Source of the DNA: an uncultured Candidatus Saccharibacteria bacterium | GTDB lineage: Bacteria > Patescibacteriota > CPR2 > UBA1875 > CAIMLA01 | NCBI GenBank assembly: GCA_964511435.1 | Contig: CAZEFH010000002.1 | Span: forward strand, 8,416-72,415 | DNA: 64,000 nt | Reading direction: 5' to 3' | Part shown: in pieces, positions 1-64,000 of the stretch | How the letters are laid out: each line of letters starts with the position of its first letter | Position numbering within the stretch: the first letter of the stretch is position 1 | Made by a program: the position numbers and the translations under genes | Notes under the pieces: model-generated | Databases searched by the model: none | Seen by the model: only the letters and a program-made list of their open reading frames with translations | What the model was told of the DNA's origin: nothing

Positions 1-1401
1 GCACCCCTTGCGTTTATTCTAAATATTGTTCCATTCACTGCAAATCTGTATAAGCAGTGGTGGAGTGAATTCTTTAAGTGGATGTTTATGGGACCTATCG
101 CGATGGCTATTATCGCCCTTGGCTCTATAATAGCCGGAAGTACCACAGCAGGAGGGCTTGCAACACAAAACCACAATTTAATGGACCCCTCTGTATCATT
201 TTCCCAAACTGGTAGTCTCAACATATTTATTGGACTGGTCATATTTGCGGCAACTTTGTATATGGCTGCCACACTGCCGATGCAGTGGGGCGGTAGCTTG
301 ATGAAGAGCTGGGCAGGAATAGGGAAGAAGTTCGGACTTGCACCGCTACAGAAGGCTGGGGGATTTGTCGGGGGGGCTGCCTGGGATAGAACTGGTGGGA
401 AACTATGGAGAGAAACTGCGGGAGGAATTCTAAAGAACCGCAAGGCCTTGAGACATCAACGTGAAGATCTACTTGGCGCTGAAAGAAAGGGGAGAGTTGC
501 AGAGGGCGGAGCTTTGGGACGGTTTGTCACTGGTGCTAGCAAACAACAATCACGTGCACTCAATGAAGCTATTATTGCCAATACTGCCAAGGAGTACGAG
601 TACGGCGCAGCTGACAGAGGCCAACTAAATGCTGCTTTAAGGGATCCGAAGCTCAATAACTATCAAAGAACAGCCATCCATAGAGAACTTGCTTCCCGCG
701 GTGACTACGAGTTTGCATTTGCAAAAGAAGGCGACCTTGATAGGTTCGGTAATTGGCAAAGTAACGGTAATCTAAGTAAGGAACAGGTTGAATCAAATGC
801 AAAAAGGGCAGCTGGGAATTGGCTTAATGATCAGGCCGGTAAAGACCAGGCTCTTGTTAATTCAGTAGTAGATAAGCAGGCTGAACTTGCGTTCGCTGCC
901 GGTAGAAAAGATGATGGAACTCTTCGTGGTCCCGAAGAATATGGCTCTGGTCTGTATGGTCGAGCTGCGTCATCATGGAAAAAGAAACCTGGCTACGAAA
1001 AAAGGCCGAATGCGTTCCCTGACTTCAGCGGTAAAGAACTTGCAAAGCAATTTAACGGCAATGATATCGATCAAATATATGGTCCCAAGGGCACTAAAAG
1101 GGCTCAAGATGAAATTCTTGCTATTTCTCGTGACGATTATAAAATGGCGACTCTTGAGGATGTTGCCAGAACTGCGGGAACAGAAGAAGAGAGGACAAAT
1201 GCACAAACCGTACTGGATAAAATTAACCAATATGCGACAGCTAGCACGGCACCCGATACTAATCCAGGTCAAGGTAATAGACCATCAGCGCCACCGGCTC
1301 AATCACAGCAAGGGGCCCCAGATCAAACTTCAGCCCCCGCAGGCGTAAATCCAGATGGATTTGAAAAAACTCAAAGCGGTTTCTGGATACCAAAAAAGTA
1401 A
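1..1401 (+). CDS. Membrane protein in a T4SS-like cluster, C-terminal part (TrbL/VirB6-like is only a guess); N-terminus lies outside the window
   Basis: Frame 1 is open from base 1 with no stop before the ATG at 82. It has hydrophobic N-terminal segments, a long hydrophilic region and a Pro/Gln/Ala-rich C-terminus. It sits directly upstream of PrgI-like and VirB4 genes. Confidence 0.35.
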   Translation, partial: APLAFILNIVPFTANLYKQWWSEFFKWMFMGPIAMAIIALGSIIAGSTTAGGLATQNHNLMDPSVSFSQTGSLNIFIGLVIFAATLYMAATLPMQWGGSLMKSWAGIGKKFGLAPLQKAGGFVGGAAWDRTGGKLWRETAGGILKNRKALRHQREDLLGAERKGRVAEGGALGRFVTGASKQQSRALNEAIIANTAKEYEYGAADRGQLNAALRDPKLNNYQRTAIHRELASRGDYEFAFAKEGDLDRFGNWQSNGNLSKEQVESNAKRAAGNWLNDQAGKDQALVNSVVDKQAELAFAAGRKDDGTLRGPEEYGSGLYGRAASSWKKKPGYEKRPNAFPDFSGKELAKQFNGNDIDQIYGPKGTKRAQDEILAISRDDYKMATLEDVARTAGTEEERTNAQTVLDKINQYATASTAPDTNPGQGNRPSAPPAQSQQGAPDQTSAPAGVNPDGFEKTQSGFWIPKK

Positions 1402-2169
1402 ATGCAATACAAAGTTCCACAAAACATTGATATCGAAGACAGGGTGATCGCCGGGCTGACTCTACGACAGTTCATGTTTATTATGATTGCTGGAGGCATC
1501 GGACTCCTAGAATACTTCGCCTTGAAGGGACCGCTTAGTTTTCTCTTTCTTCCTGCCGCCATCGTCACAGGTGGTGTCGGGGTGGCCTTTGCCTTCATCA
1601 AGATCAATGATCGTCCTTTCGAAGCCTTTGTCTCTGCAGCCATCAAGTCACTCTTTGCTCCGCATACGAGAATCTGGCAGAAGGACGAGGATGCCGACAT
1701 CCCCAAGCATACAGAGACCCCACACACTCGTGCCAAGGTAGCGGCACCAAAAAAGAAAACTATCGGTGAAATCAAAAGCAATCTAGAAAGGCTATCACTA
1801 CTTGTGGACTCTGGTGGCGCAGCCGGTCTGGAAAGTATGCCAGAGAGGCCCACAAACCTCAACATGAGTACAAAAACAGCAGAGCCGAGTGACCTGCATG
1901 ACATCCTTGCCAAGACGGAGGAGGCAGCTCCTACGGTAGATGCTATCATGAATCAGGCCAAGGAATATGTAGAGAAGACAAGCGCAGCCAAGGAAAAGCC
2001 CGTGAGCGCTATGGCCACTACAGCCGCGAAGCCCACAGACTTCGAGTACGAGAAGCTCGCCCTCTCTGACGAAAAAAAACTAGAAGAAACTCTCGCGAAG
2101 GTCAATGCCGAGCAAAAAGCCCTCAAAGATAAGCTCGAAACCGCCAAGATCGAGAAGTTTGAACGATAG
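1402..2169 (+). CDS. PrgI/VirB3-like small membrane protein of Gram-positive-type T4SS
   Basis: The N-terminus (MQYKVPQNIDIEDRVIAGLTLRQF) is followed by two TM helices, typical of the PrgI family. A charged, coiled-coil-like C-terminus follows. The gene lies upstream of VirB4. Confidence 0.45.
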   Translation: MQYKVPQNIDIEDRVIAGLTLRQFMFIMIAGGIGLLEYFALKGPLSFLFLPAAIVTGGVGVAFAFIKINDRPFEAFVSAAIKSLFAPHTRIWQKDEDADIPKHTETPHTRAKVAAPKKKTIGEIKSNLERLSLLVDSGGAAGLESMPERPTNLNMSTKTAEPSDLHDILAKTEEAAPTVDAIMNQAKEYVEKTSAAKEKPVSAMATTAAKPTDFEYEKLALSDEKKLEETLAKVNAEQKALKDKLETAKIEKFER

Positions 2170-2188
2170 ACATTAGTTTCTAAAGTTA

Positions 2189-2217
2189 AAAAGTTTGTAA
2201 AGTTTGTAAAGTTATAA
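2189..2217. repeat. Left arm of an inverted repeat (AAAGTTTGTAAAGTTATAA, with an extra tandem AGTTTGTAA copy) flanking the four-helix-bundle gene
   Basis: The reverse complement of 2651..2669 exactly matches 2199..2217. Confidence 0.8.
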
Positions 2218-2221
2218 CGAC

Positions 2222-2566
2222 GTGAAAATTGAAAGATTTGAAGACATTCTTGCTTGGCAGAAAGCTAAGGAATTAAACATTATCATTTATTCGGCAATGA
2301 GGGATTGCGGAGATTATTCCTTCCGCGACCAACTCCAGCGGGCATCTGTTTCGATAATGAATAACATCGCAGAAGGTTATGAGCGCAGGAGTAACGCCGA
2401 ATTTAAACATTTTTTATTTATTGCAAAGGGGTCGTGTGGTGAATGTAGGTCCATGCTAGACCTTGCGAAGGAGCTTGCCATGTTCGAAGAAACGGATTTT
2501 AGCAAAGCATATGACTTGTCAGTAGAAATTTCAAGAATATTATCTGGCCTCATAAAAACTTTGTAA
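2222..2566 (+). CDS. Four-helix bundle protein (23S rRNA intervening-sequence protein family, TIGR02436-like)
   Basis: The residues WQKA..L, RDQL.RASVSI..NIAEGY.R and F.HFL.IAKGSCGE form a hallmark signature of this family. The ORF starts with GTG. Confidence 0.75.
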   Translation: MKIERFEDILAWQKAKELNIIIYSAMRDCGDYSFRDQLQRASVSIMNNIAEGYERRSNAEFKHFLFIAKGSCGECRSMLDLAKELAMFEETDFSKAYDLSVEISRILSGLIKTL

Positions 2567-2600
2567 ACCTTTAACTTTATACTTTATGAACTAATCGGTG

Positions 2601-2614
2601 TTTATGCTAAAATA
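2601..2614 (+). promoter_or_regulatory. Promoter-like extended -10 motif TTTATGCTAAAATA (copy 1 of 3)
   Basis: The same 14-mer occurs at 27268..27281 and 40698..40711, each time just upstream of a + strand gene. It contains TGnTAAAAT. Confidence 0.4.
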
Positions 2615-2650
2615 ATACTAGTTGTATCGTTCGGGAAAACTTGAAGAACT

Positions 2651-2669
2651 TTATAACTTTACAAACTTT
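2651..2669. repeat. Right arm of the inverted repeat flanking the four-helix-bundle gene
   Basis: TTATAACTTTACAAACTTT is the reverse complement of 2199..2217. Confidence 0.8.
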
Positions 2670-2692
2670 TCACTAAAATTCCTGGAGGGAAT

Positions 2693-3412
2693 TTGTCTGA
2701 TACAAAATATGACAAAAAGGTAAAGGCCCCTTCTACCCAGCAGTTTATTCCTATTAAGGAAATCAAAGAAGGGGTGGTAGTAATGCGAAATGGGTCACTG
2801 AGAGCCGTGCTCTTGGTGTCTTCTCTAAACTTTGCCTTGAAGAGCGAAGACGAGAAGAATGCTGTCATCGCTTCATATCAGAGTTTTCTCAACTCTCTCG
2901 GCTACCCAGTACAGGTCTATGTCAAATCCCGTCAGCTACATCTAGACAATTACATCCACTCTTTGGAGAAACAGCTGGCGGCACAAACAAATGAGCTCCT
3001 CAAGCTCCAGACCAGCCAATACCTCGAGTTTATCGCTGAGCTGCTACAATACTCCAATATTATGGAAAAACGCTTCTTTGTTATCGTACCCTTCTATCCT
3101 ACCGGTTCAGAAAAGGTAGGCCTAATTAAAAATCTTTTTTCAGGCAAGGAAGGTGTCGCAACCGCAGACTTTGAAACCCAGAAGACTGAGCTAATGCAGC
3201 GAGTTGATCATGTTATCAATGGCCTCACTGGGATTGGCGTGCGCTGTGCCGCACTAAATACCGAGGAGCTGATTGAGCTCTACTACTCTGTCTACAATCC
3301 TGATATATCGGGCTCTGAGAAGATTACTGATGCAGACATCATTCAGTCAGAAGTAGTATCTGGTGGAGCGGCCGACAATTCTGCTACAGAGGAGGGAGCG
3401 CCAAATGCTTGA
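2693..3412 (+). CDS. VirB4/TrbE-family N-terminal domain protein (first half of a split VirB4)
   Basis: The residues QQFIPIKEIKEGVVVMRNGSLRAVLLVSSLNF..KSEDEK match the conserved N-terminus of Gram-positive VirB4/PrgJ-like ATPases. The TTG start sits after a GGAGGG Shine-Dalgarno. The stop TGA overlaps the next ATG. Confidence 0.6.
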   Translation: MSDTKYDKKVKAPSTQQFIPIKEIKEGVVVMRNGSLRAVLLVSSLNFALKSEDEKNAVIASYQSFLNSLGYPVQVYVKSRQLHLDNYIHSLEKQLAAQTNELLKLQTSQYLEFIAELLQYSNIMEKRFFVIVPFYPTGSEKVGLIKNLFSGKEGVATADFETQKTELMQRVDHVINGLTGIGVRCAALNTEELIELYYSVYNPDISGSEKITDADIIQSEVVSGGAADNSATEEGAPNA

Positions 3413-5216
3413 CGACCTATTTAATCCTCAAGCAGCCGAGGAGAAGCGTGCTAGGGAAGCAAACGAGCAGCGTCTCCAGGAGGCTGAACGTATCTACAAT
3501 GAAGGTATGGCCACTCTTAGGGACATCATCGCTCCATCGAGCATGAATGTTGAACTCGACTATATTGAGATTGGTGGTTATTTCACCAGGGCATTCTTCG
3601 TCTACACTTACCCTCGCTACCTCTACACCGAATGGCTATCGCCTGTCGTAAATGGCTCTTTCGAAGGCGACCTCTCGATGTTCATCTACCCAGTAGACAA
3701 TAAAGAGATTATGCAGAAGCTCCAGACCAAGGTAGGACAAATTCAGTCTACCGTGGCAGAACAGCAAGAGAAAGGTGCCGTGCGTGATCCAATGCTTCAG
3801 ACGGCCTACCAAGACGTCGAGGAGCTTCGTGATACCTTACAACGTGGCGAGTCACGCTTCTTTAAGATGTCGCTCTATATCAATCTATATGCCAAGACCA
3901 AGGAAGAGCTAGACCAGCTAACAGACATCCTAGAGACCAATCTCGGCGGCATGCTCGTCTATACCAAGAGGGCTACCTTACAGCAAGAAGACTGCTTCAA
4001 CTCCGGGCTTCCTCTTGGAAACGATGTCATGGACATCTCGCGCAACTTTGACACGAATGCGCTCTCGACTAGCTTCCCCTTTGTTTCGTCTGAGCTCTCA
4101 AACAACGAGGGTATCCTATATGGAATCAATAGGCACAATAACAGCCTTGTCCTCTTCGACCGTTTCACCCTCGAAAATGCCAATATGGTCGTGCTGGCGA
4201 TGTCTGGTGCGGGTAAGAGTTACGCTATCAAGCTAGAAGCGGTGCGCTCAATGATGTTCGGTACCGAAGTCATCATTATCGATCCAGAAAATGAGTATGA
4301 ACGCCTCTGTGAATCCGTCGCTGGTAGTTACCTCAACGTTTCACTAAACTCTGACTACCGCATCAATCCATTTGACCTACCCACCTCGGCTAGTGGCTCG
4401 AAGGAAGGGGAGGATATCCTTCGCAGTAATGTAATCATGATTCATGGCCTAGTCCGCATCATGCTCGGTGGTAAACTCACTGCCATCGAGGACAATATCC
4501 TGGACCGCGCCCTGATCGAGGCATATGCTTCTCGTGGTATCACTAGCGACCCATCGACCCATGGTCTCACACCACCAACCATGGGCGATCTGGAAAAAAT
4601 CCTCGGTAGCATCCAGGGTGGAGAAACCATGGGAGTCCGACTTCAGAAATACACCACCGGTACTTTCTCAGGCCTCTTCAACCAGCAGTCAAACATCAAA
4701 ATGGATAATCAATTCATCGTCTTCTCGATTCGTGATCTCGAAGACGAGCTACGGCCTATCGCCATGCATATCATCCTAAACTTTATTTGGAACCGCGTGA
4801 AGAGCGAGCGCCGTCGCAGAATGCTAATCGTAGACGAGGCCTGGCTAATGATGAAGTACGAGGATAGTGCCCAGTTTATCTACTCTATTGCCAAGAGAGC
4901 TCGTAAATATTATCTCGGCCTCACCACGATCAGTCAGGACGTAGATGAATTCATCAGCTCGAGCTATGGACGCGCTATCGTTAATAACTCATCCCTAACT
5001 CTGTTATTGAAGCAGCACCCAGCAACCGCTGACGTTATCTCAAGGGTATTCAACTTAACCCAGGCCGAGAAGTACTTTCTTCTCAATGCCGAGAAGGGCG
5101 AAGGGCTCTTCTTCGCTGGGCTCAACCATGTCGCCCTCAAGGTCACTCCGAGCTACCAGGAAGATCTACTAATTACAACTAATCCAGAGCAGCTTAACGA
5201 AATAGGAGCAGAGTAA
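3405..5216 (+). CDS. virB4: VirB4/TrbE/CagE-family conjugal transfer ATPase (ATPase half)
   Basis: Walker A (LAMSGAGKSY), Walker B (MLIVDEAW) and an IAPSS..YIEIGG...FFV.TYPR N-terminal motif are present. The ORF track starts this gene at 3363. The ATG at 3405 fits the ATGcTTGA overlap with the upstream stop. Confidence 0.85.
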   Translation: MLDDLFNPQAAEEKRAREANEQRLQEAERIYNEGMATLRDIIAPSSMNVELDYIEIGGYFTRAFFVYTYPRYLYTEWLSPVVNGSFEGDLSMFIYPVDNKEIMQKLQTKVGQIQSTVAEQQEKGAVRDPMLQTAYQDVEELRDTLQRGESRFFKMSLYINLYAKTKEELDQLTDILETNLGGMLVYTKRATLQQEDCFNSGLPLGNDVMDISRNFDTNALSTSFPFVSSELSNNEGILYGINRHNNSLVLFDRFTLENANMVVLAMSGAGKSYAIKLEAVRSMMFGTEVIIIDPENEYERLCESVAGSYLNVSLNSDYRINPFDLPTSASGSKEGEDILRSNVIMIHGLVRIMLGGKLTAIEDNILDRALIEAYASRGITSDPSTHGLTPPTMGDLEKILGSIQGGETMGVRLQKYTTGTFSGLFNQQSNIKMDNQFIVFSIRDLEDELRPIAMHIILNFIWNRVKSERRRRMLIVDEAWLMMKYEDSAQFIYSIAKRARKYYLGLTTISQDVDEFISSSYGRAIVNNSSLTLLLKQHPATADVISRVFNLTQAEKYFLLNAEKGEGLFFAGLNHVALKVTPSYQEDLLITTNPEQLNEIGAE

Positions 5217-5219
5217 CTT

Positions 5220-5948
5220 GTGGGTGGAGGGAAAGCACAAGCTGGTTGTTCGATAGCTGGCTGCTTCGCAGCCTCGGTTGTAATTATATTTTGTTTTGCC
5301 CTAACTGTCGGATTTATGGGAGGCGGAAGTGATAGCGCAGCCGCAGACGATGACGCTGGTTCGGGAAAACTAACGTCATCAATTGAGGGAACAGTCACTG
5401 AAATGAAGAACAAGGGGAAAACTATTAAGATCCCCGCCACCAAAGGGAAGACAGCTGGTGAAGAATATCTTCCCGGGATGACCTTCTCAAAGCAGTGCAA
5501 CTCAGAAGAAGAAAAGTGGTACATTACTATGAGGTGGCCGTATGTGAAATGGCGCTTTAATGGTACATCCGCCCTTGTTGATTCAGCAACGACAAATACG
5601 AAGTCGGCCTATGCTAAGGTAAGGGTTGTGGTTTACAATCCCAAAACAAAAAAATCTATCATTACGGCCATCTGTGAGTCTGGTCCTGCACCCTGGACAG
5701 GGAGTTCCTGGTTTGAACGCCTGCCGTCCTCAACCCGGAAGAGTCTTTCTAAAATTTTTGCCGCCGCAACAAATAATCCCCCTAGCTTTTGGAAAGGCGC
5801 TCGTCAATTTGACCCACCAGAAGCCGATGGCCGTGTTTCTGGTCTAGCTCCAAAAGCTTTAAAAACAATTGGCGCATCAGCAAATACTGTCCTGGAATAT
5901 GGATTTGCAGAAGATCAGAACAGGCCACTTGGCCTGATAAAGGAGTAG
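5220..5948 (+). CDS. Hypothetical membrane-anchored or secreted protein (T4SS cluster)
   Basis: It has an N-terminal hydrophobic segment and no recognised domain. The putative start is GTG. Confidence 0.4.
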   Translation: MGGGKAQAGCSIAGCFAASVVIIFCFALTVGFMGGGSDSAAADDDAGSGKLTSSIEGTVTEMKNKGKTIKIPATKGKTAGEEYLPGMTFSKQCNSEEEKWYITMRWPYVKWRFNGTSALVDSATTNTKSAYAKVRVVVYNPKTKKSIITAICESGPAPWTGSSWFERLPSSTRKSLSKIFAAATNNPPSFWKGARQFDPPEADGRVSGLAPKALKTIGASANTVLEYGFAEDQNRPLGLIKE

Positions 5949-5954
5949 TCAGAC

Positions 5955-6611
5955 ATGAATAAACAATTACTCAAAATAGCAGTTATCTCTTTGTTAGTCA
6001 TAGTGGCTGTCTATGGAAGCTGGCACTACCTGAGTCGAGGACAGCTGAAAATATTGTCTACTGTTCCCGTTACTGAAGTATTAATTAACGGCCGTGCTAT
6101 AACTCTAGATAAAAATAGCCAAGCTAGCTTACCGGCATGGAACTACAATATATCTATCAAGAAAAACTATTATCAAACCTACTCTGCTTCTGAATTTATC
6201 GGTTTTTGGCAGACCAAGACCCTAGTGGTTGAACTAGTGCCCGACGCCGAAGGAGAAGCCCTCTTATCAAAGTCCAGAAAGGTAGTAGCTGCATTTGCTG
6301 AATATACAAATACGGATGACTTAGCCGAGCTAACAACAGAGGTTAAAAACTATCTTACCGCCGAGGCCTTAGATAATCTTGAGTATGAAATAGCTGAATC
6401 AGTGTCAAGCCGAGACACTACTACCCCTATCACTTATCCGAAATTTTATCTGCCAATCAGTAGCAGTTATATAGAGGGTGGCTCTAGGACCGTAAGTGTA
6501 GTGTTGTCTCTACACAAAACTGCCGACACAGACTCCCTGTCTCAAGTTAAATATTCCTATATAAGGCTTGGCAGTTCCTGGAAGATTAACAATATATCTT
6601 ACGAGTATTAA
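5955..6611 (+). CDS. Hypothetical membrane-anchored protein (T4SS cluster)
   Basis: A single N-terminal TM segment (LLKIAVISLLVIVAVYGSW) is present. No recognised domain. Confidence 0.4.
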   Translation: MNKQLLKIAVISLLVIVAVYGSWHYLSRGQLKILSTVPVTEVLINGRAITLDKNSQASLPAWNYNISIKKNYYQTYSASEFIGFWQTKTLVVELVPDAEGEALLSKSRKVVAAFAEYTNTDDLAELTTEVKNYLTAEALDNLEYEIAESVSSRDTTTPITYPKFYLPISSSYIEGGSRTVSVVLSLHKTADTDSLSQVKYSYIRLGSSWKINNISYEY

Positions 6612-6617
6612 TCCCTT

Positions 6618-8291
6618 ATGGCAAAAAGTTACTACGACTATTTCGATGAATATATCAAGAAGCGTTCTGGGCTCGGCAGAATGGGATCTTACTATACTGG
6701 CGCTAAGGGTCACAAAAAACTCCATGCAGACCACCCTGAGATAGAGCAGGCCGCACACTCCTGGGCCCTTTCACAAAGTGGCGACATGACAATGTCAAAT
6801 ATGACGGATGAGGAGAGGCTGGAGCAAGAAGCCTGGGACTCCACAAATCCGAATATGGCAGACAACTTTGGTGGCGATGGAGGAGTAGACTTTGGTGATA
6901 CGTTTGGCGGTCTCGCAGACGCCACTGAAGACAATAGTGATCAATCAACGAGTTCCCGCAATCCCAGCGAATACCCAGAGGATGAGGGTCCTACTGGCGA
7001 CGAACCAAAAGACACAGGAGAAGGTGGTGGATCCAGTTCAGAAGACCCTGACTCAGAAGGGGAAGAGAAACCCGAATCAGAAGGTGCTGGTGGAGACGAA
7101 GCCAATGCTGCCAAAGACGCGGCGAAGGCCGGAAAAGGTGAAGCCGCCTCAGGTGCAGCCGAAGCGTCCGCTGGTGCCGCAGAAACTGCAGCTACCGCTG
7201 CCGAGGCTGCTGAAGGTGCTGCGGCGGCCGAGGCAGCCGTTGGTGCCGCCGCTGCCGCAGCGGAGACAGAAGTAGCCACAGCCGCCGCCGCTTCACTCTT
7301 TGCGAACCCTTGGACATATGTGGTCTTGCTTATTCTAGTAATCGTAATTTTTTTCTTATTTCAGACAATTGCTGCGGCATTCCCAAGTGCAGACACAAAA
7401 ACCACTGCTACCAGCGAGGAAATATTAAAGTATTGTACCAAGAACTATGGGAAATACGACTCTCAGACTCAGCTTAAATCTATCTTTGGCTCTACCGAAT
7501 CAGAAGTATCCTCACAGCTCCAAACGATAGATTTTCCTTATCCGAGTGGCAAGATAAGAGTCCACGAAAAGGCCGCTCCTTGCTTTGACGCAGTCGCAAA
7601 AGAACTTGCTAATATTAACTACAAGATAACAGAAACCGGAGGCACCTTTGTCTGGAGAGCAAATGTAAATAACTCTAGCGTCCTCAGTCTCCATTCTTTT
7701 GGAATTGCTACCGACGTCAACCCAGACAAGAATCCAAATGGAGGTGGTAGCCCAGGAAACTGTGAGACTGATATGCCTAAAGAATTTGTTAATGTTTGGA
7801 AAAAGTATGGTTTTAGGTGGGGTGGTAATTATAATTCGACATGTGATGCGATGCACTATGAATGGCTCGGTGGTGCTCCTGGTGTCGCTATACCAGCACT
7901 GGGAGGAAGCGAAAACAAAACGACAGAAACTGACCTTGGGGCAAAAATAGTTGCCTACGCAAAGAAACAAGAGGGGAAACCTTACCTTTGGGGAGCGGCC
8001 GGTCCTGATAGCTTTGATTGCTCTGGACTAGTTCAATATGTTTATAAACATGTTGCAAATATTACATTACCGCACAGCTCTGCTTCACAGTTTACTAGTA
8101 GCAGACTGTCTACCATTAAAAAGGGCAGTGAAAAGCCGGGTGACCTAGTCTTCTTTGGTAGCCCAATCCATCACGTTGGCATCGTTGCTGGAAATGGCAA
8201 GATGTGGGAAGCACCACACACCGGTTCCTTTGTAAAATTGTCTTCATACAAGAATAGATCAGACGTAGCAGGATTTAGGAGGCTAAAATAG
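6618..8291 (+). CDS. Bifunctional peptidoglycan hydrolase: M15-family (VanY-like) metallopeptidase domain plus NlpC/P60 domain, with an acidic Ala/Glu/Gly-rich low-complexity N-terminal region and one TM
   Basis: The M15 motifs are SLHSFGIATD and DAMHYEW. The NlpC/P60 motif has DCSGLVQYVY with HHVGIV downstream. The low-complexity segment lies at about 6900..7300. Confidence 0.7.
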   Translation: MAKSYYDYFDEYIKKRSGLGRMGSYYTGAKGHKKLHADHPEIEQAAHSWALSQSGDMTMSNMTDEERLEQEAWDSTNPNMADNFGGDGGVDFGDTFGGLADATEDNSDQSTSSRNPSEYPEDEGPTGDEPKDTGEGGGSSSEDPDSEGEEKPESEGAGGDEANAAKDAAKAGKGEAASGAAEASAGAAETAATAAEAAEGAAAAEAAVGAAAAAAETEVATAAAASLFANPWTYVVLLILVIVIFFLFQTIAAAFPSADTKTTATSEEILKYCTKNYGKYDSQTQLKSIFGSTESEVSSQLQTIDFPYPSGKIRVHEKAAPCFDAVAKELANINYKITETGGTFVWRANVNNSSVLSLHSFGIATDVNPDKNPNGGGSPGNCETDMPKEFVNVWKKYGFRWGGNYNSTCDAMHYEWLGGAPGVAIPALGGSENKTTETDLGAKIVAYAKKQEGKPYLWGAAGPDSFDCSGLVQYVYKHVANITLPHSSASQFTSSRLSTIKKGSEKPGDLVFFGSPIHHVGIVAGNGKMWEAPHTGSFVKLSSYKNRSDVAGFRRLK

Positions 8292-9265
8292 TGAAACAAA
8301 GCGTTAAGAGGCTATTAATAATAACAGGACTACTATTAATCTTTACTGTAGTCGGTGTTTCTCTATATATATTCGTAAAGAATAATCAAAGAACCGCCCT
8401 TACAAAAGAGCTTCTAAGTATTGTTCAATCGGAAAGATATGCAACAAAAACAGACCTTAGCGAATGTGCTGATAGTGAAGTTTCTGAAGCTTGTCTCGGC
8501 TCCAGTTTCTCGTATTTAATATCAGGTCTAGAGTTACAACTGAGGTATCTTGGTTCAGAGGCTACAGCGGAGATGTCAAAACTCTCAGACATTCAGATAG
8601 CTTATAAAAATACCCAGTGGTCGGTGGTTTCTGAAAAAACTAGATTGGCTATAGCGGCAAAAAACACTCTTATCGAGCAATATAGTAAGTCACATCTAGC
8701 AGACGCCAAGACTATAAAATCAAAGTACCCTAGCGTTTCAATATGCAATTACTACTTTTCGGGGAAATGGGCGGTAATAAGTTTGTGTCCAAAAGATTCA
8801 GATACTGCGAGCGTGATCCTTAAAAAAGGTGACAAATTAAAAGATTGGTCAATCTCTAGTGGCCCAGGAACTGATTTTTCAACAGGACAGTTAAGTGCAG
8901 TAAGTGTACCAGACGATATAATATTAGTAGTAAATGACCTTTATCCTGTCACTATTATACCCATTGGAAACATAACAAATACCACTCTTGGACCACTATC
9001 TATAATAACAAATGCAAAAGCTTCAAACGTCTCTGGTTTCAGCCTCCCAAATGAAGATTTACTACCATTTTATGGCAAGACTTTCAGCATAACTTCCCAG
9101 ATAATTAATAATCGCAAAATGTATGTTGTGAGTACTATTTCAGATAATGAAAAAGAACGGGAATCAAATATTAAGTTGGCTAAATCTTGGCTTACAAGAA
9201 ACGGCATCAATCCGGAGACTAGTCCCGTTTATTACGATCCACTCGATGAAGATACGGGGGAGTAA
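8291..9265 (+). CDS. Hypothetical membrane-anchored protein
   Basis: An N-terminal TM segment is present. The GTG start overlaps the previous stop. Confidence 0.4.
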   Translation: MKQSVKRLLIITGLLLIFTVVGVSLYIFVKNNQRTALTKELLSIVQSERYATKTDLSECADSEVSEACLGSSFSYLISGLELQLRYLGSEATAEMSKLSDIQIAYKNTQWSVVSEKTRLAIAAKNTLIEQYSKSHLADAKTIKSKYPSVSICNYYFSGKWAVISLCPKDSDTASVILKKGDKLKDWSISSGPGTDFSTGQLSAVSVPDDIILVVNDLYPVTIIPIGNITNTTLGPLSIITNAKASNVSGFSLPNEDLLPFYGKTFSITSQIINNRKMYVVSTISDNEKERESNIKLAKSWLTRNGINPETSPVYYDPLDEDTGE

Positions 9266-9310
9266 TAGACACCTAACGGTTAATATATTATGTGGGTTGT
9301 AATCTAGCGA

Positions 9311-9598
9311 TTAGATTTCTTCCTCGGGTAAATTATCAATTACAAACACCACTTTCTCCACTGGAGATTGCTGCAGTTTAGTAGTGATACCCCGACACTC
9401 AGCAGACCAAGAGCTGGAGCTACTGGCGATCTTTAGGACTCCCTTACGGAAAGAAACTACTCGAAGGTTTTCACTTCCACGGCTTCCAAAGCGCTTGTTT
9501 ATAACCTCTTGTGACCGGGCCACTACTACGGCTGCATCAACCTGTCTATCAATGCCAAGTTGCTTCAGTCTATTCGCAAATATGCTTCCGTTATCCAA
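9311..9598 (-). CDS. DUF721-family protein (DciA-like), downstream of recF
   Basis: It is a small protein sitting immediately 3' of recF on the same strand, with the typical DUF721 layout (G.LKIASSSSSW..E). Confidence 0.5.
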   Translation of the reverse strand: MDNGSIFANRLKQLGIDRQVDAAVVVARSQEVINKRFGSRGSENLRVVSFRKGVLKIASSSSSWSAECRGITTKLQQSPVEKVVFVIDNLPEEEI

Positions 9599-10667
9599 GA
9601 TTGATTACCTTTGCCTTTTCCACAATATTATCGCTTACATGGTCAAGATCAGTCGTAGTGATGATTGTCTGTTGATTTACAAATATCTGTGACAGTAAGT
9701 CGCGGCGTTTCTCGTCTAGCTCGCTGAAAACATCGTCAAGTAGGAGAATCGGTTTCTTTCCCGTAACTTCATAAAGGTAATCTACCTCAGCGAGCTTTAG
9801 CGCCAAAATTACAGTTCTGAGCTCTCCTCGAGAAGCAAATGTCAGTAGGTTGCGGCCGTCCATTATAAAGGCAATGTCATCTCGATGTGGGCCAATAGTC
9901 GTCACGCGAGCCAAAACGTCACGAGGGCGGCTCTCTGCAAGCCTCATCGCTATTCCAAGGAGTTTCTCAGACGGTAAGATACTAGGCCGATACTCCAGGG
10001 CGAGAAATTGCTCTGTTCCAGATAAAAGCTGGTAGTACTTACTGATGTATTTATTAATATTTTCAATATAAGTACAGCGGGCACTAATAATTTCCTCCGT
10101 GTATTCCGCAAACTTACCGTCCCAAACTTCAAGTTCAGTTTCCCGTGATAAACCTAAGTTGATTCGCTTCAGTAGAGAGTTTCGCTGTTCCAGTGTTCTT
10201 CTAAAATGCACTAGCGCAAGTGCATAGCGCCGATCTGACTGCGAAATAATGAGATTTAAGTAGCGCCTTCTAGCTTCTGGGAGAGTAGAAATTAGTTCTA
10301 TATCCTCAGGTGAGAAGAGTACACTCGTCATATGTCCGAGCAGCTTCGATGAAGCTACTTTTACACCTTTAATCATTACTGTCTTTTGTGTTTTTGGTTC
10401 ATTCTCGAGAACGGCCGTGACAAGCTCTGATTTTCCTGATTCATCTGAAGTAATTTCAGCCTCTATTCTTGTAAAGTGGTCTTCCCATGCCACTAGTGCC
10501 TCGTCTTTAGCCCGAAAACTCTTACCACAAGAAAGATAATAGATAGCCTCTAAGAAATTAGTTTTCCCAGACGCGTTTGGACCAACCAAAATAGTCACAC
10601 CATTAAAATCAAAGTGGAATTTCTGATGGTTGCGCCAATTCTGCAATGTGAGTGATTTGAGAGTCAT
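9591..10667 (-). CDS. recF: DNA replication and repair protein RecF
   Basis: The N-terminus is LQNWRNH..F.F..GVTILVGPNASGKTNFLEAIYYLSCGKSFR with a Walker A motif. The C-terminus has the ABC-like signature LLLDDV.SELD. Confidence 0.9.
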   Translation of the reverse strand: MTLKSLTLQNWRNHQKFHFDFNGVTILVGPNASGKTNFLEAIYYLSCGKSFRAKDEALVAWEDHFTRIEAEITSDESGKSELVTAVLENEPKTQKTVMIKGVKVASSKLLGHMTSVLFSPEDIELISTLPEARRRYLNLIISQSDRRYALALVHFRRTLEQRNSLLKRINLGLSRETELEVWDGKFAEYTEEIISARCTYIENINKYISKYYQLLSGTEQFLALEYRPSILPSEKLLGIAMRLAESRPRDVLARVTTIGPHRDDIAFIMDGRNLLTFASRGELRTVILALKLAEVDYLYEVTGKKPILLLDDVFSELDEKRRDLLSQIFVNQQTIITTTDLDHVSDNIVEKAKVINLG

Positions 10668-10684
10668 CGCGCTCTAAACTAAAA

Positions 10685-11782
10685 TTAAGAACGAAGTGGC
10701 ATAATAATGTAAGTGTAGTCTCCCTTACCTTCGAGACGAATGACACCAGGGTTTAGTTTCCCGCTAATTTCAAAGATAATTTTATCTTCTTTTACATTCG
10801 CAAGAACATCGAGAATATATTTACTATTAAAGGAAATTTCACCATCTTTACCCTCAACTTCTGCTTCAACCATAGACGAACTGTCACCAATCTGGGAACT
10901 AGTAGCATTTACTTCAATCTTTCCCTTAGAACGAATGAAGATATTAATACTATTTGCATTTTCTCTAGCAAAGAGTGAGGCTACTTTCAAAATTGAAGTA
11001 AATTCTGCGGCCGATACCACTGCTTTTGTATCGTTTGTATCTGGAATAATCTGTTTATAGTTAGGAAAGTTTCCATCGATAAGTCGAGAAGTGAACTCAA
11101 TTTCATCAGCCGCAAAGAGAACCTGATTATCATTAACACAAACTCGAAGATCTCCTACAATGTCAGAGAGAGTTCTACTGAGCTCCATAAGGGCGCGGGC
11201 TGGAATAATAATCTCTACCTTATCCGCTACCTTCTTCGCTAGTTTTATTTGTTTTTCGGCTAACCTATAGCTATCAGTAGCCGCTAGGGTTAAAGTATCT
11301 CCTTCCACAAGAAAATAAACACCCGAAAGAACTGGTCTAGCCTCATCAAGAGCGGCGGCAAAGGTTACTTGTGAGAGAGCTTCTCTTAGAGTTTTTGCGG
11401 AAATAGAGAATGCCGTAGATTCAATACTAGGAATAAGTGGAAATTCATCGATTGAGATACCTTTAATAGATAACTTATCTTTATCTGAGTTTACATGAAG
11501 AGTCATTTCTTCTGTTTCTAAAACTACTTTTTCACTACCAAGAGAAGTGATAACATCACTAATTAGTCGGGCAGGCACAGTAATAGCACCATCCGCTTCG
11601 ACTTTTGCACCAACCCAGTAATTTACCCCTACTTCTAGATTTGTCGCTGATATCTTAAGTCTTCCGCTTTCTGTTGCTATCATCACATTACTTAAAATTT
11701 CTAGACTTCCCCTAGTTGTAACTACTCTCCCACATACTGCAAGTGCTTTTGCGAGATTTTCTCTTAATATCGATACTTTCAT
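10685..11782 (-). CDS. dnaN: DNA polymerase III beta sliding clamp
   Basis: The length is 365 aa, the N-terminus is MK.SILRENL..AL and it sits between dnaA and recF. Confidence 0.9.
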   Translation of the reverse strand: MKVSILRENLAKALAVCGRVVTTRGSLEILSNVMIATESGRLKISATNLEVGVNYWVGAKVEADGAITVPARLISDVITSLGSEKVVLETEEMTLHVNSDKDKLSIKGISIDEFPLIPSIESTAFSISAKTLREALSQVTFAAALDEARPVLSGVYFLVEGDTLTLAATDSYRLAEKQIKLAKKVADKVEIIIPARALMELSRTLSDIVGDLRVCVNDNQVLFAADEIEFTSRLIDGNFPNYKQIIPDTNDTKAVVSAAEFTSILKVASLFARENANSINIFIRSKGKIEVNATSSQIGDSSSMVEAEVEGKDGEISFNSKYILDVLANVKEDKIIFEISGKLNPGVIRLEGKGDYTYIIMPLRS

Positions 11783-12054
11783 TTATTTACTCCTTTCCAC
11801 ACCCCGGTCTATATACTTTCTTATTTATATATTAATAGTTGTTGTAATAAGGTATGTGTATTTTGGTTAAAACCACGTTTTTGTGCTTAATTTTATCCAC
11901 TTTTTACCTGTTTGATTTGTTAAAACTCTGAGGTAAGAGTGGTTATATTGTGCTAATAAGATTTTTACTCCTTATTTATACTATGGATTTATACCAGAAT
12001 CATCCTCAAGTTTATCCCAAAGTTTTACTACTTATAACCAGACTTATCCACAGT
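11783..12054. promoter_or_regulatory. Probable oriC: an AT-rich dnaA-dnaN intergenic region with DnaA boxes
   Basis: TTATCCACT lies at 11893..11901 and TTATCCACA at 12045..12053. Weaker boxes are TTTCCACA near 11796 and TTATCCCAA at 12012. An AT-rich stretch runs 11800..11880. Confidence 0.6.
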
Positions 12055-13434
12055 CTATCCATAAAGTCGTTCCCGAATAAGGCCTATTTCATGTCTCAAA
12101 ACCTCATTGTCCTGGATTTCTCTATCAATTTTGTCACATGAATGAATCGCAGTAGTGTGGTCTTTTTTTCCGAGTTCACGAGCAATTTTGGGATATGAGA
12201 GCTGAAGCTCTTCTCGCATTAAATACATTGCGATTTGGCGAGGAAGCACAATCTCTTTATCTCTCTTTGTGCCAAGTATTTCATTTACAGAGAGATCATA
12301 GAAGTTGGCAACCTTTTCCACTATTTGTCTGGCGGTGAAGCCGCGCCTACGGGCATTTGAGATAAGGTTTGAGAGAATTGATTTAGTTACATCCAGGGTT
12401 GGCTGTCCACCATTAAGTTCACAGTATGCCAGGATACGATTAAGAGCCCCTTCAAGTTCACGGATATTATTCTGGATATTACGAGCGATGTAATCAAGAA
12501 CTTCTAAGGGCACAACATAGCCCCGAAGTTGACTTTTGCGCTGCAAGATAGCAATTCTCGTTTCTAGGTCTGGCGGCTGAATGTCTACCATTAAACCCCA
12601 TTCGAAACGAGAACGGAGGCGCTCCTCTAGAGTTGGGATTGCTTTTGGAGGACGGTCGCTCGCGAGAATGATTTGCTTATTTGCTTGATGGAGAGCATTA
12701 AAGGTGTGAAAGAATTCCTCCTGAGTTTGCTCCTTATTAGCGAGGAATTGCAGGTCATCAACAATCAAAACGTCTGCTTTACGATATTTATCTTTAAAAC
12801 CGCCGGTTTTTTTCTCTGTAATCGAAGAAATAAAGTCGTTTGTAAATTTCTCGCTGGTGACATAGACAATGTTTTTCTTAGCGTCTCGGTTACGGATGGC
12901 ATTACCAACCGCTTGCATTAGATGGGTCTTCCCCAGTCCAACTCCGCCATAGATGAAGAGTGGGTTGTATTTTGTTCCTGGATTTTCGGCGACACTCTGA
13001 CAAGCGGCAAACGCAAGCTTGTTTGAAGTTCCGACGACGAAAGTATCTAGGGTATAGCGCGGATTCATCCCGCTAGCAGTACCGCCATCACTACTTACCG
13101 CCGGGGCAGTAGGTTTAATATGAATAGTGTCGTCAGTCGTGACAGCTACTGGTTCTACCTTTTCGTTTAATTTTTCGATAGTTTTTGCTGAGCCAACCCG
13201 ATATTCTATTTTTGAGACTTGGGGCGCAGCATGTTTTATGGCTTCGAGTATCTGGGGGTGATATTTCTTTTCTAGCCACTCTTTAGTGAAAACATTTGGG
13301 ACGCTTACCAGAACAACTTCACCATCAATAGACGCAATCTGAGTGTTTTTGAACCAGGTCGTAAAGTTTGCCTTTGACAGGGAAACTTCGAGTTCACCCA
13401 GAACTGATTTCCAGATTGCATCTTTTTCCATCAT
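12055..13434 (-). CDS. dnaA: Chromosomal replication initiator protein DnaA
   Basis: AAA+ Walker A (GGVGLGKTHL), Walker B (LIVDDLQF) and the C-terminal DnaA-box-binding signature (HTTAIHSCDKI) are present. Confidence 0.95.
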   Translation of the reverse strand: MMEKDAIWKSVLGELEVSLSKANFTTWFKNTQIASIDGEVVLVSVPNVFTKEWLEKKYHPQILEAIKHAAPQVSKIEYRVGSAKTIEKLNEKVEPVAVTTDDTIHIKPTAPAVSSDGGTASGMNPRYTLDTFVVGTSNKLAFAACQSVAENPGTKYNPLFIYGGVGLGKTHLMQAVGNAIRNRDAKKNIVYVTSEKFTNDFISSITEKKTGGFKDKYRKADVLIVDDLQFLANKEQTQEEFFHTFNALHQANKQIILASDRPPKAIPTLEERLRSRFEWGLMVDIQPPDLETRIAILQRKSQLRGYVVPLEVLDYIARNIQNNIRELEGALNRILAYCELNGGQPTLDVTKSILSNLISNARRRGFTARQIVEKVANFYDLSVNEILGTKRDKEIVLPRQIAMYLMREELQLSYPKIARELGKKDHTTAIHSCDKIDREIQDNEVLRHEIGLIRERLYG

Positions 13435-13606
13435 TGCCTCGTGCCGGTTACTTATAGTGCAGTAACGGCTTTATTTGCCCAACATTGCTCAAAACGAGTG
13501 TAAAGTAAGTTCATTATAGTACATAAAAAAGTTTTCCACAACCCCCATATGTTATCCACATTTTGGGGGATAATAAGCACAAAATGATTGAGCAGGGTGG
13601 CGGTCC
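13435..13606. promoter_or_regulatory. dnaA upstream region with DnaA boxes (a second box cluster, autoregulation)
   Basis: TTATCCACA lies at 13552..13560 and TTTTCCACA at 13532..13540. Confidence 0.5.
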
Positions 13607-14488
13607 GTGCTAAGATATAAGCTGCTAAAGATAAGGTATATTATGAGTCTATTTGACACTATTCTAGTTCAGCCCTTCGTAAACATATTGGTATTCTTTT
13701 ATAGCATCATTCCTTTTCATGATTTTGGCCTGGCAATCATCCTTCTTACTGTACTTATCCGAGCAATACTTTGGCCAATTCAAGCAAAGATGATGAAAAA
13801 CCAGAAGGCGCTAAACGAGCTGCAGCCAGAAATAAAGAAGATCTCTGAGAAGTACAAGAATGATCCACAGAAACTTCAGGCGATGACCCTTGAGCTTTAT
13901 AAGGAGAAGGAAGTGAATCCGCTGTCTTCTTGTCTGCCGTCTCTGATACAATTCCCGATTATGATTGCACTTTACTACGCTATCATTAAATTTAGCGAGC
14001 CAGCATTTATCAATCTTGTTAAGAGTGATGCGGGTATTTGGCACTATCTTTATGGCTGGATGCATAACTTAGGCTTCGTGAAAGACGCTCTTAGCGGCAG
14101 TTTCAATACTACTTTCCTTGGCTTCTTTGATCTCGCAAATAAGGCGGTAGTTTCGTTTAGTCCAATCAAGATAAACAAGGAGATTGTCTTTGCCCTTGTT
14201 GCAGCTGGAGCCCAGTATCTACAGATGAAACAAATGATGCCAAAGCAGCAGGACAACAATCAGAGCGCCCAGACACTAGGCATGATGACCATCATGATGC
14301 CACTGATGATTCTTTATATCGGCCTTATCTGGCCAGCCGCTCTGCCACTTTACTGGGCTGTGACCACAGGGGTTGCATATTTGCAGCAGTGGCTTGCGAT
14401 GCGTGGCGATGTCGCTAGTCTCGACAAGGAAGCCATTATTGAAGTCGAGGCAGAGGAAAAGAAAGTTACTCCCAAAAGGAAGAAATAA
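13607..14488 (+). CDS. yidC: Membrane protein insertase YidC/Oxa1 family (short Gram-positive type)
   Basis: Conserved core motifs are present (LTVLIRAILWPI..K, SSCLP.LIQFPIMIALYYAI). The start may instead be the ATG at 13643. Confidence 0.85.
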   Translation: MLRYKLLKIRYIMSLFDTILVQPFVNILVFFYSIIPFHDFGLAIILLTVLIRAILWPIQAKMMKNQKALNELQPEIKKISEKYKNDPQKLQAMTLELYKEKEVNPLSSCLPSLIQFPIMIALYYAIIKFSEPAFINLVKSDAGIWHYLYGWMHNLGFVKDALSGSFNTTFLGFFDLANKAVVSFSPIKINKEIVFALVAAGAQYLQMKQMMPKQQDNNQSAQTLGMMTIMMPLMILYIGLIWPAALPLYWAVTTGVAYLQQWLAMRGDVASLDKEAIIEVEAEEKKVTPKRKK

Positions 14489-14943
14489 TGTCAGTTGGAC
14501 ACGCAGAAATCAAAAAAGTTGAGACCATCGTTGCTGATATGTTGCGCTGGATGCGCGTGTCGCTTTCCCCAAATGTTAGCGCTGATACGGATGGGATAAA
14601 GGTAGATCTTGCAGGGAATGATAGCGCCATAATGATTGGTTTCCATGGAGAGACACTAGCAGACTTTACTTACCTCGTTGGGATTATCGTGAAGAATGAA
14701 CTAGGAGAAAATATCCAAGTTCGTATCGATACGGGAGGCTATTTGGCTGGGCGCGATCGTAGGACCAAAGATCTGGCTAGAAAAGCGATTGAAAAAGTGA
14801 AGACCAGCGGCTTCCCAGAAACAATCACAGGCCTGAATTCATATGAGCGCAGGCTAGTACATGCCGAAGCGAATAAAGAGGGCCTTGTTAGCGAGTCGAC
14901 TGGTACTGGAAGAGACCGCAAGATTGTAATTAAGCCAATCTAA
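14488..14943 (+). CDS. jag: Jag/KhpB-like RNA-binding protein (KH + R3H domains)
   Basis: A C-terminal R3H-like segment (YERRLVHAEA...TGTGRDRKIVIKP) is present. The gene sits directly after yidC. Confidence 0.75.
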   Translation: MSVGHAEIKKVETIVADMLRWMRVSLSPNVSADTDGIKVDLAGNDSAIMIGFHGETLADFTYLVGIIVKNELGENIQVRIDTGGYLAGRDRRTKDLARKAIEKVKTSGFPETITGLNSYERRLVHAEANKEGLVSESTGTGRDRKIVIKPI

Positions 14944-14946
14944 GGC

Positions 14947-16794
14947 TTAGTTATCAAAAAGGTGGTAATACTGCACAATACTATATTTATCTAAAGCCCG
15001 CTTAACGACTTCCTCGGTTCGGTCAATTGCTTTGCCATTTTTGATGCAACCAAAGCTGTTACACGCATCGTAGTATTTCATTTGTCCTTCAAGAAAGGTG
15101 AAATAATTAGTTGACTCAATACCAGCCTTCTTTAGTAGGATTGGTGCTAGAAACGTGTCGTTGATAGTTCCTAGGTTAGTTTCTGTGTTTGAATTGTTGC
15201 TCCAAATAAGAAACGGTACTGAGTGTAGCCTAGTCAAGTCTTTGTCTGATAAATTTATACCACTAATGTATCCCGTTTCTTTATATACCGAGTAGTCGTT
15301 ACCCAATATTGGCAAATGGTCTCCCCAGAAAACTATATAAGTAGGGGTATTAATCTTTGAGAAATAATCCACTAATTTCTTTAATGCTAAATCGGCGTCT
15401 TTTACCCCCTCAGTGTATGTTTCAAGTGCCGCAATCTGCTTGAGGCTAAGAGATGATGAAGTAGCTGATATCTCGACAGCATCATATCTATTTGGGGTGT
15501 AGGAAGGGTGATTCTGCATTGTAACAAGAAAAGAATAAAAAGGCTTTTCTTGTTCCCTATTGTTATACATATCAACTATGTAATCAGTGGCTGCTCTGTC
15601 GGAGACATACCACCCCTTCATATCTTTACCAGAGAATGAGCTAACTGATGCAAATTTATCAAATCCAAGCAGGGGATATATTTTTTCTCTGTTCCAGTAC
15701 CATCCTTCGTAGGGATGAATTGCATAAGTATCATATCCCTGGCTTTTTAATAAGTTTGGTAATGAATTTATTGGCTTTTTAATATACTGCAGGTATGGCG
15801 AAGATGAAAAGGGTAAAAATTGCATAGAATTCCCAGTTAATACCTCAAATTCAGTATTCGCAGTATTCCCACCGAACTGCTCCGTAAGTAAGTTTCCATG
15901 AATGCTTGTTTTCTGTAGTTGATGGAAATTTGCTAAAGGATCCTTCGAGAAAACAACATTAGGTAGTCTAGTGGGGTCCCAGAATGATTCGTCCATGACC
16001 ATGATAATATTTGGCTTCTGAGAAGTTGTCTCGTATTTATTTGATTGATCTTTAAGATAGTCTTTTGCCAGCTCTTTACTGTAGTTTTCAGGTTTTTGAG
16101 GTATGGAATATCTTACTTGTAACAAGAAAGCATTTAGTAGCCCATTTGTAAGGTAATTATTTTTCTCATTAAAAACCATATCGTGAACACCTAGCCTAAC
16201 TTGGTTCTTTTGGTTAAACAGGTAGCCAGGAACAATTAAACAAGATACAAATATTAGAATAACTAGCAAAGAAAAACGGAAATCACGATCAATTTTTAGT
16301 GGCTTGCTTTTGTATAATATAGTTGCGATAAACACGGTGTATAGAAGAAAAATAATTAGTGATATGGATTCGTTAAATGATAGCTGCCCGATAATTTTCA
16401 GCGCCTCTCTACTAATAGTTAAGTCCCATGGCAAAAATGGTTCTCCCCTAAAACTGAGCTTAAAGTAATTCACAAGACTTAGCGACAGCATCAATATATT
16501 TTGTAATAATAGTGCAAACTGCAGGCGTTTTAGAATTAAGAGGAAAATACTCCCGATAAGTAATACTAAAAGAACATTTATAGTAAACAACCACGACTTA
16601 CCGACAACCCATTCAAATGTTAAGAAAAGGGACTTCTCCAGGGCTTCTCGTTGCACATAGGCTGCGAGAGCCGTAATAATTATCGAATTGAACACAAGCA
16701 CTGTAGTCGGATGATTGGAAATAATTCTAGTTACTCCTTCCGACATTGAGATGGCAGTTTTATAAATCTTTTTAATACTATTCATGTTGTACAA
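14947..16794 (-). CDS. LTA synthase-family protein (polytopic N-terminal membrane domain plus extracellular sulfatase/phosphoglycerol-transferase-like domain)
   Basis: About 5 N-terminal TM helices precede a sulfatase-type domain (MVMDESFWDP). The length is 615 aa. Confidence 0.6.
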   Translation of the reverse strand: MYNMNSIKKIYKTAISMSEGVTRIISNHPTTVLVFNSIIITALAAYVQREALEKSLFLTFEWVVGKSWLFTINVLLVLLIGSIFLLILKRLQFALLLQNILMLSLSLVNYFKLSFRGEPFLPWDLTISREALKIIGQLSFNESISLIIFLLYTVFIATILYKSKPLKIDRDFRFSLLVILIFVSCLIVPGYLFNQKNQVRLGVHDMVFNEKNNYLTNGLLNAFLLQVRYSIPQKPENYSKELAKDYLKDQSNKYETTSQKPNIIMVMDESFWDPTRLPNVVFSKDPLANFHQLQKTSIHGNLLTEQFGGNTANTEFEVLTGNSMQFLPFSSSPYLQYIKKPINSLPNLLKSQGYDTYAIHPYEGWYWNREKIYPLLGFDKFASVSSFSGKDMKGWYVSDRAATDYIVDMYNNREQEKPFYSFLVTMQNHPSYTPNRYDAVEISATSSSLSLKQIAALETYTEGVKDADLALKKLVDYFSKINTPTYIVFWGDHLPILGNDYSVYKETGYISGINLSDKDLTRLHSVPFLIWSNNSNTETNLGTINDTFLAPILLKKAGIESTNYFTFLEGQMKYYDACNSFGCIKNGKAIDRTEEVVKRALDKYSIVQYYHLFDN

Positions 16795-16842
16795 TAATAA
16801 AGCATATATGATACTATCGTCTAGTAAAGTAATGGAGATAAT

Positions 16843-17715
16843 ATGTCAATAAAAGTCCGTAAAGCCGTTATCCCAGCTGCTGGTTTTGGAACCCGGTTTT
16901 TGCCAGCCACTAAGTCAATGCCGAAGGAAATGTTACCAATTATCGATCGTCCAGCGATTCACTATGCTGTAGAAGAGGCTGTCAGAGCAGGGATTACCGA
17001 CATTATTTTTATCACAGGGCGTGGTAAGAATGCAATCGAAGACTATTTTGATCACTCATATGAGCTAGAACATACTCTAGAGCTTCGTGGTAAGACCGAG
17101 GTCTTAAAGGAAGTACAGCAGGTCTCAGATATGGCGAACATTGTATATATCAGACAGAAGGAGCCCCTTGGACTTGGGCACGCAGTTTTACGTGCAAAGG
17201 ACCTTGTAGGTGACGAGCCCTTCGCCGTGATTCTGCCTGATGATTTTCTATATGGAGAAAAGCCCACTATTGGCGAAATGGTGCGCGTCTTTGAAGAGAC
17301 TGGCAAATCAGTAATACTGACTGAAGAAGTCCCGGAAGAAAGAGTTAGTTCTTATGGGGTGGTTGAGCCCGAATCTGGTACTGATGGTGAATATTTTAAC
17401 TTAAAAGGAATTGTCGAAAAGCCAGATATTAAAGAGGCTCCATCCAACCACGCAGTAGTCGGACGCTATGTGCTGAAACCAGAAATATTTAATTACCTAG
17501 AAAATACAAAGCCAGGTAAGGGAAACGAAATCCAGCTTACAGACGCCATTATTGAACTAATTAAAGACGATGGCATGGTGAGTTATAAAATGCAAAATGA
17601 GCACTATGACACTGGTGATAAACTGGGCTTTTTAAAGGCCACTGTCTGTATGGCTCTTAAGCACGAAAAGCTGAACGGGGAATTCAAAAAGTTCCTACAC
17701 TCTATCGGGAAATAG
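16843..17715 (+). CDS. galU: UTP-glucose-1-phosphate uridylyltransferase
   Basis: The N-terminus is KAVIPAAGFGTRFLPATK..PKEMLPI.D.P..Y.V.EA..AGI. Confidence 0.85.
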   Translation: MSIKVRKAVIPAAGFGTRFLPATKSMPKEMLPIIDRPAIHYAVEEAVRAGITDIIFITGRGKNAIEDYFDHSYELEHTLELRGKTEVLKEVQQVSDMANIVYIRQKEPLGLGHAVLRAKDLVGDEPFAVILPDDFLYGEKPTIGEMVRVFEETGKSVILTEEVPEERVSSYGVVEPESGTDGEYFNLKGIVEKPDIKEAPSNHAVVGRYVLKPEIFNYLENTKPGKGNEIQLTDAIIELIKDDGMVSYKMQNEHYDTGDKLGFLKATVCMALKHEKLNGEFKKFLHSIGK

Positions 17716-17859
17716 CTTAACGAGGAAAATTCTTTTGTACTATTCTCTTAAGATATTTTGTGCTTAATTGTGGTATAATTAAGTGCAGAAAACGTAGGAG
17801 GGAATATAACTAAAAAGATCCACACCCCTAAGAAGAAGCTAGTAGTAATTACTGCAGTA

Positions 17860-18327
17860 ATGGTCTTAATGGTGACAGTTGTTTTCGTTGTATGGTATAT
17901 TTTGTCAGCTAATAAGTTTTCAAAGGAATTAATAACAGCATCTGATGGCATCAAAACGTCAGAAAGCGATAGTTATACCGAGAAAAAACCGACAACAAAT
18001 ATTAATGTCGACACCTCAAAGAATACCACCGAAGTACCGGTTTCAACTGAAGTTAAGCTGATTATTGACCAATTGAGTGAAGACAATGGTTCAGTTCTGT
18101 ATAGGGCGACTGTTACGAACCCAGGCGAGAGCGGAACCTGTAGCGCTGAATTTACAAATCCAAACTCTAAGCCCGTGACTAAGGTTACAGATGCCACGGG
18201 TGGTATCTGTGGTCCGGTTTCATTATCAGTAAATGAGTTTGATAGTCTTGGAAGTTGGACTCTAACTCTCAGGTATTATACTGGGGATACTCAGGCGGTA
18301 GCGACTAAAACATTACAGATTAATTAA
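17860..18327 (+). CDS. Hypothetical secreted or membrane-anchored protein
   Basis: An N-terminal TM segment is present. The ORF may extend upstream with a non-canonical start. An extended -10 (TGGTATAAT) lies at 17771..17779. Confidence 0.4.
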   Translation: MVLMVTVVFVVWYILSANKFSKELITASDGIKTSESDSYTEKKPTTNINVDTSKNTTEVPVSTEVKLIIDQLSEDNGSVLYRATVTNPGESGTCSAEFTNPNSKPVTKVTDATGGICGPVSLSVNEFDSLGSWTLTLRYYTGDTQAVATKTLQIN

Positions 18328-20541
18328 ATGAAATCAAACATGGAACTTAGTAAATATAAGTTATTTATTATTGGAATAACCACAGCCCTTACAATTATCG
18401 GTGCAAATTTTTTCGTGTCTCCAAATAAGACAGTTGCCATCAGTGGGAGTGATTGGTTAGCGGGGAATATTATTGCTGACACATTATTTTATAATGGCAG
18501 TTCGATGACTACAGCTCAGGTTCAGGCGTTTTTGATGACGAAAGTGTCCAACTGTGATACAAATGGTACTCAACCGGCAGCAGAATATGGGCGTTCAGAT
18601 ATTACTCACGCCCAGTATGCAGCACTTAATGGATGGTCGGCACCTCCGTATTATTGTCTAACAACTTATCGACAAGTTCCCCGCGCTGACACCGTAATCA
18701 ATAGTTATAATGCTAGTAGCGTTTCTTTGGATAGCCAGGGTGCACTGACAGCGGCTCAAATTATTCAAAAGGCAGCCTCAACTTATGGGATTAGTTCGGA
18801 AGCGCTGATTGCTACATTGCAAAAAGAATCACCCGGACCTCTTGTAACAGACACTTGGCCTCTCTCTTCACAGTATCGAAACGCCATGGGTTATGGTTGC
18901 CCAGATGGAGCACCATGTGATCCTACCTTTGAAGGCTTTTATAATCAGGTTATGAATGCAGCAAAACAGTTTAAAAAGTATAAAGATAGCCCAGAATTAT
19001 TTAGGTATAAGTCTGGCCAAAACAACACAATTCTTTACAATCCAGATACCAGCTGTGGTAGTTCGAGCGTATATGTCCAGAATAATGCTACAGCTGGGCT
19101 GTATAACTATACTCCATACCAGCCAAATGCCGCTGCTCTTGCAAATCTTTACGGCACAGGGGATTACTGCAGTGCTTATGGAAACAGAAATTTTTGGCGA
19201 ATATATAACGACTGGTTTGATCAAGTTCAAATTATCGCTAACTCTCTTTCTTTCCCATATCTTTTCACTTCTGACGCAACCCCGGCAGTTGGTCAAGATG
19301 TAACAGCTGACTTTGATATCTATAACAATACCGATACAGATATCATTCTGGATTCTGTTGGTTATATAGGAAGAGCTTCAAATGGTAATAATCGTGATTT
19401 TGGTTGGCGTGGTCCTGTGACCGTTCCAGCCAAGGATAAATACGTCTTCTCGTCAACCTTAAGGGTAAAGGACGTTGGAACGGTTTCTATTACACCTGCA
19501 TTCAACTATCGGGGATCATTCTATCTATATAATGACAAAAAGACAGTACTCACAACTCACTTCCCAAACATTACAGTAACAACCCCAATTTCAATGACAC
19601 CTACAAGTGCGATTGCTGGTCAACAAGTGACCTTGGCGGCCACTGTTACTAACAATGAGGATCATACCATCAACTATGATAACCTTGGTTTTGGTGTGCG
19701 TCTTGGTACAAAAAACTATGATACTGGTTGGGCTGGATCTGGCTCAATTGCTGCTAGCGCCACGAAAAATCTTTCAGGGAAAGTTATGCCAGCGCAGTCA
19801 GGGACTCTCAGTGTTTGGGTAGGGAATTATTTTTCTGGGGAATGGGGCACTTTTGCTGGTTCTAATAAGTCATTTAATATAAATCCATTTCGACAAAGTT
19901 ACCTCTCTTTCCCATATCTTTTCACTTCTGACGCAACCCCGGCAGTTGGTCAAGATGTAACAGCTGACTTTGATATCTATAACAATACCGATACAGATAT
20001 CATTCTGGATTCTGTTGGTTATATAGGAAGAGCTTCAAATGGTAATAATCGTGATTTTGGTTGGCGTGGTCCTGTGACCGTTCCAGCCAAGGATAAATAC
20101 GTCTTCTCGTCAACCTTAAGGGTAAAGGACGTTGGAACGGTTTCTATTACACCTGCATTCAACTATCGGGGATCATTCTATCTATATAATGACAAAAAGA
20201 CAGTACTCACAACTCACTTCCCAAACATTACAGTAACAACCCCAATTTCAATGACACCTACAAGTGCGATTGCTGGTCAACAAGTGACCTTGGCGGCCAC
20301 TGTTACTAACAATGAGGATCATACCATCAACTATGATAACCTTGGTTTTGGTGTGCGTCTTGGTACAAAAAACTATGATACTGGTTGGGCTGGATCTGGC
20401 TCAATTGCTGCTAGCGCCACGAAAAATCTTTCAGGGAAAGTTATGCCAGCGCAGTCAGGGACTCTCAGTGTTTGGGTAGGGATGCTCCAAACATCATACT
20501 GGTTAAGCCTTTCTAATAAAGTATTGTTTACTGTACAATAA
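18328..20541 (+). CDS. Large secreted protein of unknown function containing a perfect internal tandem duplication (two 219-aa repeats)
   Basis: It has a signal/TM N-terminus. Residues from SFPYLFTSDATPAVGQD to TLSVWVG occur twice with identical DNA. Confidence 0.5.
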   Translation: MKSNMELSKYKLFIIGITTALTIIGANFFVSPNKTVAISGSDWLAGNIIADTLFYNGSSMTTAQVQAFLMTKVSNCDTNGTQPAAEYGRSDITHAQYAALNGWSAPPYYCLTTYRQVPRADTVINSYNASSVSLDSQGALTAAQIIQKAASTYGISSEALIATLQKESPGPLVTDTWPLSSQYRNAMGYGCPDGAPCDPTFEGFYNQVMNAAKQFKKYKDSPELFRYKSGQNNTILYNPDTSCGSSSVYVQNNATAGLYNYTPYQPNAAALANLYGTGDYCSAYGNRNFWRIYNDWFDQVQIIANSLSFPYLFTSDATPAVGQDVTADFDIYNNTDTDIILDSVGYIGRASNGNNRDFGWRGPVTVPAKDKYVFSSTLRVKDVGTVSITPAFNYRGSFYLYNDKKTVLTTHFPNITVTTPISMTPTSAIAGQQVTLAATVTNNEDHTINYDNLGFGVRLGTKNYDTGWAGSGSIAASATKNLSGKVMPAQSGTLSVWVGNYFSGEWGTFAGSNKSFNINPFRQSYLSFPYLFTSDATPAVGQDVTADFDIYNNTDTDIILDSVGYIGRASNGNNRDFGWRGPVTVPAKDKYVFSSTLRVKDVGTVSITPAFNYRGSFYLYNDKKTVLTTHFPNITVTTPISMTPTSAIAGQQVTLAATVTNNEDHTINYDNLGFGVRLGTKNYDTGWAGSGSIAASATKNLSGKVMPAQSGTLSVWVGMLQTSYWLSLSNKVLFTVQ
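19251..20482 (+). repeat. Direct tandem repeat with a 657-bp period; about 575 bp of each copy is identical (19251..19825 and 19908..20482)
   Basis: A string comparison of the two copies was made. The period is a multiple of 3 (219 codons). Confidence 0.85.
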
Positions 20542-20561
20542 ACGTATTAAGGCAGAGCCGA

Positions 20562-22058
20562 ATGCTAAAATTCAAAATTAACCCCAATCCTATCATAAAG
20601 ACGATAAGTCGAGGACTTCCATATTTGGGAGTATTGATTTTGTCTCCAGCGGTCATGTTGATTTGTTACGTTGGTCTTTTTCAGAGACCAATTGCCGATG
20701 ATTTTTGCACGCTTTCTGTTGTAGCCGCAAACGGTTACTGGGGGACTTTATTTAAATATTTTGGCATTAGATATGGCAGTTCAATATTTTCATATTTTAT
20801 TGCTCTTTTTGGAGCTCAGTCATTTCAATTTCTTGTCATGATTTTGTTTGTAATCTTGGTATTGTTTTGCTATCTATTGTTGCGCCTGCTTACAAAAATT
20901 GCCCAAAGCGGGAATATGATAAAGTCAATTTTATTAGCCGAAACACTGTTTGCTGGCCTTTTTCTATTGACACCAAAGCCAAGCGAGTCATTATATTGGT
21001 TTGGGGCTTCAATTGTCTATACTTGGCCCCTTTTATTCATTTTTATTGCAATACTTTTTGGTGGGTTTGTTCTGAGCAATAATAATAAGAAGTTACAATT
21101 TTCAGGAGTTATAATACTATTTATTTTAACCTATTTTACCTTTGGATTCAGTGAATCATTAGCATTTGCTTTTTTACCAATTACGGTAGGACTAGTGATT
21201 CTGTCTGTTGTGAAACGACACAATAAAGCGTTGTTAGCCGCAAGTATATTATTTGCAAACATTTTTTCTATTGTGACTATGTATCTACTTCCGGCCAGGG
21301 TGCAAAGGGCCCAGATGTATAAAGATGCAGGGATTATTTTTAAACCAACCATACAAGACGTAGTTGTCGGATCACTTCAAGGCGCACTTTCGTTTTTCAA
21401 GACGATTGTTATTACGCCGCAATACCTGGTAATAACGGTATTTATTTTCGTGATTAGTTTTTTTGTTTTTTATGGTCAAAATAGTTTTAAAATCCAAATT
21501 AATTTTAAAGGTTATATAAATAAGTTAATAATATTCCTATTCTTTTTAGTGCTGCCATTTAGTGTCTGGTTTTGCCTAATACCTGGGTATTATGTCTTTC
21601 CTGATGGACCACCAAGCAGGTCTTTTGTTACGATGGTTTTCTTATTTATTGCCTACGTCTTTATGTTTGCATTTGTCTTTGCCGCCTATATTAAGCAGCT
21701 AAACTTTGATGTGTCAGCTATTAATCTACGAACAAAAATCCTTGTAGTAATGTTAGTTTGCGCATTGGTTACTGCTGGAAGTTTATTTATTTACAAAAAT
21801 CACAGATATAGCCTCTCTAGAATCTATAGCAAGGTGACATATATAATTGACTATAATAAAAAGTTTGCCTATAACTATGATCTAAGAGAAAGATATATTC
21901 TTGAGCAAAAGAAAACAGGGAAAGTGTTGATTGAGTTTCCTTCTATTGTAGACAATGAATCTCCTGAACGAAATATGACCACCGAATCAAGCCATTGGAT
22001 AAACGTTTGTGCTGCAAACTACTATGGCGTAAAAAAGTTGAAACTAGTCTCTCAATAG
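20562..22058 (+). CDS. Polytopic integral membrane protein, possibly a GT-C-type (ArnT/GtrC-like) glycosyltransferase
   Basis: At least 12 predicted TM helices are present. It lies in the glycopolymer cluster next to GtrB-like and flippase genes. Confidence 0.35.
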   Translation: MLKFKINPNPIIKTISRGLPYLGVLILSPAVMLICYVGLFQRPIADDFCTLSVVAANGYWGTLFKYFGIRYGSSIFSYFIALFGAQSFQFLVMILFVILVLFCYLLLRLLTKIAQSGNMIKSILLAETLFAGLFLLTPKPSESLYWFGASIVYTWPLLFIFIAILFGGFVLSNNNKKLQFSGVIILFILTYFTFGFSESLAFAFLPITVGLVILSVVKRHNKALLAASILFANIFSIVTMYLLPARVQRAQMYKDAGIIFKPTIQDVVVGSLQGALSFFKTIVITPQYLVITVFIFVISFFVFYGQNSFKIQINFKGYINKLIIFLFFLVLPFSVWFCLIPGYYVFPDGPPSRSFVTMVFLFIAYVFMFAFVFAAYIKQLNFDVSAINLRTKILVVMLVCALVTAGSLFIYKNHRYSLSRIYSKVTYIIDYNKKFAYNYDLRERYILEQKKTGKVLIEFPSIVDNESPERNMTTESSHWINVCAANYYGVKKLKLVSQ

Positions 22059-23162
22059 GGCAATTAAAAGGGTTTTGTGGATACCGTCGTATTTCTGGCC
22101 CAACAATCTTGAATTACTTGAGTAATGGTCGTAGTTATCAAAAATCTTTTCGATTGCACTTACATACTCACTTACCTTCATGCTAGAAACGATGCCTGCT
22201 TTATTACTAACAATCTCTCCCGTGGTAGAGTGGGAGTCTGTGGTTAGGATCGGAAGTCCAAAAAACATATATTCTCTACATTTAGTGCTATCTCCAAATT
22301 GATTGAAGCCCCAGGCACCAGTATAAAGGGCTAAGCCAACCCCAGCCCTGGACGCATGTTTTAAAGTCTCTTCGAGAGTCATATGTCCTAGCAACTTAAT
22401 ATACTTTGATGCAGAATTTTTCTTAATAAAATTATTGAGGGCCTTTTCTTCTGGGCCATTTCCAATTATTTCATATTCTATGTCAGGGTATTTTTTAGAA
22501 AGTTCCTTAACGGCTAAAATAGAATTTTTAAAATCTAATTGATTGTCGATAATGCCGTAGGTTATTAGTCTGTGTCGATAATGCTTGTTTGATTGAAGAT
22601 AAGAGTACTTAGTTGGTGGAACATTTGGTACAAATATATTTTTAGTATCCTCTAAACCCATTTCTCTGCGGATTTGACAAATTTTTGTTGAAACTGACCA
22701 TACTTCATCAGAATTTTTGACACAATACTTATCAATAGAATGGTAAATTGAATTTAACCATATATTATCGAACCTTTTGGGTGAATAGTCTGGAGTAAAG
22801 AACACTATTTTTTCTACTTTGTTGATTTTTTTTAACAACACCCCGGCGAGGGTATTAAGAGGGTCTACCCCAATAAATATATCGGTTTTTTTGACAAATG
22901 TGAAAAAGGTAAAAGTGGACATGATTTCTGTCAGATACCGTAATGGCGCGACCTTTGAAATGATTGCTAGCTTGTGGAAAGTAGGCCTTGAATTCGCATT
23001 CTGAAGTTCGATTCTTGATGGTAGTTTGCCGTCCATAGAATGTCTAACAAAATAATATTCACTGCCGATATCGTTTAGATTATCGCGCAACACGTTCCCA
23101 ATACCATCATATTCTTTGCCGTTTATTAATGCGGTGTGTGTAGCAATAGCAAGTTTTTTCAT
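22044..23162 (-). CDS. Glycosyltransferase family 4
   Basis: The C-terminal GT4 motif is FFGLPILTTD...GEIV. Confidence 0.7.
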   Translation of the reverse strand: MKKLAIATHTALINGKEYDGIGNVLRDNLNDIGSEYYFVRHSMDGKLPSRIELQNANSRPTFHKLAIISKVAPLRYLTEIMSTFTFFTFVKKTDIFIGVDPLNTLAGVLLKKINKVEKIVFFTPDYSPKRFDNIWLNSIYHSIDKYCVKNSDEVWSVSTKICQIRREMGLEDTKNIFVPNVPPTKYSYLQSNKHYRHRLITYGIIDNQLDFKNSILAVKELSKKYPDIEYEIIGNGPEEKALNNFIKKNSASKYIKLLGHMTLEETLKHASRAGVGLALYTGAWGFNQFGDSTKCREYMFFGLPILTTDSHSTTGEIVSNKAGIVSSMKVSEYVSAIEKIFDNYDHYSSNSRLLGQKYDGIHKTLLIALLRD

Positions 23163-23986
23163 CAGGAATTCCGTATTAAGTTGAATAGCGAAACCTTGAG
23201 ATTGGCCGGTATTAGATAAATTGAAATGAATTGAGCGATATTGTAAATATAGTCGAAAACCGTTGGGTGGTAGGCAGGACTTTTACTATATTTTAGACGC
23301 AGCCGGATAGATACAAGCTCCATTTCTTTTAGCTTACTTCGTGTAAGGGAGTTGCTGTTTTGTCGGTAGCGAATAGCTAATTGTTGTATATTTGCAAATT
23401 GATATTTTTCGCCAGCCCTAAAAAGCATTTCTAGATCTTCAGAGACCCTTAACTCTGGGTTAAATTTACCAACAGTTTCAAAAACAGTCTTTCGATACAT
23501 AGAGGCTGGGTTTGCAACTGGATTATATTGAAAGATCTTGTTTCGCAGGGATTTATCGTCTTTTGCATATTTTCTTACTGAAGAACTGATTCCTTCTCCG
23601 AAAATTTCAATAAAGCCCCCAACAACTCCAACCTCAGGAGTTGTTTCCATGTAATTTACTTGGGATTCGATTCGGTCTGATAGAGAAATATCATCAGCGT
23701 CCTGCCAGGCAATGTATTTGCCGTTTGCTTTTGATATGGCAAAGTTGCGTACCCAGCCAACGCCCATATTTTCTTTGTTATAAAAGGCTAAGATATTATT
23801 ATGGCTTTTGGAGTAGCGTCTGATAATGTCGGCTGTCTTGTCTCTCGAGCGGTCATCAATGATGATAATCTCAATATTTTTATAAGTTTGTTTTAAGATG
23901 CTATCAATAGCATCTTTTAAGTATTCCTGAGCATTATAGGCAGGGATAATTACGCTGACCAAGGGTTGACTGTTGTTATTTTTCAC
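23162..23986 (-). CDS. Glycosyltransferase family 2
   Basis: The N-terminus is VSVIIPAYNAQEYL..AIDSIL.QTYKNIEIIIIDDRS.D.T. Confidence 0.75.
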   Translation of the reverse strand: MKNNNSQPLVSVIIPAYNAQEYLKDAIDSILKQTYKNIEIIIIDDRSRDKTADIIRRYSKSHNNILAFYNKENMGVGWVRNFAISKANGKYIAWQDADDISLSDRIESQVNYMETTPEVGVVGGFIEIFGEGISSSVRKYAKDDKSLRNKIFQYNPVANPASMYRKTVFETVGKFNPELRVSEDLEMLFRAGEKYQFANIQQLAIRYRQNSNSLTRSKLKEMELVSIRLRLKYSKSPAYHPTVFDYIYNIAQFISIYLIPANLKVSLFNLIRNS

Positions 23987-24962
23987 GCGCTATCTCTTCG
24001 CGAACTATGTATGTTGGCCGTCCTTTAACGGCATTGAAAATATCTACAAGGTAGACCGCAATGATTCCTTGAAAAGTAGAGAGTATGCCCGTAATAAAAA
24101 TTATTACAGTTAAAAGAACTACATTATTGCTCACATAGTTGTAGTTAATAAATATCTTCAAATAGGCCATAATTAGTAGGCCAACTAGGGAAACTCCCGA
24201 AAGTGCGATTCCAATCCCGATAATGACTTTAAGTGGAGCCATGCTGAATGAAGTTAACCCCAGTCTTGCGAGTTCTATCATTTTCTTTATAGTGAACGAA
24301 GACTTCCCATAACTTCTTGCTCCAGCTTTATATTCAACTTCAGTCGATCTAAAACCAATCCAATTAAATAGACCTCGATAAAACTTGGGACTTTCAGGCA
24401 TGCTGTTAATTTTGTCCAACACTTTACGATCGACAAGTCGGAAATCGGCTTCACCATCCCTTAGATTTAAACCACTAAAAGTATTCAATATGAAATAAAA
24501 GATTGTTGAAGTGATTCTTTTAAAAACTGAGACGCCCTCAGTGAATATCCTGATTGTTTTTACTACATCAAAGCCATTTTCCCATTCAGATATGAGTTTA
24601 GGAATTAGAGACGGAGGCTGTTGTAAGTCACCATCCATCATAATAATGGCATCGCCCGTAGCCGCTTCAAGTCCAGCCTGAAGTGCAGCCGCGTGGCCGA
24701 AATTACGACTAAATGACAACGCCTTGATATGCTCATTTCTAGCAAGATCGACTAGTTTGTCCCAGGTATCGTCAACCGAGCCATCATTAATGTAAATGAT
24801 TTCAAAGTCGTATTTATCATATAATAGATGGCTCTTTAATTCTTTGTAAAAACTACTTATATTACCACTTTCGTTATAACAGGGAATCACAATCGATATT
24901 TTTTTCTTTTTGCTCATTATTTTCTCCAGATTAGATAAATACCACCGACAAGTGCAACGCAA
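23976..24962 (-). CDS. Polyprenyl-phosphate glycosyltransferase (GtrB/ArnC/DPM1-like GT2 with C-terminal TM helices)
   Basis: The motifs ISIVIPCYNE and DGDLQQPP are followed by two C-terminal TM helices. The true start is probably at 24917. Confidence 0.75.
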   Translation of the reverse strand: MRCTCRWYLSNLEKIMSKKKKISIVIPCYNESGNISSFYKELKSHLLYDKYDFEIIYINDGSVDDTWDKLVDLARNEHIKALSFSRNFGHAAALQAGLEAATGDAIIMMDGDLQQPPSLIPKLISEWENGFDVVKTIRIFTEGVSVFKRITSTIFYFILNTFSGLNLRDGEADFRLVDRKVLDKINSMPESPKFYRGLFNWIGFRSTEVEYKAGARSYGKSSFTIKKMIELARLGLTSFSMAPLKVIIGIGIALSGVSLVGLLIMAYLKIFINYNYVSNNVVLLTVIIFITGILSTFQGIIAVYLVDIFNAVKGRPTYIVREEIAREK

Positions 24963-26176
24963 TTAGCTATTAATAAGTCGATAATAATATCAAATAACTG
25001 TCCATGATTCAATATCACTAGTATATAAAATACTAGAAGACTTAGCAAAACTGGGAAAAGGGCCCAATACTTCCTAACTGATAGGTGATAAGTAAAAATT
25101 AGGTTTACGATAGACGATACTAGCATTACCAACCCTAAGGGGACTAGTAAATAATAAAACGTTTGGAATTTTGCACCCATTAAAATCCCAATTATTAGTT
25201 TTGGGAAAAGAGCGAATCCAGCTAGACCAATAAGTCCAAGACTGACAAGAATTGCTATAGACCTGTATAGTAATTTCCTGTTTTGCGATGGGGAGTTTTT
25301 CGTGCTAACACTGGCCAATAGGACTCCAGGAACTGATGCGGTCAAAAAATATATAATTCGAGCAATTGTCGATATCCCACTATAAAAACCAGCAATTTCT
25401 GAAGAAAAATATTTTCTTACTACAAGAACGTCTGCGGTATATAAAACGGTTAGCCCAAATAAAACTGAAATAATAAACAGTCCCAGCTTAGCTTGCTGCG
25501 AAATTATTTTCTTCTCAGACAAAAACTGTTTTCCTCTTAGTATTATAGGAAGATTAAATTTAGAAAATGGAACTTCTTTTTTAGTATTTGAGTATAAATA
25601 AGCCCAAGTTATTACAAGAGAAAGAGTATATCCCCAGATTGCCCCTGTTACCTGTATGCCTAATAGTATTAGAATTGAGGCCAAAATCAGTTTACCGATT
25701 GAGTAGATAATATTTCCAATAGAAACCTTGCTTAGGTGTAGCTTTGATTGCAAATAATATAAACGAAAGATATAGGGTACGGTTATGACAAAGAGCGGAG
25801 CAAGGGAAATAATCCCAGCTGTTCCGCTGTATTTAAGGTTAATAGCAAGTAGTGGGCTAAGTAAGATAATAGTTATTCCAACGATTAAGGAGATAAATAG
25901 TGCTATTCTTTCTAATTCAGTAAGAATTAATCCTTTTTCATCGTCACTTGAATGATTATTTTGTATGTTGATTATTAGATAACCAAAAGAAGTAAAGATT
26001 ACTCCAAATTCCATGTAAAGAGTGATTAGTGATTGGACTTCGCCAAAGTTTGCGACTGACAGTAATCTGCTTATTACTGGATAATATAAATAATTAAAAA
26101 ACGAAAACGATAACGTTCCTAGGAAAAATACTAAATTGTGCTTCAGAAAATCGTTCTGTAAAAACTTTTTGACCAC
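24917..26176 (-). CDS. Polysaccharide/oligosaccharide flippase (Wzx-like, MOP superfamily)
   Basis: It is 419 aa with about 12 TM helices and sits in the glycan cluster. Confidence 0.65.
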   Translation of the reverse strand: MVKKFLQNDFLKHNLVFFLGTLSFSFFNYLYYPVISRLLSVANFGEVQSLITLYMEFGVIFTSFGYLIINIQNNHSSDDEKGLILTELERIALFISLIVGITIILLSPLLAINLKYSGTAGIISLAPLFVITVPYIFRLYYLQSKLHLSKVSIGNIIYSIGKLILASILILLGIQVTGAIWGYTLSLVITWAYLYSNTKKEVPFSKFNLPIILRGKQFLSEKKIISQQAKLGLFIISVLFGLTVLYTADVLVVRKYFSSEIAGFYSGISTIARIIYFLTASVPGVLLASVSTKNSPSQNRKLLYRSIAILVSLGLIGLAGFALFPKLIIGILMGAKFQTFYYLLVPLGLVMLVSSIVNLIFTYHLSVRKYWALFPVLLSLLVFYILVILNHGQLFDIIIDLLIANCVALVGGIYLIWRK

Positions 26177-26250
26177 AGTTGTATTCTACTATTTATCAGC
26201 CTGGTTTTGAAGGTAATAATAGAGTAAAATCAAATATGTAAGGAGATAGA

Positions 26251-27240
26251 ATGAGTAAAATACTTGTTACTGGTGGGGCCGGTTATATAGGAAGCCACAC
26301 TGTAAGAAAACTACGTGAAGCTGGCTATGAAATAGTAATATACGACAACCTATCTTCTGGTCACAGGGATGCCATCAAGGAGTTTCGTCTGATTGAGGGC
26401 AATCTCGAAGATCTTGAAAAGCTAGATAAAGTCTTTGAAGCTGAAAAATTTGAAGCGGTGGTCCATTTTGCCGGTAGTATCGAAGCGGGCGAATCAAATA
26501 CTGACCCGAAACGTTTCTTTCAGAATAATTTCGTCAACAGTCTGAATCTAGCCGATATGATGGTGAAACACGGAGTAAAAAAGATTATTTTTTCGTCCAC
26601 GGCCGCTGTATATGGTGAGCCAGAGAAAATGCCGGTGGTTGAAACTTCACCCACTGAGCCAACGAATATTTATGGACTTTCAAAACTGATGTTTGAACAT
26701 GTTCTTAAGGCTTATGACTATGCCTATGGACTAAAGTCGGTCGCCTTACGCTATTTTAATGCGACCGGGGCTGACCCATCTGGAGAGATTGGGCCGGACC
26801 ATAAGCACAAAACACACCTTTTGACCGTAGCTTTCCTAACGGCACTCGGTAAGCGGGACGCCATAAGTATCTTTGGAACGGATTATCCAACCGAAGATGG
26901 AACTGGAGTTCGAGACTATGTTCACGTAAACGATCTCGCAGACGCACATGTGCTTGCATTAAAATATCTTGATGCAGGGAATGATAGTAATATCTTTAAC
27001 CTTGGGAATGAGCGTGGCAATTCAGTGAGAGAAGTGATTGAGATTGCAAAAGATGTTTCTGGTGTTGACTTTAAAGTTATTGAAGAAGCGCGTAGAGATG
27101 GCGACCCAGCGAAGATTGTTGCTAGTTCAGGTAAAGCAAAAGATATCCTCGGGTGGAAGCCTCAGCTCGAAGACCTTCGAAGAATAGAAGAAACAGCATG
27201 GAAGTGGCATAGCGGCCACCCAGACGGCTATAAGGACTAG
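26251..27240 (+). CDS. galE: UDP-glucose 4-epimerase
   Basis: The N-terminus is ILVTGGAGYIGSHT. A YxxxK SDR catalytic motif is present. The length is 329 aa. Confidence 0.85.
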   Translation: MSKILVTGGAGYIGSHTVRKLREAGYEIVIYDNLSSGHRDAIKEFRLIEGNLEDLEKLDKVFEAEKFEAVVHFAGSIEAGESNTDPKRFFQNNFVNSLNLADMMVKHGVKKIIFSSTAAVYGEPEKMPVVETSPTEPTNIYGLSKLMFEHVLKAYDYAYGLKSVALRYFNATGADPSGEIGPDHKHKTHLLTVAFLTALGKRDAISIFGTDYPTEDGTGVRDYVHVNDLADAHVLALKYLDAGNDSNIFNLGNERGNSVREVIEIAKDVSGVDFKVIEEARRDGDPAKIVASSGKAKDILGWKPQLEDLRRIEETAWKWHSGHPDGYKD

Positions 27241-27267
27241 TGAACAAATAGTTCAATTTATAACCTT

Positions 27268-27281
27268 TTTATGCTAAAATA
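27268..27281 (+). promoter_or_regulatory. Promoter-like motif TTTATGCTAAAATA (copy 2 of 3), with TTCAAT 17 nt upstream. The -10 ends 8 nt before the ATG, so a leaderless transcript is possible
   Basis: An exact 14-mer match to the other copies, positioned relative to the ATG at 27289. Confidence 0.45.
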
Positions 27282-27288
27282 GCGAAGT

Positions 27289-28080
27289 ATGAATGATAGT
27301 CGCTATTTTAAATACTGGCACTTAATCAAAGAAATCGCTGTCACAGACTTTAAGATGAAATATCAGGGCTCCGTTCTGGGCTATATCTGGTCTTTGGCGA
27401 AGCCTCTAGGTCTATTTACAGTACTATATGTGATATTTACGATGGTTTTTAAGTTAGGAACCGGTATTCCACATTACCCAGTATATTTGCTTTTGGGAGT
27501 AATGATTTTTCAGTTTTGGTCTGAAGCAACGTCGTCGGCAATGCTTTCAATATTTTCTAAGGGGGACTTGATTCGAAAGGTATATTTCCCACGAATAGTA
27601 TTAGTCGTCTCGGCAACAATGACTTCGCTGATAACCTTTTCTCTGAATATGATAGTGGTTCTATTCTTTGCGCTCCTAAACCATGTAGAATTGTCCTGGA
27701 ACATTTTACTTGTGATACCGGCGATAATTGAGCTTTACATATTTATTTTAGGGGTCTCTTTCTACCTTAGTGCGATGTTTGTTAAGTTTCATGACATTGG
27801 ACATATTTGGGATATTACCAATCAAGCGCTATTCTATTTAACTCCGATACTGTATTCGATCGCCGCTGTCCCAAATATCTATGCAAAATTTATGATTCTT
27901 TCTCCAATTGCTCAAACAATGCAGCAAATACGACACTCATTTATCCCGCTAGAAGGAGTCTTAACAATCCAAGATTATTGGGGGTTCGCGTATATACCGG
28001 AAATTTTTGTTTTATTTGTGTTTATATCCGGTTATTACATTTTCAACAAAATGGCCGCTAAATTTGCTGAGGAGGTTTAA
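27289..28080 (+). CDS. ABC-2 type transporter permease (Wzm/TagG-like polysaccharide exporter)
   Basis: It has 6 TM helices and the ABC-2 family layout. It sits upstream of a Wzt/TagH-like ATPase. Confidence 0.75.
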   Translation: MNDSRYFKYWHLIKEIAVTDFKMKYQGSVLGYIWSLAKPLGLFTVLYVIFTMVFKLGTGIPHYPVYLLLGVMIFQFWSEATSSAMLSIFSKGDLIRKVYFPRIVLVVSATMTSLITFSLNMIVVLFFALLNHVELSWNILLVIPAIIELYIFILGVSFYLSAMFVKFHDIGHIWDITNQALFYLTPILYSIAAVPNIYAKFMILSPIAQTMQQIRHSFIPLEGVLTIQDYWGFAYIPEIFVLFVFISGYYIFNKMAAKFAEEV

Positions 28081-29286
28081 GTGAATAGCGGTATTGCGAT
28101 TAAAGTTGAAAATGTTTATAAGTCTTTCAGGATTCCTCATGAAAGAAATAGTTCTCTTAAGTCAGCGGCAATCAATCTCTTTAAGAAGAAAAAGTATACT
28201 CGTTACGAAGCAGCTAAGGGGATTAGTTTTGAGGTAAAAAGAGGGGAATTTTTAGGCGTCATCGGCCGTAATGGCTGTGGCAAAAGTACTATGTTAAAAA
28301 TGTTGGCTGGTATCTATGTCCCAGAAAAGGGTAAGATAACCATAGATGGGACACTTTCACCGTTTCTTGAGCTAGGAGTGGGCTTCAATCCAGAACTTTC
28401 AGCAAGAGACAATGTTTATCTTAACGGGGTTATTCTTGGCCTAACAAGAAAAGAAATTGACGAGAAGTTTGATGAAATAATTAAATTTTCCGAGTTAGAA
28501 GAATTTGTTGACCAGAAGCTGAAAAATTTTTCTTCAGGCATGCAGGTAAGATTAGCCTTTTCTGTTGCAATACATGCTCATGCAGACATTCTGCTAATTG
28601 ACGAAGTTCTGGCTGTTGGCGATGTGAATTTCCAACGAAAATGCTTTAATGTTTTTAAAGAATTGAAAGCATCCGGTAAAACAATTGTGTTTGTGTCTCA
28701 TAGTATGGATATGGTTGAAAAGTTTTGTGATAGGGTTTTAGTCTTTGAGAAGGCAGAAATCGCCTTTGATGGGGGCGCTCAGGAAGCAGCAATTGAGTAT
28801 CTGAAACTCCAATCTCAAAGTATTGATACCGAGAAAACAGTAAGCTTCGATACAAGTGTAGTTATCAAAGATATATCCCTAAATGATAAAAATGAAAACG
28901 GGTTGTTTGGTTTTAAGGATAAGGTTCAATTAACGATAACAGTTGATAGTGCGATATCTGGTTCTGATTTAGGTATTGGTTTTGGTTTATTTGAAGAAGA
29001 GACCGGATTAAGAGTCGCCGGTTTTAATTCTCACAGTGATGAGAAAAAACTTGGTTTTAAGAGAGGGATAAATAAATTTTCACTCTCGATTGATCCGGAG
29101 CAGATATTACAAGGAAGGTATTATTTTCAAGCTAGTATCTTTAAAGGCGATCCGGATTTGGGGAATTATCTTGCTTCATATGACAGTAAAAGAACATCAA
29201 AATATCTAACTTTTCCCAAGTCAAATCAAGTTTCTCCTGGTATAGTCTCTCTAAAACACTGCTGGGATCAAGATGAAAAAAGCTAG
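28081..29286 (+). CDS. ABC transporter ATP-binding protein (Wzt/TagH-like) with a C-terminal extension
   Basis: Walker A (GVIGRNGCGKST), the ABC signature (FSSGMQVRLAF) and Walker B (ILLIDE) are present, with about 150 extra C-terminal residues. Confidence 0.85.
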   Translation: MNSGIAIKVENVYKSFRIPHERNSSLKSAAINLFKKKKYTRYEAAKGISFEVKRGEFLGVIGRNGCGKSTMLKMLAGIYVPEKGKITIDGTLSPFLELGVGFNPELSARDNVYLNGVILGLTRKEIDEKFDEIIKFSELEEFVDQKLKNFSSGMQVRLAFSVAIHAHADILLIDEVLAVGDVNFQRKCFNVFKELKASGKTIVFVSHSMDMVEKFCDRVLVFEKAEIAFDGGAQEAAIEYLKLQSQSIDTEKTVSFDTSVVIKDISLNDKNENGLFGFKDKVQLTITVDSAISGSDLGIGFGLFEEETGLRVAGFNSHSDEKKLGFKRGINKFSLSIDPEQILQGRYYFQASIFKGDPDLGNYLASYDSKRTSKYLTFPKSNQVSPGIVSLKHCWDQDEKS

Positions 29287-30328
29287 TATAGTTGTAACTG
29301 GTGGTGACGGAGGATATGGCAATCTTGGAGACGAAGCTCTCCTTGAATCTGTAAAAGAGTTTTACCATCAATATCTAGAAAAATTTAATGTCATTATTTT
29401 AATGGCAAACACGCCCTTAACACAGAATGATGGTTTTGTTTATGTAAAAGATGATATAGAATCTTGGGAAAAGGCAAATATTAATACCAAAGATATTAAG
29501 CTAGTTCATTATTATGGCGGTGGCTATTTGAATAAGTATTGGTTTGAAGAAAAAATATGGCTCTATCGATATCTATGTGAACAAGGACTTTCTTCCAAAA
29601 AAGTTGTTTTTACCGGTCAAGGCTTGGGACCGTTTAATGAGAAACAAATGACTGAGATAGGGGATATTGCTAAAAATTCAGCTGTTTTTGCGATGAGGGA
29701 CAATGCATTTCAATCCCCAAAAACAAGTTTTTCTTTTGATGAAACAATCTCGCGCTTTAGTCTATGGAGATTATACCCCAGAAGAAGAAAATATATTAAT
29801 GTTCATTTTAGGCCAGGTGAAGCATACTCTGAAACTGAAGAAAAAGATATTATTTCAAAGACGAACTTAATTACCAAGTTTGCTAATAAGCGGGGCCTAA
29901 AAGTTCGTATTTTTACAATGTTATATCAAGAGAAAGAGCGTCTCGAAAAGATTTTGAGAGGGGTGGAAGGTATAGAAATCTGGGATAGGCCAATAAATTT
30001 TTCAGAGTTGACTAGTTTTCTTGGTAGGGGCTATATAAATATTTCCCAAAGTTACCATGGTGTGTTGGCTTCATTATATTCAGGAACACCAGTTATTGGT
30101 ATATACAGCAACGACTATTATCAAAGTAAGTACCAGGGTCTAAAAGACATACTTGTGTCAGATTTATTTACTATGGCGCCCATAGATAAAATAGAAGAAA
30201 CAAATATTCTAGAATTATTGAAACGTAATTCATTTAAAAATAAATTAATACGTTGTTTACGGCTAAATAATCTAAAAAAACAAAATCACGACGTCTACAA
30301 AAAAATTAGGAGTATATTAAATGGTTAA
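29273..30328 (+). CDS. Polysaccharide pyruvyl transferase-like protein (CsaB/WcaK family); call is tentative
   Basis: The N-terminus (IVVTGGDGGYGNLGDEALL) resembles the pyruvyl-transferase glycine-rich motif. Confidence 0.4.
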   Translation: MKKASIVVTGGDGGYGNLGDEALLESVKEFYHQYLEKFNVIILMANTPLTQNDGFVYVKDDIESWEKANINTKDIKLVHYYGGGYLNKYWFEEKIWLYRYLCEQGLSSKKVVFTGQGLGPFNEKQMTEIGDIAKNSAVFAMRDNAFQSPKTSFSFDETISRFSLWRLYPRRRKYINVHFRPGEAYSETEEKDIISKTNLITKFANKRGLKVRIFTMLYQEKERLEKILRGVEGIEIWDRPINFSELTSFLGRGYINISQSYHGVLASLYSGTPVIGIYSNDYYQSKYQGLKDILVSDLFTMAPIDKIEETNILELLKRNSFKNKLIRCLRLNNLKKQNHDVYKKIRSILNG

Positions 30329-33245
30329 AAAGCCAAAAATTAGCGTTATTATTCCTTGCTATAATCAGGGTCAATATGCTTTTGATGCAGTGAGATCTGT
30401 TTTTGCACAAACGAGAAATGATTTTGAAATAATTATTGTTAATGATGGTTCTAATGACGATCATACAGACAAATTGCTGCAAGAAATTAGCAAAAAACAC
30501 CCCGATGTTATGGTTTTTAATAAGAGAAATGGTGGACTTTCTGATGCCAGAAATTATGGTATCGGTAAAGCCCGAGGTGACTACATCGTCTGTCTTGACA
30601 GCGACGATGCTCTTAGACCAACCTACCTAGAGAAAACAGCTAAGATACTTGACGGCGACAAGGACCAAAGGATTGGATTTGTATCAACTTGGATACAGGA
30701 GTTTGGTCTCCGTTCAGAAGTATGGCGACCAAAGGTGGAGAATAAAACCGATATTCTGTTAACAAATCATTTCATAGCTGGGTCAATGTTCCGCAAAAGT
30801 TCTTGGGAACAAGTCGGGGGTTATAAGAAAGAAATGATTGGCGGCTACGAAGACTGGGAATTTTGGCTTAGTATTGTTGAAAGCGGTAAGGATTGGAGGA
30901 TAATCGAGGAGCCTCTATTCTTGTACCGAATTAGGCATAATTCTATGCTTCAAAATGCAACAGAAAAACACAAGCAGCTCTACGAATTACTCATTAAATT
31001 TCATAAAAAGTTATTTTCTGATCAAAGTAATGAAATAATTGCGGATTATGCAGCACTCAACCAAAAGCTTAGAACGGATCTTTCAGACGCATATTCAAAA
31101 ACATCTCAAGTCACAAGCGATTACTACAGTGTAAATGAGGAATTGATTCAATTAAAAATGTCTCGCGTTACTCGTTACGTCATTAAACTTAGAGATAATC
31201 TGGTTGATCTACGAACGGCAGTACACGATCGAATAGCGAAAACTAAAAAGGGTACCAGGTCGCAGATCAGTAGGTTAATTCCCGCAAAAATTAAATCAAA
31301 TATTTCAAGTTTTAAAAACGCTCTTTTGGGAATTCGATACACAACTATTGAAAATCAAGCTATCCAAAGCGGTCTCCCTTTAGTGTCGATCATTACTCCA
31401 TTTTATAATCATGGTGCAACTATCCTTGAAACTGTCGATAGTGTTTTGGGACAAAGTTACCAAAACTTCGAATACATTATTGTAAATGATGGGTCAAATC
31501 CAGAAAATACTGCTATACTCTCGAAAATAAAGGATAGTCGGATAAAGATAATCACACACCACAAAAACCTTGGGAATGGCAGCCCAGCGACGGCACGTAA
31601 TACCGGCATCAAGGAATCTTGGGGGCGTTACGTTCTCTGTTTGGATGCCGATGATAAACTTGATAAAACATTTTTAGAAAAGGCACTGGTTTTGCTTGAA
31701 ACAACACCTGGGGTTGCTGTTGTAACTACTGATACAAGTATGTTTGGTGCAGTAGAGCGTGTACTGGAATACGCTGATTATAACCCAGCCGAACTAATTA
31801 AAAACAATATAGTTATTACAGCTGCTGTTTATCGTAAAGAAGCCTGGGAAGCCGTAGGAGGCTATAAATCAGAGATTGGCTATGAAGACTGGGAGTTTTG
31901 GATTGCGTTAGCAGAAAAGGGTTATTTTGGTAAAAAGATTGCTGAAAAACTATTTTTTTACAGAACTGCAGACACATCACGTTATCAGGAGGACGTAAAG
32001 AACCATAGTCAAAATCTAGAAAAAATTAATCAGCTACATCCGTCTTTTTACTCAAATATTGAGTACTATCTGAAAAAATTTCAGAAAAATAAGCAAATCG
32101 TGATACCAGGCACAGCTTTCATAAACCTAAGGAGCAACAGTGATTATCTGAAAAATGATCAGCGGAAAAAGGTCGTAGTGGCAGTTCCTTGGCTTACTTA
32201 TGGAGGAGCAGAAACACTTTTATACAACTTCTGTAGAGGGTTGTCGGCCGAATACGATTTTACATTTATTACTGGCTATAAGTCAGATAATGAGTGGGAA
32301 TATCGTTTCAGAGAGTTTAGTGACTCCATCTATCATTTGCCAAATATTTTGGAACATGAGCAACTACAGTTAGAGTTTATTTCAAACTATATTTCTACTA
32401 GGAATGTAGAGATTTTTCATGTTTTTCACTGTCAATATCCACTTACTATGCTATCTGAATTAAAAAAGCGCCATCCAGGTCTAAAAATTATTGTGACAAT
32501 GTTTAATTCTAGTGTAGATTTTTTCTGGCAATCCCTTGAGTTAGGTGACTACGTCGATGTTTATACTAGCGATAATACTACGGTTACAGATATTGTTAGC
32601 GCTAGGTTGCCCCATAAAATAGTTATACCGATTTTGAATGGGATAGATGTTTATGGAGATTATTCTCCAGATAGCTATGATCGGAACGTAACAAGGGAAT
32701 CATTGGGTGTTACCAAGGATGATAAAGTAATATGTTTTGTGGGGCGACTATCTGAAGAAAAGAACGTTTCAGCCGTTGTAAAACTAGCCGATGCCATAAA
32801 AAACATTCCTAATACGAGGGTGATTATCGTAGGAGATGGTCCAGAGAAAAAGCGGGTGTTGGCTGCAGTGAGAAGAAATAATAAAGTACTATATCTTGGA
32901 TATAGGGATGATGTGGCAGCAATATTATCTGCTAGCGATATATTTTTCTTACCATCTCATGTCGAAGGTTTCCCCCAAACACTAGTCGAGGCCATGGCTC
33001 TCGGTAATGTTTTAGTGACTTCTACGGCAGGAGAGATGAAAAAAATAGTCGATGATAGTATAGGCAGAACATTCGATTCAAAAAATATTGGTCACGCAAT
33101 AGAGATTATTAAAGACTTATTATTACAGGACAAAGGACTTTTTGACATGCAGAGAAATGCTGTCGCTAAAGCGCGTAAATATTATTCATACAGTCGAATG
33201 ATTGATGATTATGATTGTCTTTACGGGGATCTAGGGAGAAAATAA
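30321..33245 (+). CDS. Three-domain glycosyltransferase (GT2 - coiled-coil linker - GT2 - GT4)
   Basis: Two ISVIIPCYN / VSIITPFYN GT2 modules are present, each with a DxD motif (CLDSDD and CLDADD). A C-terminal GT4 domain (FVGRLSEEKN, EGFPQTLVEAMALG) follows. Confidence 0.75.
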   Translation: MVKKPKISVIIPCYNQGQYAFDAVRSVFAQTRNDFEIIIVNDGSNDDHTDKLLQEISKKHPDVMVFNKRNGGLSDARNYGIGKARGDYIVCLDSDDALRPTYLEKTAKILDGDKDQRIGFVSTWIQEFGLRSEVWRPKVENKTDILLTNHFIAGSMFRKSSWEQVGGYKKEMIGGYEDWEFWLSIVESGKDWRIIEEPLFLYRIRHNSMLQNATEKHKQLYELLIKFHKKLFSDQSNEIIADYAALNQKLRTDLSDAYSKTSQVTSDYYSVNEELIQLKMSRVTRYVIKLRDNLVDLRTAVHDRIAKTKKGTRSQISRLIPAKIKSNISSFKNALLGIRYTTIENQAIQSGLPLVSIITPFYNHGATILETVDSVLGQSYQNFEYIIVNDGSNPENTAILSKIKDSRIKIITHHKNLGNGSPATARNTGIKESWGRYVLCLDADDKLDKTFLEKALVLLETTPGVAVVTTDTSMFGAVERVLEYADYNPAELIKNNIVITAAVYRKEAWEAVGGYKSEIGYEDWEFWIALAEKGYFGKKIAEKLFFYRTADTSRYQEDVKNHSQNLEKINQLHPSFYSNIEYYLKKFQKNKQIVIPGTAFINLRSNSDYLKNDQRKKVVVAVPWLTYGGAETLLYNFCRGLSAEYDFTFITGYKSDNEWEYRFREFSDSIYHLPNILEHEQLQLEFISNYISTRNVEIFHVFHCQYPLTMLSELKKRHPGLKIIVTMFNSSVDFFWQSLELGDYVDVYTSDNTTVTDIVSARLPHKIVIPILNGIDVYGDYSPDSYDRNVTRESLGVTKDDKVICFVGRLSEEKNVSAVVKLADAIKNIPNTRVIIVGDGPEKKRVLAAVRRNNKVLYLGYRDDVAAILSASDIFFLPSHVEGFPQTLVEAMALGNVLVTSTAGEMKKIVDDSIGRTFDSKNIGHAIEIIKDLLLQDKGLFDMQRNAVAKARKYYSYSRMIDDYDCLYGDLGRK

Positions 33246-33246
33246 A

Positions 33247-34128
33247 TTGCATTTGGATAGTTATAAACTCCTAGGGATAGATATAGTAGATAGTAGTTTG
33301 GCTAAACTTGGCCGAGAGCTTGGCATTGCTCTGTCAGGGGACAAAAAATTAGCACTTGTAAAAGTAAATACGGAATTACTACGAAGACAGTTAAATGATA
33401 CGAGCTTTAAAAGAACATTACATGAATCTGATGTCATTATTCCTGATGGCCGAGGGGTTCAGTGGGCAGCTAAGTACCTTACAATGCCTGTTACCCGGAA
33501 TAAATTTATGAGACCAATACAGTCTGTCTGGCAGATGATTTATAGTGGCGCAGCAATTGTCCTGAACCCAAGCTTTATTTCTTATCCAATCACAGAGGTT
33601 TTTCCGGGGATCGAAGCCTTTAATCTGATGCTACAAGCCGTTGAAGATAGTGGGAAATCAGTGTATTTTTTTGGTGCAAAACAGAAAGATCTCGAGCTTG
33701 CTATCGAGAATATTCGTCTAGACCACCCGAAGTTGAAAATAGCCGGCTTTCAGAACGGTTATGATTTCCAGTCTGATTCCAAAGTTGATCCAGTGGCAGA
33801 TATCAACAAGACGGACGCAGCCCTTCTGATAGTGGCACTTGGCAGTCCTAAACAAGAATACTGGATTCATGAAAATCTACCAAAATTGAAGCACGTGAAA
33901 GTCGCTGTCGGTGAAGGTGGTACACTTGTCCGTATCGCTTATCCGAGGCAAAAAGCTCCAACGTGGGTGAATCGCCTAGGCCTTGAGTGGCTCTGGCGGC
34001 TCTTCTTCAATAGTAGTCTCACCGAGGGTAGGGGTAGGTGGAAGCGGTTTTGGGATTCAGTGCCGCGGTTTATTTATGAGATGGTAAAATGGAAGATAAA
34101 GAATGGATATGCAAAAGTTACTAAATAA
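33247..34128 (+). CDS. WecB/TagA/CpsF-family glycosyltransferase (GT26)
   Basis: The motifs IPDG.GV, VYFFGAK, IAG..NGY and ALGSPKQEYWI are present. Confidence 0.7.
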   Translation: MHLDSYKLLGIDIVDSSLAKLGRELGIALSGDKKLALVKVNTELLRRQLNDTSFKRTLHESDVIIPDGRGVQWAAKYLTMPVTRNKFMRPIQSVWQMIYSGAAIVLNPSFISYPITEVFPGIEAFNLMLQAVEDSGKSVYFFGAKQKDLELAIENIRLDHPKLKIAGFQNGYDFQSDSKVDPVADINKTDAALLIVALGSPKQEYWIHENLPKLKHVKVAVGEGGTLVRIAYPRQKAPTWVNRLGLEWLWRLFFNSSLTEGRGRWKRFWDSVPRFIYEMVKWKIKNGYAKVTK

Positions 34129-34513
34129 ATACTGGTTAGACATCCTCGTCTTATTAATGGTGCTTATTTTTGTGGCCATTGGTTGTATCTATTATTTGAA
34201 ACCGACCTCTAAAACTGGTGAGACTGTAAAAGTCACTATCGAAATTATTGACCAGGCGCAGGCCGAATTGATAAAAACAGAAGCTGAAAGAGAAAAAACA
34301 GTATTCATAAATAGTATTAATACTCCGGTTTCGGTTGTTTCTGTAAGAGAAGACTCGGATAAGCTTCTTGTGACAGTATCAGGAGACGGGTCAGTCGATG
34401 AGGACGGTACTACTACATTTATTGGACAGAGACTATTAGTTGGTCAAAAAGCCGAGATTCACGGTGGTTACTTCGCTCAGGGTAAGATCTCAAAAATAGA
34501 AAAGGCAAACTAA
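34103..34513 (+). CDS. Hypothetical small membrane-anchored protein
   Basis: A single N-terminal TM helix is present. No recognised domain. Confidence 0.35.
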   Translation: MDMQKLLNKYWLDILVLLMVLIFVAIGCIYYLKPTSKTGETVKVTIEIIDQAQAELIKTEAEREKTVFINSINTPVSVVSVREDSDKLLVTVSGDGSVDEDGTTTFIGQRLLVGQKAEIHGGYFAQGKISKIEKAN

Positions 34514-35740
34514 ATGGTCTTCAGTGACTCAGTTGTGGGAAGGGTTTTGAATCGATTATCTTTCCCGAAAGTTTCAGAAGGATTCCTGCTATTAGCGCTT
34601 GCAACCTATTTTTACGAAGGTGGTTTATCAAAGATAGGCGTGAGTTCGTCTTTGGTGCTATATTTGCCTGCAGTATTTTTGGTGGTGGCGCTAGTACTTG
34701 CTGATAAGAAAAGAATTACACTGAGTAAGTCAGGAAAGATACTACTTGGTTTTTATTTGTTTGCCCTGATTTCAGGTCTAATCGCGGTCATTAACGGCGC
34801 TAGTGGTAGACTAATTATCCAGGGATGGCTACTGTACCTCCAGTTTGGCATTGCACTATTCGCTAGCAGTGCCGTGGCGAAGCCGATAAAGTTTATCAGG
34901 GATACTATTATCGTCGCACTACCAGTGTTGGCTTATGGTCTTTATCAAGTTATTGCGAACGTAGGCACATCTAGCCTCTGGTTATCTAGTTCTGAGAGTG
35001 GGATATCGACCAGGGCCTTTGGTTTTTTCGGAAGTCCCAATGTATTTGGTGCTATTGTAGCAATTATAGCAATTACATCCATTGCATATTACCTGCAGGT
35101 AAAAAATAGAGCATACCTAGTCGTATCTCTAGTAGCAACCTTTTTAACGGTGTTTTCCTTCTCTAGGAGTGCATGGCTGGGACTTATCTTGGGAATCGGC
35201 GTGATGGCGGTAGTGGTGAATTGGAGATACCTTTTTATTACTGGATTAGGTGTATTCACCCTTCTAGTGCCCCAGGTTCGGTTGCGTATCTATTCGCTAC
35301 TATCTGAAAGCTACTGGCTCGATGCTTCATTAGACGGAAGATTATGGTCGCTAAACAACGGACTTCACATTTTTTCAAAACATCCACTTCTTGGAACCGG
35401 ACCCGGTACTTATGGCGGGAAACTAGCCTTGAGCAGCTCAAGCCCAGTCTATCTTGAAGGGATTCAGCGCGGATATGTTGCACTATATTATACCGATAAC
35501 CAATGGCTTCAGCTTCTGGTGCAGACAGGGATAGTCGGACTTCTTATATTTGCCATATTTATTGCGGAGGTTTTTAAAAGCCTTATAAATAGCTATAATG
35601 AGAATAAGCAGTACCTCACCCTCGGAGCCATCGGGTCTTTGGTTGCATTCGTAGTTACTGGGTTCATGGGTAACGTCCTCGAATTTGGTGCAGTTTCTGT
35701 TTTGGTAGGAATAATTATAGGGTTAACTTCTTATGAGTAA
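34514..35740 (+). CDS. O-antigen ligase/polymerase-family membrane protein (Wzy/WaaL-like)
   Basis: About 10-12 TM helices flank a large external loop (HPLLGTGPGTYG). Confidence 0.6.
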   Translation: MVFSDSVVGRVLNRLSFPKVSEGFLLLALATYFYEGGLSKIGVSSSLVLYLPAVFLVVALVLADKKRITLSKSGKILLGFYLFALISGLIAVINGASGRLIIQGWLLYLQFGIALFASSAVAKPIKFIRDTIIVALPVLAYGLYQVIANVGTSSLWLSSSESGISTRAFGFFGSPNVFGAIVAIIAITSIAYYLQVKNRAYLVVSLVATFLTVFSFSRSAWLGLILGIGVMAVVVNWRYLFITGLGVFTLLVPQVRLRIYSLLSESYWLDASLDGRLWSLNNGLHIFSKHPLLGTGPGTYGGKLALSSSSPVYLEGIQRGYVALYYTDNQWLQLLVQTGIVGLLIFAIFIAEVFKSLINSYNENKQYLTLGAIGSLVAFVVTGFMGNVLEFGAVSVLVGIIIGLTSYE

Positions 35741-36818
35741 AGAATCAAAGAAGATCGCTGTCGTCTACAGTGGTGGCGCCGGTTGGGGCGGGATTGAGAC
35801 TTATCTTAATCTTCTATTTAAATACTTTCCCAAAGACGAAATGGAACTAACTTTATTTAGCTTGGGAGAATGGCCACTAACTGATAGTCTTCGTAAGACG
35901 GGGGCAAGAATAGAACTTTTCTCGGGAAATCGTATCGGAATTACTACTGTTTATAAGATGTCTAATATGCTGAAACAAGAAGGGTACTGCTTAGTAGTTT
36001 CTCACGGGAATGTCTCTACTGCTTATGGCAGAGCAGCTTCGCTTCTGAGCGGAGTACCAAGTCTAGTCACGGTGCACTCAGACATTGATTATGACTACCC
36101 CAATCCACTTTTTCGCTTAATATACAAAACCATTGATGTTTTAACTCGTTTTCAGACTACTAGATATCTCGCAGTGTCTCAATATATCGCTGAAAAAATT
36201 CAGAAAAGTGGTATTAAAAAGAACAAGGTCGATGTGGTGTATAACGCCATCGAGTTACCTCAAGATAATTTAGTAAACAAACGAAGTGATGGTGCGGTTG
36301 TTATTTCTACCGTCGGACGTTTGCATCAGGTAAAGGGCTTTCATAATCTGATTCGTGCCATGAAGTTATTGGACGATAAAGTTACTCTTCGAATTGGTGG
36401 AGAGGGTGAAGAAAAAGAGAATCTTGAATGCATTATTGCTCAGGAAGGTCTCCAGAAACGAGTCCAGCTTGTCGGCCATGTTGAACCATTTGAGTTTATC
36501 GCGAAAAGTGACATTTTCGTCCAACCTTCGCTTGTTGAGGGTTTTGGTTTAGCAACAATTGAGGCTATGGCTGTCGGTGTCCCTGTGGTTGTTACCCCAG
36601 TGGGGAGCCTGAGAGAGATAGTTGAGGACGGTGTAACGGGGATAGTTGCAGGTGGACAAACTCCACCTGCCTTAGCAGCTGCAATCAATACTTTGATTGA
36701 AAGTCCTGCGTTAAGACAAAAACTTGCGGTGTCAGGACAGGATTACGTTGGCAATAACTTTACTATTGAGAAGTGGGTTTTAGGTACGGCTAATACATAT
36801 AGAAAGGCTATCAGATGA
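35733..36818 (+). CDS. Glycosyltransferase family 4
   Basis: The C-terminal motif is EGFGLATIEAMAVGVPVV. Confidence 0.75.
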   Translation: MSKESKKIAVVYSGGAGWGGIETYLNLLFKYFPKDEMELTLFSLGEWPLTDSLRKTGARIELFSGNRIGITTVYKMSNMLKQEGYCLVVSHGNVSTAYGRAASLLSGVPSLVTVHSDIDYDYPNPLFRLIYKTIDVLTRFQTTRYLAVSQYIAEKIQKSGIKKNKVDVVYNAIELPQDNLVNKRSDGAVVISTVGRLHQVKGFHNLIRAMKLLDDKVTLRIGGEGEEKENLECIIAQEGLQKRVQLVGHVEPFEFIAKSDIFVQPSLVEGFGLATIEAMAVGVPVVVTPVGSLREIVEDGVTGIVAGGQTPPALAAAINTLIESPALRQKLAVSGQDYVGNNFTIEKWVLGTANTYRKAIR

Positions 36819-37906
36819 AGATAGTTCATGTAATCAATTATCCAGGGCAAGGGGGGATGGAAAAATACGCTTATTTGTTGGCTAAATATGCGATTAACTC
36901 TGGTCACTCGGTTGAATTTGTTTTTGGTGGAGAAGGTCCTCTCGTTAATCAGGTTAATAATATTGGTTGCCATGTCCATATGCTGAAAATGAGAGCTCCA
37001 TATGACCTTGTCGCTGTCTATAATTTAGTGAAGTTACTTAAGAATCTGAAACCAGATGTTGTTCATACTCACTTTATGAGAGAGAATTTTCTAGTTATCG
37101 ATGCATCAAGGTTTGTTAAAATTCCGGCAATATTTTCTACCGTTCATCGACTGGAACCAAAGAGTTCACTGCAGGCCTCTGTAAACCAACTCTATTCGAA
37201 GGGGCTTACAAAGTTTATTGCAGTTTCGCCACTTGCTAAAGAATATTTATTAAATGAGGGTATTAAAGAATCAAAGATTATTACGATTCCAAATGGAGCT
37301 GAAATCGGCGAATTTGACAAAAACAATATTCGTAAAAGGTATAGTCTTACAAAAAAAGATATTATTTTTGCATATGTAGGAAGATTTTCTGAGGAAAAGG
37401 GCCACGAAATACTGATTCGCGCATTCGCAAAATCCCATAAAGCGAATTGGAAGCTATTATTAGTGGGAGATGGTGAACTTATTGAGTCAATGAAGGGTCT
37501 TGCCCAGAAGTTAAAGATTTCAAATAAAATTATTTTTACTGGAGCTATAGAGAATGGTTACGAGGCCATTGCGGTTGCGAACTACTATGTACAGCCTTCA
37601 AAAATAGAAAACATGCCTATAAGCGTAGTTGAGGCAATGCTTCTTGGTGTACCAGTTCTTGCGTCTAATTGTTCAGCCCATAATTGGCTATTAAAGAACG
37701 GGGAGTTTGGGATATTGTTTAAAAATGGTAATATAAATTCCTTGATAGCCGGGTTTTCCGAAATAATTGGTGATAAGTCGACTATGAATAAGGCAAAGAA
37801 TGCACAAGAATATGCACTTTCCCACTTTACCGCAACTAAAATGTGGGAAAATACAGAGAAGCTTTATCAAAAATATGTTCAAGCGGCCAGAGTGGTGCTA
37901 AAATAG
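36815..37906 (+). CDS. Glycosyltransferase family 4
   Basis: A GRFSEEKG motif and the E..P.SVVEAMLLGVPVL motif are present. Confidence 0.75.
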   Translation: MKIVHVINYPGQGGMEKYAYLLAKYAINSGHSVEFVFGGEGPLVNQVNNIGCHVHMLKMRAPYDLVAVYNLVKLLKNLKPDVVHTHFMRENFLVIDASRFVKIPAIFSTVHRLEPKSSLQASVNQLYSKGLTKFIAVSPLAKEYLLNEGIKESKIITIPNGAEIGEFDKNNIRKRYSLTKKDIIFAYVGRFSEEKGHEILIRAFAKSHKANWKLLLVGDGELIESMKGLAQKLKISNKIIFTGAIENGYEAIAVANYYVQPSKIENMPISVVEAMLLGVPVLASNCSAHNWLLKNGEFGILFKNGNINSLIAGFSEIIGDKSTMNKAKNAQEYALSHFTATKMWENTEKLYQKYVQAARVVLK

Positions 37907-37916
37907 CGTCTAGAAT

Positions 37917-38960
37917 ATGATTACTCCAAAGTTATTTATATTACCTTTTCTTGCGGCGGCAGTGACGATGGTACTACTTCCGATAGTTCGTCGACTGTCC
38001 GAGAAAGTGGGAGCGCTTGCTCAGCCAAATGAGAGGAAGGTTCATAAGTTTCCTGTGCCGCAGACTGGCGGAGTGGCGATATTTTTTGGTTTTCTTGTGG
38101 CGACACTCTTTTTCAATCGAACGAGCCCAGAAATAATCGGTTATCTTCTCGGCGGCACCGTAATCACAGGGATTGGCCTTCTTGATGACATCTTTGATCT
38201 CCCACCAATTACAAAGTTTTTTGGTCAGATTCTTGCGGCGCTGATTGTGATTTATTCCGGGGTTCGGATAGAGTTTGTAGGTAATCCAGCTGATGGGGGA
38301 CTGATCAATCTTGGTTTTCTTTCTCTACCGTTTACCTTCCTCTGGATAGTGGGAGTCGCAAATGCGATTAACTTCCTTGATGGCCTTGATGGTCTCGCCG
38401 CTGGAGTCTCTGGTATTTCCGCTTGGACCCTTGGCACTGTTGCTCTGATGAGTGGACGTTATGATGCTGGAGTACTGGCGTTCACGCTTGGAGCCGCAGC
38501 ATTTGCCTTTCTTCCAACAAACTTTTCGAATGAGCATAATCGTAAAATGTTTATGGGCGATGCAGGGTCAAACTTCCTCGGCTACTCCTTGGCGGTTGTT
38601 TCTATAATGGGTATGGTGAAAGTAGCGGCTGCATTTTCGATGATTCTGCCGATGCTAGTACTAGCAATACCGCTTTTTGATACCGGGTTTGCAGTAGTAA
38701 GACGTCTCCTTTCTGGGAAGAGTCCTTTCGAGCCGGACAGCGCCCATCTCCATCACCGAATTATGCACAAGGGGTTCAGTCATAAGCAAACTGCATTTAT
38801 CATCTATGGTGTGAACATCATTCTTGGAGTTATCGCCATCGCTTCGATGAAAATGACTAATCCTCAGGCAATTGCTACCTTTGCGATTACGGCGGGAGTC
38901 CTCTTCGTTGTCGCCTGGAAGCTTGGTCTCATCACGATAAAGAGAAGTGTAAAATCCTAG
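37917..38960 (+). CDS. Polyprenyl-phosphate N-acetylhexosamine-1-phosphate transferase (MraY/WecA/TagO family), the initiating transferase
   Basis: The motifs NAINFLDGLDGLAAG and the family's DD..D motif region are present, with about 10 TM helices. Confidence 0.8.
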   Translation: MITPKLFILPFLAAAVTMVLLPIVRRLSEKVGALAQPNERKVHKFPVPQTGGVAIFFGFLVATLFFNRTSPEIIGYLLGGTVITGIGLLDDIFDLPPITKFFGQILAALIVIYSGVRIEFVGNPADGGLINLGFLSLPFTFLWIVGVANAINFLDGLDGLAAGVSGISAWTLGTVALMSGRYDAGVLAFTLGAAAFAFLPTNFSNEHNRKMFMGDAGSNFLGYSLAVVSIMGMVKVAAAFSMILPMLVLAIPLFDTGFAVVRRLLSGKSPFEPDSAHLHHRIMHKGFSHKQTAFIIYGVNIILGVIAIASMKMTNPQAIATFAITAGVLFVVAWKLGLITIKRSVKS

Positions 38961-39011
38961 CTTCTGAGCACGGATATTGTTATAATAAGGCGGCCGAAAG
39001 GCTGTTTTATT

Positions 39012-39767
39012 TTGGAGACAACTATGAAGAATCGTGCCGCTATTATCCTTGCCGCTGGTAAGGGTACTCGAATGAAATCTGATCTCCCCAAGGTGCTGCA
39101 CCAAGTTGGCGGGAAAGCAATGGTCAATCACGTGCTTGAGTCTGCACATGAAGCAAATCTTGCTAAGGTGGTTGTTGTTACTGGTCATATGGCAAAATCG
39201 GTTGAAGATACTCTGTGCAAAGAGGCGACTTGTGTTTTTCAGGACCAGCAGCTTGGTACTGGTCACGCAGTTCTGATTACTGAGAAAAATTTTCCTGACC
39301 CAGAAACATCCGTTGTAGTTCTCTGCGGTGATGCACCACTAGTAAAGGCGGCGACCATTACGAAACTTATGGACTACCATGAATCAGTTGGCGCCGACGC
39401 AACAGTCCTGACAGCAGTTGTTAGCGACCCATTCGGATACGGGAGAATTGTTCGCGACGCTGAGGGGCACCTGGAAAAAATAGTCGAAGAAAAAGATGCC
39501 ACAGATGAAGAAAAGCAGATCAGGGAGATAAACACTGGCACATACTGCTTCCGGTCGGGCGCTCTCTTTGACGCTCTAAAGCAGGTTGGGAACAATAATG
39601 CTCAGGGTGAATATTACCTACCAGACACCCTTGAAATTATTCGTGAGCACGGCGGTACTATCAGGGTAATGAGCGACAGTGATGCCACAGAAGTGCTTGG
39701 CGTAAATACCCTAGAGCAACTTGCGGAAGTTGAGAAAATATATCAAGCCAGAAAGGGGAATAAATAA
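39012..39767 (+). CDS. Sugar-1-phosphate nucleotidyltransferase, GlmU N-terminal-domain-like (no acetyltransferase LbH domain)
   Basis: The N-terminus is AIILAAGKGTRMKSDLPKVLH.VGGK.M. The length is only 251 aa. Confidence 0.55.
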   Translation: METTMKNRAAIILAAGKGTRMKSDLPKVLHQVGGKAMVNHVLESAHEANLAKVVVVTGHMAKSVEDTLCKEATCVFQDQQLGTGHAVLITEKNFPDPETSVVVLCGDAPLVKAATITKLMDYHESVGADATVLTAVVSDPFGYGRIVRDAEGHLEKIVEEKDATDEEKQIREINTGTYCFRSGALFDALKQVGNNNAQGEYYLPDTLEIIREHGGTIRVMSDSDATEVLGVNTLEQLAEVEKIYQARKGNK

Positions 39768-40675
39768 TGAATGCATATGCAATAGGACACAAGAACCCAG
39801 ATACTGACTCAGTGGTCGCAGCAATCGCTTTTTCTACCATCCACGAAGGTTTTGTCCCAGCTGTTGCTTGCGAAATCAATAAAGAGACATCATATTTGCT
39901 AAATAGATTTGGCTTTACTATACCAGTTCTGCTCCCAGCAGAAGAGAAGAAGGTGGCGCTTGTTGATACCAATAATCCAGAGGAATTTGCTGATAATCTC
40001 AAGGAAGACGAAATAGTATCGATAGTCGATCACCACAAAATGGGTGGAATCAAGACGGCTGAGCCGGTTGTTGTGACTATTCGTGTCGTTGGCTCTACCA
40101 ACACCGTTCTCTACGAGCTAGGCAAAAAAGAGAGTATTAGTTTCGATGCTAGGCTGGCCAGCATCATGATTGGGGCGATTGTTTCCGATACCCTTAATCT
40201 TACTTCTCCTACCACGACGGATGCAGACAGGACCGCCGTAGAAGAGCTAAATATGGTCGCAAATCTAGATATTCAGCAGTTGGCTGATGAAATGTTCGCG
40301 GCAAAGTCAGACATTTCTGATATCAGCACAGCCGAGCTACTCGGGAAGGACTATAAAGAGTTTGAAGTAAATGGCAAGAAGGTCGGGGTTGGAGTCTGGG
40401 AAACCGTTAAGCCAGAGATGGTGCTCGAGCGTAAATCAGAAATTCTAGCCGAGCTCGCACAGAAGAAGCAGGCAGAGGGACTCGCTGTGATTGTATTCGC
40501 CTGTGTTGATATTCTGGCGGCAAAAAGTGATTTCTTTGTAGTTTCTACAGACGAACAGATAATGCTAGAAAATATTTATGGAGTAAAGACGGTTGATTCT
40601 ATTCTCACTGCCGAGGGAGTGGTTTCTCGCAAGAAACAGATGAACCCGCAGATTACCGATTATCTCTCGAAGTAG
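39767..40675 (+). CDS. ppaC: Manganese-dependent inorganic pyrophosphatase (family II, DHH/DHHA2)
   Basis: The N-terminus is GHKNPDTDSVVAAIAF with a VDHHK motif. The length is 302 aa. The start shares one base with the upstream stop (TAATG). Confidence 0.7.
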   Translation: MNAYAIGHKNPDTDSVVAAIAFSTIHEGFVPAVACEINKETSYLLNRFGFTIPVLLPAEEKKVALVDTNNPEEFADNLKEDEIVSIVDHHKMGGIKTAEPVVVTIRVVGSTNTVLYELGKKESISFDARLASIMIGAIVSDTLNLTSPTTTDADRTAVEELNMVANLDIQQLADEMFAAKSDISDISTAELLGKDYKEFEVNGKKVGVGVWETVKPEMVLERKSEILAELAQKKQAEGLAVIVFACVDILAAKSDFFVVSTDEQIMLENIYGVKTVDSILTAEGVVSRKKQMNPQITDYLSK

Positions 40676-40681
40676 CCGTGG

Positions 40682-40711
40682 TTGACCAATCCTGGATTTT
40701 ATGCTAAAATA
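40682..40711 (+). promoter_or_regulatory. Promoter: TTGACC -35, 17-bp spacer, then TGCTAAAAT extended -10 (copy 3 of the TTTATGCTAAAATA motif), upstream of rpmH
   Basis: TTGACC lies at 40682..40687 and TAAAAT at 40705..40710. The spacing was counted at 17 nt. Confidence 0.55.
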
Positions 40712-40753
40712 CCTAGGTTAAATGCGCCAAATAACACATAGGTAAGATACGAA

Positions 40754-40906
40754 ATGAGTAAAAGAACATTCCAGCCAAAGAAAGCCCACGTCGGCAAGAC
40801 ACACGGATTCCTAGTCCGCATGGCAACTACCGCAGGGCAAAAAGTCCTCAAGGCTCGTCGCCTGAAGGGACGTAAAAGTCTGACTCCAAAGGCATATGCT
40901 AAGTAG
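40754..40906 (+). CDS. rpmH: 50S ribosomal protein L34
   Basis: The 50-aa protein is [50 protein letters not shown]. It is absent from the ORF track because it is shorter than 60 aa. Confidence 0.85.
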
Positions 40907-41252
40907 AGCCCTCAGGCTTACTGACAATCGAGATTTTCAAAATGTATATAGGCGCGGTCGTTATAATGCGACCGCGCTTCTTAGTGTAAACGTCCTTGCT
41001 AGTCGTGGTGGAGCGACTAAGATTGGTGTCGTTGCGAGTAAGAAGGCAGCTAAAAAGGCTCATGACCGTAATGCAGTGAAGCGTAAAGTGCGCGAAGCAG
41101 CTAGGCTTGCATATTCTAGGCTGAAGCCAGGCAACAATGTCGTAATTACAATTAAGGCACCAGCCCTTACTGCCGACTATAAAACTCTTGAGAAGGACTT
41201 GCTTGGTTCATTTAAGCGACTCGGACTTTTTACTGATGAAAGCTCTAAATAA
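40896..41252 (+). CDS. rnpA: Ribonuclease P protein component
   Basis: A basic 118-aa protein directly after rpmH. The R..L..N..F..V...G motif region is present. Confidence 0.8.
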
Positions 41253-41523
41253 GATAATTCGGTGGCCGTTTAAGGCACTAATTACCCTGTATCAGAAGAC
41301 TATATCTCCTGACCATGGGATTATTTCTGGCTTCTTTCCTCATGGATACTGCAGGTTTTCTCCAACTTGCTCGGAGTATACCAAGCAAGCGATTGATAAA
41401 CATGGTGTAGTGCTCGGCACGGTAATGGGAAGCTGGCGCATACTTCGATGTAATCCCTGGTCTCGTGGTGGCAATGATCCAGTGCCCGATAAGCCACTCG
41501 AGGCATTTAAGAAAAGTAAATAG
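41236..41523 (+). CDS. yidD: Membrane protein insertion efficiency factor YidD
   Basis: The motif is PTCSEY...AI..HG...G..LG..RI.RC.P, with a start at the MKALNK ATG. Confidence 0.8.
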
Positions 41524-41531
41524 AACGAAAA

Positions 41532-41560
41532 CTGCCCCGCACGCAAATGGGGCAGTTTCC
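41532..41560. terminator. Rho-independent terminator hairpin after yidD (CTGCCCC, 10-nt loop, GGGGCAG, then TTTCC)
   Basis: A 7-bp perfect stem followed by a T-run. It also abuts the end of the minus-strand high-GC operon. Confidence 0.6.
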
Positions 41561-41595
41561 TTACTTGCAGGCGGGGCAGATGCACGCGTGGTGCG

Positions 41596-41964
41596 CTAGC
41601 TGGACGGAACGAACTCGAGCCTCGCAGCGTAGTCGCGGTTCACGCGGCAGGTGTAGAAGTGCGGTGGAGCAATCGGGTCAGCGTACGCAACCACGACGGC
41701 ACGGCCGTTTTCACGATTGGCTGCGACGAAGGCGAGGTCAAACCTGAATCCGTTGATGCTTTCGCCCTCGAAAGGCCCGCCGAGAAGCCAGCCGTTATCC
41801 CGAAGGACGCACTCCAAATCCTCCAGAGAAGGGCCGTAGGTAGCTGCTTTACGAGTGGCAAACTCGGACGCGAGGTAGGGGTGAGTGTCCTTGGCCACCT
41901 TCTCCCTGTTGATCTCGGTGAGGTCTGTGACAAAGGTAGGCCAACTGTGGATCGATCTCAGCAT
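41596..41964 (-). CDS. Hypothetical protein, third gene of the high-GC three-gene operon. A weak barstar-like pattern (..EFA.....YGPSLEDLECVL) is speculative
   Basis: High GC3 codon usage. A GGAGGTGA Shine-Dalgarno lies 7 nt upstream of the ATG at 41964. The gene lies 15 bp after the previous gene's stop. Confidence 0.5.
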   Translation of the reverse strand: MLRSIHSWPTFVTDLTEINREKVAKDTHPYLASEFATRKAATYGPSLEDLECVLRDNGWLLGGPFEGESINGFRFDLAFVAANRENGRAVVVAYADPIAPPHFYTCRVNRDYAARLEFVPSS

Positions 41965-41979
41965 GTAGGGTCACCTCCG

Positions 41980-42435
41980 CTACTCGCGCTCGGGCAATGC
42001 GCCGGTCATCACCGTGAAGCGCTCGAGGTCGAGAACTTCGGTGATGAGGTCGATTGCCAACAAGATCAGAACCTCATGCAGACCTTCGGTGATGTAGAAC
42101 TCGACGCTACGCAGCTCGCCCCTGAAACCATTTGCCCAAGGGAAGCAGACAGCGATCTCTCCGATGACATCGTTGCCATCCCTCTCCAGGACCTCAATCC
42201 AGGAGACGAGTGCGTACTGGTACCCGTCAGGGCCGTAGACCTTGGCGCGCTGGTGTGTCAGGCGATAGTCGCCTTCCGTAAGGGAAGCGCGACACTTCGC
42301 CATTCCTCGTGACAGGTCGATCCGGTGATCTCCGCCCAGGCTCTTGGCCCAGGCGTCGAGACGGGGATCAACCAGATTCAGCTTGTGGCCAGACTTGATC
42401 TCTCCGTAGGCGAAGACGACATGTGTCTCTTCCAC
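41980..42435 (-). CDS. Hypothetical acidic protein, second gene of the high-GC operon
   Basis: The start is GTG and a GGAGGTG Shine-Dalgarno lies 7 nt upstream. GC3 is high. No recognised domain. Confidence 0.5.
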   Translation of the reverse strand: MEETHVVFAYGEIKSGHKLNLVDPRLDAWAKSLGGDHRIDLSRGMAKCRASLTEGDYRLTHQRAKVYGPDGYQYALVSWIEVLERDGNDVIGEIAVCFPWANGFRGELRSVEFYITEGLHEVLILLAIDLITEVLDLERFTVMTGALPERE

Positions 42436-42448
42436 GATGGTACACCTC

Positions 42449-42640
42449 CTACTTCTTCTTGGGAGTGGGGGCGGCCGACATCGTCGGCAGCACCTTGGTC
42501 TGGGGCGGCTTCGGGTCGGCGTTGAACCGACCTATGATGAGCGAGAAGAGTATGCCGAAGACGATAATGCCACCGATGACAATGGCAAACGCCAGGCGGT
42601 TCAGCTCGCCAACCGTACGTTCCTTATCCAACATATTCAC
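42449..42640 (-). CDS. Small single-pass membrane protein (63 aa), first gene of the high-GC operon
   Basis: One TM helix (LAFAIVIGGIIVFGILFSLIIG) is followed by a Pro/Lys-rich tail. The gene has a GAGAGGGG Shine-Dalgarno and a GTG or ATG start. Confidence 0.45.
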   Translation of the reverse strand: MNMLDKERTVGELNRLAFAIVIGGIIVFGILFSLIIGRFNADPKPPQTKVLPTMSAAPTPKKK

Positions 42641-42766
42641 GTGCTTTCCCCTCTCAGTCAGACCCTACCTCGGTAGGGCATTATCTATGAGCAGAACACG
42701 ATATATTATAACAAGTTGGCCAATAAATCAATAGTTTTAAAGCCCGGTCCAATGAATATACTAGAA

Positions 42767-42802
42767 TAAACATTACGACATTCTTGCGAATGTCGTAATG
42801 TA
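42767..42802. promoter_or_regulatory. Palindromic operator-like element (ACATTACGACATTC, 4-nt spacer, GAATGTCGTAATGT) in the divergent region between the high-GC operon and the ArsR-like gene
   Basis: It has perfect 14-bp inverted arms. The same element occurs, reverse-complemented, at 43119..43156. Confidence 0.6.
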
Positions 42803-42818
42803 GTGGTACATTATACTT

Positions 42819-43091
42819 ATGACGAAAACCCCAAAACAACTTGAAAGATATTTTAAAGGAGTATCAAATCACCGGCGGATACAGATTTTGAAATTAATTA
42901 AAGACAGGGGATCTTTAACCTTATTCGATATTTCTGAGACTCTGAATTCGAATATCACAACAATTTCCGAACATACAAGTCGGCTAGCTAAGGCAGGCTT
43001 AATTAACAAGGAATATAAAGGCAAGTTCGTTTTTCACTCCTTGTCTCCCTATGGAGAGATTATGATAGAAAGCTTTGAAAGGTTCTCATAG
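42819..43091 (+). CDS. ArsR/SmtB-family winged-helix transcriptional regulator
   Basis: The motif NHRRIQILKLI...SLTLFDISETLN.NITTISEHTSRLAKAGLI matches the ArsR HTH pattern. It is 90 aa. Confidence 0.7.
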   Translation: MTKTPKQLERYFKGVSNHRRIQILKLIKDRGSLTLFDISETLNSNITTISEHTSRLAKAGLINKEYKGKFVFHSLSPYGEIMIESFERFS

Positions 43092-43118
43092 AAGTAAGTA
43101 GATTCGTGTTTTGTAGTA

Positions 43119-43156
43119 TAAACATTACGACATTCGCAAGAATGTCGTAATGTTTA
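43119..43156. promoter_or_regulatory. Second copy of the palindromic operator (TAAACATTACGACATTC GCAA GAATGTCGTAATGTTTA, 17-bp arms) in the promoter region of the large lipase-like gene
   Basis: A perfect 38-bp palindrome that is the exact reverse complement of the upstream copy. Confidence 0.6.
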
Positions 43157-43213
43157 TATATTGACAATATTTACACATATACTCATAATATAGCCAAATA
43201 ATGGAGGTAAGAG

Positions 43214-46200
43214 GTGGCTTCCATGGGTAAAAATTCAGCTGTGATTTCTTGGTTTGAATCAATCATTAACCAGGAAAATTATTGGAGAAGTGTATTTTAT
43301 GCAGGGCTTACAGTTATAGTGAGTCTTTTTTTGTATTTACCGCAAAAGACATTTGCAGCGGAGTGGGTGAGCATGGGTTTCGAAGATACACAGGTCAGAT
43401 CATATGTAGTTGATCGATATGATAAACAACATATCGTTGTAAATCTCTCGTCTACAAAAAATGGTTTCTATAATTATTATACAAAAGATGGGGGAGATAC
43501 GTGGCAACCAATCCAAGGGGCAAATAGCATATGTGATACGGCGATTCAAAATCGAGGTAATAAGCTGGAGTTTTGGCTTGGTTGTATGGATGGACTGAAA
43601 AGATCAATTGATGGTAGTGATACTTTTCAGACGGTGGTAAATTATGGTAATAACATTGTTTATAATATGTCTTCCTCGGACGATGGAACGCTATATTTTT
43701 CGGCTGCGAATTCTGTCTATAGAGTAAGAGACAGCCTGATTATCGAAAAAACCAACCTGCCAAACACAAGTAGCTCTATCGCGTACATTTCTGTAAACCC
43801 GATTAACAGCAGTGAAGCGTATATTTCCAAAACTGGAACCGGACCAGGAATATACAAGACAAGCGATGCCGGGGGTAATTGGGCTCAAGTTTCTGCGATG
43901 GCGCAGTTTAATAGTGGAATTAATGGTTTATATTTTCTTGGTGACGGTAACCTGTGCATTACGGCCAGCCCCGGTGGTGTTAGTTTTTCGTCAAATGGTG
44001 GCTTTACGTGGAGCAATCTAAAAACACCTGATCCGAGCGGTCAATATGAATCTAATCGTCTGTATTCTGGTGGTCAAAATCCTGATGTTTTGGCAAATGT
44101 GATAATTACCAACTTTACCTTGGCGAATGTAACCCCTAGAATTTACTCTCAGACTGGGGCCAGTACTCTCGATACCGTGGTTTCTCCACTCACATTTAGT
44201 GCTGTCTACCCGGCTGTGTCTCAAGGAGTGACGTTTGTAGTAGGGCGTATTGGGACAAATGGTATTTGGAGAAATGACGGGATAGCTATTCAGCCAGAAT
44301 ATCTCAAGAAGCGACCGGTAATAATTATTCCGGGAATAATGGGGAGCTGGGGTAAAAGTTTTAGTAAAGAGTTGTTTTTAGACCCAATTTTTCACACATA
44401 CGACTCGCTAATCAATTCTTTAGTCGAAAATGGTTTGAGGGAGGATGTGGACTATTTTACATTCCCGTATAACTGGATGCAGGACAACCATCAGTCTGCA
44501 ATTCAACTTAAATATTTTATAGATAAAATCAAAATTAATACTGGCGCTGATAAGGTAAATATTGTTGCTCATAGTATGGGTGGTATAGTTACTCGGGATT
44601 ACGCAGAATCAAGTAATTATGAAAATGATATAGATAAAATAATATTTTTAGGGACGCCTCATTTAGGTAGTCCATCATCATATATTACATGGGAGTCTGG
44701 AAAGGTTGTTTTTGGTAGTGATTTGCTTACAAATGAATTAACAAATTATTTATTTGCTGAAATGGCAAAACAGTTTGGTTATAATAGTCTATTTGACTTT
44801 ATCCGTCACAAAGTCGTATCTGTGGGGCAGCTATTGCCTATTTATGATTATTTGGCAACGAGTTCTGGTGTTTTATTATACCCAAACGGTTACCCTCGAA
44901 ATAACTACTTGGAAAGACTTGATGTAAATAACAATTTACTAATTAGTTTAGGGATTCACGTGACCAACATCATAACGCAAGATATCGAAACCATTAATGG
45001 GTACAAAGTAAGTAATGATGAAGGATCTGATGGCCATTGGGAATTTGGGTTCCCGGAACTCCCAATGATTGGGTTTGGAGATGGTGTTGTTCCAAATAAT
45101 AGCTCAACATTCATCGCAAGCCAAAAACAGGTAATACTGAATGGTGTTGGCCATCGTGAAATAGCCACTAGTGCAACAAGAGAGGTCTTGGTCGCACTTG
45201 GTATAAATGATCCTAAGACTGTAATTGAGGAAACTATAGAAAAGTACTTAATAATTAAGGCATATTCCCCAGTAGACTTTTATGTTATTGCGCCAGATGG
45301 TTTGAAAATTGGCTATAACAAAAATGGAGGAATATTTAACGAAATTACTGACGCCTTTTACTCTGGAGCAGACAGTGCAGCAGAATTTGTTACAATTCCG
45401 AGTCCTCCAGATGGTGAATACCGGATAGTTACGCTGGGTAACTCCTCGGGTTCATATAAGATTGAATCAAGCTATATCGATGATCAGCTGAACAAAGGAT
45501 CTACGACAAGTTACGAGGGTGTCACCAAGGTGGGGTCTGAACAAACCGTCATAACAAATCTCTCTAAAGCAGATTTTGAGACAGAAACAGAAATAGATGA
45601 TCATATTGCACCAGTTACCACTGCATCCATTGATCAATCAGAAATCGAATACAATAAAGGCCCGCTAACAGTTACTCTTTCTGCAACCGATAACGTAAGT
45701 GGTTTAAAGGTAACTCAATATAGTTATGATGGTAGTAATTGGAATGATTACGTCGATCCAGTAACAATCTCTGAAAATGGTACGAACACATTACATTACC
45801 GTTCAGAAGATAATGCCGGCAACGTGGAAGAAACAAAGACACTGGTGGTGAAAATTGATTATACTCCGCCAATGATTACGCTCACAACAGACAAATCAAG
45901 TTATACAAGATATGATAAAGTAAGTCTAAGTTGTGAGGTAATTGATGTATTTTCACAAGTAAAAACCGTTAATCTAGAATTAGATGGAAATCAGATTCAG
46001 TGTAGTAATCAAGAAATTGATGTCTCGAGATTGGCGCTCGGTAGTCATACACTTCACATTGTCGCGACTGATGTAGTTGGGAATGTGGCGGAACAGACCG
46101 TACATTTTAATATAATCGGAACTTCTACTTCATTATTGCTCGACATCAATTCACTGTACTTTGGCAAACAGATTAGTCGAATGCAATACTATCAATACAA

Positions 46201-46366
46201 CGCGCTCTTATCAGTCTATGAATTGATGTCTAGACTAGGCCTGGGAAAACCTGCGAACTCAATTTTGGATGCGTGGTTAAAAATTATTGATAAAGACAAA
46301 AAACTTAAGTTTATTACTGATTACGCGTATAATTTACTTAAAGAGGATATGTTATGGCTAAAGTAA
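43214..46366 (+). CDS. Large secreted alpha/beta-hydrolase (lipase/esterase, PGAP1/DUF676-like) with C-terminal Ig-like / OmpL47-type beta-sandwich repeats
   Basis: It has a signal/TM N-terminus. The nucleophile elbow is VAHSMGG (GxSxG). C-terminal NVSGLKV..YSYDGSNW...HYRSEDNAGNVE repeats are typical of chitobiase-type Ig-like domains. Confidence 0.6.
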   Translation: MASMGKNSAVISWFESIINQENYWRSVFYAGLTVIVSLFLYLPQKTFAAEWVSMGFEDTQVRSYVVDRYDKQHIVVNLSSTKNGFYNYYTKDGGDTWQPIQGANSICDTAIQNRGNKLEFWLGCMDGLKRSIDGSDTFQTVVNYGNNIVYNMSSSDDGTLYFSAANSVYRVRDSLIIEKTNLPNTSSSIAYISVNPINSSEAYISKTGTGPGIYKTSDAGGNWAQVSAMAQFNSGINGLYFLGDGNLCITASPGGVSFSSNGGFTWSNLKTPDPSGQYESNRLYSGGQNPDVLANVIITNFTLANVTPRIYSQTGASTLDTVVSPLTFSAVYPAVSQGVTFVVGRIGTNGIWRNDGIAIQPEYLKKRPVIIIPGIMGSWGKSFSKELFLDPIFHTYDSLINSLVENGLREDVDYFTFPYNWMQDNHQSAIQLKYFIDKIKINTGADKVNIVAHSMGGIVTRDYAESSNYENDIDKIIFLGTPHLGSPSSYITWESGKVVFGSDLLTNELTNYLFAEMAKQFGYNSLFDFIRHKVVSVGQLLPIYDYLATSSGVLLYPNGYPRNNYLERLDVNNNLLISLGIHVTNIITQDIETINGYKVSNDEGSDGHWEFGFPELPMIGFGDGVVPNNSSTFIASQKQVILNGVGHREIATSATREVLVALGINDPKTVIEETIEKYLIIKAYSPVDFYVIAPDGLKIGYNKNGGIFNEITDAFYSGADSAAEFVTIPSPPDGEYRIVTLGNSSGSYKIESSYIDDQLNKGSTTSYEGVTKVGSEQTVITNLSKADFETETEIDDHIAPVTTASIDQSEIEYNKGPLTVTLSATDNVSGLKVTQYSYDGSNWNDYVDPVTISENGTNTLHYRSEDNAGNVEETKTLVVKIDYTPPMITLTTDKSSYTRYDKVSLSCEVIDVFSQVKTVNLELDGNQIQCSNQEIDVSRLALGSHTLHIVATDVVGNVAEQTVHFNIIGTSTSLLLDINSLYFGKQISRMQYYQYNALLSVYELMSRLGLGKPANSILDAWLKIIDKDKKLKFITDYAYNLLKEDMLWLK

Positions 46367-46755
46367 ATGTAAATATCTCTCCACTCGGGTTATGGATTTA
46401 CTTCGAATCACTCATCTCGGTGTTATTGTTGTGGTATTCGGGAACATACACAAATTGGGGAATCCAGTTATTGATTGCCTTGGCAGTCATCTTGATTGTC
46501 CTGTGGTTATATATATTTAGTGCCAAATCAATAATATATCGAGCAGTTATTTCAAACTTAATTCTGACAGCCGTAACCTCTGTGTATTACGTAATCATTA
46601 TTTTTATAGGGCTATCAAAAGGTTTAGTATTGGGAGATTACTGTTTTGATGTATGTATAGGAGAATGGCTATTGTTTTATATAGTAATTATTACCTCGAT
46701 TTTTATGACTATAACTCAATTATTAATTTTTAAACTAAATTACAAAAACCTATGA
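46354..46755 (+). CDS. Hypothetical small polytopic membrane protein
   Basis: It has 4 predicted TM helices. Confidence 0.35.
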   Translation: MAKVNVNISPLGLWIYFESLISVLLLWYSGTYTNWGIQLLIALAVILIVLWLYIFSAKSIIYRAVISNLILTAVTSVYYVIIIFIGLSKGLVLGDYCFDVCIGEWLLFYIVIITSIFMTITQLLIFKLNYKNL

Positions 46756-46973
46756 CTATCCAAGAACTTAAAACTACAATTGACCGAATCGAGGGGGAGT
46801 ATGCTGTGCTCGTCTATGGCAAGGAGCAGCTGCTCTGGCCGAAGGATAAGCTCCCTGCTCACGCCAAGGAAGGTGATACCCTTGTACTTACTGCCAAGCG
46901 GGACGTAGATGCGCGCAAAGACCGAGAAGAACTAGCAAAAACGGTTATCAACGAGCTGCTGAAAAAGGACTGA
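46752..46973 (+). CDS. DUF3006-family small protein
   Basis: The 73-aa sequence has the pattern IDRIEG..AVL......L.WPK..LP..AKEGD.L. Confidence 0.5.
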   Translation: MTIQELKTTIDRIEGEYAVLVYGKEQLLWPKDKLPAHAKEGDTLVLTAKRDVDARKDREELAKTVINELLKKD

Positions 46974-46974
46974 C

Positions 46975-48696
46975 ATGTCGGCACATAACCCTCAGACCCA
47001 AGCAGGAACTGTCGCCCGGGGGCTACTTGCTGCCTGTGGGTTTGCTCTTGGTGGCTATATTACGCTTGTTATCATACAGCCGATGGTTTTTGAGAATCGA
47101 TTTGGCTATGGCAGTGCTATAGCAGGTATTAGTGTTTCTCTGAAGACTGCCAGCGAGGCAGAAGACATCGTCGCCGAAGAGTGGAAAAGATATTCTAAAT
47201 CAGAGGTAGATTTTTCTGGTCAAAGTATACCTGTGACGGCACTGGTGAAGGAAATAGATATTAATCGAACTATCGATGAGGCGTTGGTCGATGAAGAGAG
47301 ACATTACTTCGGACTTTCTAAGTACAGTGGCAAAAGTCATAGTACGAAGCTTGTTTATAATGATGACGAGATCTCGGCGCAGCTATCTCAGCTTTATGAC
47401 GAGGTAGCGACAGTACCTGCAGACGCTGTGATTGCTGACATTGATGCTGGAGTTGTGGAGTCTGAGAAGTCGGGGATACGGCTACTTCTTGCGGAGTCCC
47501 GGATGAATATTTATGACAGCCTCACGCGCTTCGAGAGCATCATCGGTCCTCGTACTGAGCAGTTGGAGCCAGGGTTAACAAAAACGGCGGCAGAGGCGCT
47601 TATTACGAGTGTACGGGCTAGTATTGCCACCCCAGTACAAGTAAAAGGCGATAATTATAGTGAATCGATATCCGCAGCTAGTCTAAAAGAGTGGCTAAAA
47701 TTGTCACCAATCTCATCGCAGACACTAGTAGCGAATGACACGTTACTTCCTGACAACGATGATGACTATTACTATCTCGACCAGGCCAAGCTGTATCAGT
47801 ATGCATCCATGATTGCGGAAAAAGTAAATCAGAAGGCTGCGAATGCTGTTCTAGGGATGAATGGAGGCGCATTAGTAGTGGTCCAGGCTTCGGTGATAGG
47901 ACAGGAACTAAACAAAAATAAACTCATCGCCGATATTGAAGACGCAGTAAAGTCGGATCACTCTGTTAATCTCTCGGTGTCTGTAATACAACCAGAGGTG
48001 ACAGAAAAGAATCTGGGTCAACTAGGAATTACTGAGCTTATCTCTGAGGGGTGGTCGGATGCCGCCGGTTCTCCCGCCAATAGAATCCACAATTTCAAAA
48101 CAGGTACATCAAAGTTCAATGGAGTTCTCATAAAGCCAGATGAAGAGGTTTCGTTCAATAAAATTCTCGGACCAGTCGATGCTAGTACTGGTTATGTTCA
48201 AGAGCTAGTGATTCTGGCTGATAAGACGGTACCTGAGTATGGTGGCGGTCTCTGTCAGGTATCATCGACGGCATTTCGCGCTGCTCTGAATGCAGGACTT
48301 CCTATTCTGGAGCGACACAATCATGCTTATCCGGTCGTTTACTACAGGCCATATGGAGTAGATGCGACCATCTATCTCCCTACTCCTGACCTTAGATTTA
48401 AGAACGATACAGGGCACTACATCTTGATTCAGACAAGCGTGGTTGGTACAAAGGTTTACTTTGACTTCTATGGTACTAAGAAGCCGGGGAAAACGGTTTT
48501 TTCTGGTAGCGCGAGTCCCGTGAATGAAGTTTCTGTGGTAGAGCAGGTTACCCCGACGATTACTGACGTAAATGCAAGGGGTCCGAAGTCATTTACGGCA
48601 ACATTTTATCGTCACATCTATGACGCTGCAGGAAAGCTTACCGATAATGATAAGTTTACTAGTCGGTATGATACACCCGACAAGTACCCGCACTAG
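46975..48696 (+). CDS. VanW-family protein (N-terminal TM, linker domains, C-terminal VanW domain)
   Basis: The VanW core is GTSKFNG......EVSFN...GP....GY.....I....TV.EYGGGLCQVSST.F.AALNAGLPI.ERH.H. Confidence 0.7.
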   Translation: MSAHNPQTQAGTVARGLLAACGFALGGYITLVIIQPMVFENRFGYGSAIAGISVSLKTASEAEDIVAEEWKRYSKSEVDFSGQSIPVTALVKEIDINRTIDEALVDEERHYFGLSKYSGKSHSTKLVYNDDEISAQLSQLYDEVATVPADAVIADIDAGVVESEKSGIRLLLAESRMNIYDSLTRFESIIGPRTEQLEPGLTKTAAEALITSVRASIATPVQVKGDNYSESISAASLKEWLKLSPISSQTLVANDTLLPDNDDDYYYLDQAKLYQYASMIAEKVNQKAANAVLGMNGGALVVVQASVIGQELNKNKLIADIEDAVKSDHSVNLSVSVIQPEVTEKNLGQLGITELISEGWSDAAGSPANRIHNFKTGTSKFNGVLIKPDEEVSFNKILGPVDASTGYVQELVILADKTVPEYGGGLCQVSSTAFRAALNAGLPILERHNHAYPVVYYRPYGVDATIYLPTPDLRFKNDTGHYILIQTSVVGTKVYFDFYGTKKPGKTVFSGSASPVNEVSVVEQVTPTITDVNARGPKSFTATFYRHIYDAAGKLTDNDKFTSRYDTPDKYPH

Positions 48697-48740
48697 ATCA
48701 AATAATAATTAATATGTAATAACTCAAAAAATTTAGACAA

Positions 48741-48781
48741 AAAGCAACGCGCCCTGTTCCCTCGGATGAGGTTACAGGGCG
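48741..48781 (-). terminator. Rho-independent terminator for the high-GC paralogue gene (stem CGCCCTGT/ACAGGGCG with a U-run on the minus strand)
   Basis: An 8-bp stem with a 16-nt loop. The minus-strand RNA continues GCUUUUUGUC. Confidence 0.5.
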
Positions 48782-48801
48782 GTTGTGTTGCATGGAGACA
48801 A

Positions 48802-49263
48802 TCAGTCGCCGGCGATCGGCTCGTAGGGAGGCAAGTTCGCTGACCCAGCGAAGGTGTCCGATACGACGGTCGGGGACCAGTGGTCTTCAGCGATCTTGTG
48901 CCAGTAGATGGCGATGATGCGGATCTTCTCCTCGATGCCGGAATCATGGTCCAGGTAGTCCTGGAGCTTGGTACTGGCGAGAGCGAGGCGGACTCCCTTG
49001 CCATCCTCGCTATCAGGATCTGCGGCGCAGTCCTCGTGGCTGTGCAGCAGCACGAGGCGTGAGCCGTGGCCTCTGATGGAAGTCAGGATCTCCGAGAGGA
49101 GCAGGTCGCGGTGCGGCCCTTCCTCCTCCAGAGTCATGAAGCCACCAGCACGATTTGGAGCGTCGAGGAACTGGATGCGGTGGGCGCTTGCATAGGCGAG
49201 CACGTCTCTGGTGAGACGACCGTCCATACAGCCCACACTTGTTCCGAATACTCTGTTACCCAT
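48802..49263 (-). CDS. High-GC paralogue of the adjacent gene. A small protein with CxDGR...H(x2)C motifs and unknown function; a beta-carbonic-anhydrase-like metal site is speculative
   Basis: VFGTSVGCMDGR...LDAPNRAGG...HSHEDCA aligns with VFGTMLNCMDGR...VDAPNPAGP...VAHQGCA of 49368..49790. GC3 is high. A GAGAGGGG Shine-Dalgarno precedes the ATG at 49263. Confidence 0.5.
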   Translation of the reverse strand: MGNRVFGTSVGCMDGRLTRDVLAYASAHRIQFLDAPNRAGGFMTLEEEGPHRDLLLSEILTSIRGHGSRLVLLHSHEDCAADPDSEDGKGVRLALASTKLQDYLDHDSGIEEKIRIIAIYWHKIAEDHWSPTVVSDTFAGSANLPPYEPIAGD

Positions 49264-49319
49264 CTGTACCCCTCTCACAGTAGCCGATAATGTGCAACAC
49301 GAAGCAAATTATACACTGA

Positions 49320-49352
49320 AAATAAAAAAAGTCCAGCCTATTGTGGCTGGAC
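49320..49352 (-). terminator. Rho-independent terminator of the native paralogue (GTCCAGCC, loop TATTGT, GGCTGGAC, then U7 on the minus strand)
   Basis: A perfect 8-bp stem followed by a run of T on the transcribed strand. Confidence 0.7.
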
Positions 49353-49367
49353 GAAAGCAAAATATTA

Positions 49368-49790
49368 TTATTCGGTGACCTTGTTCACAAGGTGATTTAC
49401 TTCCCAGTCAAGATCAGTAATCTTAGTGAGCCAGAGACCATCGACGGTAATCCCAGCGGGGAGGCCCCACTTGGTAGCAACAATTTCGACAGCTTCCTTT
49501 AGTTCTGTCAGTTGTTCCTCGTCAGAAATCGGGTTCTTGGCGCACCCTTGATGTGCCACAATAGAGAGCTTGGTCGAGTGATGACCATTGATCGAAATCA
49601 TTGTTTCGGCTTTATAGTGATCGATGATGGTTTTGTCACCTTTTACGATCATGTTTGTAGGGCCAGCTGGATTTGGTGCATCGACTACATCTAGTTTATA
49701 CTGTTCCTTCATCCACTTAACAACGGCATTTTGAGTGCGGCCATCCATACAGTTAAGCATAGTACCGAAAACAGTTGCGGTATCTGACAT
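49368..49790 (-). CDS. Native AT-rich paralogue: a small protein with CxDGR...HxxC motifs (function unknown)
   Basis: An AAAGGAGAGAT Shine-Dalgarno precedes the ATG at 49790. The ORF track extends the frame to 49916, but that extension overlaps atpC. Confidence 0.5.
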   Translation of the reverse strand: MSDTATVFGTMLNCMDGRTQNAVVKWMKEQYKLDVVDAPNPAGPTNMIVKGDKTIIDHYKAETMISINGHHSTKLSIVAHQGCAKNPISDEEQLTELKEAVEIVATKWGLPAGITVDGLWLTKITDLDWEVNHLVNKVTE

Positions 49791-49803
49791 ATCTCTCCTT
49801 TTG

Positions 49804-50258
49804 TTACTGGTTAAGTTTTTCTGGCTTGTGTTGATGTTTTGAGTGTAGGGAAGAATGACGCCCAAGTGAACGTAGCTGTGTAGTGATGCGCGCAAGTTCG
49901 GCTTCTGATACAGCAATCAGCTCTTTGTTATCCTTGGCGGTGTCTAGTGCCTTTTCAGCACGCTCCTTTGCCTTCATAATCTCAGTTTGATTGAGCTCGT
50001 GTAGGTGATCAGCACTATCTGCGAGAATCATTACTTCACCATTTTCTTTTACGTAGACAAAACCACCATAGACGAGGGCTACTTTACTTTTGCCCGCAGT
50101 CTTTACGATGATGTCACCGTGAGTCAGCTCTGCCACAAGAGGCATGTGGTGGGGTAGAATTGCAATCTGGCCAGTGACCGTAGGTAGCACTACCTCTTCG
50201 ACTTCTTCGTCGAGAAGAGTGCGTTCTGGTGATACAACTCTAAGGTGAAGTTTGGACA

Positions 50259-50259
<1 letters not shown>
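49804..50259 (-). CDS. atpC: F1Fo ATP synthase epsilon subunit
   Basis: The sequence pattern is L.VVSPE......EV..V.LPT..G..GILP.H.P... Confidence 0.85.
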
Positions 50260-51644
<1,385 letters not shown>

Positions 51645-51658
51645 TTAATCTGTATTAT

Positions 51659-52504
51659 TTATTCTTCCAAGGTCATTTTGCCGGCGGAAATCTCGGCGAT
51701 TTCCCGAGTGATACCTGCTTGACGGGTCTGATTATATGAGAGAGTCAGGTCGTAGATTAGTTCCTCGGCGTTTTCATTCGCGTTCTTCATTGCCATCATT
51801 CTAGCTGAGTGTTCGGAAGCTGCCGCCTCTAGAATGTATTGCCAGAGTTGAGTCTCGAGCACGCGCGGAATCAGAGTGGAAATAATTTCCTTTTTGTCTG
51901 GGTCGAAGATAATGTTATCACCCTCATCACATTCGGTATTAATGACGAACGGTAATAGTTGAACTGATCTTGCAACCTGGGAAAGACTTGACTCAAAGTG
52001 AGTGTAAACAACTTTTACCTGATCATATTTACCAGCCAAGTAGTCGTCAGTAATTTGCTGGATTATTGGCAGGATTTTTTCAAAACGGAGATCATCACCG
52101 AAGCTCAGATAACTAGAAACCACAGAATACTTGTGAGAAGTGAGGAAGTCTCTGCATTTCTTACCGATAGCGATGTAGTCGACTTCTGAACCTTCTGTTT
52201 CGGCGACGGCTTCTTTGATGATACGAGTATTAAGCGCGCCACAGAGCCCGCGATCAGAAGTAATGACAACTACTAGCTTCCGATTACCATCACGGCGAAC
52301 CAGTAATGGATGTGTGGAAGGGTTAATCCCAGCACATACTTCACCTAGGAGTTCAGTTCCGAGGTTAGAGAAGTCACGGGAAGCGAGGTTTTTTGTGACA
52401 GCTTTTTGCATTTTGACGACGGAAACTAGCTCCATAGCACTAATAATCTGCTTGGTATTACTTGCAGACCTAATGCGACGCTTTATCTCCTTCGTCGATG
52501 CCAT
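51659..52504 (-). CDS. atpG: F1Fo ATP synthase gamma subunit
   Basis: The N-terminus is MAS.KEIKRRI.S...T..I. The C-terminus is ...ITREI.EI..G. The length is 281 aa. Confidence 0.9.
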   Translation of the reverse strand: MASTKEIKRRIRSASNTKQIISAMELVSVVKMQKAVTKNLASRDFSNLGTELLGEVCAGINPSTHPLLVRRDGNRKLVVVITSDRGLCGALNTRIIKEAVAETEGSEVDYIAIGKKCRDFLTSHKYSVVSSYLSFGDDLRFEKILPIIQQITDDYLAGKYDQVKVVYTHFESSLSQVARSVQLLPFVINTECDEGDNIIFDPDKKEIISTLIPRVLETQLWQYILEAAASEHSARMMAMKNANENAEELIYDLTLSYNQTRQAGITREIAEISAGKMTLEE

Positions 52505-52506
52505 AT

Positions 52507-54015
52507 CTAAGCCTCTTCTCGCTCGATGCTGATGTTATCAAGAATCTTCTTGAGGCCTTTTTCAACTGCCTCGGTAAGATCGAGATCTTTCTTAAAGTCT
52601 TTAAGGAAGGTTTTGTCTTTCGCAATTGCGGCAAAGAGCTGAGTCTCAAATTCCTTAATTTCACGTACGGCGATCCCGTCAAGGTAACCATTTGTTGCAG
52701 CGTAGAGGATTGCAACTTGATTCTCGACAGCTAGTGGCTGATATTGATCTTGCTTCAATACTTCGACAATGCGTTTACCACGTTCAATCTGTTTCTTGGT
52801 TTCTTCATCGAGATCAGATGCAAACTGAGCAAAAGATTGTAATTCACGATACTGGGCAAGCTCAAGGCGTAACTTTCCGGCTACTTTCTTAATTGCCTTG
52901 ATTTGTGCCGCAGACCCAACACGAGAAACCGATAAACCGACATTTAGAGCTGGACGAATACCCTGATAGAAAAGGTCTGATTCAAGGTAGATTTGGCCGT
53001 CAGTAATCGAAATTACGTTGGTTGGGATATATGCAGAAACATCACCAGCCTGAGTTTCAATGATTGGGAGGGCGGTGATAGAGCCACCGCCAAAAGCCTC
53101 GTCACGACGACAAGCGCGCTCGAGAAGACGTGAGTGGAGGTAGAATACATCTCCTGGATAGGCTTCACGTCCTGGAGGACGGCGGAGCAGCAATGATATT
53201 TCGCGGTATGACCAGGCATGTTTGGAGAGGTCATCGTAGATTACGAGGACATCTTTGCCTTGATCCATAAAATACTCTGCGATAGTTACGCCGGTATATG
53301 GTGCAATAAATAGTGCTGGCGCAGGGTCAGATGCAGAAGCATTAACGATAATAGTGTTTTTCATTGCTCCGTGCTCAGAGAGCTGAGCCACAATGCGAGC
53401 AACCTTGGAATTCTTTTGTCCGATTGCAACATAAACACAAATAACACCGGTATCTTTTTGATTGATAATTGTATCGATGGCAATGGCAGTTTTACCAGTT
53501 TGTCGATCGCCGATAATCAATTCACGTTGTCCGCGGCCGATTGGAATAACTGCATCGACTGCCTTAATTCCTGTTTGCAGTGGCACATTGACTGATTTAC
53601 GCTCGATAACACCTGGAGCAATCTTCTCGACCGGGTAACTTACAGAGCTGTTGATTTTGGTGCCACCGTCGATTGGATTGCCAAGTGAATCGACGACACG
53701 ACCAACTAGTTCATCTGAGACAGGAATCTCGAGCACTTTACCAGTACAGCGTACTTCGTCGCCTTCTTTTACTTTTTTCGAATCTCCAACAATGACGATA
53801 CCGACACTGTCTTCCTCAAGGTTGAGCGCGATACCATAGATACCGCCAGCAAATTCAACCATCTCGAAAGACATTACGCCCATTAGGCCAACGGCCTTGG
53901 CGACACCGTCACCAACGGAGATAACTTTTCCGATTTTGTATGAGCTGACAGCTGGTTTGTAGTCTTTTAGCTGTTCTTCGATTTTTTGGAGCAAAACATC
54001 TCGGTTATTTAACAT
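52507..54015 (-). CDS. atpA: F1Fo ATP synthase alpha subunit
   Basis: The Walker A motif is GDRQTGKT. The length is 502 aa. Confidence 0.95.
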
Positions 54016-54412
54016 TTTCTACTCCCGCTGAGAGCTTAGTTTGTTTGATAAATTCTGTGAGGTCGTGAACTCGACTTCTGAGGGTGTTATCGATAACGGT
54101 TTCCCCACGACGAATTATCACTCCACCAAGAAAATCTTCGTTAATGAGGTAGGTAACCTCCGGTTTTTTGCCGGATTTTTTCTCAAAGATCTTTTCGATA
54201 AGTGATTTTTGCTTAAATGAAAGCTCGCGTGCGCTAGTAACAGTGATATAGCTGTCACGAAACTCGTCTTCTAGCGAAAGACGACCGGCAAGCATAGCAG
54301 CTTTCTGTGGGTAACGCTCGACTAGTTTATGGGCTAGTCGCTCGACTACCTTCGGGTCTTCATCCTCGGTAATGAGGCTAAGAATCTTGGCGACATCAAA
54401 ACCTGCAGCCAT
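54005..54412 (-). CDS. atpH: F1Fo ATP synthase delta (OSCP) subunit, short form
   Basis: It sits between atpF and atpA, and the C-terminus is GG..I..G....D.S. Confidence 0.75.
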
Positions 54413-54414
54413 TC

Positions 54415-54918
54415 TTAGCCTTTCTCGATAAAGCCGGCGAGTGCCTCATTAATGAGGGCATCGTCATACTTCTTGGTATCGTTTTTTAGTAGTGATGTAA
54501 GTGACTGCTCGACAAGCTTAGCCACATCATCCTTTGCAGATTCAATAATTGCGAGCTTCTGCTTCTCGGCGTCGACTTCAGCGTCGGCAATGATAGTCTT
54601 GGCCTTAGTTTCGGCTTCAAAGGTAGCATTCTTTTCGATTTCTTTGGCTTCCGCCTTGGCACCATCGATAATTTTGTCTGCTTCGGCCTTGGCCTTCATA
54701 ACTAGCTTTTCTTTTCGTTTTTCAATTTCTTGATATTCTTTGTCTATTTCTGCAGCCTTTGCTAGTGAATCCTCAATTGTAGCTGTTCGATTATTAAGCA
54801 TCTTGAGAATTGGCTTATATAGAAATTTCCAAAGAATCAGGAAAAGCAAACCAAAATTAACGAGCTGTGCAATCATAGCTCCGCCATCAATTCCTAGATT
54901 GTGTAGTGCTTCTCCCAT
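54415..54918 (-). CDS. atpF: F1Fo ATP synthase subunit b
   Basis: An N-terminal TM helix is followed by a long charged helix. Confidence 0.85.
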   Translation of the reverse strand: MGEALHNLGIDGGAMIAQLVNFGLLFLILWKFLYKPILKMLNNRTATIEDSLAKAAEIDKEYQEIEKRKEKLVMKAKAEADKIIDGAKAEAKEIEKNATFEAETKAKTIIADAEVDAEKQKLAIIESAKDDVAKLVEQSLTSLLKNDTKKYDDALINEALAGFIEKG

Positions 54919-54943
54919 TTCTATAAGCTCCTATTCAGTGTTA

Positions 54944-55183
<240 letters not shown>

Positions 55184-55209
55184 TTACTTTTAATTATTAC
55201 TTAAATACT

Positions 55210-55956
55210 TTAATGCGCTTCATGTGACATAACCGCCATCGAGAAGAATACAAGTGCTAGCATAGTGAAAACGAGCGCTTGAATAAATCCGACAAACAGC
55301 TCTAGCATATAGAAAGGAATGGGAGCAATGTAAGGGGCGATGGCACCAAGAACTATTAGAAGGACCTCTCCGGCGAATACATTTCCGAAAAGACGAAAAG
55401 CAAAAGAAATGATACGCACAAACTCTGAAATGAGTTCAAGAATGCCAACAAAGAAATTAATTGGGTTGGAAAAGTTGAAGAACTTTTTACCGTATTTGAA
55501 GACACCCAGTGCAGCAATACCAAATACCTGAGTCATAATTACGACGATGACTCCCAGAGCGATAGTGGTGTTGAGATCGGCGGTCCCAGCGCGGAGTAGA
55601 GGGACGAGTACTGTATGTCCCTCAGGGCTCAATTCATGGAAGCCGATTGTGCCTACGCCTGGTACTAGGCCAAACCAGTTGTTGAATAGAATAAAGATAA
55701 AAAATGTAGCAATAAGAGGGAATATTTTGCGAGAAAATGCCTTGTCATGGATGACACTGTCAGTGAGTCCTACCAGTTTCTCAATTCCGAGCTCGACTAT
55801 ATTCTGTAGCCCACGTGGTACTAGCTCCATCTTGCGAGTAGCAAAAAGTGAGACCAGCCAGAGGATGATAAGTACACAAGTAGCAGCGAGAAAACTATTC
55901 GTTAGATGAAAGGAACCAATTTCGATGACTGGATTCGCGGCGATAGAAATATGCAC
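55210..55956 (-). CDS. atpB: F1Fo ATP synthase subunit a
   Basis: The motif is SFAFRLFGNVFAGEVLL. Confidence 0.9.
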   Translation of the reverse strand: MHISIAANPVIEIGSFHLTNSFLAATCVLIILWLVSLFATRKMELVPRGLQNIVELGIEKLVGLTDSVIHDKAFSRKIFPLIATFFIFILFNNWFGLVPGVGTIGFHELSPEGHTVLVPLLRAGTADLNTTIALGVIVVIMTQVFGIAALGVFKYGKKFFNFSNPINFFVGILELISEFVRIISFAFRLFGNVFAGEVLLIVLGAIAPYIAPIPFYMLELFVGFIQALVFTMLALVFFSMAVMSHEAH

Positions 55957-56177
55957 TAGTTGTTTCCTTTCAGATTATCAATTGTCTTTTTGATGCCATA
56001 GGCAGAAGTAAAGAGACTTAGCCCGATACCTAGGAATAGAAATAAATGCCCAGTGTGGAATTCTTTGTCCATCCATACCCCCAGCAAAATAAAAAGCAGT
56101 AGGGGTACACTAATGCGGAAGCCAATTTCTAATGAGTAGCCGTAGATATTGAAATCTTTTCCACCTTTATCGGACAT
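55956..56177 (-). CDS. AtpZ/AtpI-like small membrane protein upstream of atpB
   Basis: It is a 73-aa, two-TM protein sitting immediately 5' of atpB. Confidence 0.45.
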   Translation of the reverse strand: MSDKGGKDFNIYGYSLEIGFRISVPLLLFILLGVWMDKEFHTGHLFLFLGIGLSLFTSAYGIKKTIDNLKGNN

Positions 56178-56278
56178 AGCTTTTCTCCATACAAAAATGC
56201 GTCAATTGGACACGAGTTGCGGCAAGTGGCGCACTTTGCGTCTCCATTTTACGCTAGTTTCTCGATTGTGACAAGTGT

Positions 56279-56536
56279 TTAGAGAGATTCTTGATGGTGA
56301 AGCTTTGATATAGTGGTGTAGAGACCCCAAATGGTGAGGATGATAGCGGTGACAGCGAGTCCGACCTTGAAGAATTTGTGCAGATGAAACGCTCGGTCAA
56401 GGATGATTCCAAGCATCTCGAGCACGGTCAGGGGTGCGACAAGGCGCCAAACAAGGTTGCGGGGCGTGATAGGAATACGTCCTTTTTTCTCTAACATAGC
56501 AAGAAACATTTTACTGTTTTCCGAGTTTGTGGACAA
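56279..56536 (-). CDS. Small two-TM membrane protein (a second AtpI/AtpZ-like candidate)
   Basis: It is an 85-aa protein with two TM helices and sits upstream of the atp operon. Confidence 0.35.
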   Translation of the reverse strand: MSTNSENSKMFLAMLEKKGRIPITPRNLVWRLVAPLTVLEMLGIILDRAFHLHKFFKVGLAVTAIILTIWGLYTTISKLHHQESL

Positions 56537-56555
56537 GATTTTCTTTAACCTTCCG

Positions 56556-56584
56556 TTGACGAAGAGGGTGATTTTTGCTATAAT
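56556..56584 (+). promoter_or_regulatory. Near-consensus sigma70-type promoter (TTGACG, 17-nt spacer, TATAAT) upstream of the intron-containing tRNA
   Basis: TTGACG lies at 56556..56561, the spacer was counted at 17 nt, and TATAAT lies at 56579..56584. Confidence 0.55.
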
Positions 56585-56707
56585 TTGCGAGTTGAAAACA
56601 ATAAGCAGTTAACAATAAACAAACATCAATGGGAACTGTTAATTGATTTCTGGTACCTGAAATTTGATTATATTCCCGGGTAGCTCAGCGGTAGAGCAGT
56701 TGGCTGT

Positions 56708-57226
56708 GTATACTAGTAACTTTTGTAGCTTGTAATAAACTGGAAGTATGGGCGACAAAAGAAAATATGCAGACCGTCGTGAATACTTGATAGCGGCAGT
56801 GTCTAAAAGAAGAAAACTTCTGCGGGCAAAGGCTATTGAATACAAAGGCGGAAAGTGTAGTATATGTGGCTACCACAAATGCGCAAATGCTCTTGATTTT
56901 CATCATTTATCAGGAAAAGACTTCAGTCTTTCCGCTGATGGAATGACGAGATCATGGGACAGAACAAGAACGGAGCTAGATAAGTGTATTCTAGTTTGCG
57001 CAAATTGCCACAGAGAAATCCATTCGCAGCTTCAGTCGGAAACGGTTGAATGAAAACTGGGTGAATTGCGGGAAACCCTAACGTTAAGTCGAGGGCAATC
57101 CGCAGCCAATCCTCATAATGAGGCAGGTTCAGAGACTAGGTGATTACACCCTAGAGCGCCCAGCACCTAAGGCATTAGCTATGGTGATGAGATAGTCCAC
57201 GCCTTGTAGAAATACTTGGATTAGTG
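56708..57226 (+). mobile_element. Group I intron (IC3-like, resembling the Azoarcus/cyanobacterial tRNA introns) carrying an HNH endonuclease ORF
   Basis: The 5' exon ends in U and the intron ends in G. The 3' core contains AATTGCGGGAAACCC, GTTCAGAGACTAG, CACCTAAGGCA and GCTATGG. These closely resemble conserved P3-P7-P9 elements of the Azoarcus tRNA-Ile intron. Confidence 0.7.
56748..57053 (+). CDS. HNH homing endonuclease encoded within the intron
   Basis: The zinc-finger and HNH motifs are CSICGYHKC...DFHHL and CANCHREIH. The length is 101 aa. Confidence 0.7.
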   Translation: MGDKRKYADRREYLIAAVSKRRKLLRAKAIEYKGGKCSICGYHKCANALDFHHLSGKDFSLSADGMTRSWDRTRTELDKCILVCANCHREIHSQLQSETVE

Positions 57227-57349
57227 TAACCAATTGGTCGTCGGTTCGAATCCGACCCCGGGAGCCAAATAAGAAGAGGCTTAATAAAGCCTTTTTTTGA
57301 TACCTATTTTCCTTAACCCCTATCGGACTTAGAACTTTTGAGTTAAAAT

Positions 57350-57571
57350 TTGGGTAATATGATTGAAAAAAATGTATTAGGGAATTACAAACATTTTAAG
57401 GGCGGTTTATACACGGTTATTGCAGTTGGGAAAGACTCTGAAAACTTAAGCGATGTTGTTGTCTATAAATCCAAAAAGGATGACGGTGTCTGGGTTAGGT
57501 CTTATGAGATGTTTTTTCAAGATGTTACGGTTGAAGGAAAAGTGATACCCCGTTTTCAAAAAATGGATTGA
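57350..57571 (+). CDS. DUF1653-family small protein
   Basis: The motif is YKHFKGGLY.VI......E......VVY. Confidence 0.6.
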   Translation: MGNMIEKNVLGNYKHFKGGLYTVIAVGKDSENLSDVVVYKSKKDDGVWVRSYEMFFQDVTVEGKVIPRFQKMD

Positions 57572-57608
57572 TTGTTCTAAACTCAGCCCACCAAGCGAGC
57601 CATATAAA

Positions 57609-57635
57609 ATAGACCACGCTTGTGGTCTATTTTTC
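57609..57635 (+). terminator. Rho-independent terminator (ATAGACCAC, loop GCTT, GTGGTCTAT, then TTTTTC)
   Basis: A perfect 9-bp stem followed by a T-run. Confidence 0.75.
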
Positions 57636-57677
57636 TATTAATTTGGAAAGTTGCTATAAAGATACTACAATATATTC

Positions 57678-58082
57678 ATGTATATAGACTGGACAGATGA
57701 CCTCAGTGTCGGGGTTAAGGAGATAGATCAGCAGCACAAGCGCTTCTTAGTGATAATTAATGAGCTCTATGATGCACTTGAGAATCAGAATGAGAAAACT
57801 GTCCTTGGCGACATTCTTGGTAAGCTCGAATCCTACGCGATGTACCACTTTATGACCGAAGAGAAGTATATGGATGAATTAGGGTTTGATGGCGCGGAGG
57901 AGCATAAGGCAGAGCACAAATCACTCAGTCTAAAGATTGCAGACTTTCGAACTGAATACCAGGATGACGAAGAAAAGTATGCTCAGGAACTCTTGCACTT
58001 TCTCAAGGACTGGCTCACTCACCACCTGATGGAGGTGGACAAAAAGTATGAACAATGCTTCCGAGAGCATGGGCTGAAATAG
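57678..58082 (+). CDS. Bacteriohemerythrin (hemerythrin HHE cation-binding domain)
   Basis: The motifs are W.D.L.VGV..ID.QHK.F...IN.L, H...EE..M and H...H with the spacing typical of hemerythrin iron ligands. Confidence 0.75.
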   Translation: MYIDWTDDLSVGVKEIDQQHKRFLVIINELYDALENQNEKTVLGDILGKLESYAMYHFMTEEKYMDELGFDGAEEHKAEHKSLSLKIADFRTEYQDDEEKYAQELLHFLKDWLTHHLMEVDKKYEQCFREHGLK

Positions 58083-58103
58083 GGCGAGAGCCCTATTTTT
58101 TTA
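58079..58103 (+). terminator. Rho-independent terminator (ATAGGGC, loop GAGA, GCCCTAT, then T7)
   Basis: A perfect 7-bp stem followed by a T-run. Confidence 0.7.
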
Positions 58104-58179
58104 TAGACAAAACAGCACAAATATGTTAAAGTATCTTGCGTTCACCATGGTTGTATATGTCTCTGAAGGGGGACTCGCT

Positions 58180-58728
58180 ATGACTACGACTGAAAGTACG
58201 GGGATAGTCCTGTCGGAAGAGGAGATGAATCTCAAGGATATCGCCTGGAGAGCCTTCGGGAGACGGCAGAAGATGCCGTTCGATGATCTGGCTCGCGCGA
58301 TGACTCGGGCATCCTGGGCGAGAATCCTCATTCGTCTCGGTGTGGTCGTTGTGGACGAGGCGGAGCCTGGCATTGTTCGCAAGACGAAGCTCCCTGTCAG
58401 GCTGAAGGAGCGTCCGGTAATTCGTGGAAGCGAATTCGGGGATGTTCCCCAGTCGGTGACCAGACAGCGTGAAACCATGGAGGTGATGCGAGATCGAATT
58501 GCAAGTCTGAGTGAACGAGAGCGACAGATACTGGATGCCTGCGCTTTCAGTGTTGACTGGGCTAGTACCAGTCATGTCTACCGTATCAAACTCGTCGAAG
58601 TCAAGCGTCGTACAGGCTGTAAGACTTCAGATATCGCTGCACTGATGAAGAAGATCGGAATCCCGACGAGCGGAAACAAGGGACTTACCTGGGTCCTGCC
58701 GTCTTGGTTCCGTGGCGCTTTGCTCTAA
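58180..58728 (+). CDS. Hypothetical protein encoded in the third high-GC patch
   Basis: GC3 is high. A GAAGGGGGA Shine-Dalgarno lies 6 nt upstream of the ATG at 58180. The ORF track extends the frame to 58123. No recognised domain; an ERERQIL segment is only vaguely HTH-like. Confidence 0.45.
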   Translation: MTTTESTGIVLSEEEMNLKDIAWRAFGRRQKMPFDDLARAMTRASWARILIRLGVVVVDEAEPGIVRKTKLPVRLKERPVIRGSEFGDVPQSVTRQRETMEVMRDRIASLSERERQILDACAFSVDWASTSHVYRIKLVEVKRRTGCKTSDIAALMKKIGIPTSGNKGLTWVLPSWFRGALL

Positions 58729-58757
58729 GGGGCGGTGTCGTACACCACGTGTAAAAA

Positions 58758-58790
58758 CGAGGGTGCGGCACCGCCCCTCGTTCGTTTTAG
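58758..58790. terminator. Bidirectional terminator hairpin (ACGAGGG...CCCTCGT inside a longer AGGGGCGGTG/CACCGCCCCT stem) shared by the high-GC gene (+) and lepA (-)
   Basis: The stem is followed by a T-run on both strands. Confidence 0.55.
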
Positions 58791-60568
58791 TCTTTCTTTA
58801 GTAGCTCCATGAAGACACCGGAAGGGATCTCTACCTTACCGAATTTCTTCATTCTTTTCTTACCCTCTTTTTGTTTATTGAGGAGTTTATTTTTACGTGT
58901 AACATCGCCTCCATATAGCTTGGCTGTGACATCCTTACGCATTGCCGAGATGTCTTCACGGGCGATGATCTTTCCGCCGATGGCGGCCTGAAGCGCAACT
59001 TTGAAGAGCTGTTTTGGGATAAGCTCCTTTAGCTTTTCAACTACTTGTTTGCCGACAGTCTGAGCCTCGCTACGATGGACCAGAAGAGAAAGAGTGTCTA
59101 CTACTGTTTCAGCGATGTAAATGTCAACTTTTACTAGGTCTCCAGTCCGATACTCTAGAAACTCATAGTTCATACTTGCATAGCCGGAGCTGATGCTCTT
59201 TAACTGATCAAAGAAGTCGGTCACTATTTGTGAAAGCGGAAGCTCGCACTTTATGACCACTCGGGTTTCTTCGAGATAATCGATGTTGCCGAAGATACCG
59301 CGGCGGTTCGAGATTAGCTCCATGATAACGCCGATATATTCACTTGGGGTCACAATCTCAACTTTGACCCATGGCTCTCTGATTTCCTGGATGTGCATAA
59401 TACTTGGCAGCTCCGCGGGGCTATTTATAATGATGACTTCTTTGTTTGTCTTTACGATTTCATATGCCACTGAGGGAACGGTTACAAGGAGGTCAAGATT
59501 ATACTCTCTCTCCAGACGCTCCTTAATGATGTCCATATGAAGGAGTCCGAGGAAGCCACAACGAAAGCCAAATCCAAGAGCGCTTGAGACCTCTGGTTCA
59601 TATGATAGGGAGGAGTCTGATAGGCTGAGCTTGCCGAGAGCCTCACGCAAGAGTGGGTAATCGTCGCCCTCCGTAGTATAGATACCGGCAAAAACGAATG
59701 GCTTCACCATTTTGTATCCCGAGAGCGCCTCGACTCCCTTGTCTGTGGCTAGAGTAACAGTATCACCGACTCTAGCTCCAGACACATCCTTGAGTCCGGT
59801 GACGATATAGCCGATTTCGCCCGTGAGAAGTTCTGTTTGTGGGATGAACTTCGGTGTCATATATCCTATCTCGAGACTTTCAGCACCAGATTTCGTCCCA
59901 AGCATATACAGCTTCTGCCCCTTTGGCAGCTTGCCATCAACAACTCGAACATAGGCGACCACACCTTTGTAGATGTCATAGTATGAATCAAAGATGAGAG
60001 CACGGAAAGGTTTATCTTTCTCACCAACAGGAGCTGGCACTTTCTCGATCACGCGGTCCAGAATCTCGGCTACGCCTTCGCCAGTTTTCCCAGAGGCCAG
60101 AATTATTTCTTCGCGCTTCACCCCGAGAAGGTCAATAATTTCCTGAGCCACCTTCTCTGGTTCTGCATGGGGTAAGTCGATTTTATTAAGAACCGGAATA
60201 ATTTCGAGATTATGTTCTAGAGCAAGATAAATATTGGAAAGAGTCTGGGCTTCAATCCCCTGGGAAGCGTCGACGACCAGAATCGCACCCTCGACCGCCG
60301 CCAGAGAACGAGATACTTCATAAGTAAAGTCGACATGACCAGGGGTATCGATGAGATTCAGAATGTGACCATTGTATTCCATACGAGCAGGCTGAAGCTT
60401 GATAGTGATGCCGCGCTCTTGTTCTAGTTCCATCGTGTCGAGAAGCTGAGCATGCATGTCCCTTTTGTCAATGGTACCAGTCACTTCCAAAAAACGATCC
60501 GACAGCGTAGATTTGCCGTGATCGATATGGGCGATGATGCAGAAATTACGAATTTTTGATTGGTCCAT
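58787..60568 (-). CDS. lepA: Elongation factor 4 (LepA)
   Basis: The motifs are IRNFCIIAHIDHGKSTL, DTPGHVDF and NKID, and the C-terminal domain is typical of LepA. The length is 593 aa. Confidence 0.95.
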   Translation of the reverse strand: MDQSKIRNFCIIAHIDHGKSTLSDRFLEVTGTIDKRDMHAQLLDTMELEQERGITIKLQPARMEYNGHILNLIDTPGHVDFTYEVSRSLAAVEGAILVVDASQGIEAQTLSNIYLALEHNLEIIPVLNKIDLPHAEPEKVAQEIIDLLGVKREEIILASGKTGEGVAEILDRVIEKVPAPVGEKDKPFRALIFDSYYDIYKGVVAYVRVVDGKLPKGQKLYMLGTKSGAESLEIGYMTPKFIPQTELLTGEIGYIVTGLKDVSGARVGDTVTLATDKGVEALSGYKMVKPFVFAGIYTTEGDDYPLLREALGKLSLSDSSLSYEPEVSSALGFGFRCGFLGLLHMDIIKERLEREYNLDLLVTVPSVAYEIVKTNKEVIIINSPAELPSIMHIQEIREPWVKVEIVTPSEYIGVIMELISNRRGIFGNIDYLEETRVVIKCELPLSQIVTDFFDQLKSISSGYASMNYEFLEYRTGDLVKVDIYIAETVVDTLSLLVHRSEAQTVGKQVVEKLKELIPKQLFKVALQAAIGGKIIAREDISAMRKDVTAKLYGGDVTRKNKLLNKQKEGKKRMKKFGKVEIPSGVFMELLKKD

Positions 60569-62214
60569 TAGGCCTTTCGAAGTCTTAATTTATCGAGTAC
60601 AAATTTCGTCTCTTCGCACTTCATTAGCCAGGTAAAGAAGACGTAAGTCAGGGCGCCGAGGCCGATAGCGCCCATAGTCTGAAGGAAAAGGCCGACAACA
60701 CTCAGGGTATTAACAAGTGGGTCAAAGAGGTAGAGCCCGTAGTGGACTATGATTCCCATTAGAGTAGAGGCGAGAATAAGTCTAGTCGTTGATTCAAATA
60801 TTTTGTGGTCGGGGTCGAGTGCTCCAATCTGATTGTGTAGGGCAATAAATAGGGCCACAGCATTCACGATACCTGCAATCGAGAAGGCGAGAGCGATGCC
60901 GGCGACACCGAGCTGGAGTGGAGCCACAAACGGTAGTGCTACTGAAAGCACTGCATTTACTATCATAACGGCAATACTGATATAGAGAGGGGTTTTGGTG
61001 TCTTGAATCGCATAGAAAGCCTTCAGTAGAAGGGGAATGAGTCCCTGGGCGACAAGACCAACCGCAAAGAAAAGAAGTGCTTTGGTTGTCCAATAGGTGT
61101 TGTCCCAACTGAAGTTCCCGATGCCGAAGACAAGGCGAATTACTTGAGCGCGGAGGACAATTAGTCCAATAGTAGCAGGGATCGTAAAGTAGAGGATGCG
61201 GCGAGCGCTCCAAGAAAAGTTCGCCATGAAGTCTTTCATATTGTTCTTAGTTTTCGCTTCGGAGAGGACTGGGAAAATGGCTGTTGCGATTGCGATGCCA
61301 AAGATGACCGTTGGTGCTGTCTGGATATCGTTGGCAAAGTTTAGTACGGTGATACCACCGACAAAGAAAGAGGCGACGATGGTGTCGACAAAAAGATTTA
61401 TTTGTCCGACACCGATGGCGATAGTTCGGGGCAACATCAGTGTAATGATGCGGCCGATTTGTCCTTTTTGTAGATTGAGAATTGGCCGCCAGCGGAAGCC
61501 AGTAGTTAGCACTGAAGGTAGCTGAATCAGGGCGTGGAAAAAAGCGCCGATGATAACGCCGATACCAAGGGCATAAACTGGGGTTTCGAATCGAGGCACC
61601 AGTATAGTTGCAGCTGCTATTATGGAGAGATTGTAGATTAGTGGAGCTAGAGAGTAGGCGATAAATTTTTTGTGCGAATTAAGGATGCCCCCAAAAACAC
61701 CAGAGATAGCCATTAAAACAGGGGATACTAGCATCATCCTTGTTAGGTTTACTGTAACCTGGAATATTTGTGGATCATGTCCAGCCTTGTTGAAAAATCC
61801 AGGGAAGATAAACGGCACTAGCTTCGGCGCCAGTAGAAAAAGTACCGCAGCAAATACGATAGCGGCGAGAAAAATAAAGTTTAGGAAGGAGGTAGCGAGC
61901 TCGTTTGCTTCATCTTGATTTTTCGCGTTTAGCTTCTCAATGAATACTGGAATAAATGCACTTGAAAGAGCACCTAGAATTAGTAAGTTGAAGATGGTAT
62001 CTGGGATGCGAAATGAGGCATAGAAGGCATCTGTCATCGAGCCGGCACCAAAGGTTCCAGCAATAACGCGTTCACGCCAGAGGCCGAGTATATTGGACAT
62101 AAGACCAGTAGCACCGAGAATAACCGCAGCATTGCCGATAGTCAGCTTCTTGCTACTGATGTCATACCAAAACTTTCTTACTCGATTCATATTTTCTATA
62201 TCCTCTTTCGTCAT
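60568..62214 (-). CDS. murJ: Lipid II flippase MurJ (MviN family)
   Basis: It is 548 aa with about 14 TM helices and a MurJ-type N-terminus (SF..P.). Confidence 0.85.
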   Translation of the reverse strand: MTKEDIENMNRVRKFWYDISSKKLTIGNAAVILGATGLMSNILGLWRERVIAGTFGAGSMTDAFYASFRIPDTIFNLLILGALSSAFIPVFIEKLNAKNQDEANELATSFLNFIFLAAIVFAAVLFLLAPKLVPFIFPGFFNKAGHDPQIFQVTVNLTRMMLVSPVLMAISGVFGGILNSHKKFIAYSLAPLIYNLSIIAAATILVPRFETPVYALGIGVIIGAFFHALIQLPSVLTTGFRWRPILNLQKGQIGRIITLMLPRTIAIGVGQINLFVDTIVASFFVGGITVLNFANDIQTAPTVIFGIAIATAIFPVLSEAKTKNNMKDFMANFSWSARRILYFTIPATIGLIVLRAQVIRLVFGIGNFSWDNTYWTTKALLFFAVGLVAQGLIPLLLKAFYAIQDTKTPLYISIAVMIVNAVLSVALPFVAPLQLGVAGIALAFSIAGIVNAVALFIALHNQIGALDPDHKIFESTTRLILASTLMGIIVHYGLYLFDPLVNTLSVVGLFLQTMGAIGLGALTYVFFTWLMKCEETKFVLDKLRLRKA

Positions 62215-62439
62215 TCCAAGCTTGATTTGGAATCCAATCTATATCTATTATCTTTGATTAATATATTTTTTGCCACCTCCTCTTGAAAGTAGGTGGCGCC
62301 AGGTTCAAGAAAAATTGAACTCCTTCATCTCAGTACGAAATTCTGCTTTGCAGTAATTTCTAGCTAGAGGGTGATAGTCGGGTGACTGTGGTCACCGAGC
62401 GATTTTTCAAAGTAGCGCACGGGAAACTTTATAAACTTT

Positions 62440-64000
62440 TTACTTTGATTTATCCATGATTGCTTTAAATTCATCTGCATCAAGAGTTTCTTTTTCGAGT
62501 AGTGCAGCAGCAACGGCTTCTAGCTTCTTCTTGTTCTTGGTAATAGTGGCCGCTGCCTTCTTATAACCTTCTTCGACAAATCTATCAACCTCAGCGTCAA
62601 TAAGGGCTGCCACTTTTTCTGAGTAATCTTTGTCGTGTTCACCTAGCTCACGGCCGAGGAAAACTAGCTCTTCGCGGCGACCATAAACGCGATTACCAAG
62701 GACATCACTCATACCATAGCGAGTGACCATTTCGCGTGAGAGCTTGGTTGCTCTCTCCATATCATTCGAGGCACCAGTTGTGACGTCAGAGAAAAAGATC
62801 TTCTCAGCTGCACGTCCGCCGAGCATCATCGCTATATCGTCCTCAAGCTCAGATTTACTAGAGAGCTTCTTGTCTTCTTCTGGCAGTGACCAGGTAACGC
62901 CGAGTGCCATGCCACGAGAAACAATCGAGATTTTGTGGATAGGATCAGTGCCGGCAAGAAGGTGGCCGACGACTGCGTGTCCAGCTTCGTGATAAGCCGT
63001 GATTTTCTTTTCTTTTTCGCTCATACCGGCGCCCTTGCGCTCTGGTCCGAGATAGACTTTTTCAATTGCCTTTTCGACGTCGATGGCAAAGATTTCCTTC
63101 TTGTTTTCACGAGCGGCAAAGATAGCGGCCTCGTTCAGAATGTTCTGAAGATCTGCTCCAGAGAAGCCTGGAGTCTGGCGTGCTATCACAGAAAGGTCGA
63201 CGTTCTTTGCAAGTGGCTTATTCTTGGCATGAACCTTGAGAATCTCCTCTCGGTCTTTGATATCGGGCATATCAAGGACTACTTTACGGTCAAAGCGCCC
63301 AGGACGCTGAAGTGCAGGGTCAAGGACATCAGGACGGTTAGTTGCTGCCATCACGATGACATTAGTATCTGTCTCGAAACCATCCATTTCAGTAAGAATC
63401 TGATTCAGGGTCTGCTCACGCTCATCATGAGATCCACCCATTCCAGTACCACGTTGGCGACCAACGGCATCGATTTCGTCAATAAAGATGATGCAAGGAG
63501 CATTCTTCTTCGCCTTGGCGAAAAGATCGCGAACACGAGAAGCACCGACACCGACAAACATTTCTACGAATTCAGAGCCAGAAATAGAAAAGAAGGGTAC
63601 TCCGGCTTCACCAGCCACAGCGCGTGCCATCAGAGTTTTGCCTGTTCCTGGTTGACCAAAAAGCAGTACTCCCTTAGGAATTTTGGCACCGAGAGCGGTG
63701 AACTTCTTTGGATGTTTTAGGAAATCAACGATTTCCATTAGTTCTTGCTTTGCTTCAGCGGCACCAGCGACGTCAGCAAAAGTAATTTTGTCTTTCTTGG
63801 CATCAGCAAGACGGGCACTCGACTTACCAAAACTCATTGCCTGATTATTGCCTCCTTGTGCCTGACGCAGCATAAAGTAGAAGAATCCGATGATAAGGAC
63901 AAACGGCACTACGGTCGTAAGTAGGGTAATCCAGATTGAATTATCGCTACCAGTCTTAATATCTATATTTACTTTACTTGGATCAGCACCGAGATCTTTG
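62440..64000 (-). CDS. ftsH: ATP-dependent zinc metalloprotease FtsH; the N-terminal membrane region runs to or past the window edge
   Basis: AAA+ Walker A (GQPGTGKT), Walker B (IIFIDEIDA), the SRH motif and the zinc site (HEAGHA) are present. The ORF track places the start at 63909, but a hydrophobic TM2-like segment is encoded just upstream. Confidence 0.9.

Follow-up and report, generated by a model that had tools for sequence, protein, structure and literature searches.

A hypervariable, GC-enriched Pro_CA_2 gene in a conserved slot downstream of the ATP synthase operon of Patescibacteria

Local deviations in GC content are routinely taken as marks of recent horizontal transfer, and the locus described here raises the question of whether a gene that stands out in this way must be a recent arrival. 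Two small genes, called A and B throughout, adjoin the 3′ end of the F-type ATP synthase operon in a Patescibacteria genome that probably belongs to a relative of Saccharibacteria. The original prediction for the window (the whole stretch of DNA that was analysed, 64 kb in length) was that they are tandem paralogues of opposite base composition, each with its own ribosome-binding site and terminator, and that the GC-rich B is a xenologue recently placed beside its native counterpart A.

The upstream neighbour of the pair is atpC (49804..50259, reverse strand), which encodes the ATP synthase epsilon subunit and is the final gene of the atp operon; it was identified as an open reading frame whose equivalent in syntenic relatives carries the ATP-synt_DE_N domain (Pfam PF02823), and it provides the A–B pair with a conserved upstream backbone. 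Gene A (49368..49790, reverse strand), the conserved Pro_CA_2 copy, encodes 140 aa (Pfam PF20393, E = 1.5e-32), has 16 homologues at 57–76% identity and is immediately preceded on its 5′ side by the Shine-Dalgarno sequence AAAGGAGAGAT (about 49791..49801, same strand). Gene B (48802..49263, reverse strand) is a hypervariable, GC-enriched Pro_CA_2 paralogue of 153 aa (PF20393, E = 8.2e-13). Convergent with it, on the forward strand, lies a VanW-like/PG_binding_4 gene (46975..48696; PF04294, E = 6e-42), which in the window is the downstream boundary of the slot that B occupies; the gene order downstream varies among relatives.

The paralogy of the two genes is well supported: BLASTP aligns A and B at 33% identity over 94 aa (E = 2e-14) with the VFGT, CMDGR, DAPN.AG and HxxC motifs in register, and both proteins score above the PF20393 gathering score of 30 bits (A, 112.9 bits; B, 49.1 bits). 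The predicted spacing of about 65 residues between the Cys of CxDxR and the His of HxxC turned out to be 66 in A and 64 in B. The residues of the putative zinc site are C14, D16, R18, H80 and C83 in A and C12, D14, R16, H76 and C79 in B, and across 14 A and B sequences these Cys, Asp, Arg, His and Cys positions are the only invariant columns. For the AlphaFold2 models of both proteins (pLDDT 89.6 for A and 88.1 for B) the best Foldseek matches are the beta-carbonic anhydrases 1g5c, 6y04, 6jqc and 2a5v (probability 1.0, E = 1e-4 to 4e-5), with 1g5c as the best match of the A model (E = 1e-4); the TM scores of 0.5–0.6 denote a moderate match and not a close one. A likeness to the beta-carbonic-anhydrase zinc site, which had been suggested from the motifs, is thus backed by the Pro_CA_2 matches and by the predicted folds. 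A Pfam search gave no match of A or B to PF00484 (Pro_CA) even up to E = 10, and a profile search against PDB sequences gave no significant match, the best hits being weak ones in the HxxC region (3las, E = 0.39; 1g5c, E = 1.2).

Sequence and model together place A and B as tandem paralogues in Pro_CA_2, a family of small, putatively zinc-binding proteins, and mark them as beta-carbonic-anhydrase-like. With the Cab-type beta-carbonic anhydrases (1G5C, 3LAS; PF00484) they appear to share the Cys-His-Cys ligand pattern, the Asp-Arg dyad and the alpha/beta fold, but they are about 25–30 residues shorter and the sequence similarity is insignificant (E = 0.4–1.2). With the other members of PF20393 (“putative carbonic anhydrase”) they share the family length of about 125–150 aa and the CxDxR...HxxC motif, whereas B is an extreme outlier whose top non-self match reaches only 35% identity (E = 4e-8). 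Full-text literature searches returned nothing under “PF20393” and solely unrelated lanthipeptide (ProcA2) matches under “Pro_CA_2”. From its sequence we infer that B is a functional zinc protein. A probable partnership with A, perhaps as a heterodimer, is suggested by family members that consist of two fused domains, among them P0029, with both sites intact, and P0026, which lacks a Cys in the first domain. These fused Pro_CA_2–Pro_CA_2 proteins and the internally duplicated, two-domain beta-carbonic anhydrases resemble the A–B pair in holding two family domains side by side, but A and B are separate genes with apparently separate promoters and terminators, and one partner is hypervariable. 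The contrast between the conservation of A and the hypervariable surface of B is difficult to square with an A–B heterodimer. We know of no counterpart to a conserved A paired with a hypervariable, GC-rich B after an atp operon, and our searches returned none.

The two genes do differ in base composition as described, with a GC content of 0.454 and a third-position GC content (GC3) of 0.47 in A against 0.608 and 0.74 in B; the reference open reading frames of the window (n = 50) have a GC3 of 0.40±0.07 and a maximum of 0.58. Re-encoding the amino acids of B with the codon usage of the window gives an expected GC3 of 0.39±0.04, from which the observed value departs by z = 8.8, and the composition of the protein therefore does not explain the GC difference; amino-acid composition is ruled out as the source of the high GC. 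The edges of the GC-rich stretch are sharp and coincide with those of the predicted transcription unit, the flanking 60-nt windows falling to 0.23–0.45. GC1, GC2 and the Arg/Lys ratio are shifted as well, the protein being Arg-rich and Lys-poor, a sign of directional pressure on the region as a whole, beyond codon choice alone. At third positions A and T are both depleted, and the depletion of T rules out adenine-specific mutagenesis.

The same slot holds a GC-enriched Pro_CA_2 gene in 11 related Patescibacteria lineages, few as the sampled lineages are and short as several of the metagenomic contigs are; in 10 of the 11 it visibly follows atpC and A, and in the eleventh (L024) it sits at a contig edge that cuts off the upstream context. 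Two more distant lineages have A only. The GC3 of the slot gene exceeds that of its neighbours by 0.19 to 0.54 (mean 0.35), reaching 0.945 in a contig of 43% GC, and every B type is enriched at all three codon positions. At least seven types can be told apart, very divergent and mostly unalignable: A proteins are 57–86% identical between lineages, while B–B comparisons mostly stay below 40 bits. Every type nevertheless keeps the three putative zinc ligands and the Asp/Arg dyad.

The distribution of B types is incongruent with the atp backbone. L004 and L021 have AtpD proteins that are 95% identical and L007 and L010 have AtpD proteins that are 89% identical, and within each of these pairs the B types differ. 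Lateral exchange of B inside the gene pool of the clade is therefore likely, although differential sorting of ancient paralogues could produce the same incongruence. At the level of strains, L021 and L023 show no difference over the 3.4 kb from atpG to atpC and 16 differences over a 1.27 kb segment that starts in the 3′ end of A and reaches into the 5′ part of the VanW gene; five of the 16 fall within 60 nt of B, and the differences reach into DUF3006 and VanW. L012 and L024 carry the same B type, with 78% protein identity in B and 65% in the neighbouring radical-SAM gene; at fourfold sites the two genes retain the same degree of identity (0.24 vs 0.21), which indicates that B and the radical-SAM gene were co-inherited, and GC3 stands at 0.90–0.945 in both B copies. 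In the other same-type pairs the synonymous sites are saturated.

Around these variable coding sequences the non-coding elements recur from lineage to lineage (those of the window, given below, all lie on the reverse strand). Gene A ends in an intrinsic terminator, GTCCAGCC..GGCTGGAC followed by seven T (49321..49352; stem 49331..49352), whose hairpin folds at −16.3 kcal/mol (z = −4.4). The 3′ arm of this terminator is also the −35-like hexamer TGGACT of a predicted B promoter (49330..49335), and the run GTCCAGC..GCTGGAC-T is kept upstream of B in nine lineages. Sixteen nucleotides past TGGACT lies the −10 box TATAAT (49308..49313, in the context GTGTATAAT; 10 of 12 matches in a promoter scan), conserved as (A)GT(G/A)TATAAT in nine of ten lineages. 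With TGGACT and TATAAT, B appears to have a promoter of its own. The leader motif CGTGTTGCAC (49292..49301) begins about 7 nt past the −10 box and would therefore lie at the 5′ end of the B mRNA, as predicted from the −10 box. The G-rich Shine-Dalgarno sequence GAGAGGGG (49269..49276) is conserved, preceding B in all lineages with data. On the other side of the gene, the trailer and terminator (48738..48791) combine an outer GCAAC/GTTGC helix with an internal loop, a GC-rich inner helix GCCCTGT/ACAGGGC, a variable apex and a T run; the hairpin (about 48741..48791) folds at −28.7 kcal/mol (z = −5.2), and the consensus from a ten-lineage alignment is GCAACACAACCGCCCCG..CGGGGCGCGTTGC. The prediction of a ribosome-binding site and a terminator for each gene accordingly stands. 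The B slot is clade-wide and, as read from these elements, separately transcribed inside a conserved non-coding frame.

An Rfam scan of leader and trailer gave nothing credible even up to E = 10. A viral reservoir was sought with a 17-mer of the trailer and rejected: the 17 exact viral matches are what chance would give, come mostly from one unrelated phage gene family and lack the hairpin. In L004 the bracket between leader and trailer holds one extra small open reading frame.

The two ends of the predicted B transcript may pair with each other. The 5′ arm of the trailer, GCAACAC (48785..48791), has two alternative predicted partners, namely the 3′ arm of the hairpin and the complementary 5′ leader of the mRNA, and across lineages a leader (G/T)TGT(T/C)GC is complementary to a 3′-UTR GC(A/G)ACA(C/A). 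The 5′–3′ pairing probability is at least 0.9 in seven of ten predicted transcripts, that of the window included, and in none of 60 random segments of the window, against a substantial background for end-to-end pairing (mean 0.21 for random segments, and 0.51 with shuffling limited to the 5′ decamer). Three leader–trailer pairs show compensatory changes, with a covariation score of 0.242 against 0.113 for shuffles, a value exceeded in one of 500.

The most fitting reading of B is that of an ancient partner gene, hypervariable and exchangeable. The explanation that we favour, and that as a whole we consider rather probable, is of a paralogue in a slot whose alleles are exchanged and whose GC enrichment comes from a locus-specific directional force. 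As its first step B would be a zinc protein, probably acting with A; as its second, recombination through the conserved flanks would swap B alleles between lineages; as its third and weakest, the GC enrichment would be a by-product of the directional force, for which recombination-associated GC-biased conversion is the favoured candidate. GC-biased gene conversion in bacteria, reportedly described by Lassalle and colleagues in 2015, is said to link recombination with higher GC3 through effects that are small and genome-wide, amounting to a few GC3 points. The B region resembles such cases in its incongruent phylogeny and its clustered strain-level differences, but its enrichment amounts to 19–54 GC3 points and is confined to one transcription unit of roughly 0.5 kb. 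A further argument against biased conversion is that whole-allele replacement of unalignable types gives no heteroduplex for biased repair. A more specific proposal, which we regard as doubtful, is that a transcript-delimited, locus-specific process keeps B hypervariable and GC-enriched (GC3 up to 0.945) in genomes of 38–51% GC, probably along with other GC-rich orphan patches, and that the leader–trailer bracket is part of its mechanism. Candidates for such a process are an extreme bacterial hotspot of GC-biased conversion, diversification by way of RNA, and codon selection matching a high-GC host that expresses the closed-loop mRNA.

Among the other explanations, the one that survives best, though we think it unlikely, places the selection on the transcript or its codons. 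The B mRNA would be GC-rich, highly structured and closed by 5′–3′ pairing either to withstand AU-specific RNases and be long-lived or to match the codons of a high-GC host that expresses it, and the hypervariability of the protein would reflect an arms race. The coincidence of the GC-rich stretch with the predicted transcription unit speaks for this, as do the very stable predicted fold of the transcript (−237 kcal/mol over 563 nt), the conserved and covarying closure of its ends, the depletion of both A and T at third positions, as in the genes of high-GC organisms, and the fact that the other GC-rich patches are likewise fast-evolving orphans. The shift in amino-acid composition (GC1, GC2, Arg over Lys), however, points to a directional pressure and not to purely synonymous selection, a GC3 of 0.945 would need unusually strong selection per synonymous site, and translation of an epibiont mRNA in a host has no known precedent.

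Site-specific cassette exchange, which we hold to be a degree less likely still, would treat the segment that starts at the leader core (G)TTGC and runs through the trailer with its final core GTTGC as a gene cassette of the integron type, equipped with an attC-like site. A GC-rich pool would supply such cassettes, which would be placed right behind a resident promoter. The resemblance to integron cassettes is one of layout: direct core repeats bracket the Shine-Dalgarno sequence and coding sequence of a variable cargo of atypical GC inside a conserved frame, an inverse core GCAAC and an imperfect compound hairpin stand at the 3′ end, the L004 bracket includes its additional open reading frame, and the types are distributed incongruently with the backbone. 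No recombinase or integrase gene occurs among the immediate neighbours (VanW, A and the atp operon), however; GCAAC..GTTGC occurs only once in the 64 kb window, marking a single slot; and the cargo always belongs to one protein family, unlike that of integron cassettes. In attC sites the GTT/AAC triplets of the R″/R′ boxes are described as invariant, whereas here they become GTC and/or GAC in L010, L016 and L024 with the compensatory changes typical of a structural helix, so that the core triplet covaries as in an RNA helix. The trailer is also shorter than the usual attC range and its spacers have another geometry.

That B was recently acquired from a high-GC donor next to a native A, and that this donor also supplied the remaining high-GC patches of the window, is in our view improbable. 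The strongly atypical GC and GC3 and the Arg-rich, Lys-poor protein, like those encoded by high-GC organisms, would fit such an origin, as would the standing of B as a database singleton and a G-rich Shine-Dalgarno sequence common to the three patches. The GC-rich second copy is, however, common to related lineages, 11 of which have a GC-rich Pro_CA_2 slot gene with the promoter, leader and trailer with its terminator conserved, and its high GC3 survives at or near synonymous saturation. The GC enrichment is therefore a maintained equilibrium and not the trace of a recent import that has yet to ameliorate. Like horizontally acquired islands of atypical GC, B deviates sharply and locally in GC and codon usage, is orphan-like and is phylogenetically incongruent in its distribution, but its deviation is clade-wide and tied to a fixed slot with conserved regulatory flanks. 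Its persistence at synonymous sites that are saturated or nearly so is not predicted by the amelioration model that Lawrence and Ochman put forward for such islands.

Searches for a donor agree with this. An exhaustive phmmer search of 1.84 billion cluster representatives found no relative of B above about 40% identity, its best non-self matches include relatives of A itself, and no high-GC donor with homologues closer than the resident paralogue was found among those representatives. A word-indexed search with B returned B itself only, a singleton cluster, and a profile built from nine B sequences retrieved other slot genes only. A literature search on Saccharibacteria, GC islands and horizontal transfer yielded nothing specific.

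The notion of a common donor, which had been drawn from the G-rich Shine-Dalgarno style, fares no better. The same style precedes genes of ordinary GC, at position 39767 of the window and at a possible upstream start of A in L010, and this rules it out as a donor signature. In the relative L002, high-GC patch 1 has a syntenic counterpart that is GC-rich and divergent, and patch 1 is therefore not a recent import into the genome of the window either; what it shares with B is just a similar leader, TATAAT-ATATC-GTGTTCTGC together with GAGAGGGG. The GCAAC..GTTGC trailer was found in neither of the other GC-rich patches, and their proteins, which are fast-evolving orphans, had no Pfam matches.

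A targeted hypermutation that passes through RNA or an error-prone intermediate, for example a self-templated retrohoming akin to diversity-generating retroelements with GC-ward errors across the whole transcript, is highly improbable. Patescibacteria are rich in diversity-generating retroelements. At the locus, hypervariability and GC enrichment are bounded by the transcript ends, the paired 5′ and 3′ ends and the hairpin resemble the priming structures of retrons and diversity-generating retroelements, and SNPs cluster on B between strains. Against this, no template-repeat-like second copy of any part of B occurs in the 64 kb window and no reverse transcriptase gene among the neighbours, the depletion affects T as well as adenine, and same-type pairs diverge at ordinary rates (78% identity in B vs 65% in a neighbour; 54% in B vs 56% in A); the reach of the strain-level SNPs into DUF3006 and VanW fits recombination tracts better. 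Finally, a high-GC fragment wrongly joined into a low-GC contig during assembly or binning, as the abrupt GC change and the metagenome-assembled source might suggest, can be practically discounted, given a Logan contig from a separate assembly (run ERR3839025) that is 100% identical to 47791..50219 of the window across both GC junctions and the recurrence of the architecture in at least ten other lineages from unrelated samples and assemblers.

The reading of a local GC deviation as a recent transfer thus fails for B, because the deviation is clade-wide, bound to a slot and still present in same-type pairs at or near synonymous saturation. A single gene of about 0.5 kb at a GC3 of 0.7–0.95 in AT-leaning genomes needs a local force, be it biased conversion, selection or mutation, and the slot is a compact natural test case for the determinants of bacterial GC content. 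The predicted, conserved long-range pairing between 5′ and 3′ UTRs offers a candidate regulatory feature that can be put to the test in organisms with a barely known RNA biology. The locus also draws attention to an uncharacterised beta-carbonic-anhydrase-like pair tied to the ATP synthase operon of Patescibacteria, in which the conservation of A and the variability of B everywhere but at its putative metal site hint at a function under diversifying pressure.

Two tandem genes lie directly downstream of atpC (49804..50259, minus strand) on the same strand: gene A, a small ORF of 140 aa (49368..49790) with the Shine-Dalgarno sequence AAAGGAGAGAT immediately 5', and gene B, of 153 aa (48802..49263), with the Shine-Dalgarno sequence GAGAGGGG at 49269..49276. 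Each has its own hairpin terminator, that of A with a stem at 49331..49352 followed by seven T (-16.3 kcal/mol, z -4.4) and that of B at about 48741..48791 (-28.7 kcal/mol, z -5.2). The two proteins align significantly (33% identity over 94 residues, E 2e-14), with VFGT, CMDGR, DAPN.AG and HxxC within the alignment, and the genes differ in composition: A has GC 0.454 and GC3 0.47 and B has GC 0.608 and GC3 0.74, in a window with an overall GC of 0.425 and 50 reference ORFs at GC3 0.40±0.07 (maximum 0.58). The original prediction of homologous neighbors with common motifs, separate expression signals and opposite composition is thus borne out. Re-encoding the residues of B with the codon usage of the window gives an expected GC3 of 0.39±0.04, which the observed 0.74 exceeds at z = 8.8; hence, amino acid composition is not the cause of the A/B difference. 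The high-GC stretch is sharply confined to the transcription unit of B. An assembly chimera is ruled out, as an independent Logan assembly of run ERR3839025 contains a contig that matches the window at 100% identity over 47791..50219.

Both proteins score above the gathering threshold of Pfam PF20393 (Pro_CA_2, “putative carbonic anhydrase”), and their AlphaFold2 models (pLDDT 89.6 for A and 88.1 for B) have a common alternating beta/alpha topology. Searched with Foldseek against the PDB, both models match beta-class carbonic anhydrases best—namely 1g5c (Cab), 6y04, 6jqc and 2a5v—with probability 1.0, E of 1e-4 to 4e-5 and TM of ~0.5-0.6. A profile of the A family matches 3las and 1g5c only weakly, at the HxxC region, and neither protein matched PF00484 in the Pfam search. 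These scores, folds and matches make A and B Pro_CA_2 members and distant, minimal relatives of the beta-carbonic anhydrases, the family that the original prediction had guessed. A literature search for PF20393 by name found nothing on the family, the “Pro_CA_2” matches being unrelated lanthipeptide (ProcA2) papers. Polypeptides with two Pro_CA_2 domains occur elsewhere: among the database proteins from the exhaustive search with B, both sites are intact in P0029, and P0026 lacks the second zinc-binding Cys in its first domain (HEDT), leaving one site degenerate. We infer that B is functional, and because such fused family members exist it probably acts together with A.

Database search recovered 16 homologues of gene A (57-76% identity). 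For gene B a word-indexed search returned none, and phmmer, run exhaustively against 1.84 billion cluster representatives, gave just 46 weak matches (best E 4e-8, 35% identity). On the contigs carrying homologues of A, ten lineages have another Pro_CA_2-like gene directly after atpC-A; in an eleventh, L024, atpC and A are out of view because the contig begins within the slot gene. This gene (length; GC3 against that of its neighbors) is GC-rich in the window (153 aa; 0.74 against 0.42), L004 (152 aa; 0.77 against 0.53), L005 (184 aa; 0.52 against 0.33), L007 (162 aa; 0.72 against 0.43), L010 (144 aa; 0.945 against 0.41), L013 (188 aa; 0.73 against 0.50), L016 (200 aa; 0.79 against 0.38), L017 (142 aa; 0.79 against 0.40), L018 (151 aa; 0.68 against 0.28), L021 (167 aa; 0.71 against 0.40) and L024 (at least 128 aa; 0.90 against 0.36). 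The excess ranges from 0.19 to 0.54 (mean 0.35 over the 11 lineages), with shifts also in GC1, in GC2 and in the Arg/Lys ratio. Two more distant lineages (L006 and L020) have A and no B. The slot is conserved, and its gene B is an ancient paralogue, present throughout the clade and transcribed separately. In L010 (5517..5762, minus strand), and also in L011 and L012 of the same lineage, an AT-rich (GC 0.31) GIY-YIG gene of 81 aa sits between A and B; this is the lineage with the most extreme B GC3 (0.945), and the inserted gene could cause double-strand breaks, with ensuing repair, at this locus.

The slot gene is hypervariable. Identity among A proteins is 57-86%, whereas comparisons among B proteins mostly score below 40 bits, and at least seven types of B are recognizable: those of the window, L007 and L016 each occur in a single lineage, and others are found in L004 and L017 (35% identity), L005 and L013 (39%), L010/L012 and L024 (78%), and L018 and L021 (54%). 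When every A and B sequence is compared, five columns alone are invariant: Cys, Asp and Arg in CxDxR, plus His and Cys in HxxC. Each B is thus under purifying selection at its metal site and nearly nowhere else. The types are shuffled relative to the atp backbone, with L004 and L021 carrying different types at 95% AtpD identity and L007 and L010 at 89%. The backbone of L007 is closest to L010 (AtpC 82%, AtpD 89%), whereas its A protein is nearest to that of L004 (86%), suggesting a recombination breakpoint between atpC and A. Among strains, L021 and L023 are identical over the 3.4 kb from atpG to atpC and show 16 differences in the next 1.27 kb, of which five fall within 60 nt of B. Together with the mismatch of backbone and type, this clustering indicates recombination or exchange downstream of atpC; B alleles would be exchanged through recombination in the conserved flanks.

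Those flanks are conserved across lineages whose B coding sequences are unalignable. The terminator of A (GTCCAGC..GCTGGAC and a T run) is kept upstream of B, and TGGACT, in its 3' arm, lies 16 nt 5' of (A)GTGTATAAT, which is followed after ~7 nt by the leader motif TGTGTTGC (variants GTTGTTGC and GTTGTCGC) and then by a G-rich Shine-Dalgarno sequence. The trailer hairpin 3' of B has the form GCAACACAACCGCCCCG..loop..CGGGGCGCGTTGC; in RNAalifold, compensatory changes support its outer helix (GCAAC/GTTGC) as well as its inner helix. Its 5' arm is complementary to the leader motif: when eight lineages were aligned by hand, 90% of cells paired, with double changes at three pairs. Covariation scored 0.242, compared with 0.113 for shuffles (of which 1/500 scored higher), and collapsed in slid controls. 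When whole predicted transcripts (525-712 nt, from the inferred transcription start) were folded, the 5' end paired with the trailer arm at a probability of at least 0.9 in seven of ten lineages, against a mean of 0.21 (maximum 0.84) for random window segments and a non-negligible background of 0.51 with the 5' decamer alone shuffled. The UTR motifs framing the slot co-vary. In L004 an additional GC-rich, acidic ORF of 39 codons (7064..7183, plus strand), preceded by a strong Shine-Dalgarno sequence (AAGGAGG), separates B from the trailer, so the bracket can hold more than one ORF.

The GC enrichment is also persistent. Between L012 and L024 the B proteins are 78% identical and the products of the adjoining radical-SAM gene 65%, and fourfold-site identity beyond that expected from composition is alike in both (0.24 and 0.21); hence, the two genes diverged together. 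About four-fifths of the synonymous signal has been lost, and in the remaining same-type pairs synonymous sites are saturated in A and B alike. Under amelioration theory GC3 would relax to the resident value over such distances, yet the L012 and L024 copies of B still stand at 0.90-0.945. Gene B is therefore at a compositional equilibrium different from that of resident genes, its enrichment maintained rather than transient. A locus-specific directional force would underlie it, for which we weakly favor recombination-associated GC-biased conversion, as hypothesized for bacteria (PMC4450053). The magnitude seen in B is far greater than the effect sizes reported for this process. Selection for a GC-rich, closed and stable mRNA, or for host-matched codons, we think unlikely. 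Integron-like exchange of cassettes has a similar architecture, but the slot has no integrase nearby, its cargo is always of one and the same family and its core is not invariant, making this quite unlikely. RNA-mediated hypermutation is highly improbable, as no template repeat was found in the 64-kb window, the depletion is not confined to adenine and B genes of one type have diverged at an ordinary pace. The original view of B as a recent xenologue from a high-GC donor is contradicted by the GC-rich slot gene in 11 lineages, the lack of any close relative of B, the hypervariability of the slot gene, the persistence of GC3 past synonymous loss and the conserved flanks.

The common donor proposed for all high-GC patches fares no better. 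Patch 1 (41596..42640, minus strand), adjoining rnpA-yidD, holds three ORFs (GC3 0.72-0.79) encoding a 63-aa membrane peptide and proteins of 151 and 122 aa, with their own TATAAT promoter and a leader resembling that of B (TATAAT-ATATC-GTGTTCTGC...GAGAGGGG, the last being the Shine-Dalgarno sequence). Patch 3 (58180..58728, plus strand), between a hemerythrin gene and lepA, encodes a 182-aa protein with a milder deviation (GC 0.55, GC3 0.60); the gene has GAAGGGGGA as its Shine-Dalgarno sequence and ends in a GC-rich terminator of its own. The proteins of both patches are orphans without Pfam matches. The relative JTS-AC303 (L002) has a syntenic counterpart of patch 1 (959..1595, minus strand), also GC-rich, at only 31% protein identity; no gene is called there between hemerythrin and lepA. 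G-rich Shine-Dalgarno sequences also precede ordinary genes. Taken together, these findings suggest that the patches are not imports from a single donor but a class of GC-rich genes that diverge fast and are conserved in the clade. L002 also has a GC-rich block (13316..16182, minus strand; GC 0.56-0.65) just before its hemerythrin gene, encoding 184-aa and 725-aa proteins without Pfam matches, so GC-rich orphan blocks seem to be a general feature of the clade.

Elsewhere in the window, a group I intron of ~519 nt (Rfam RF00028, 85.6 bits, 56968..57219) interrupts the anticodon loop of a tRNA gene (56674..57267, plus strand). The 101-aa ORF of the intron (56748..57053), with weak HNH and Zn-ribbon similarity, is probably a homing endonuclease. 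ARAGORN did not call the split gene in the unspliced sequence; once 56674..56705 and 57225..57267 are joined at the predicted splice junction, the product is a 75-nt tRNA-Thr(UGU).

Overall, a slot after the ATP synthase operon of this Patescibacteria clade is always occupied by a highly divergent copy of a beta-carbonic-anhydrase-like gene that is actively enriched in GC. We judge such a conserved expression slot to be of greater interest than a xenologue, and the mechanism that keeps its composition is testable.

Follow-up and report, generated by a model that had tools for sequence, protein, structure and literature searches.

A Group I Intron with an HNH Endonuclease Gene in the tRNA-Asn(GUU) Gene of a Patescibacteria Bacterium

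Introduction

Which tRNA gene is interrupted by a 519-nt insert in a 64-kb stretch of bacterial DNA, and what kind of element is the insert? The whole stretch that was analysed, 64,000 nucleotides, is called the window here. The question has a practical side, in that standard tools miss the only tRNA-Asn gene visible in the window or mis-name it as tRNA-Thr; in its default mode ARAGORN reports 0 tRNAs within the 64 kb. In CPR genomes, estimates of tRNA complement and of completeness are affected, as Nakagawa et al. already stress (PMC13011429).

In 2025 Nakagawa et al. reported 15 introns at position 35/36 of Patescibacteria tRNA-Asn(GUU), four of them with HNH genes, and demonstrated self-splicing in vitro (bioRxiv 2025, 10.1101/2025.07.03.662931; mSystems 2026, PMC13011429). 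Their paper credits the type 'Asn.4Ug' to a 2020 tFind preprint (PMC13011429). The kind of element is therefore already in the literature of 2025–26, and a tRNA-Asn host is no longer surprising; an earlier note on this DNA, whose author had seen no such host for the intron class, has been out of date since that work (PMC13011429). The window genome seemingly lies outside the published set, since an exact look-up in a collection of 15 billion proteins did not find the product of its open reading frame (ORF).

The reading favored here, with high confidence, is that positions 35 and 36 of a Patescibacteria tRNA-Asn(GUU) gene are separated by a group I intron of 519 nt, predicted to be self-splicing, with an intact gene for a probable HNH homing endonuclease in the loop of P1 (L1). 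The element itself would be a textbook combination of self-splicing intron and homing endonuclease, and the wider survey of the endonuclease family is of more interest.

The tRNA-Asn Gene and Its Empty Counterpart

All features described below lie on the plus strand. When 56674..56707 and 57227..57267 are joined in silico, the resulting 75 nt are identified by ARAGORN as tRNA-Asn(GTT); the cloverleaf is complete, the discriminator is G73 and the CCA end is encoded (57265-67). Exon 1 comprises tRNA positions 1-35 and ends in C32 U33 G34 U35; exon 2 comprises positions 36-76. The spliced sequence thus has the GUU cloverleaf, the G73 discriminator and the U1-A72 pair of a bacterial tRNA-Asn. The earlier note had proposed the cloverleaf, G73 and the encoded CCA, together with the anticodon loop CUGU|UAA.

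The insert, 56708..57226, is preceded by a U (56707) and has G as its last base (57226). The Rfam model Intron_gpI (RF00028) matches at 56968..57219 over the full model (1-253), with 85.6 bits, well over the gathering score of 50 (E = 2e-20), and this is the only Rfam match in the 64-kb window. A covariance-model scan had been suggested in the earlier note as a check on its proposal of a 519-bp group I intron with U before it and G at its end, and the proposal stands. Along with the Rfam match, an empty site in a relative and covariation, both described below, define the intron.

Judged from its LepA, the host is a Patescibacteria (CPR) bacterium. The best matches to this protein reach up to 92% identity; among the named relatives, those at 66-77% carry the label 'Patescibacteria group bacterium' and another, at 63%, that of Candidatus Howlettbacteria. 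A search for an intron-less copy, likewise suggested earlier, found one in a relative with a 90% identical LepA (locus L082). The two genomes share the order murJ-lepA-hemerythrin-tRNA-atp, and L082 has an uninterrupted tRNA-Asn gene at the same syntenic site. The window exons abut in L082, exon 1 aligning to its positions 8915..8881; the spliced window sequence is identical at 72/75 positions, and the CTGTTAA loop is identical. The difference between the two genomes could have arisen by loss of the intron from L082 instead of a gain in the window.

A sigma-70-type promoter lies at 56556..56584, with a -35 box TTGACG (56556-61), a 17-nt spacer and a -10 box TATAAT (56579-84). It agrees with the consensus at 11/12 positions and has a TG extended -10 element at 56577-78. 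The near-consensus promoter described in the earlier note is also conserved, as TTGACC-17-TGcTATAAT upstream of the intron-less tRNA-Asn of L082. Transcription is predicted to start near 56591, which would give a leader of about 83 nt. The leader contains a CTGTTAA 7-mer (56636-42), taken as a chance occurrence because it is not conserved in L082. Downstream of the gene, a terminator-like hairpin, AGGCUU-AAUA-AAGCCU followed by six U, was read directly from the sequence at 57277..57298; a terminator scan reported this hairpin on the minus strand only, and it may function as the terminator of the tRNA gene.

Asparagine or Threonine

The intron-aware mode of ARAGORN (-i) finds an intron of 519 nt but names the gene tRNA-Thr(TGT). 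Its call, Thr(tgt) i(33,519), has the same intron length with both boundaries 2 nt further upstream, so that the gene would be tRNA-Thr(UGU) with an intron at 33/34 (56706..57224). The earlier note had overlooked this alternative, which obeys the U/G rule equally well, with U at -1 (56705) and a final G (57224); the same shift is allowed in 39/68 relatives. The threonine reading is nonetheless effectively refuted, because P1 pairing, P9.0 covariation, G73 and the uninterrupted tRNA-Asn in L082 all resolve the boundary in favor of asparagine.

A CTGT|...G|TAA boundary is possible in 68/68 classified loci, and in 29/68 the asparagine boundary is the only one permitted. Covariation in P9.0 places omega-G two bases further on, at 57226. 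In P1 the partner of U56705 is A57028 rather than G, whereas U56707 is opposite G57026. The uninterrupted gene in L082 reads CTGTTAA, and the product of the threonine reading matches it at 70/75 positions, versus 72/75 for asparagine, and differs in the anticodon loop. G73 together with U1-A72 is typical of bacterial tRNA-Asn, and the discriminator is G in 61/61 readable sequences, the window included. Exactly such a mis-call was disproved by sequencing in the published work (Nakagawa et al., PMC13011429). The intron lies between positions 35 and 36 of tRNA-Asn, in the loop CUGU|UAA.

Fold of the Ribozyme

A fold from P2 to P9 was built by hand, and its 57 pairs were scored on 60 relatives, with slid pairing partners and 500 shuffles as controls. 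Across these relatives 87.8% of cells are paired, a share that falls to 33-45% when the partners are slid; the covariation score of 0.531 compares with 0.07-0.13 (at most 0.127) in the controls and was reached by 0/500 shuffles.

P2 (57032..57049) is a hairpin with a GAAA tetraloop in which 57032-38 pair with 57043-49; 7/7 pairs have changed on both sides among the relatives, and 89.5% of cells are paired. P3 (57057..57163; 57057-63 with 57157-63, 88% of cells paired) encloses P4 (57067-72/57099-104, 99%), P5 (57076-79/57092-95, 75%), P6 (57105-07/57126-28, 94%) and P6a (57111-15/57119-23, 91%). Compensatory changes were found in each of these five helices. The P5 of the window does not have the receptor motif that is present in some relatives.

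P7 is the guanosine-binding helix of group I introns. Its 5′ strand, GACUA (57134..57138), pairs with UAGUC (57193-57197) and matches both the Rfam consensus and the Azoarcus ribozyme; the 3′ strand, UAGUCC (57193..57198), is invariant in the relatives. Because P7 is invariant in the 60 sequences, it is uninformative with respect to covariation. Between P7 and P3′ lies a 4-bp hairpin, P7.1 (GGUG-AUUA-CACC, 57139..57150), which shows several pair types and has 64% of its cells paired, a low figure because this region aligns poorly. The relatives have a larger P7.1 and, in addition, a P7.2, which the window does not have. P8 (57164..57186, 92.6% of cells paired) contains the motif CCUAAG...UAUGG, which we take to be the 11-nt GAAA-tetraloop receptor; it is likely the docking site for L2.

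The 3′ boundary is fixed by P9.0, within 57199..57225, which encloses P9 and consists of A57199-U57225 and C57200-G57224. Both pairs covary and are paired in 100% of the sequences, the first as AU in 52, GC in 6 and GU in 2, the second as CG in 32, AU in 18, UA in 8 and GC in 2. P9 itself (57202-08/57213-19) has a GAAA loop and 88.5% of cells paired, with two U.U mismatches in the window. The last intron nucleotide is an invariant G followed by an invariant UAA, and omega-G can be assigned to 57226 because of the P9.0 register and the empty site in L082.

At the 5′ end, P1 is formed by the exon bases GGCUGU (56702-56707) and the internal guide sequence GCAGCU (57026..57031), separated by L1 (56708..57025). 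L1, which holds the ORF, is 318 nt long, compared to 5 nt in the ORF-less relative validated in vitro and 9 nt in locus L061. P1 is short, with the splice-site wobble U56707.G57026, in which U56707 is U(-1), and 5 further pairs, making 6 pairs of which two are G.U. The sequence GCAGC is invariant and lies directly 5′ of P2 in 60/60 aligned relatives, and in the validated intron the guide sequence is placed as it is in the window. Covariation of anticodon-stem base 31 with the guide sequence was sought in P1 and none was seen; relatives with A31 keep GCAGC and have a mismatch at that pair. P1 shows no covariation because its exon strand is the conserved anticodon loop, which is almost invariant, and the assignment of P1 therefore rests on position and invariance. 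An initial search for the guide sequence, as the longest complement of the 5′ exon anywhere in the intron, returned mostly chance matches, including the conserved P4′/P6 block GCAGCCAA; P2 and P3 were therefore used as anchors instead.

The ribozyme is 86.8% identical (158/182 ungapped columns) to the tRNA-Asn intron of GCA_016700035.1, and the exons are identical at 70/75 positions. That intron self-splices at 35/36 in vitro (Nakagawa et al., PMC13011429). By analogy, the window copy would be expected to splice as follows. After transcription from the TTGACG-17-TGcTATAAT promoter, GGCUGU (56702-07) would pair with GCAGCU (57026-31) across the 318-nt L1 to form P1, setting the U56707.G57026 wobble at the splice site, and the core, a compact structure of about 200 nt from P2 to P9 that includes P7.1, would fold. 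Exogenous guanosine would cleave after U56707; omega-G57226, positioned by P9.0, would then permit exon ligation and restore the loop CUGUUAA. Trimming of the 5′ leader by RNase P would yield the mature tRNA-Asn.

It is very unlikely that the locus is instead a dead pseudogene in which the intron no longer splices while another locus of the genome supplies tRNA-Asn. The view covers 64 kb of that genome, P9 has its two U.U mismatches, P5 is without the receptor motif of some relatives, and degraded copies do exist at other loci; however, the core helices, guide sequence, P9.0 and omega-G are all intact, as are the promoter, which is conserved, and the terminator. The ribozyme closely resembles one that splices in vitro, and where complete genomes have been published, they usually have no tRNA-Asn other than the interrupted gene (PMC13011429). 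Among the loci collected here, L025 and L055 are examples of degraded copies.

Relation to Other tRNA Introns

The earlier note had called the intron 'Azoarcus-type' from four sequence blocks, all of which are present as it listed them: GGGAAACC at 57070, GTTCAGAGACTAG at 57127, CACCTAAGGCA at 57164 and GCTATGG at 57178. This designation holds in part. The Azoarcus tRNA-Ile(CAU) intron, of subgroup IC3 (sequence from PMC8890501), is likewise a ribozyme in the anticodon loop of a bacterial tRNA, compact at about 200 nt, with GAAA loops on P2 and P9 and the CCUAAG...UAUGG motif in P8. The two share AGAGACUAG, CACCUAAGGCA and GCUAUGGUGA...AUAGUCC in the same order; the P7, P8, J8/7 and P7′ blocks agree, and the spacing from P8 to P7′ is identical. 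From P8 through P7′, 26/32 non-N bases are identical, counted by eye on the aligned blocks. In contrast, GGGAAACC is not a homologous core block, since it forms P4/J4-5/P5 in the window and belongs to the L2 loop in Azoarcus. The Azoarcus intron also differs in its tRNA and insertion site, in having no ORF, and in the absence of the 16-nt insertion with P7.1 that the window has between P7 and P3′. A global alignment gave 119 identical positions, versus 113.6 +/- 3.8 for shuffled sequences, and mis-registered P7, so the comparison with Azoarcus is informative block-wise only.

The window intron does not conform to IC3, having the insertion between P7 and P3′ and matching only in P7 and the P8-to-P7′ blocks. 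Extra P7.1/P7.2 helices between P7 and P3′ are a criterion for subgroup IA in the Michel-Westhof scheme; the window has a 4-bp P7.1 and may belong to IA, and the relatives have P7.1 with P7.2. With subgroup models, 25/28 introns at 35/36 were assigned to IA rather than IC (PMC13011429).

The closest known systems are the introns of Nakagawa et al., which agree with that of the window in phylum, tRNA, insertion site, the Thr(UGU) mis-call by ARAGORN, the layout of P1 and guide sequence, and P7.1, which is also drawn in their work (PMC13011429). Four of their 15 likewise carry an HNH gene, and the ribozyme of the window is about 87% identical to the validated one. The window differs in keeping the 4-bp P7.1 alone, without P7.2.

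The HNH Open Reading Frame

An ORF of 101 aa, intact, occupies 56748..57053 and starts 40 nt past the 5′ splice site, as the earlier note had described. Its last 9 codons and its stop codon (57051-53) overlap the guide sequence, P2 and J2/3; the CAG within the guide sequence is the codon for Gln94. Since the 3′ end of the ORF includes the guide sequence and P2, a single RNA molecule should not be able to be translated and to fold as a ribozyme at the same time.

The assignment to the HNH endonucleases, already made in the earlier note, is borne out by three PHROG profiles that are all annotated as such: phrog_2255 (8e-26), phrog_3106 (7e-22) and phrog_35854 (1e-18). With Pfam, the HNH family PF01844 gives a sub-threshold match to the ORF (13.3 bits vs. 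a gathering score of 21.4, E = 0.099), and the assignment therefore rests on other evidence; one homologue (P0017) has a precomputed PF01844 match. A search of NCBIfam with the ORF gave no match. Profile matches to PDB entries include the McrA HNH domain (2.5e-3) and the En domain of a group II maturase (3.5e-3). The AF2 model (pLDDT 82.5) has two strands followed by a C-terminal helix, and its top Foldseek matches are all HNH nucleases, individually weak (E >= 0.09).

The zinc-ribbon/HNH core consists of C37, C40, H52-H53, C84, N86, C87, H88 and H92, in the conserved pattern CxxC...HH...CxNCH...H, with the catalytic His and two CxxC zinc-binding pairs. Among 46 sequences H53 is conserved in at least 90%, and the other core residues are invariant; the window protein keeps all 25 family-invariant residues. 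As read from the alignment, Lys79 seems to stand in the place of the canonical H-N-H asparagine. The first 32 residues form a conserved basic N-terminal helix, as seen in the alignment and in the AF2 model.

Upstream of the ATG, 17-31 of 63 relatives have a strong TATAAT box, which is absent from the window ORF, and in the window no more than 2-3 nt separate the Shine-Dalgarno-like GGAAG from the ATG. The missing box and the poor spacing make it uncertain whether the endonuclease is expressed here. Comparison of the ORF with host genes in base composition and GC3 gave no clear signal of recent transfer, and the composition of the intron is host-like.

Distribution of the HNH Family and Homing

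The HNH family extends well beyond the introns described by Nakagawa et al.; it is a very large one, spread over many phyla and present in phages too, both inside and outside tRNA-Asn introns. Clustering of the homologues at 90% identity gives at least 3905 groups, and the family is represented in at least 569 species-level genomes and on at least 561 phage contigs. Among 80 bacterial copies that were sampled, at least 70 are inside tRNA-Asn introns and 0 are in another gene. In the published set, introns at 35/36 with homing-endonuclease genes (HEGs) were limited to Patescibacteria, whereas homologous ones were found here in genomes labelled Nitrospira, Omnitrophota, Elusimicrobia and Acetothermia, and also in a 2.9-Mb 'delta proteobacterium' chromosome. 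For the two closest HNH homologues the genomic context is uninformative, as their contigs stop within or close to the intron.

In phages the HNH gene is free-standing beside tRNA-Asn in tRNA arrays. The first downstream tRNA is tRNA-Asn in 37/75 phage loci, and it is adjacent in 48/80. The intron-less tRNA-Asn is abutted by the ORF, the stop codon of which is often U8-A9-G10 of the tRNA itself. In a third configuration (loci L061, L117, L091 and L065) a free-standing HNH gene lies beside a tRNA-Asn gene with an ORF-less intron at 35/36. The context is that of a homing endonuclease: an intron-less allele in L082, residence in tRNA-Asn introns and, in phages, adjacency to tRNA-Asn. The window protein is most likely a DNA endonuclease that would recognise intron-less tRNA-Asn genes and promote homing, with either the intron or the endonuclease gene being copied into these sites.

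An active homing enzyme is not the only conceivable role. The ribozyme might splice while the HNH protein is a decaying passenger or has been recruited, e.g., as a splicing aid or for a different nucleic-acid transaction, and the intron is inherited vertically. The window copy has neither the strong TATAAT box of some relatives nor a well-spaced ribosome-binding site, the intron has a host-like base composition, and the basic helix of the first 32 residues could bind RNA as well as DNA; furthermore, the tRNA introns of this phylum are regarded as mostly immobile and retained (Nakagawa et al., PMC13011429). This alternative is nevertheless improbable. The ORF is of full length with its family-invariant residues in place, and the family, besides being very large and crossing phyla, is associated with tRNA-Asn genes in three different genomic settings, one of them the tRNA arrays of phages. 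We know of no HNH maturase, which speaks against a splicing-aid role. An intact ORF, a cross-phylum family, the tracking of tRNA-Asn and an empty site in a close relative are what would be expected of an active lineage of homing endonucleases.

A broader proposal, which must be regarded as tentative and has slightly less than an even chance of being correct, is that a single HNH lineage is dedicated to tRNA-Asn in all three configurations, i.e., free-standing in phage arrays, beside an ORF-less intron, and inside L1 as in the window. Phages would serve as reservoir and vector. The composite mobile intron would have arisen by invasion of an already existing tRNA-Asn intron by a tRNA-Asn-specific endonuclease cassette, often equipped with a TATAAT box of its own in a position suited to a leaderless mRNA. 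If this is true, HEG-bearing tRNA introns are common elements that move horizontally far outside Patescibacteria, which goes against the inference in print, and the published picture of such introns as rare, restricted to Patescibacteria and rarely transferred would be revised. The loci would then also provide a natural series of intermediates in the colonisation of introns by endonuclease genes.

Parallels are known from other systems. The cyanobacterial tRNA-fMet(CAU) intron is also a group I intron in a tRNA anticodon loop with a homing endonuclease specific for the tRNA gene. Its enzyme, of the I-Ssp6803I family, is a PD-(D/E)XK endonuclease rather than an HNH protein, and the intron belongs to subgroup IC and is located at 33/34 of another tRNA. 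Intron-encoded HNH nucleases are known in phage group I introns, such as I-HmuI and I-TevIII, which are expected to nick or cut the intron-less allele. These reside in protein-coding genes and are larger, multi-domain proteins, in contrast to the minimal 101-aa HNH protein of the window, with its N-terminal basic helix, encoded in L1 of a tRNA intron. A parallel to its phage relatives is SegB of phage T4, a homing endonuclease whose free-standing gene is embedded in a cluster of phage tRNA genes (PMC2330249). SegB cleaves tRNA genes, with a preferred site in the tRNA-Asn gene of T2L, but it is a GIY-YIG enzyme that recognises the T-arm, and it has no association with introns (PMC2330249).

The tRNA-Asn gene and its intron

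Two stretches of the forward strand, 56674..56707 and 57227..57267, join to a 75-nt tRNA that ARAGORN calls tRNA-Asn(GTT), with G73 and an encoded CCA. Between them, on the same strand, lies a 519-nt insert (56708..57226) preceded by U and ending in G. The full-length Rfam model Intron_gpI matches 56968..57219 at 85.6 bits (gathering score 50, E = 2e-20), and it is the sole Rfam family detected across the 64-kb window. ARAGORN in its default mode found zero tRNAs in the whole window. The promoter, TTGACG-17 nt-TATAAT at 56556..56584, matches the consensus at 11/12 positions and has a TG extended -10; 3' of the CCA there is a hairpin followed by a U-run (57277..57298). Both are on the forward strand, as is a 101-aa ORF that starts 40 nt inside the intron (56748..57053).

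The earlier note had described the split tRNA with its complete cloverleaf, the U-terminated 5' exon and terminal G, the promoter and the ORF, and had suggested the Rfam scan as a check on the group I assignment. These observations are confirmed, and the interpretation was essentially right apart from a subgroup label and a claim of novelty. The tRNA-Asn gene is almost certainly interrupted by a group I intron between positions 35 and 36 of the anticodon loop.

In the 5' leader the 7-mer of the spliced anticodon loop, CTGTTAA, recurs at 56636-56642, and the anticodon arm has a lookalike in GCAGTTAACAAT at about 56605-56616. Both likenesses are probably due to chance, since neither is kept in L082, a contig from a close relative.

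Position of the splice sites

An intron-aware tRNA check, also suggested in the earlier note, recovered the 519-nt intron, but ARAGORN moved it 2 nt upstream and called the gene tRNA-Thr(TGT). ARAGORN and tFind are known to miscall many introns of this kind as Thr(UGU) at 33/34 (Nakagawa et al., PMC13011429). The earlier note overlooked this ambiguity. The boundaries required by tRNA-Thr, between 56705 and 56706 and between 57224 and 57225, likewise have U at -1 and a terminal G. Five lines of evidence, from relatives, P9.0, P1, tRNA identity and an empty site, nevertheless favour tRNA-Asn with the intron at 35/36. Among re-annotated loci encoding homologues of the ORF, the junction CTGT/...G/TAA is possible in 68/68 classified loci, and in 29 of these it is the sole boundary that satisfies the U/G rule. 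In the P9.0 register, A57199 and C57200, which follow the invariant P7' strand, pair with U57225 and G57224, which precede the terminal G. This pairing is found in 60/60 sequences, the first pair being AU in 52, GC in 6 and GU in 2, and the second CG in 32, AU in 18, UA in 8 and GC in 2. Since both pairs covary, omega-G is fixed at 57226. With GCAGCU (57026-31) as the guide sequence, G57026 stands opposite U56707, and the partner of U56705 is an A. A G discriminator and a UCC or UUCC start are typical of bacterial tRNA-Asn; the discriminator is G in 61/61 readable sequences (window counted), and the genes begin UCC or UUCC.

The empty site is found in L082, a metagenomic contig that shares the operon order of the window, murJ-lepA-hemerythrin-(tRNA)-atp, and has a LepA with 90% identity to the window's. 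An uninterrupted tRNA-Asn(GTT) stands at the equivalent place, and the two window exons align to neighbouring bases (8881 and 8880). The spliced tRNA-Asn matches it at 72/75 positions with an identical CTGTTAA loop; read as tRNA-Thr, the window gene matches at just 70/75 and the loop differs.

The window intron has an atp operon, lepA and murJ as its neighbours. 'Patescibacteria group bacterium' is the label of every named LepA homologue at 66-77% identity; a homologue at 63% bears the label Candidatus Howlettbacteria, and metagenomic relatives reach 92%. On the minus strand of L082 (401-1088) ARAGORN calls a tRNA-Met(CAT) with a 612-nt insert; in three other contigs (L081, L083, L084) the tRNA-Met at the matching position, upstream of tilS, is uninterrupted. 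This site may be a second one at which a long tRNA intron is present in some relatives and absent from others. The corresponding place falls past the end of the window.

Structure of the ribozyme

The relatives share a constant layout: the HNH motif CH(R)E(I)H, a few codons, GCAGC(Y), a GNRA-capped P2, UGAAAA and P3. The ORF thus occupies L1, the loop of P1, which is 318 nt in the window. Its final nine codons and stop cross the guide sequence, P2 and J2/3 (57026-57053), and the CAG within the invariant GCAGC of the guide is read as Gln94, a conserved Gln. From this overlap of the ORF with the guide sequence and P2, we infer that translation and splicing are mutually exclusive on one RNA molecule. 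In relatives the ORF tail reaches deeper into the core, and at a few loci the ORF trace passes the 3' splice site. Measured from guide sequence to omega-G, the ribozyme spans 201 nt in the window; in relatives the span is 183-350 nt.

Helices P2, P3, P4, P5, P6, P6a, P7, P7.1, P8, P9.0 and P9 were drawn on the window, and pairs were counted on an alignment of 60 relatives. Standard pairs fill 87.8% of cells in the proposed structure, compared with 33-45% when partners were slid by 1-3 columns; the covariation scores are 0.531 and 0.07-0.13, respectively, and 0/500 shuffles attained the observed score. Pairs changed on both sides occur in each of P2, P3, P4, P5, P6, P6a, P8, P9 and P9.0; P7 is invariant in this alignment and so provides no covariation evidence. 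GAAA loops cap P2 and P9, and P8 has CCUAAG...UAUGG, which we take to be the 11-nt tetraloop receptor. With a GAAA loop on P2 and the receptor motif on P8, a contact between L2 and P8 would be a reasonable inference. The window copy very probably splices.

The earlier note called the intron 'Azoarcus-type'. Compared with the Azoarcus ribozyme (sequence from PMC8890501), the window has AGAGACUAG, CACCUAAGGCA and GCUAUGGUGA...AUAGUCC in the same order, with no difference in spacing from P8 to P7'. Unlike Azoarcus, it has 16 additional nt between P7 and P3' that form a P7.1 hairpin, and in most relatives both P7.1 and P7.2 are present there. These two helices are a hallmark of subgroup IA. Published subgroup models assign 25/28 of the 35/36 introns to IA, and under them none of the Patescibacteria tRNA introns falls in IC (PMC13011429). 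A further block cited in the earlier note, GGGAAACC, belongs to P4/J4-5/P5 in the window and to the L2 loop in Azoarcus; occupying different elements, it is not homologous. Global identity between the window and Azoarcus is not above that of shuffled controls. In the 3' core the likeness is genuine; as a label, 'Azoarcus-type' is nevertheless inaccurate.

Relation to published introns

The earlier note's statement that a tRNA-Asn host had not been reported is out of date. In 95 complete Patescibacteria genomes, Nakagawa et al. (bioRxiv July 2025; mSystems January 2026; PMC13011429) found group I introns at 35/36 in 15 tRNA-Asn(GUU) and 3 tRNA-Asp genes, showed self-splicing in vitro with sequencing of the ligated product, and drew a P7.1 helix. 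Of the Asn introns, four carry HNH endonuclease genes, and 35/36 introns bearing endonuclease genes were found in Patescibacteria only. The validated intron of GCA_016700035.1 starts CTGT/uaaagGCAGCC... (supplementary table, PMC13011429). Its P1/guide layout is that of the window, with an L1 of 5 nt; 158/182 ungapped ribozyme columns (86.8%) and 70/75 exon positions are identical. Given this layout, the ribozyme identity and the shared P7.1, the window intron is of the kind already described.

The HNH protein and its expression

The Pfam HNH model scores the ORF below threshold (13.3 bits vs 21.4), and NCBIfam gave zero matches. Three PHROG families annotated as HNH endonuclease do match (8e-26, 7e-22 and 1e-18). 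Homologues of about 100-110 aa number at least 3905 (E <= 1e-3, 90% clustering). In an alignment of 46 of them a basic N-terminal helix is conserved, and C37, C40, H52, C84, N86, C87, H88 and H92 are invariant. A PDB-sequence profile search hit McrA (E = 2.5e-3) and a group II intron maturase (E = 3.5e-3), in each case at the HNH region. The AlphaFold model (pLDDT 82.5) shows two strands and a C-terminal helix, as expected, and its top Foldseek matches, each weak (E >= 0.09), are HNH nucleases throughout (Cap5, the Cas9 HNH domain, T4 endonuclease VII and Gme HNH). We accept the predicted protein as an HNH member on profile and motif evidence, with which the fold evidence is consistent without being decisive.

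A perfect TATAAT stands 4-12 nt 5' of the ATG in 17/63 relatives' loci (shuffle mean 0.5, maximum 4) and a 5-of-6 match in 31/63 (shuffle mean 7, maximum 15), in many cases preceded by TG. These boxes may mark an internal promoter that would give a leaderless or nearly leaderless endonuclease mRNA in relatives. A TATAAT or TGnTATACT box lies 6-9 nt before the ATG in the introns of L002, L006, L007, L009, L011, L013, L014, L019, L023, L026, L029, L030, L036 and others, and also in front of the free-standing copy of L061. Upstream of the window ORF (56708-56747) there is a weak TGTAAT only, with GGAAG 2-3 nt from the ATG.

Distribution in bacterial genomes

In a scan with one genome per species, at least 569 genomes encode a relative of the window HNH. 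Patescibacteria groups appear in their record titles, as do Nitrospira, Omnitrophota, Elusimicrobia, Acetothermia, Planctomycetia, Limisphaerales and Bacteroidota, with chromosomes of a 'delta proteobacterium' (2.9 Mb) and of Omnitrophota (1.3 Mb) among the records; the labels are the submitters' own, and some may reflect binning errors. HNH-bearing tRNA-Asn introns at 35/36 occur in genomes with labels, as submitted, other than Patescibacteria: L045 (OY970063.1), L062 (CP070684.1), L012, L059, L072, L079 and L080 (Nitrospira) and L060 (Acetothermia); chromosomes of 2.9 Mb and 1.3 Mb are among them.

The best 80 of these loci were surveyed. Automatic boundary finding placed the ORF within a tRNA-Asn intron at 35/36 in 67, and both Asn exons were found by pattern in L003, L022, L073 and L075. 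In L037 and L049 exon 2 was found and exon 1 was unmatched; in L052, L067 and L071 a contig end cuts the locus, with Asn exon 1 directly upstream. L025 is degraded, and in L055, L061 and L065 the ORF is free-standing or rearranged beside tRNA-Asn. In 0 of the best 80 was it found in any other gene.

In L061 (1224-1772) the stop of the free-standing ORF overlaps the 5' end of a tRNA-Asn with an ORF-less 206-nt intron; in L065 (3802-4290) a free-standing HNH lies beside a tRNA-Asn, where an intron end and 3' exon can be read. The ribozyme of L025 (700-1345) ends after P7, fused to the tRNA 3' end, and in L055 (2208-2792) an intact tRNA-Asn lacking an intron comes after the ORF, together with duplicated tRNA fragments; these two are either decay products or assembly artefacts. 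The metagenomic contigs L052, L067, L071 and L085 end inside or just past the intron, which could reflect assembly breaks from intron presence/absence variation or repeated copies within populations.

Phage relatives and probable mobility

The viral collection holds at least 561 relatives of the window HNH, and 78 of the best 80 viral loci (L088..L167, IMG/VR) are in phage tRNA arrays. tRNA-Asn(GTT) is the first tRNA 3' of the ORF in 37/75 loci, 36 of them within 60 nt, and tRNA-Asn adjoins the ORF on either side in 48/80; it makes up 76/521 tRNAs (15%) in these loci. In 19 the ORF crosses the acceptor stem and ends on the tRNA's own U8-A9-G10 (TAG). In two phage contigs, L117 (517-1149) and L091 (1411-2267), a tRNA-Asn with an ORF-less intron of ~200 nt at 35/36 has a free-standing HNH gene directly beside it. 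Together with L061 and L065, they look like intermediates between the phage arrangement and that of the window, with the ORF in L1.

HNH genes have previously been noted in phage tRNA clusters. T4 SegB is likewise a free-standing homing endonuclease in a phage tRNA cluster, with its preferred site in a tRNA-Asn gene (PMC2330249), but it is a GIY-YIG enzyme. In the literature no report was found tying the tRNA-Asn-associated HNH family to the tRNA-Asn intron endonuclease. The tRNA-Asn association and the empty site in L082 are what an active homing lineage would be expected to produce, and the pattern also suggests that ribozyme and endonuclease cassette move independently of each other. The window protein is likely to be an active homing enzyme with tRNA-Asn genes as its specific target. 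How widespread the family is, and its link to phages, go beyond the published paper and are leads worth following. In another phage contig, L141 (884-1202), a tRNA-Lys(TTT) call has a 244-nt insert with the group I core motifs AGAGACTA and ATAGTCC.
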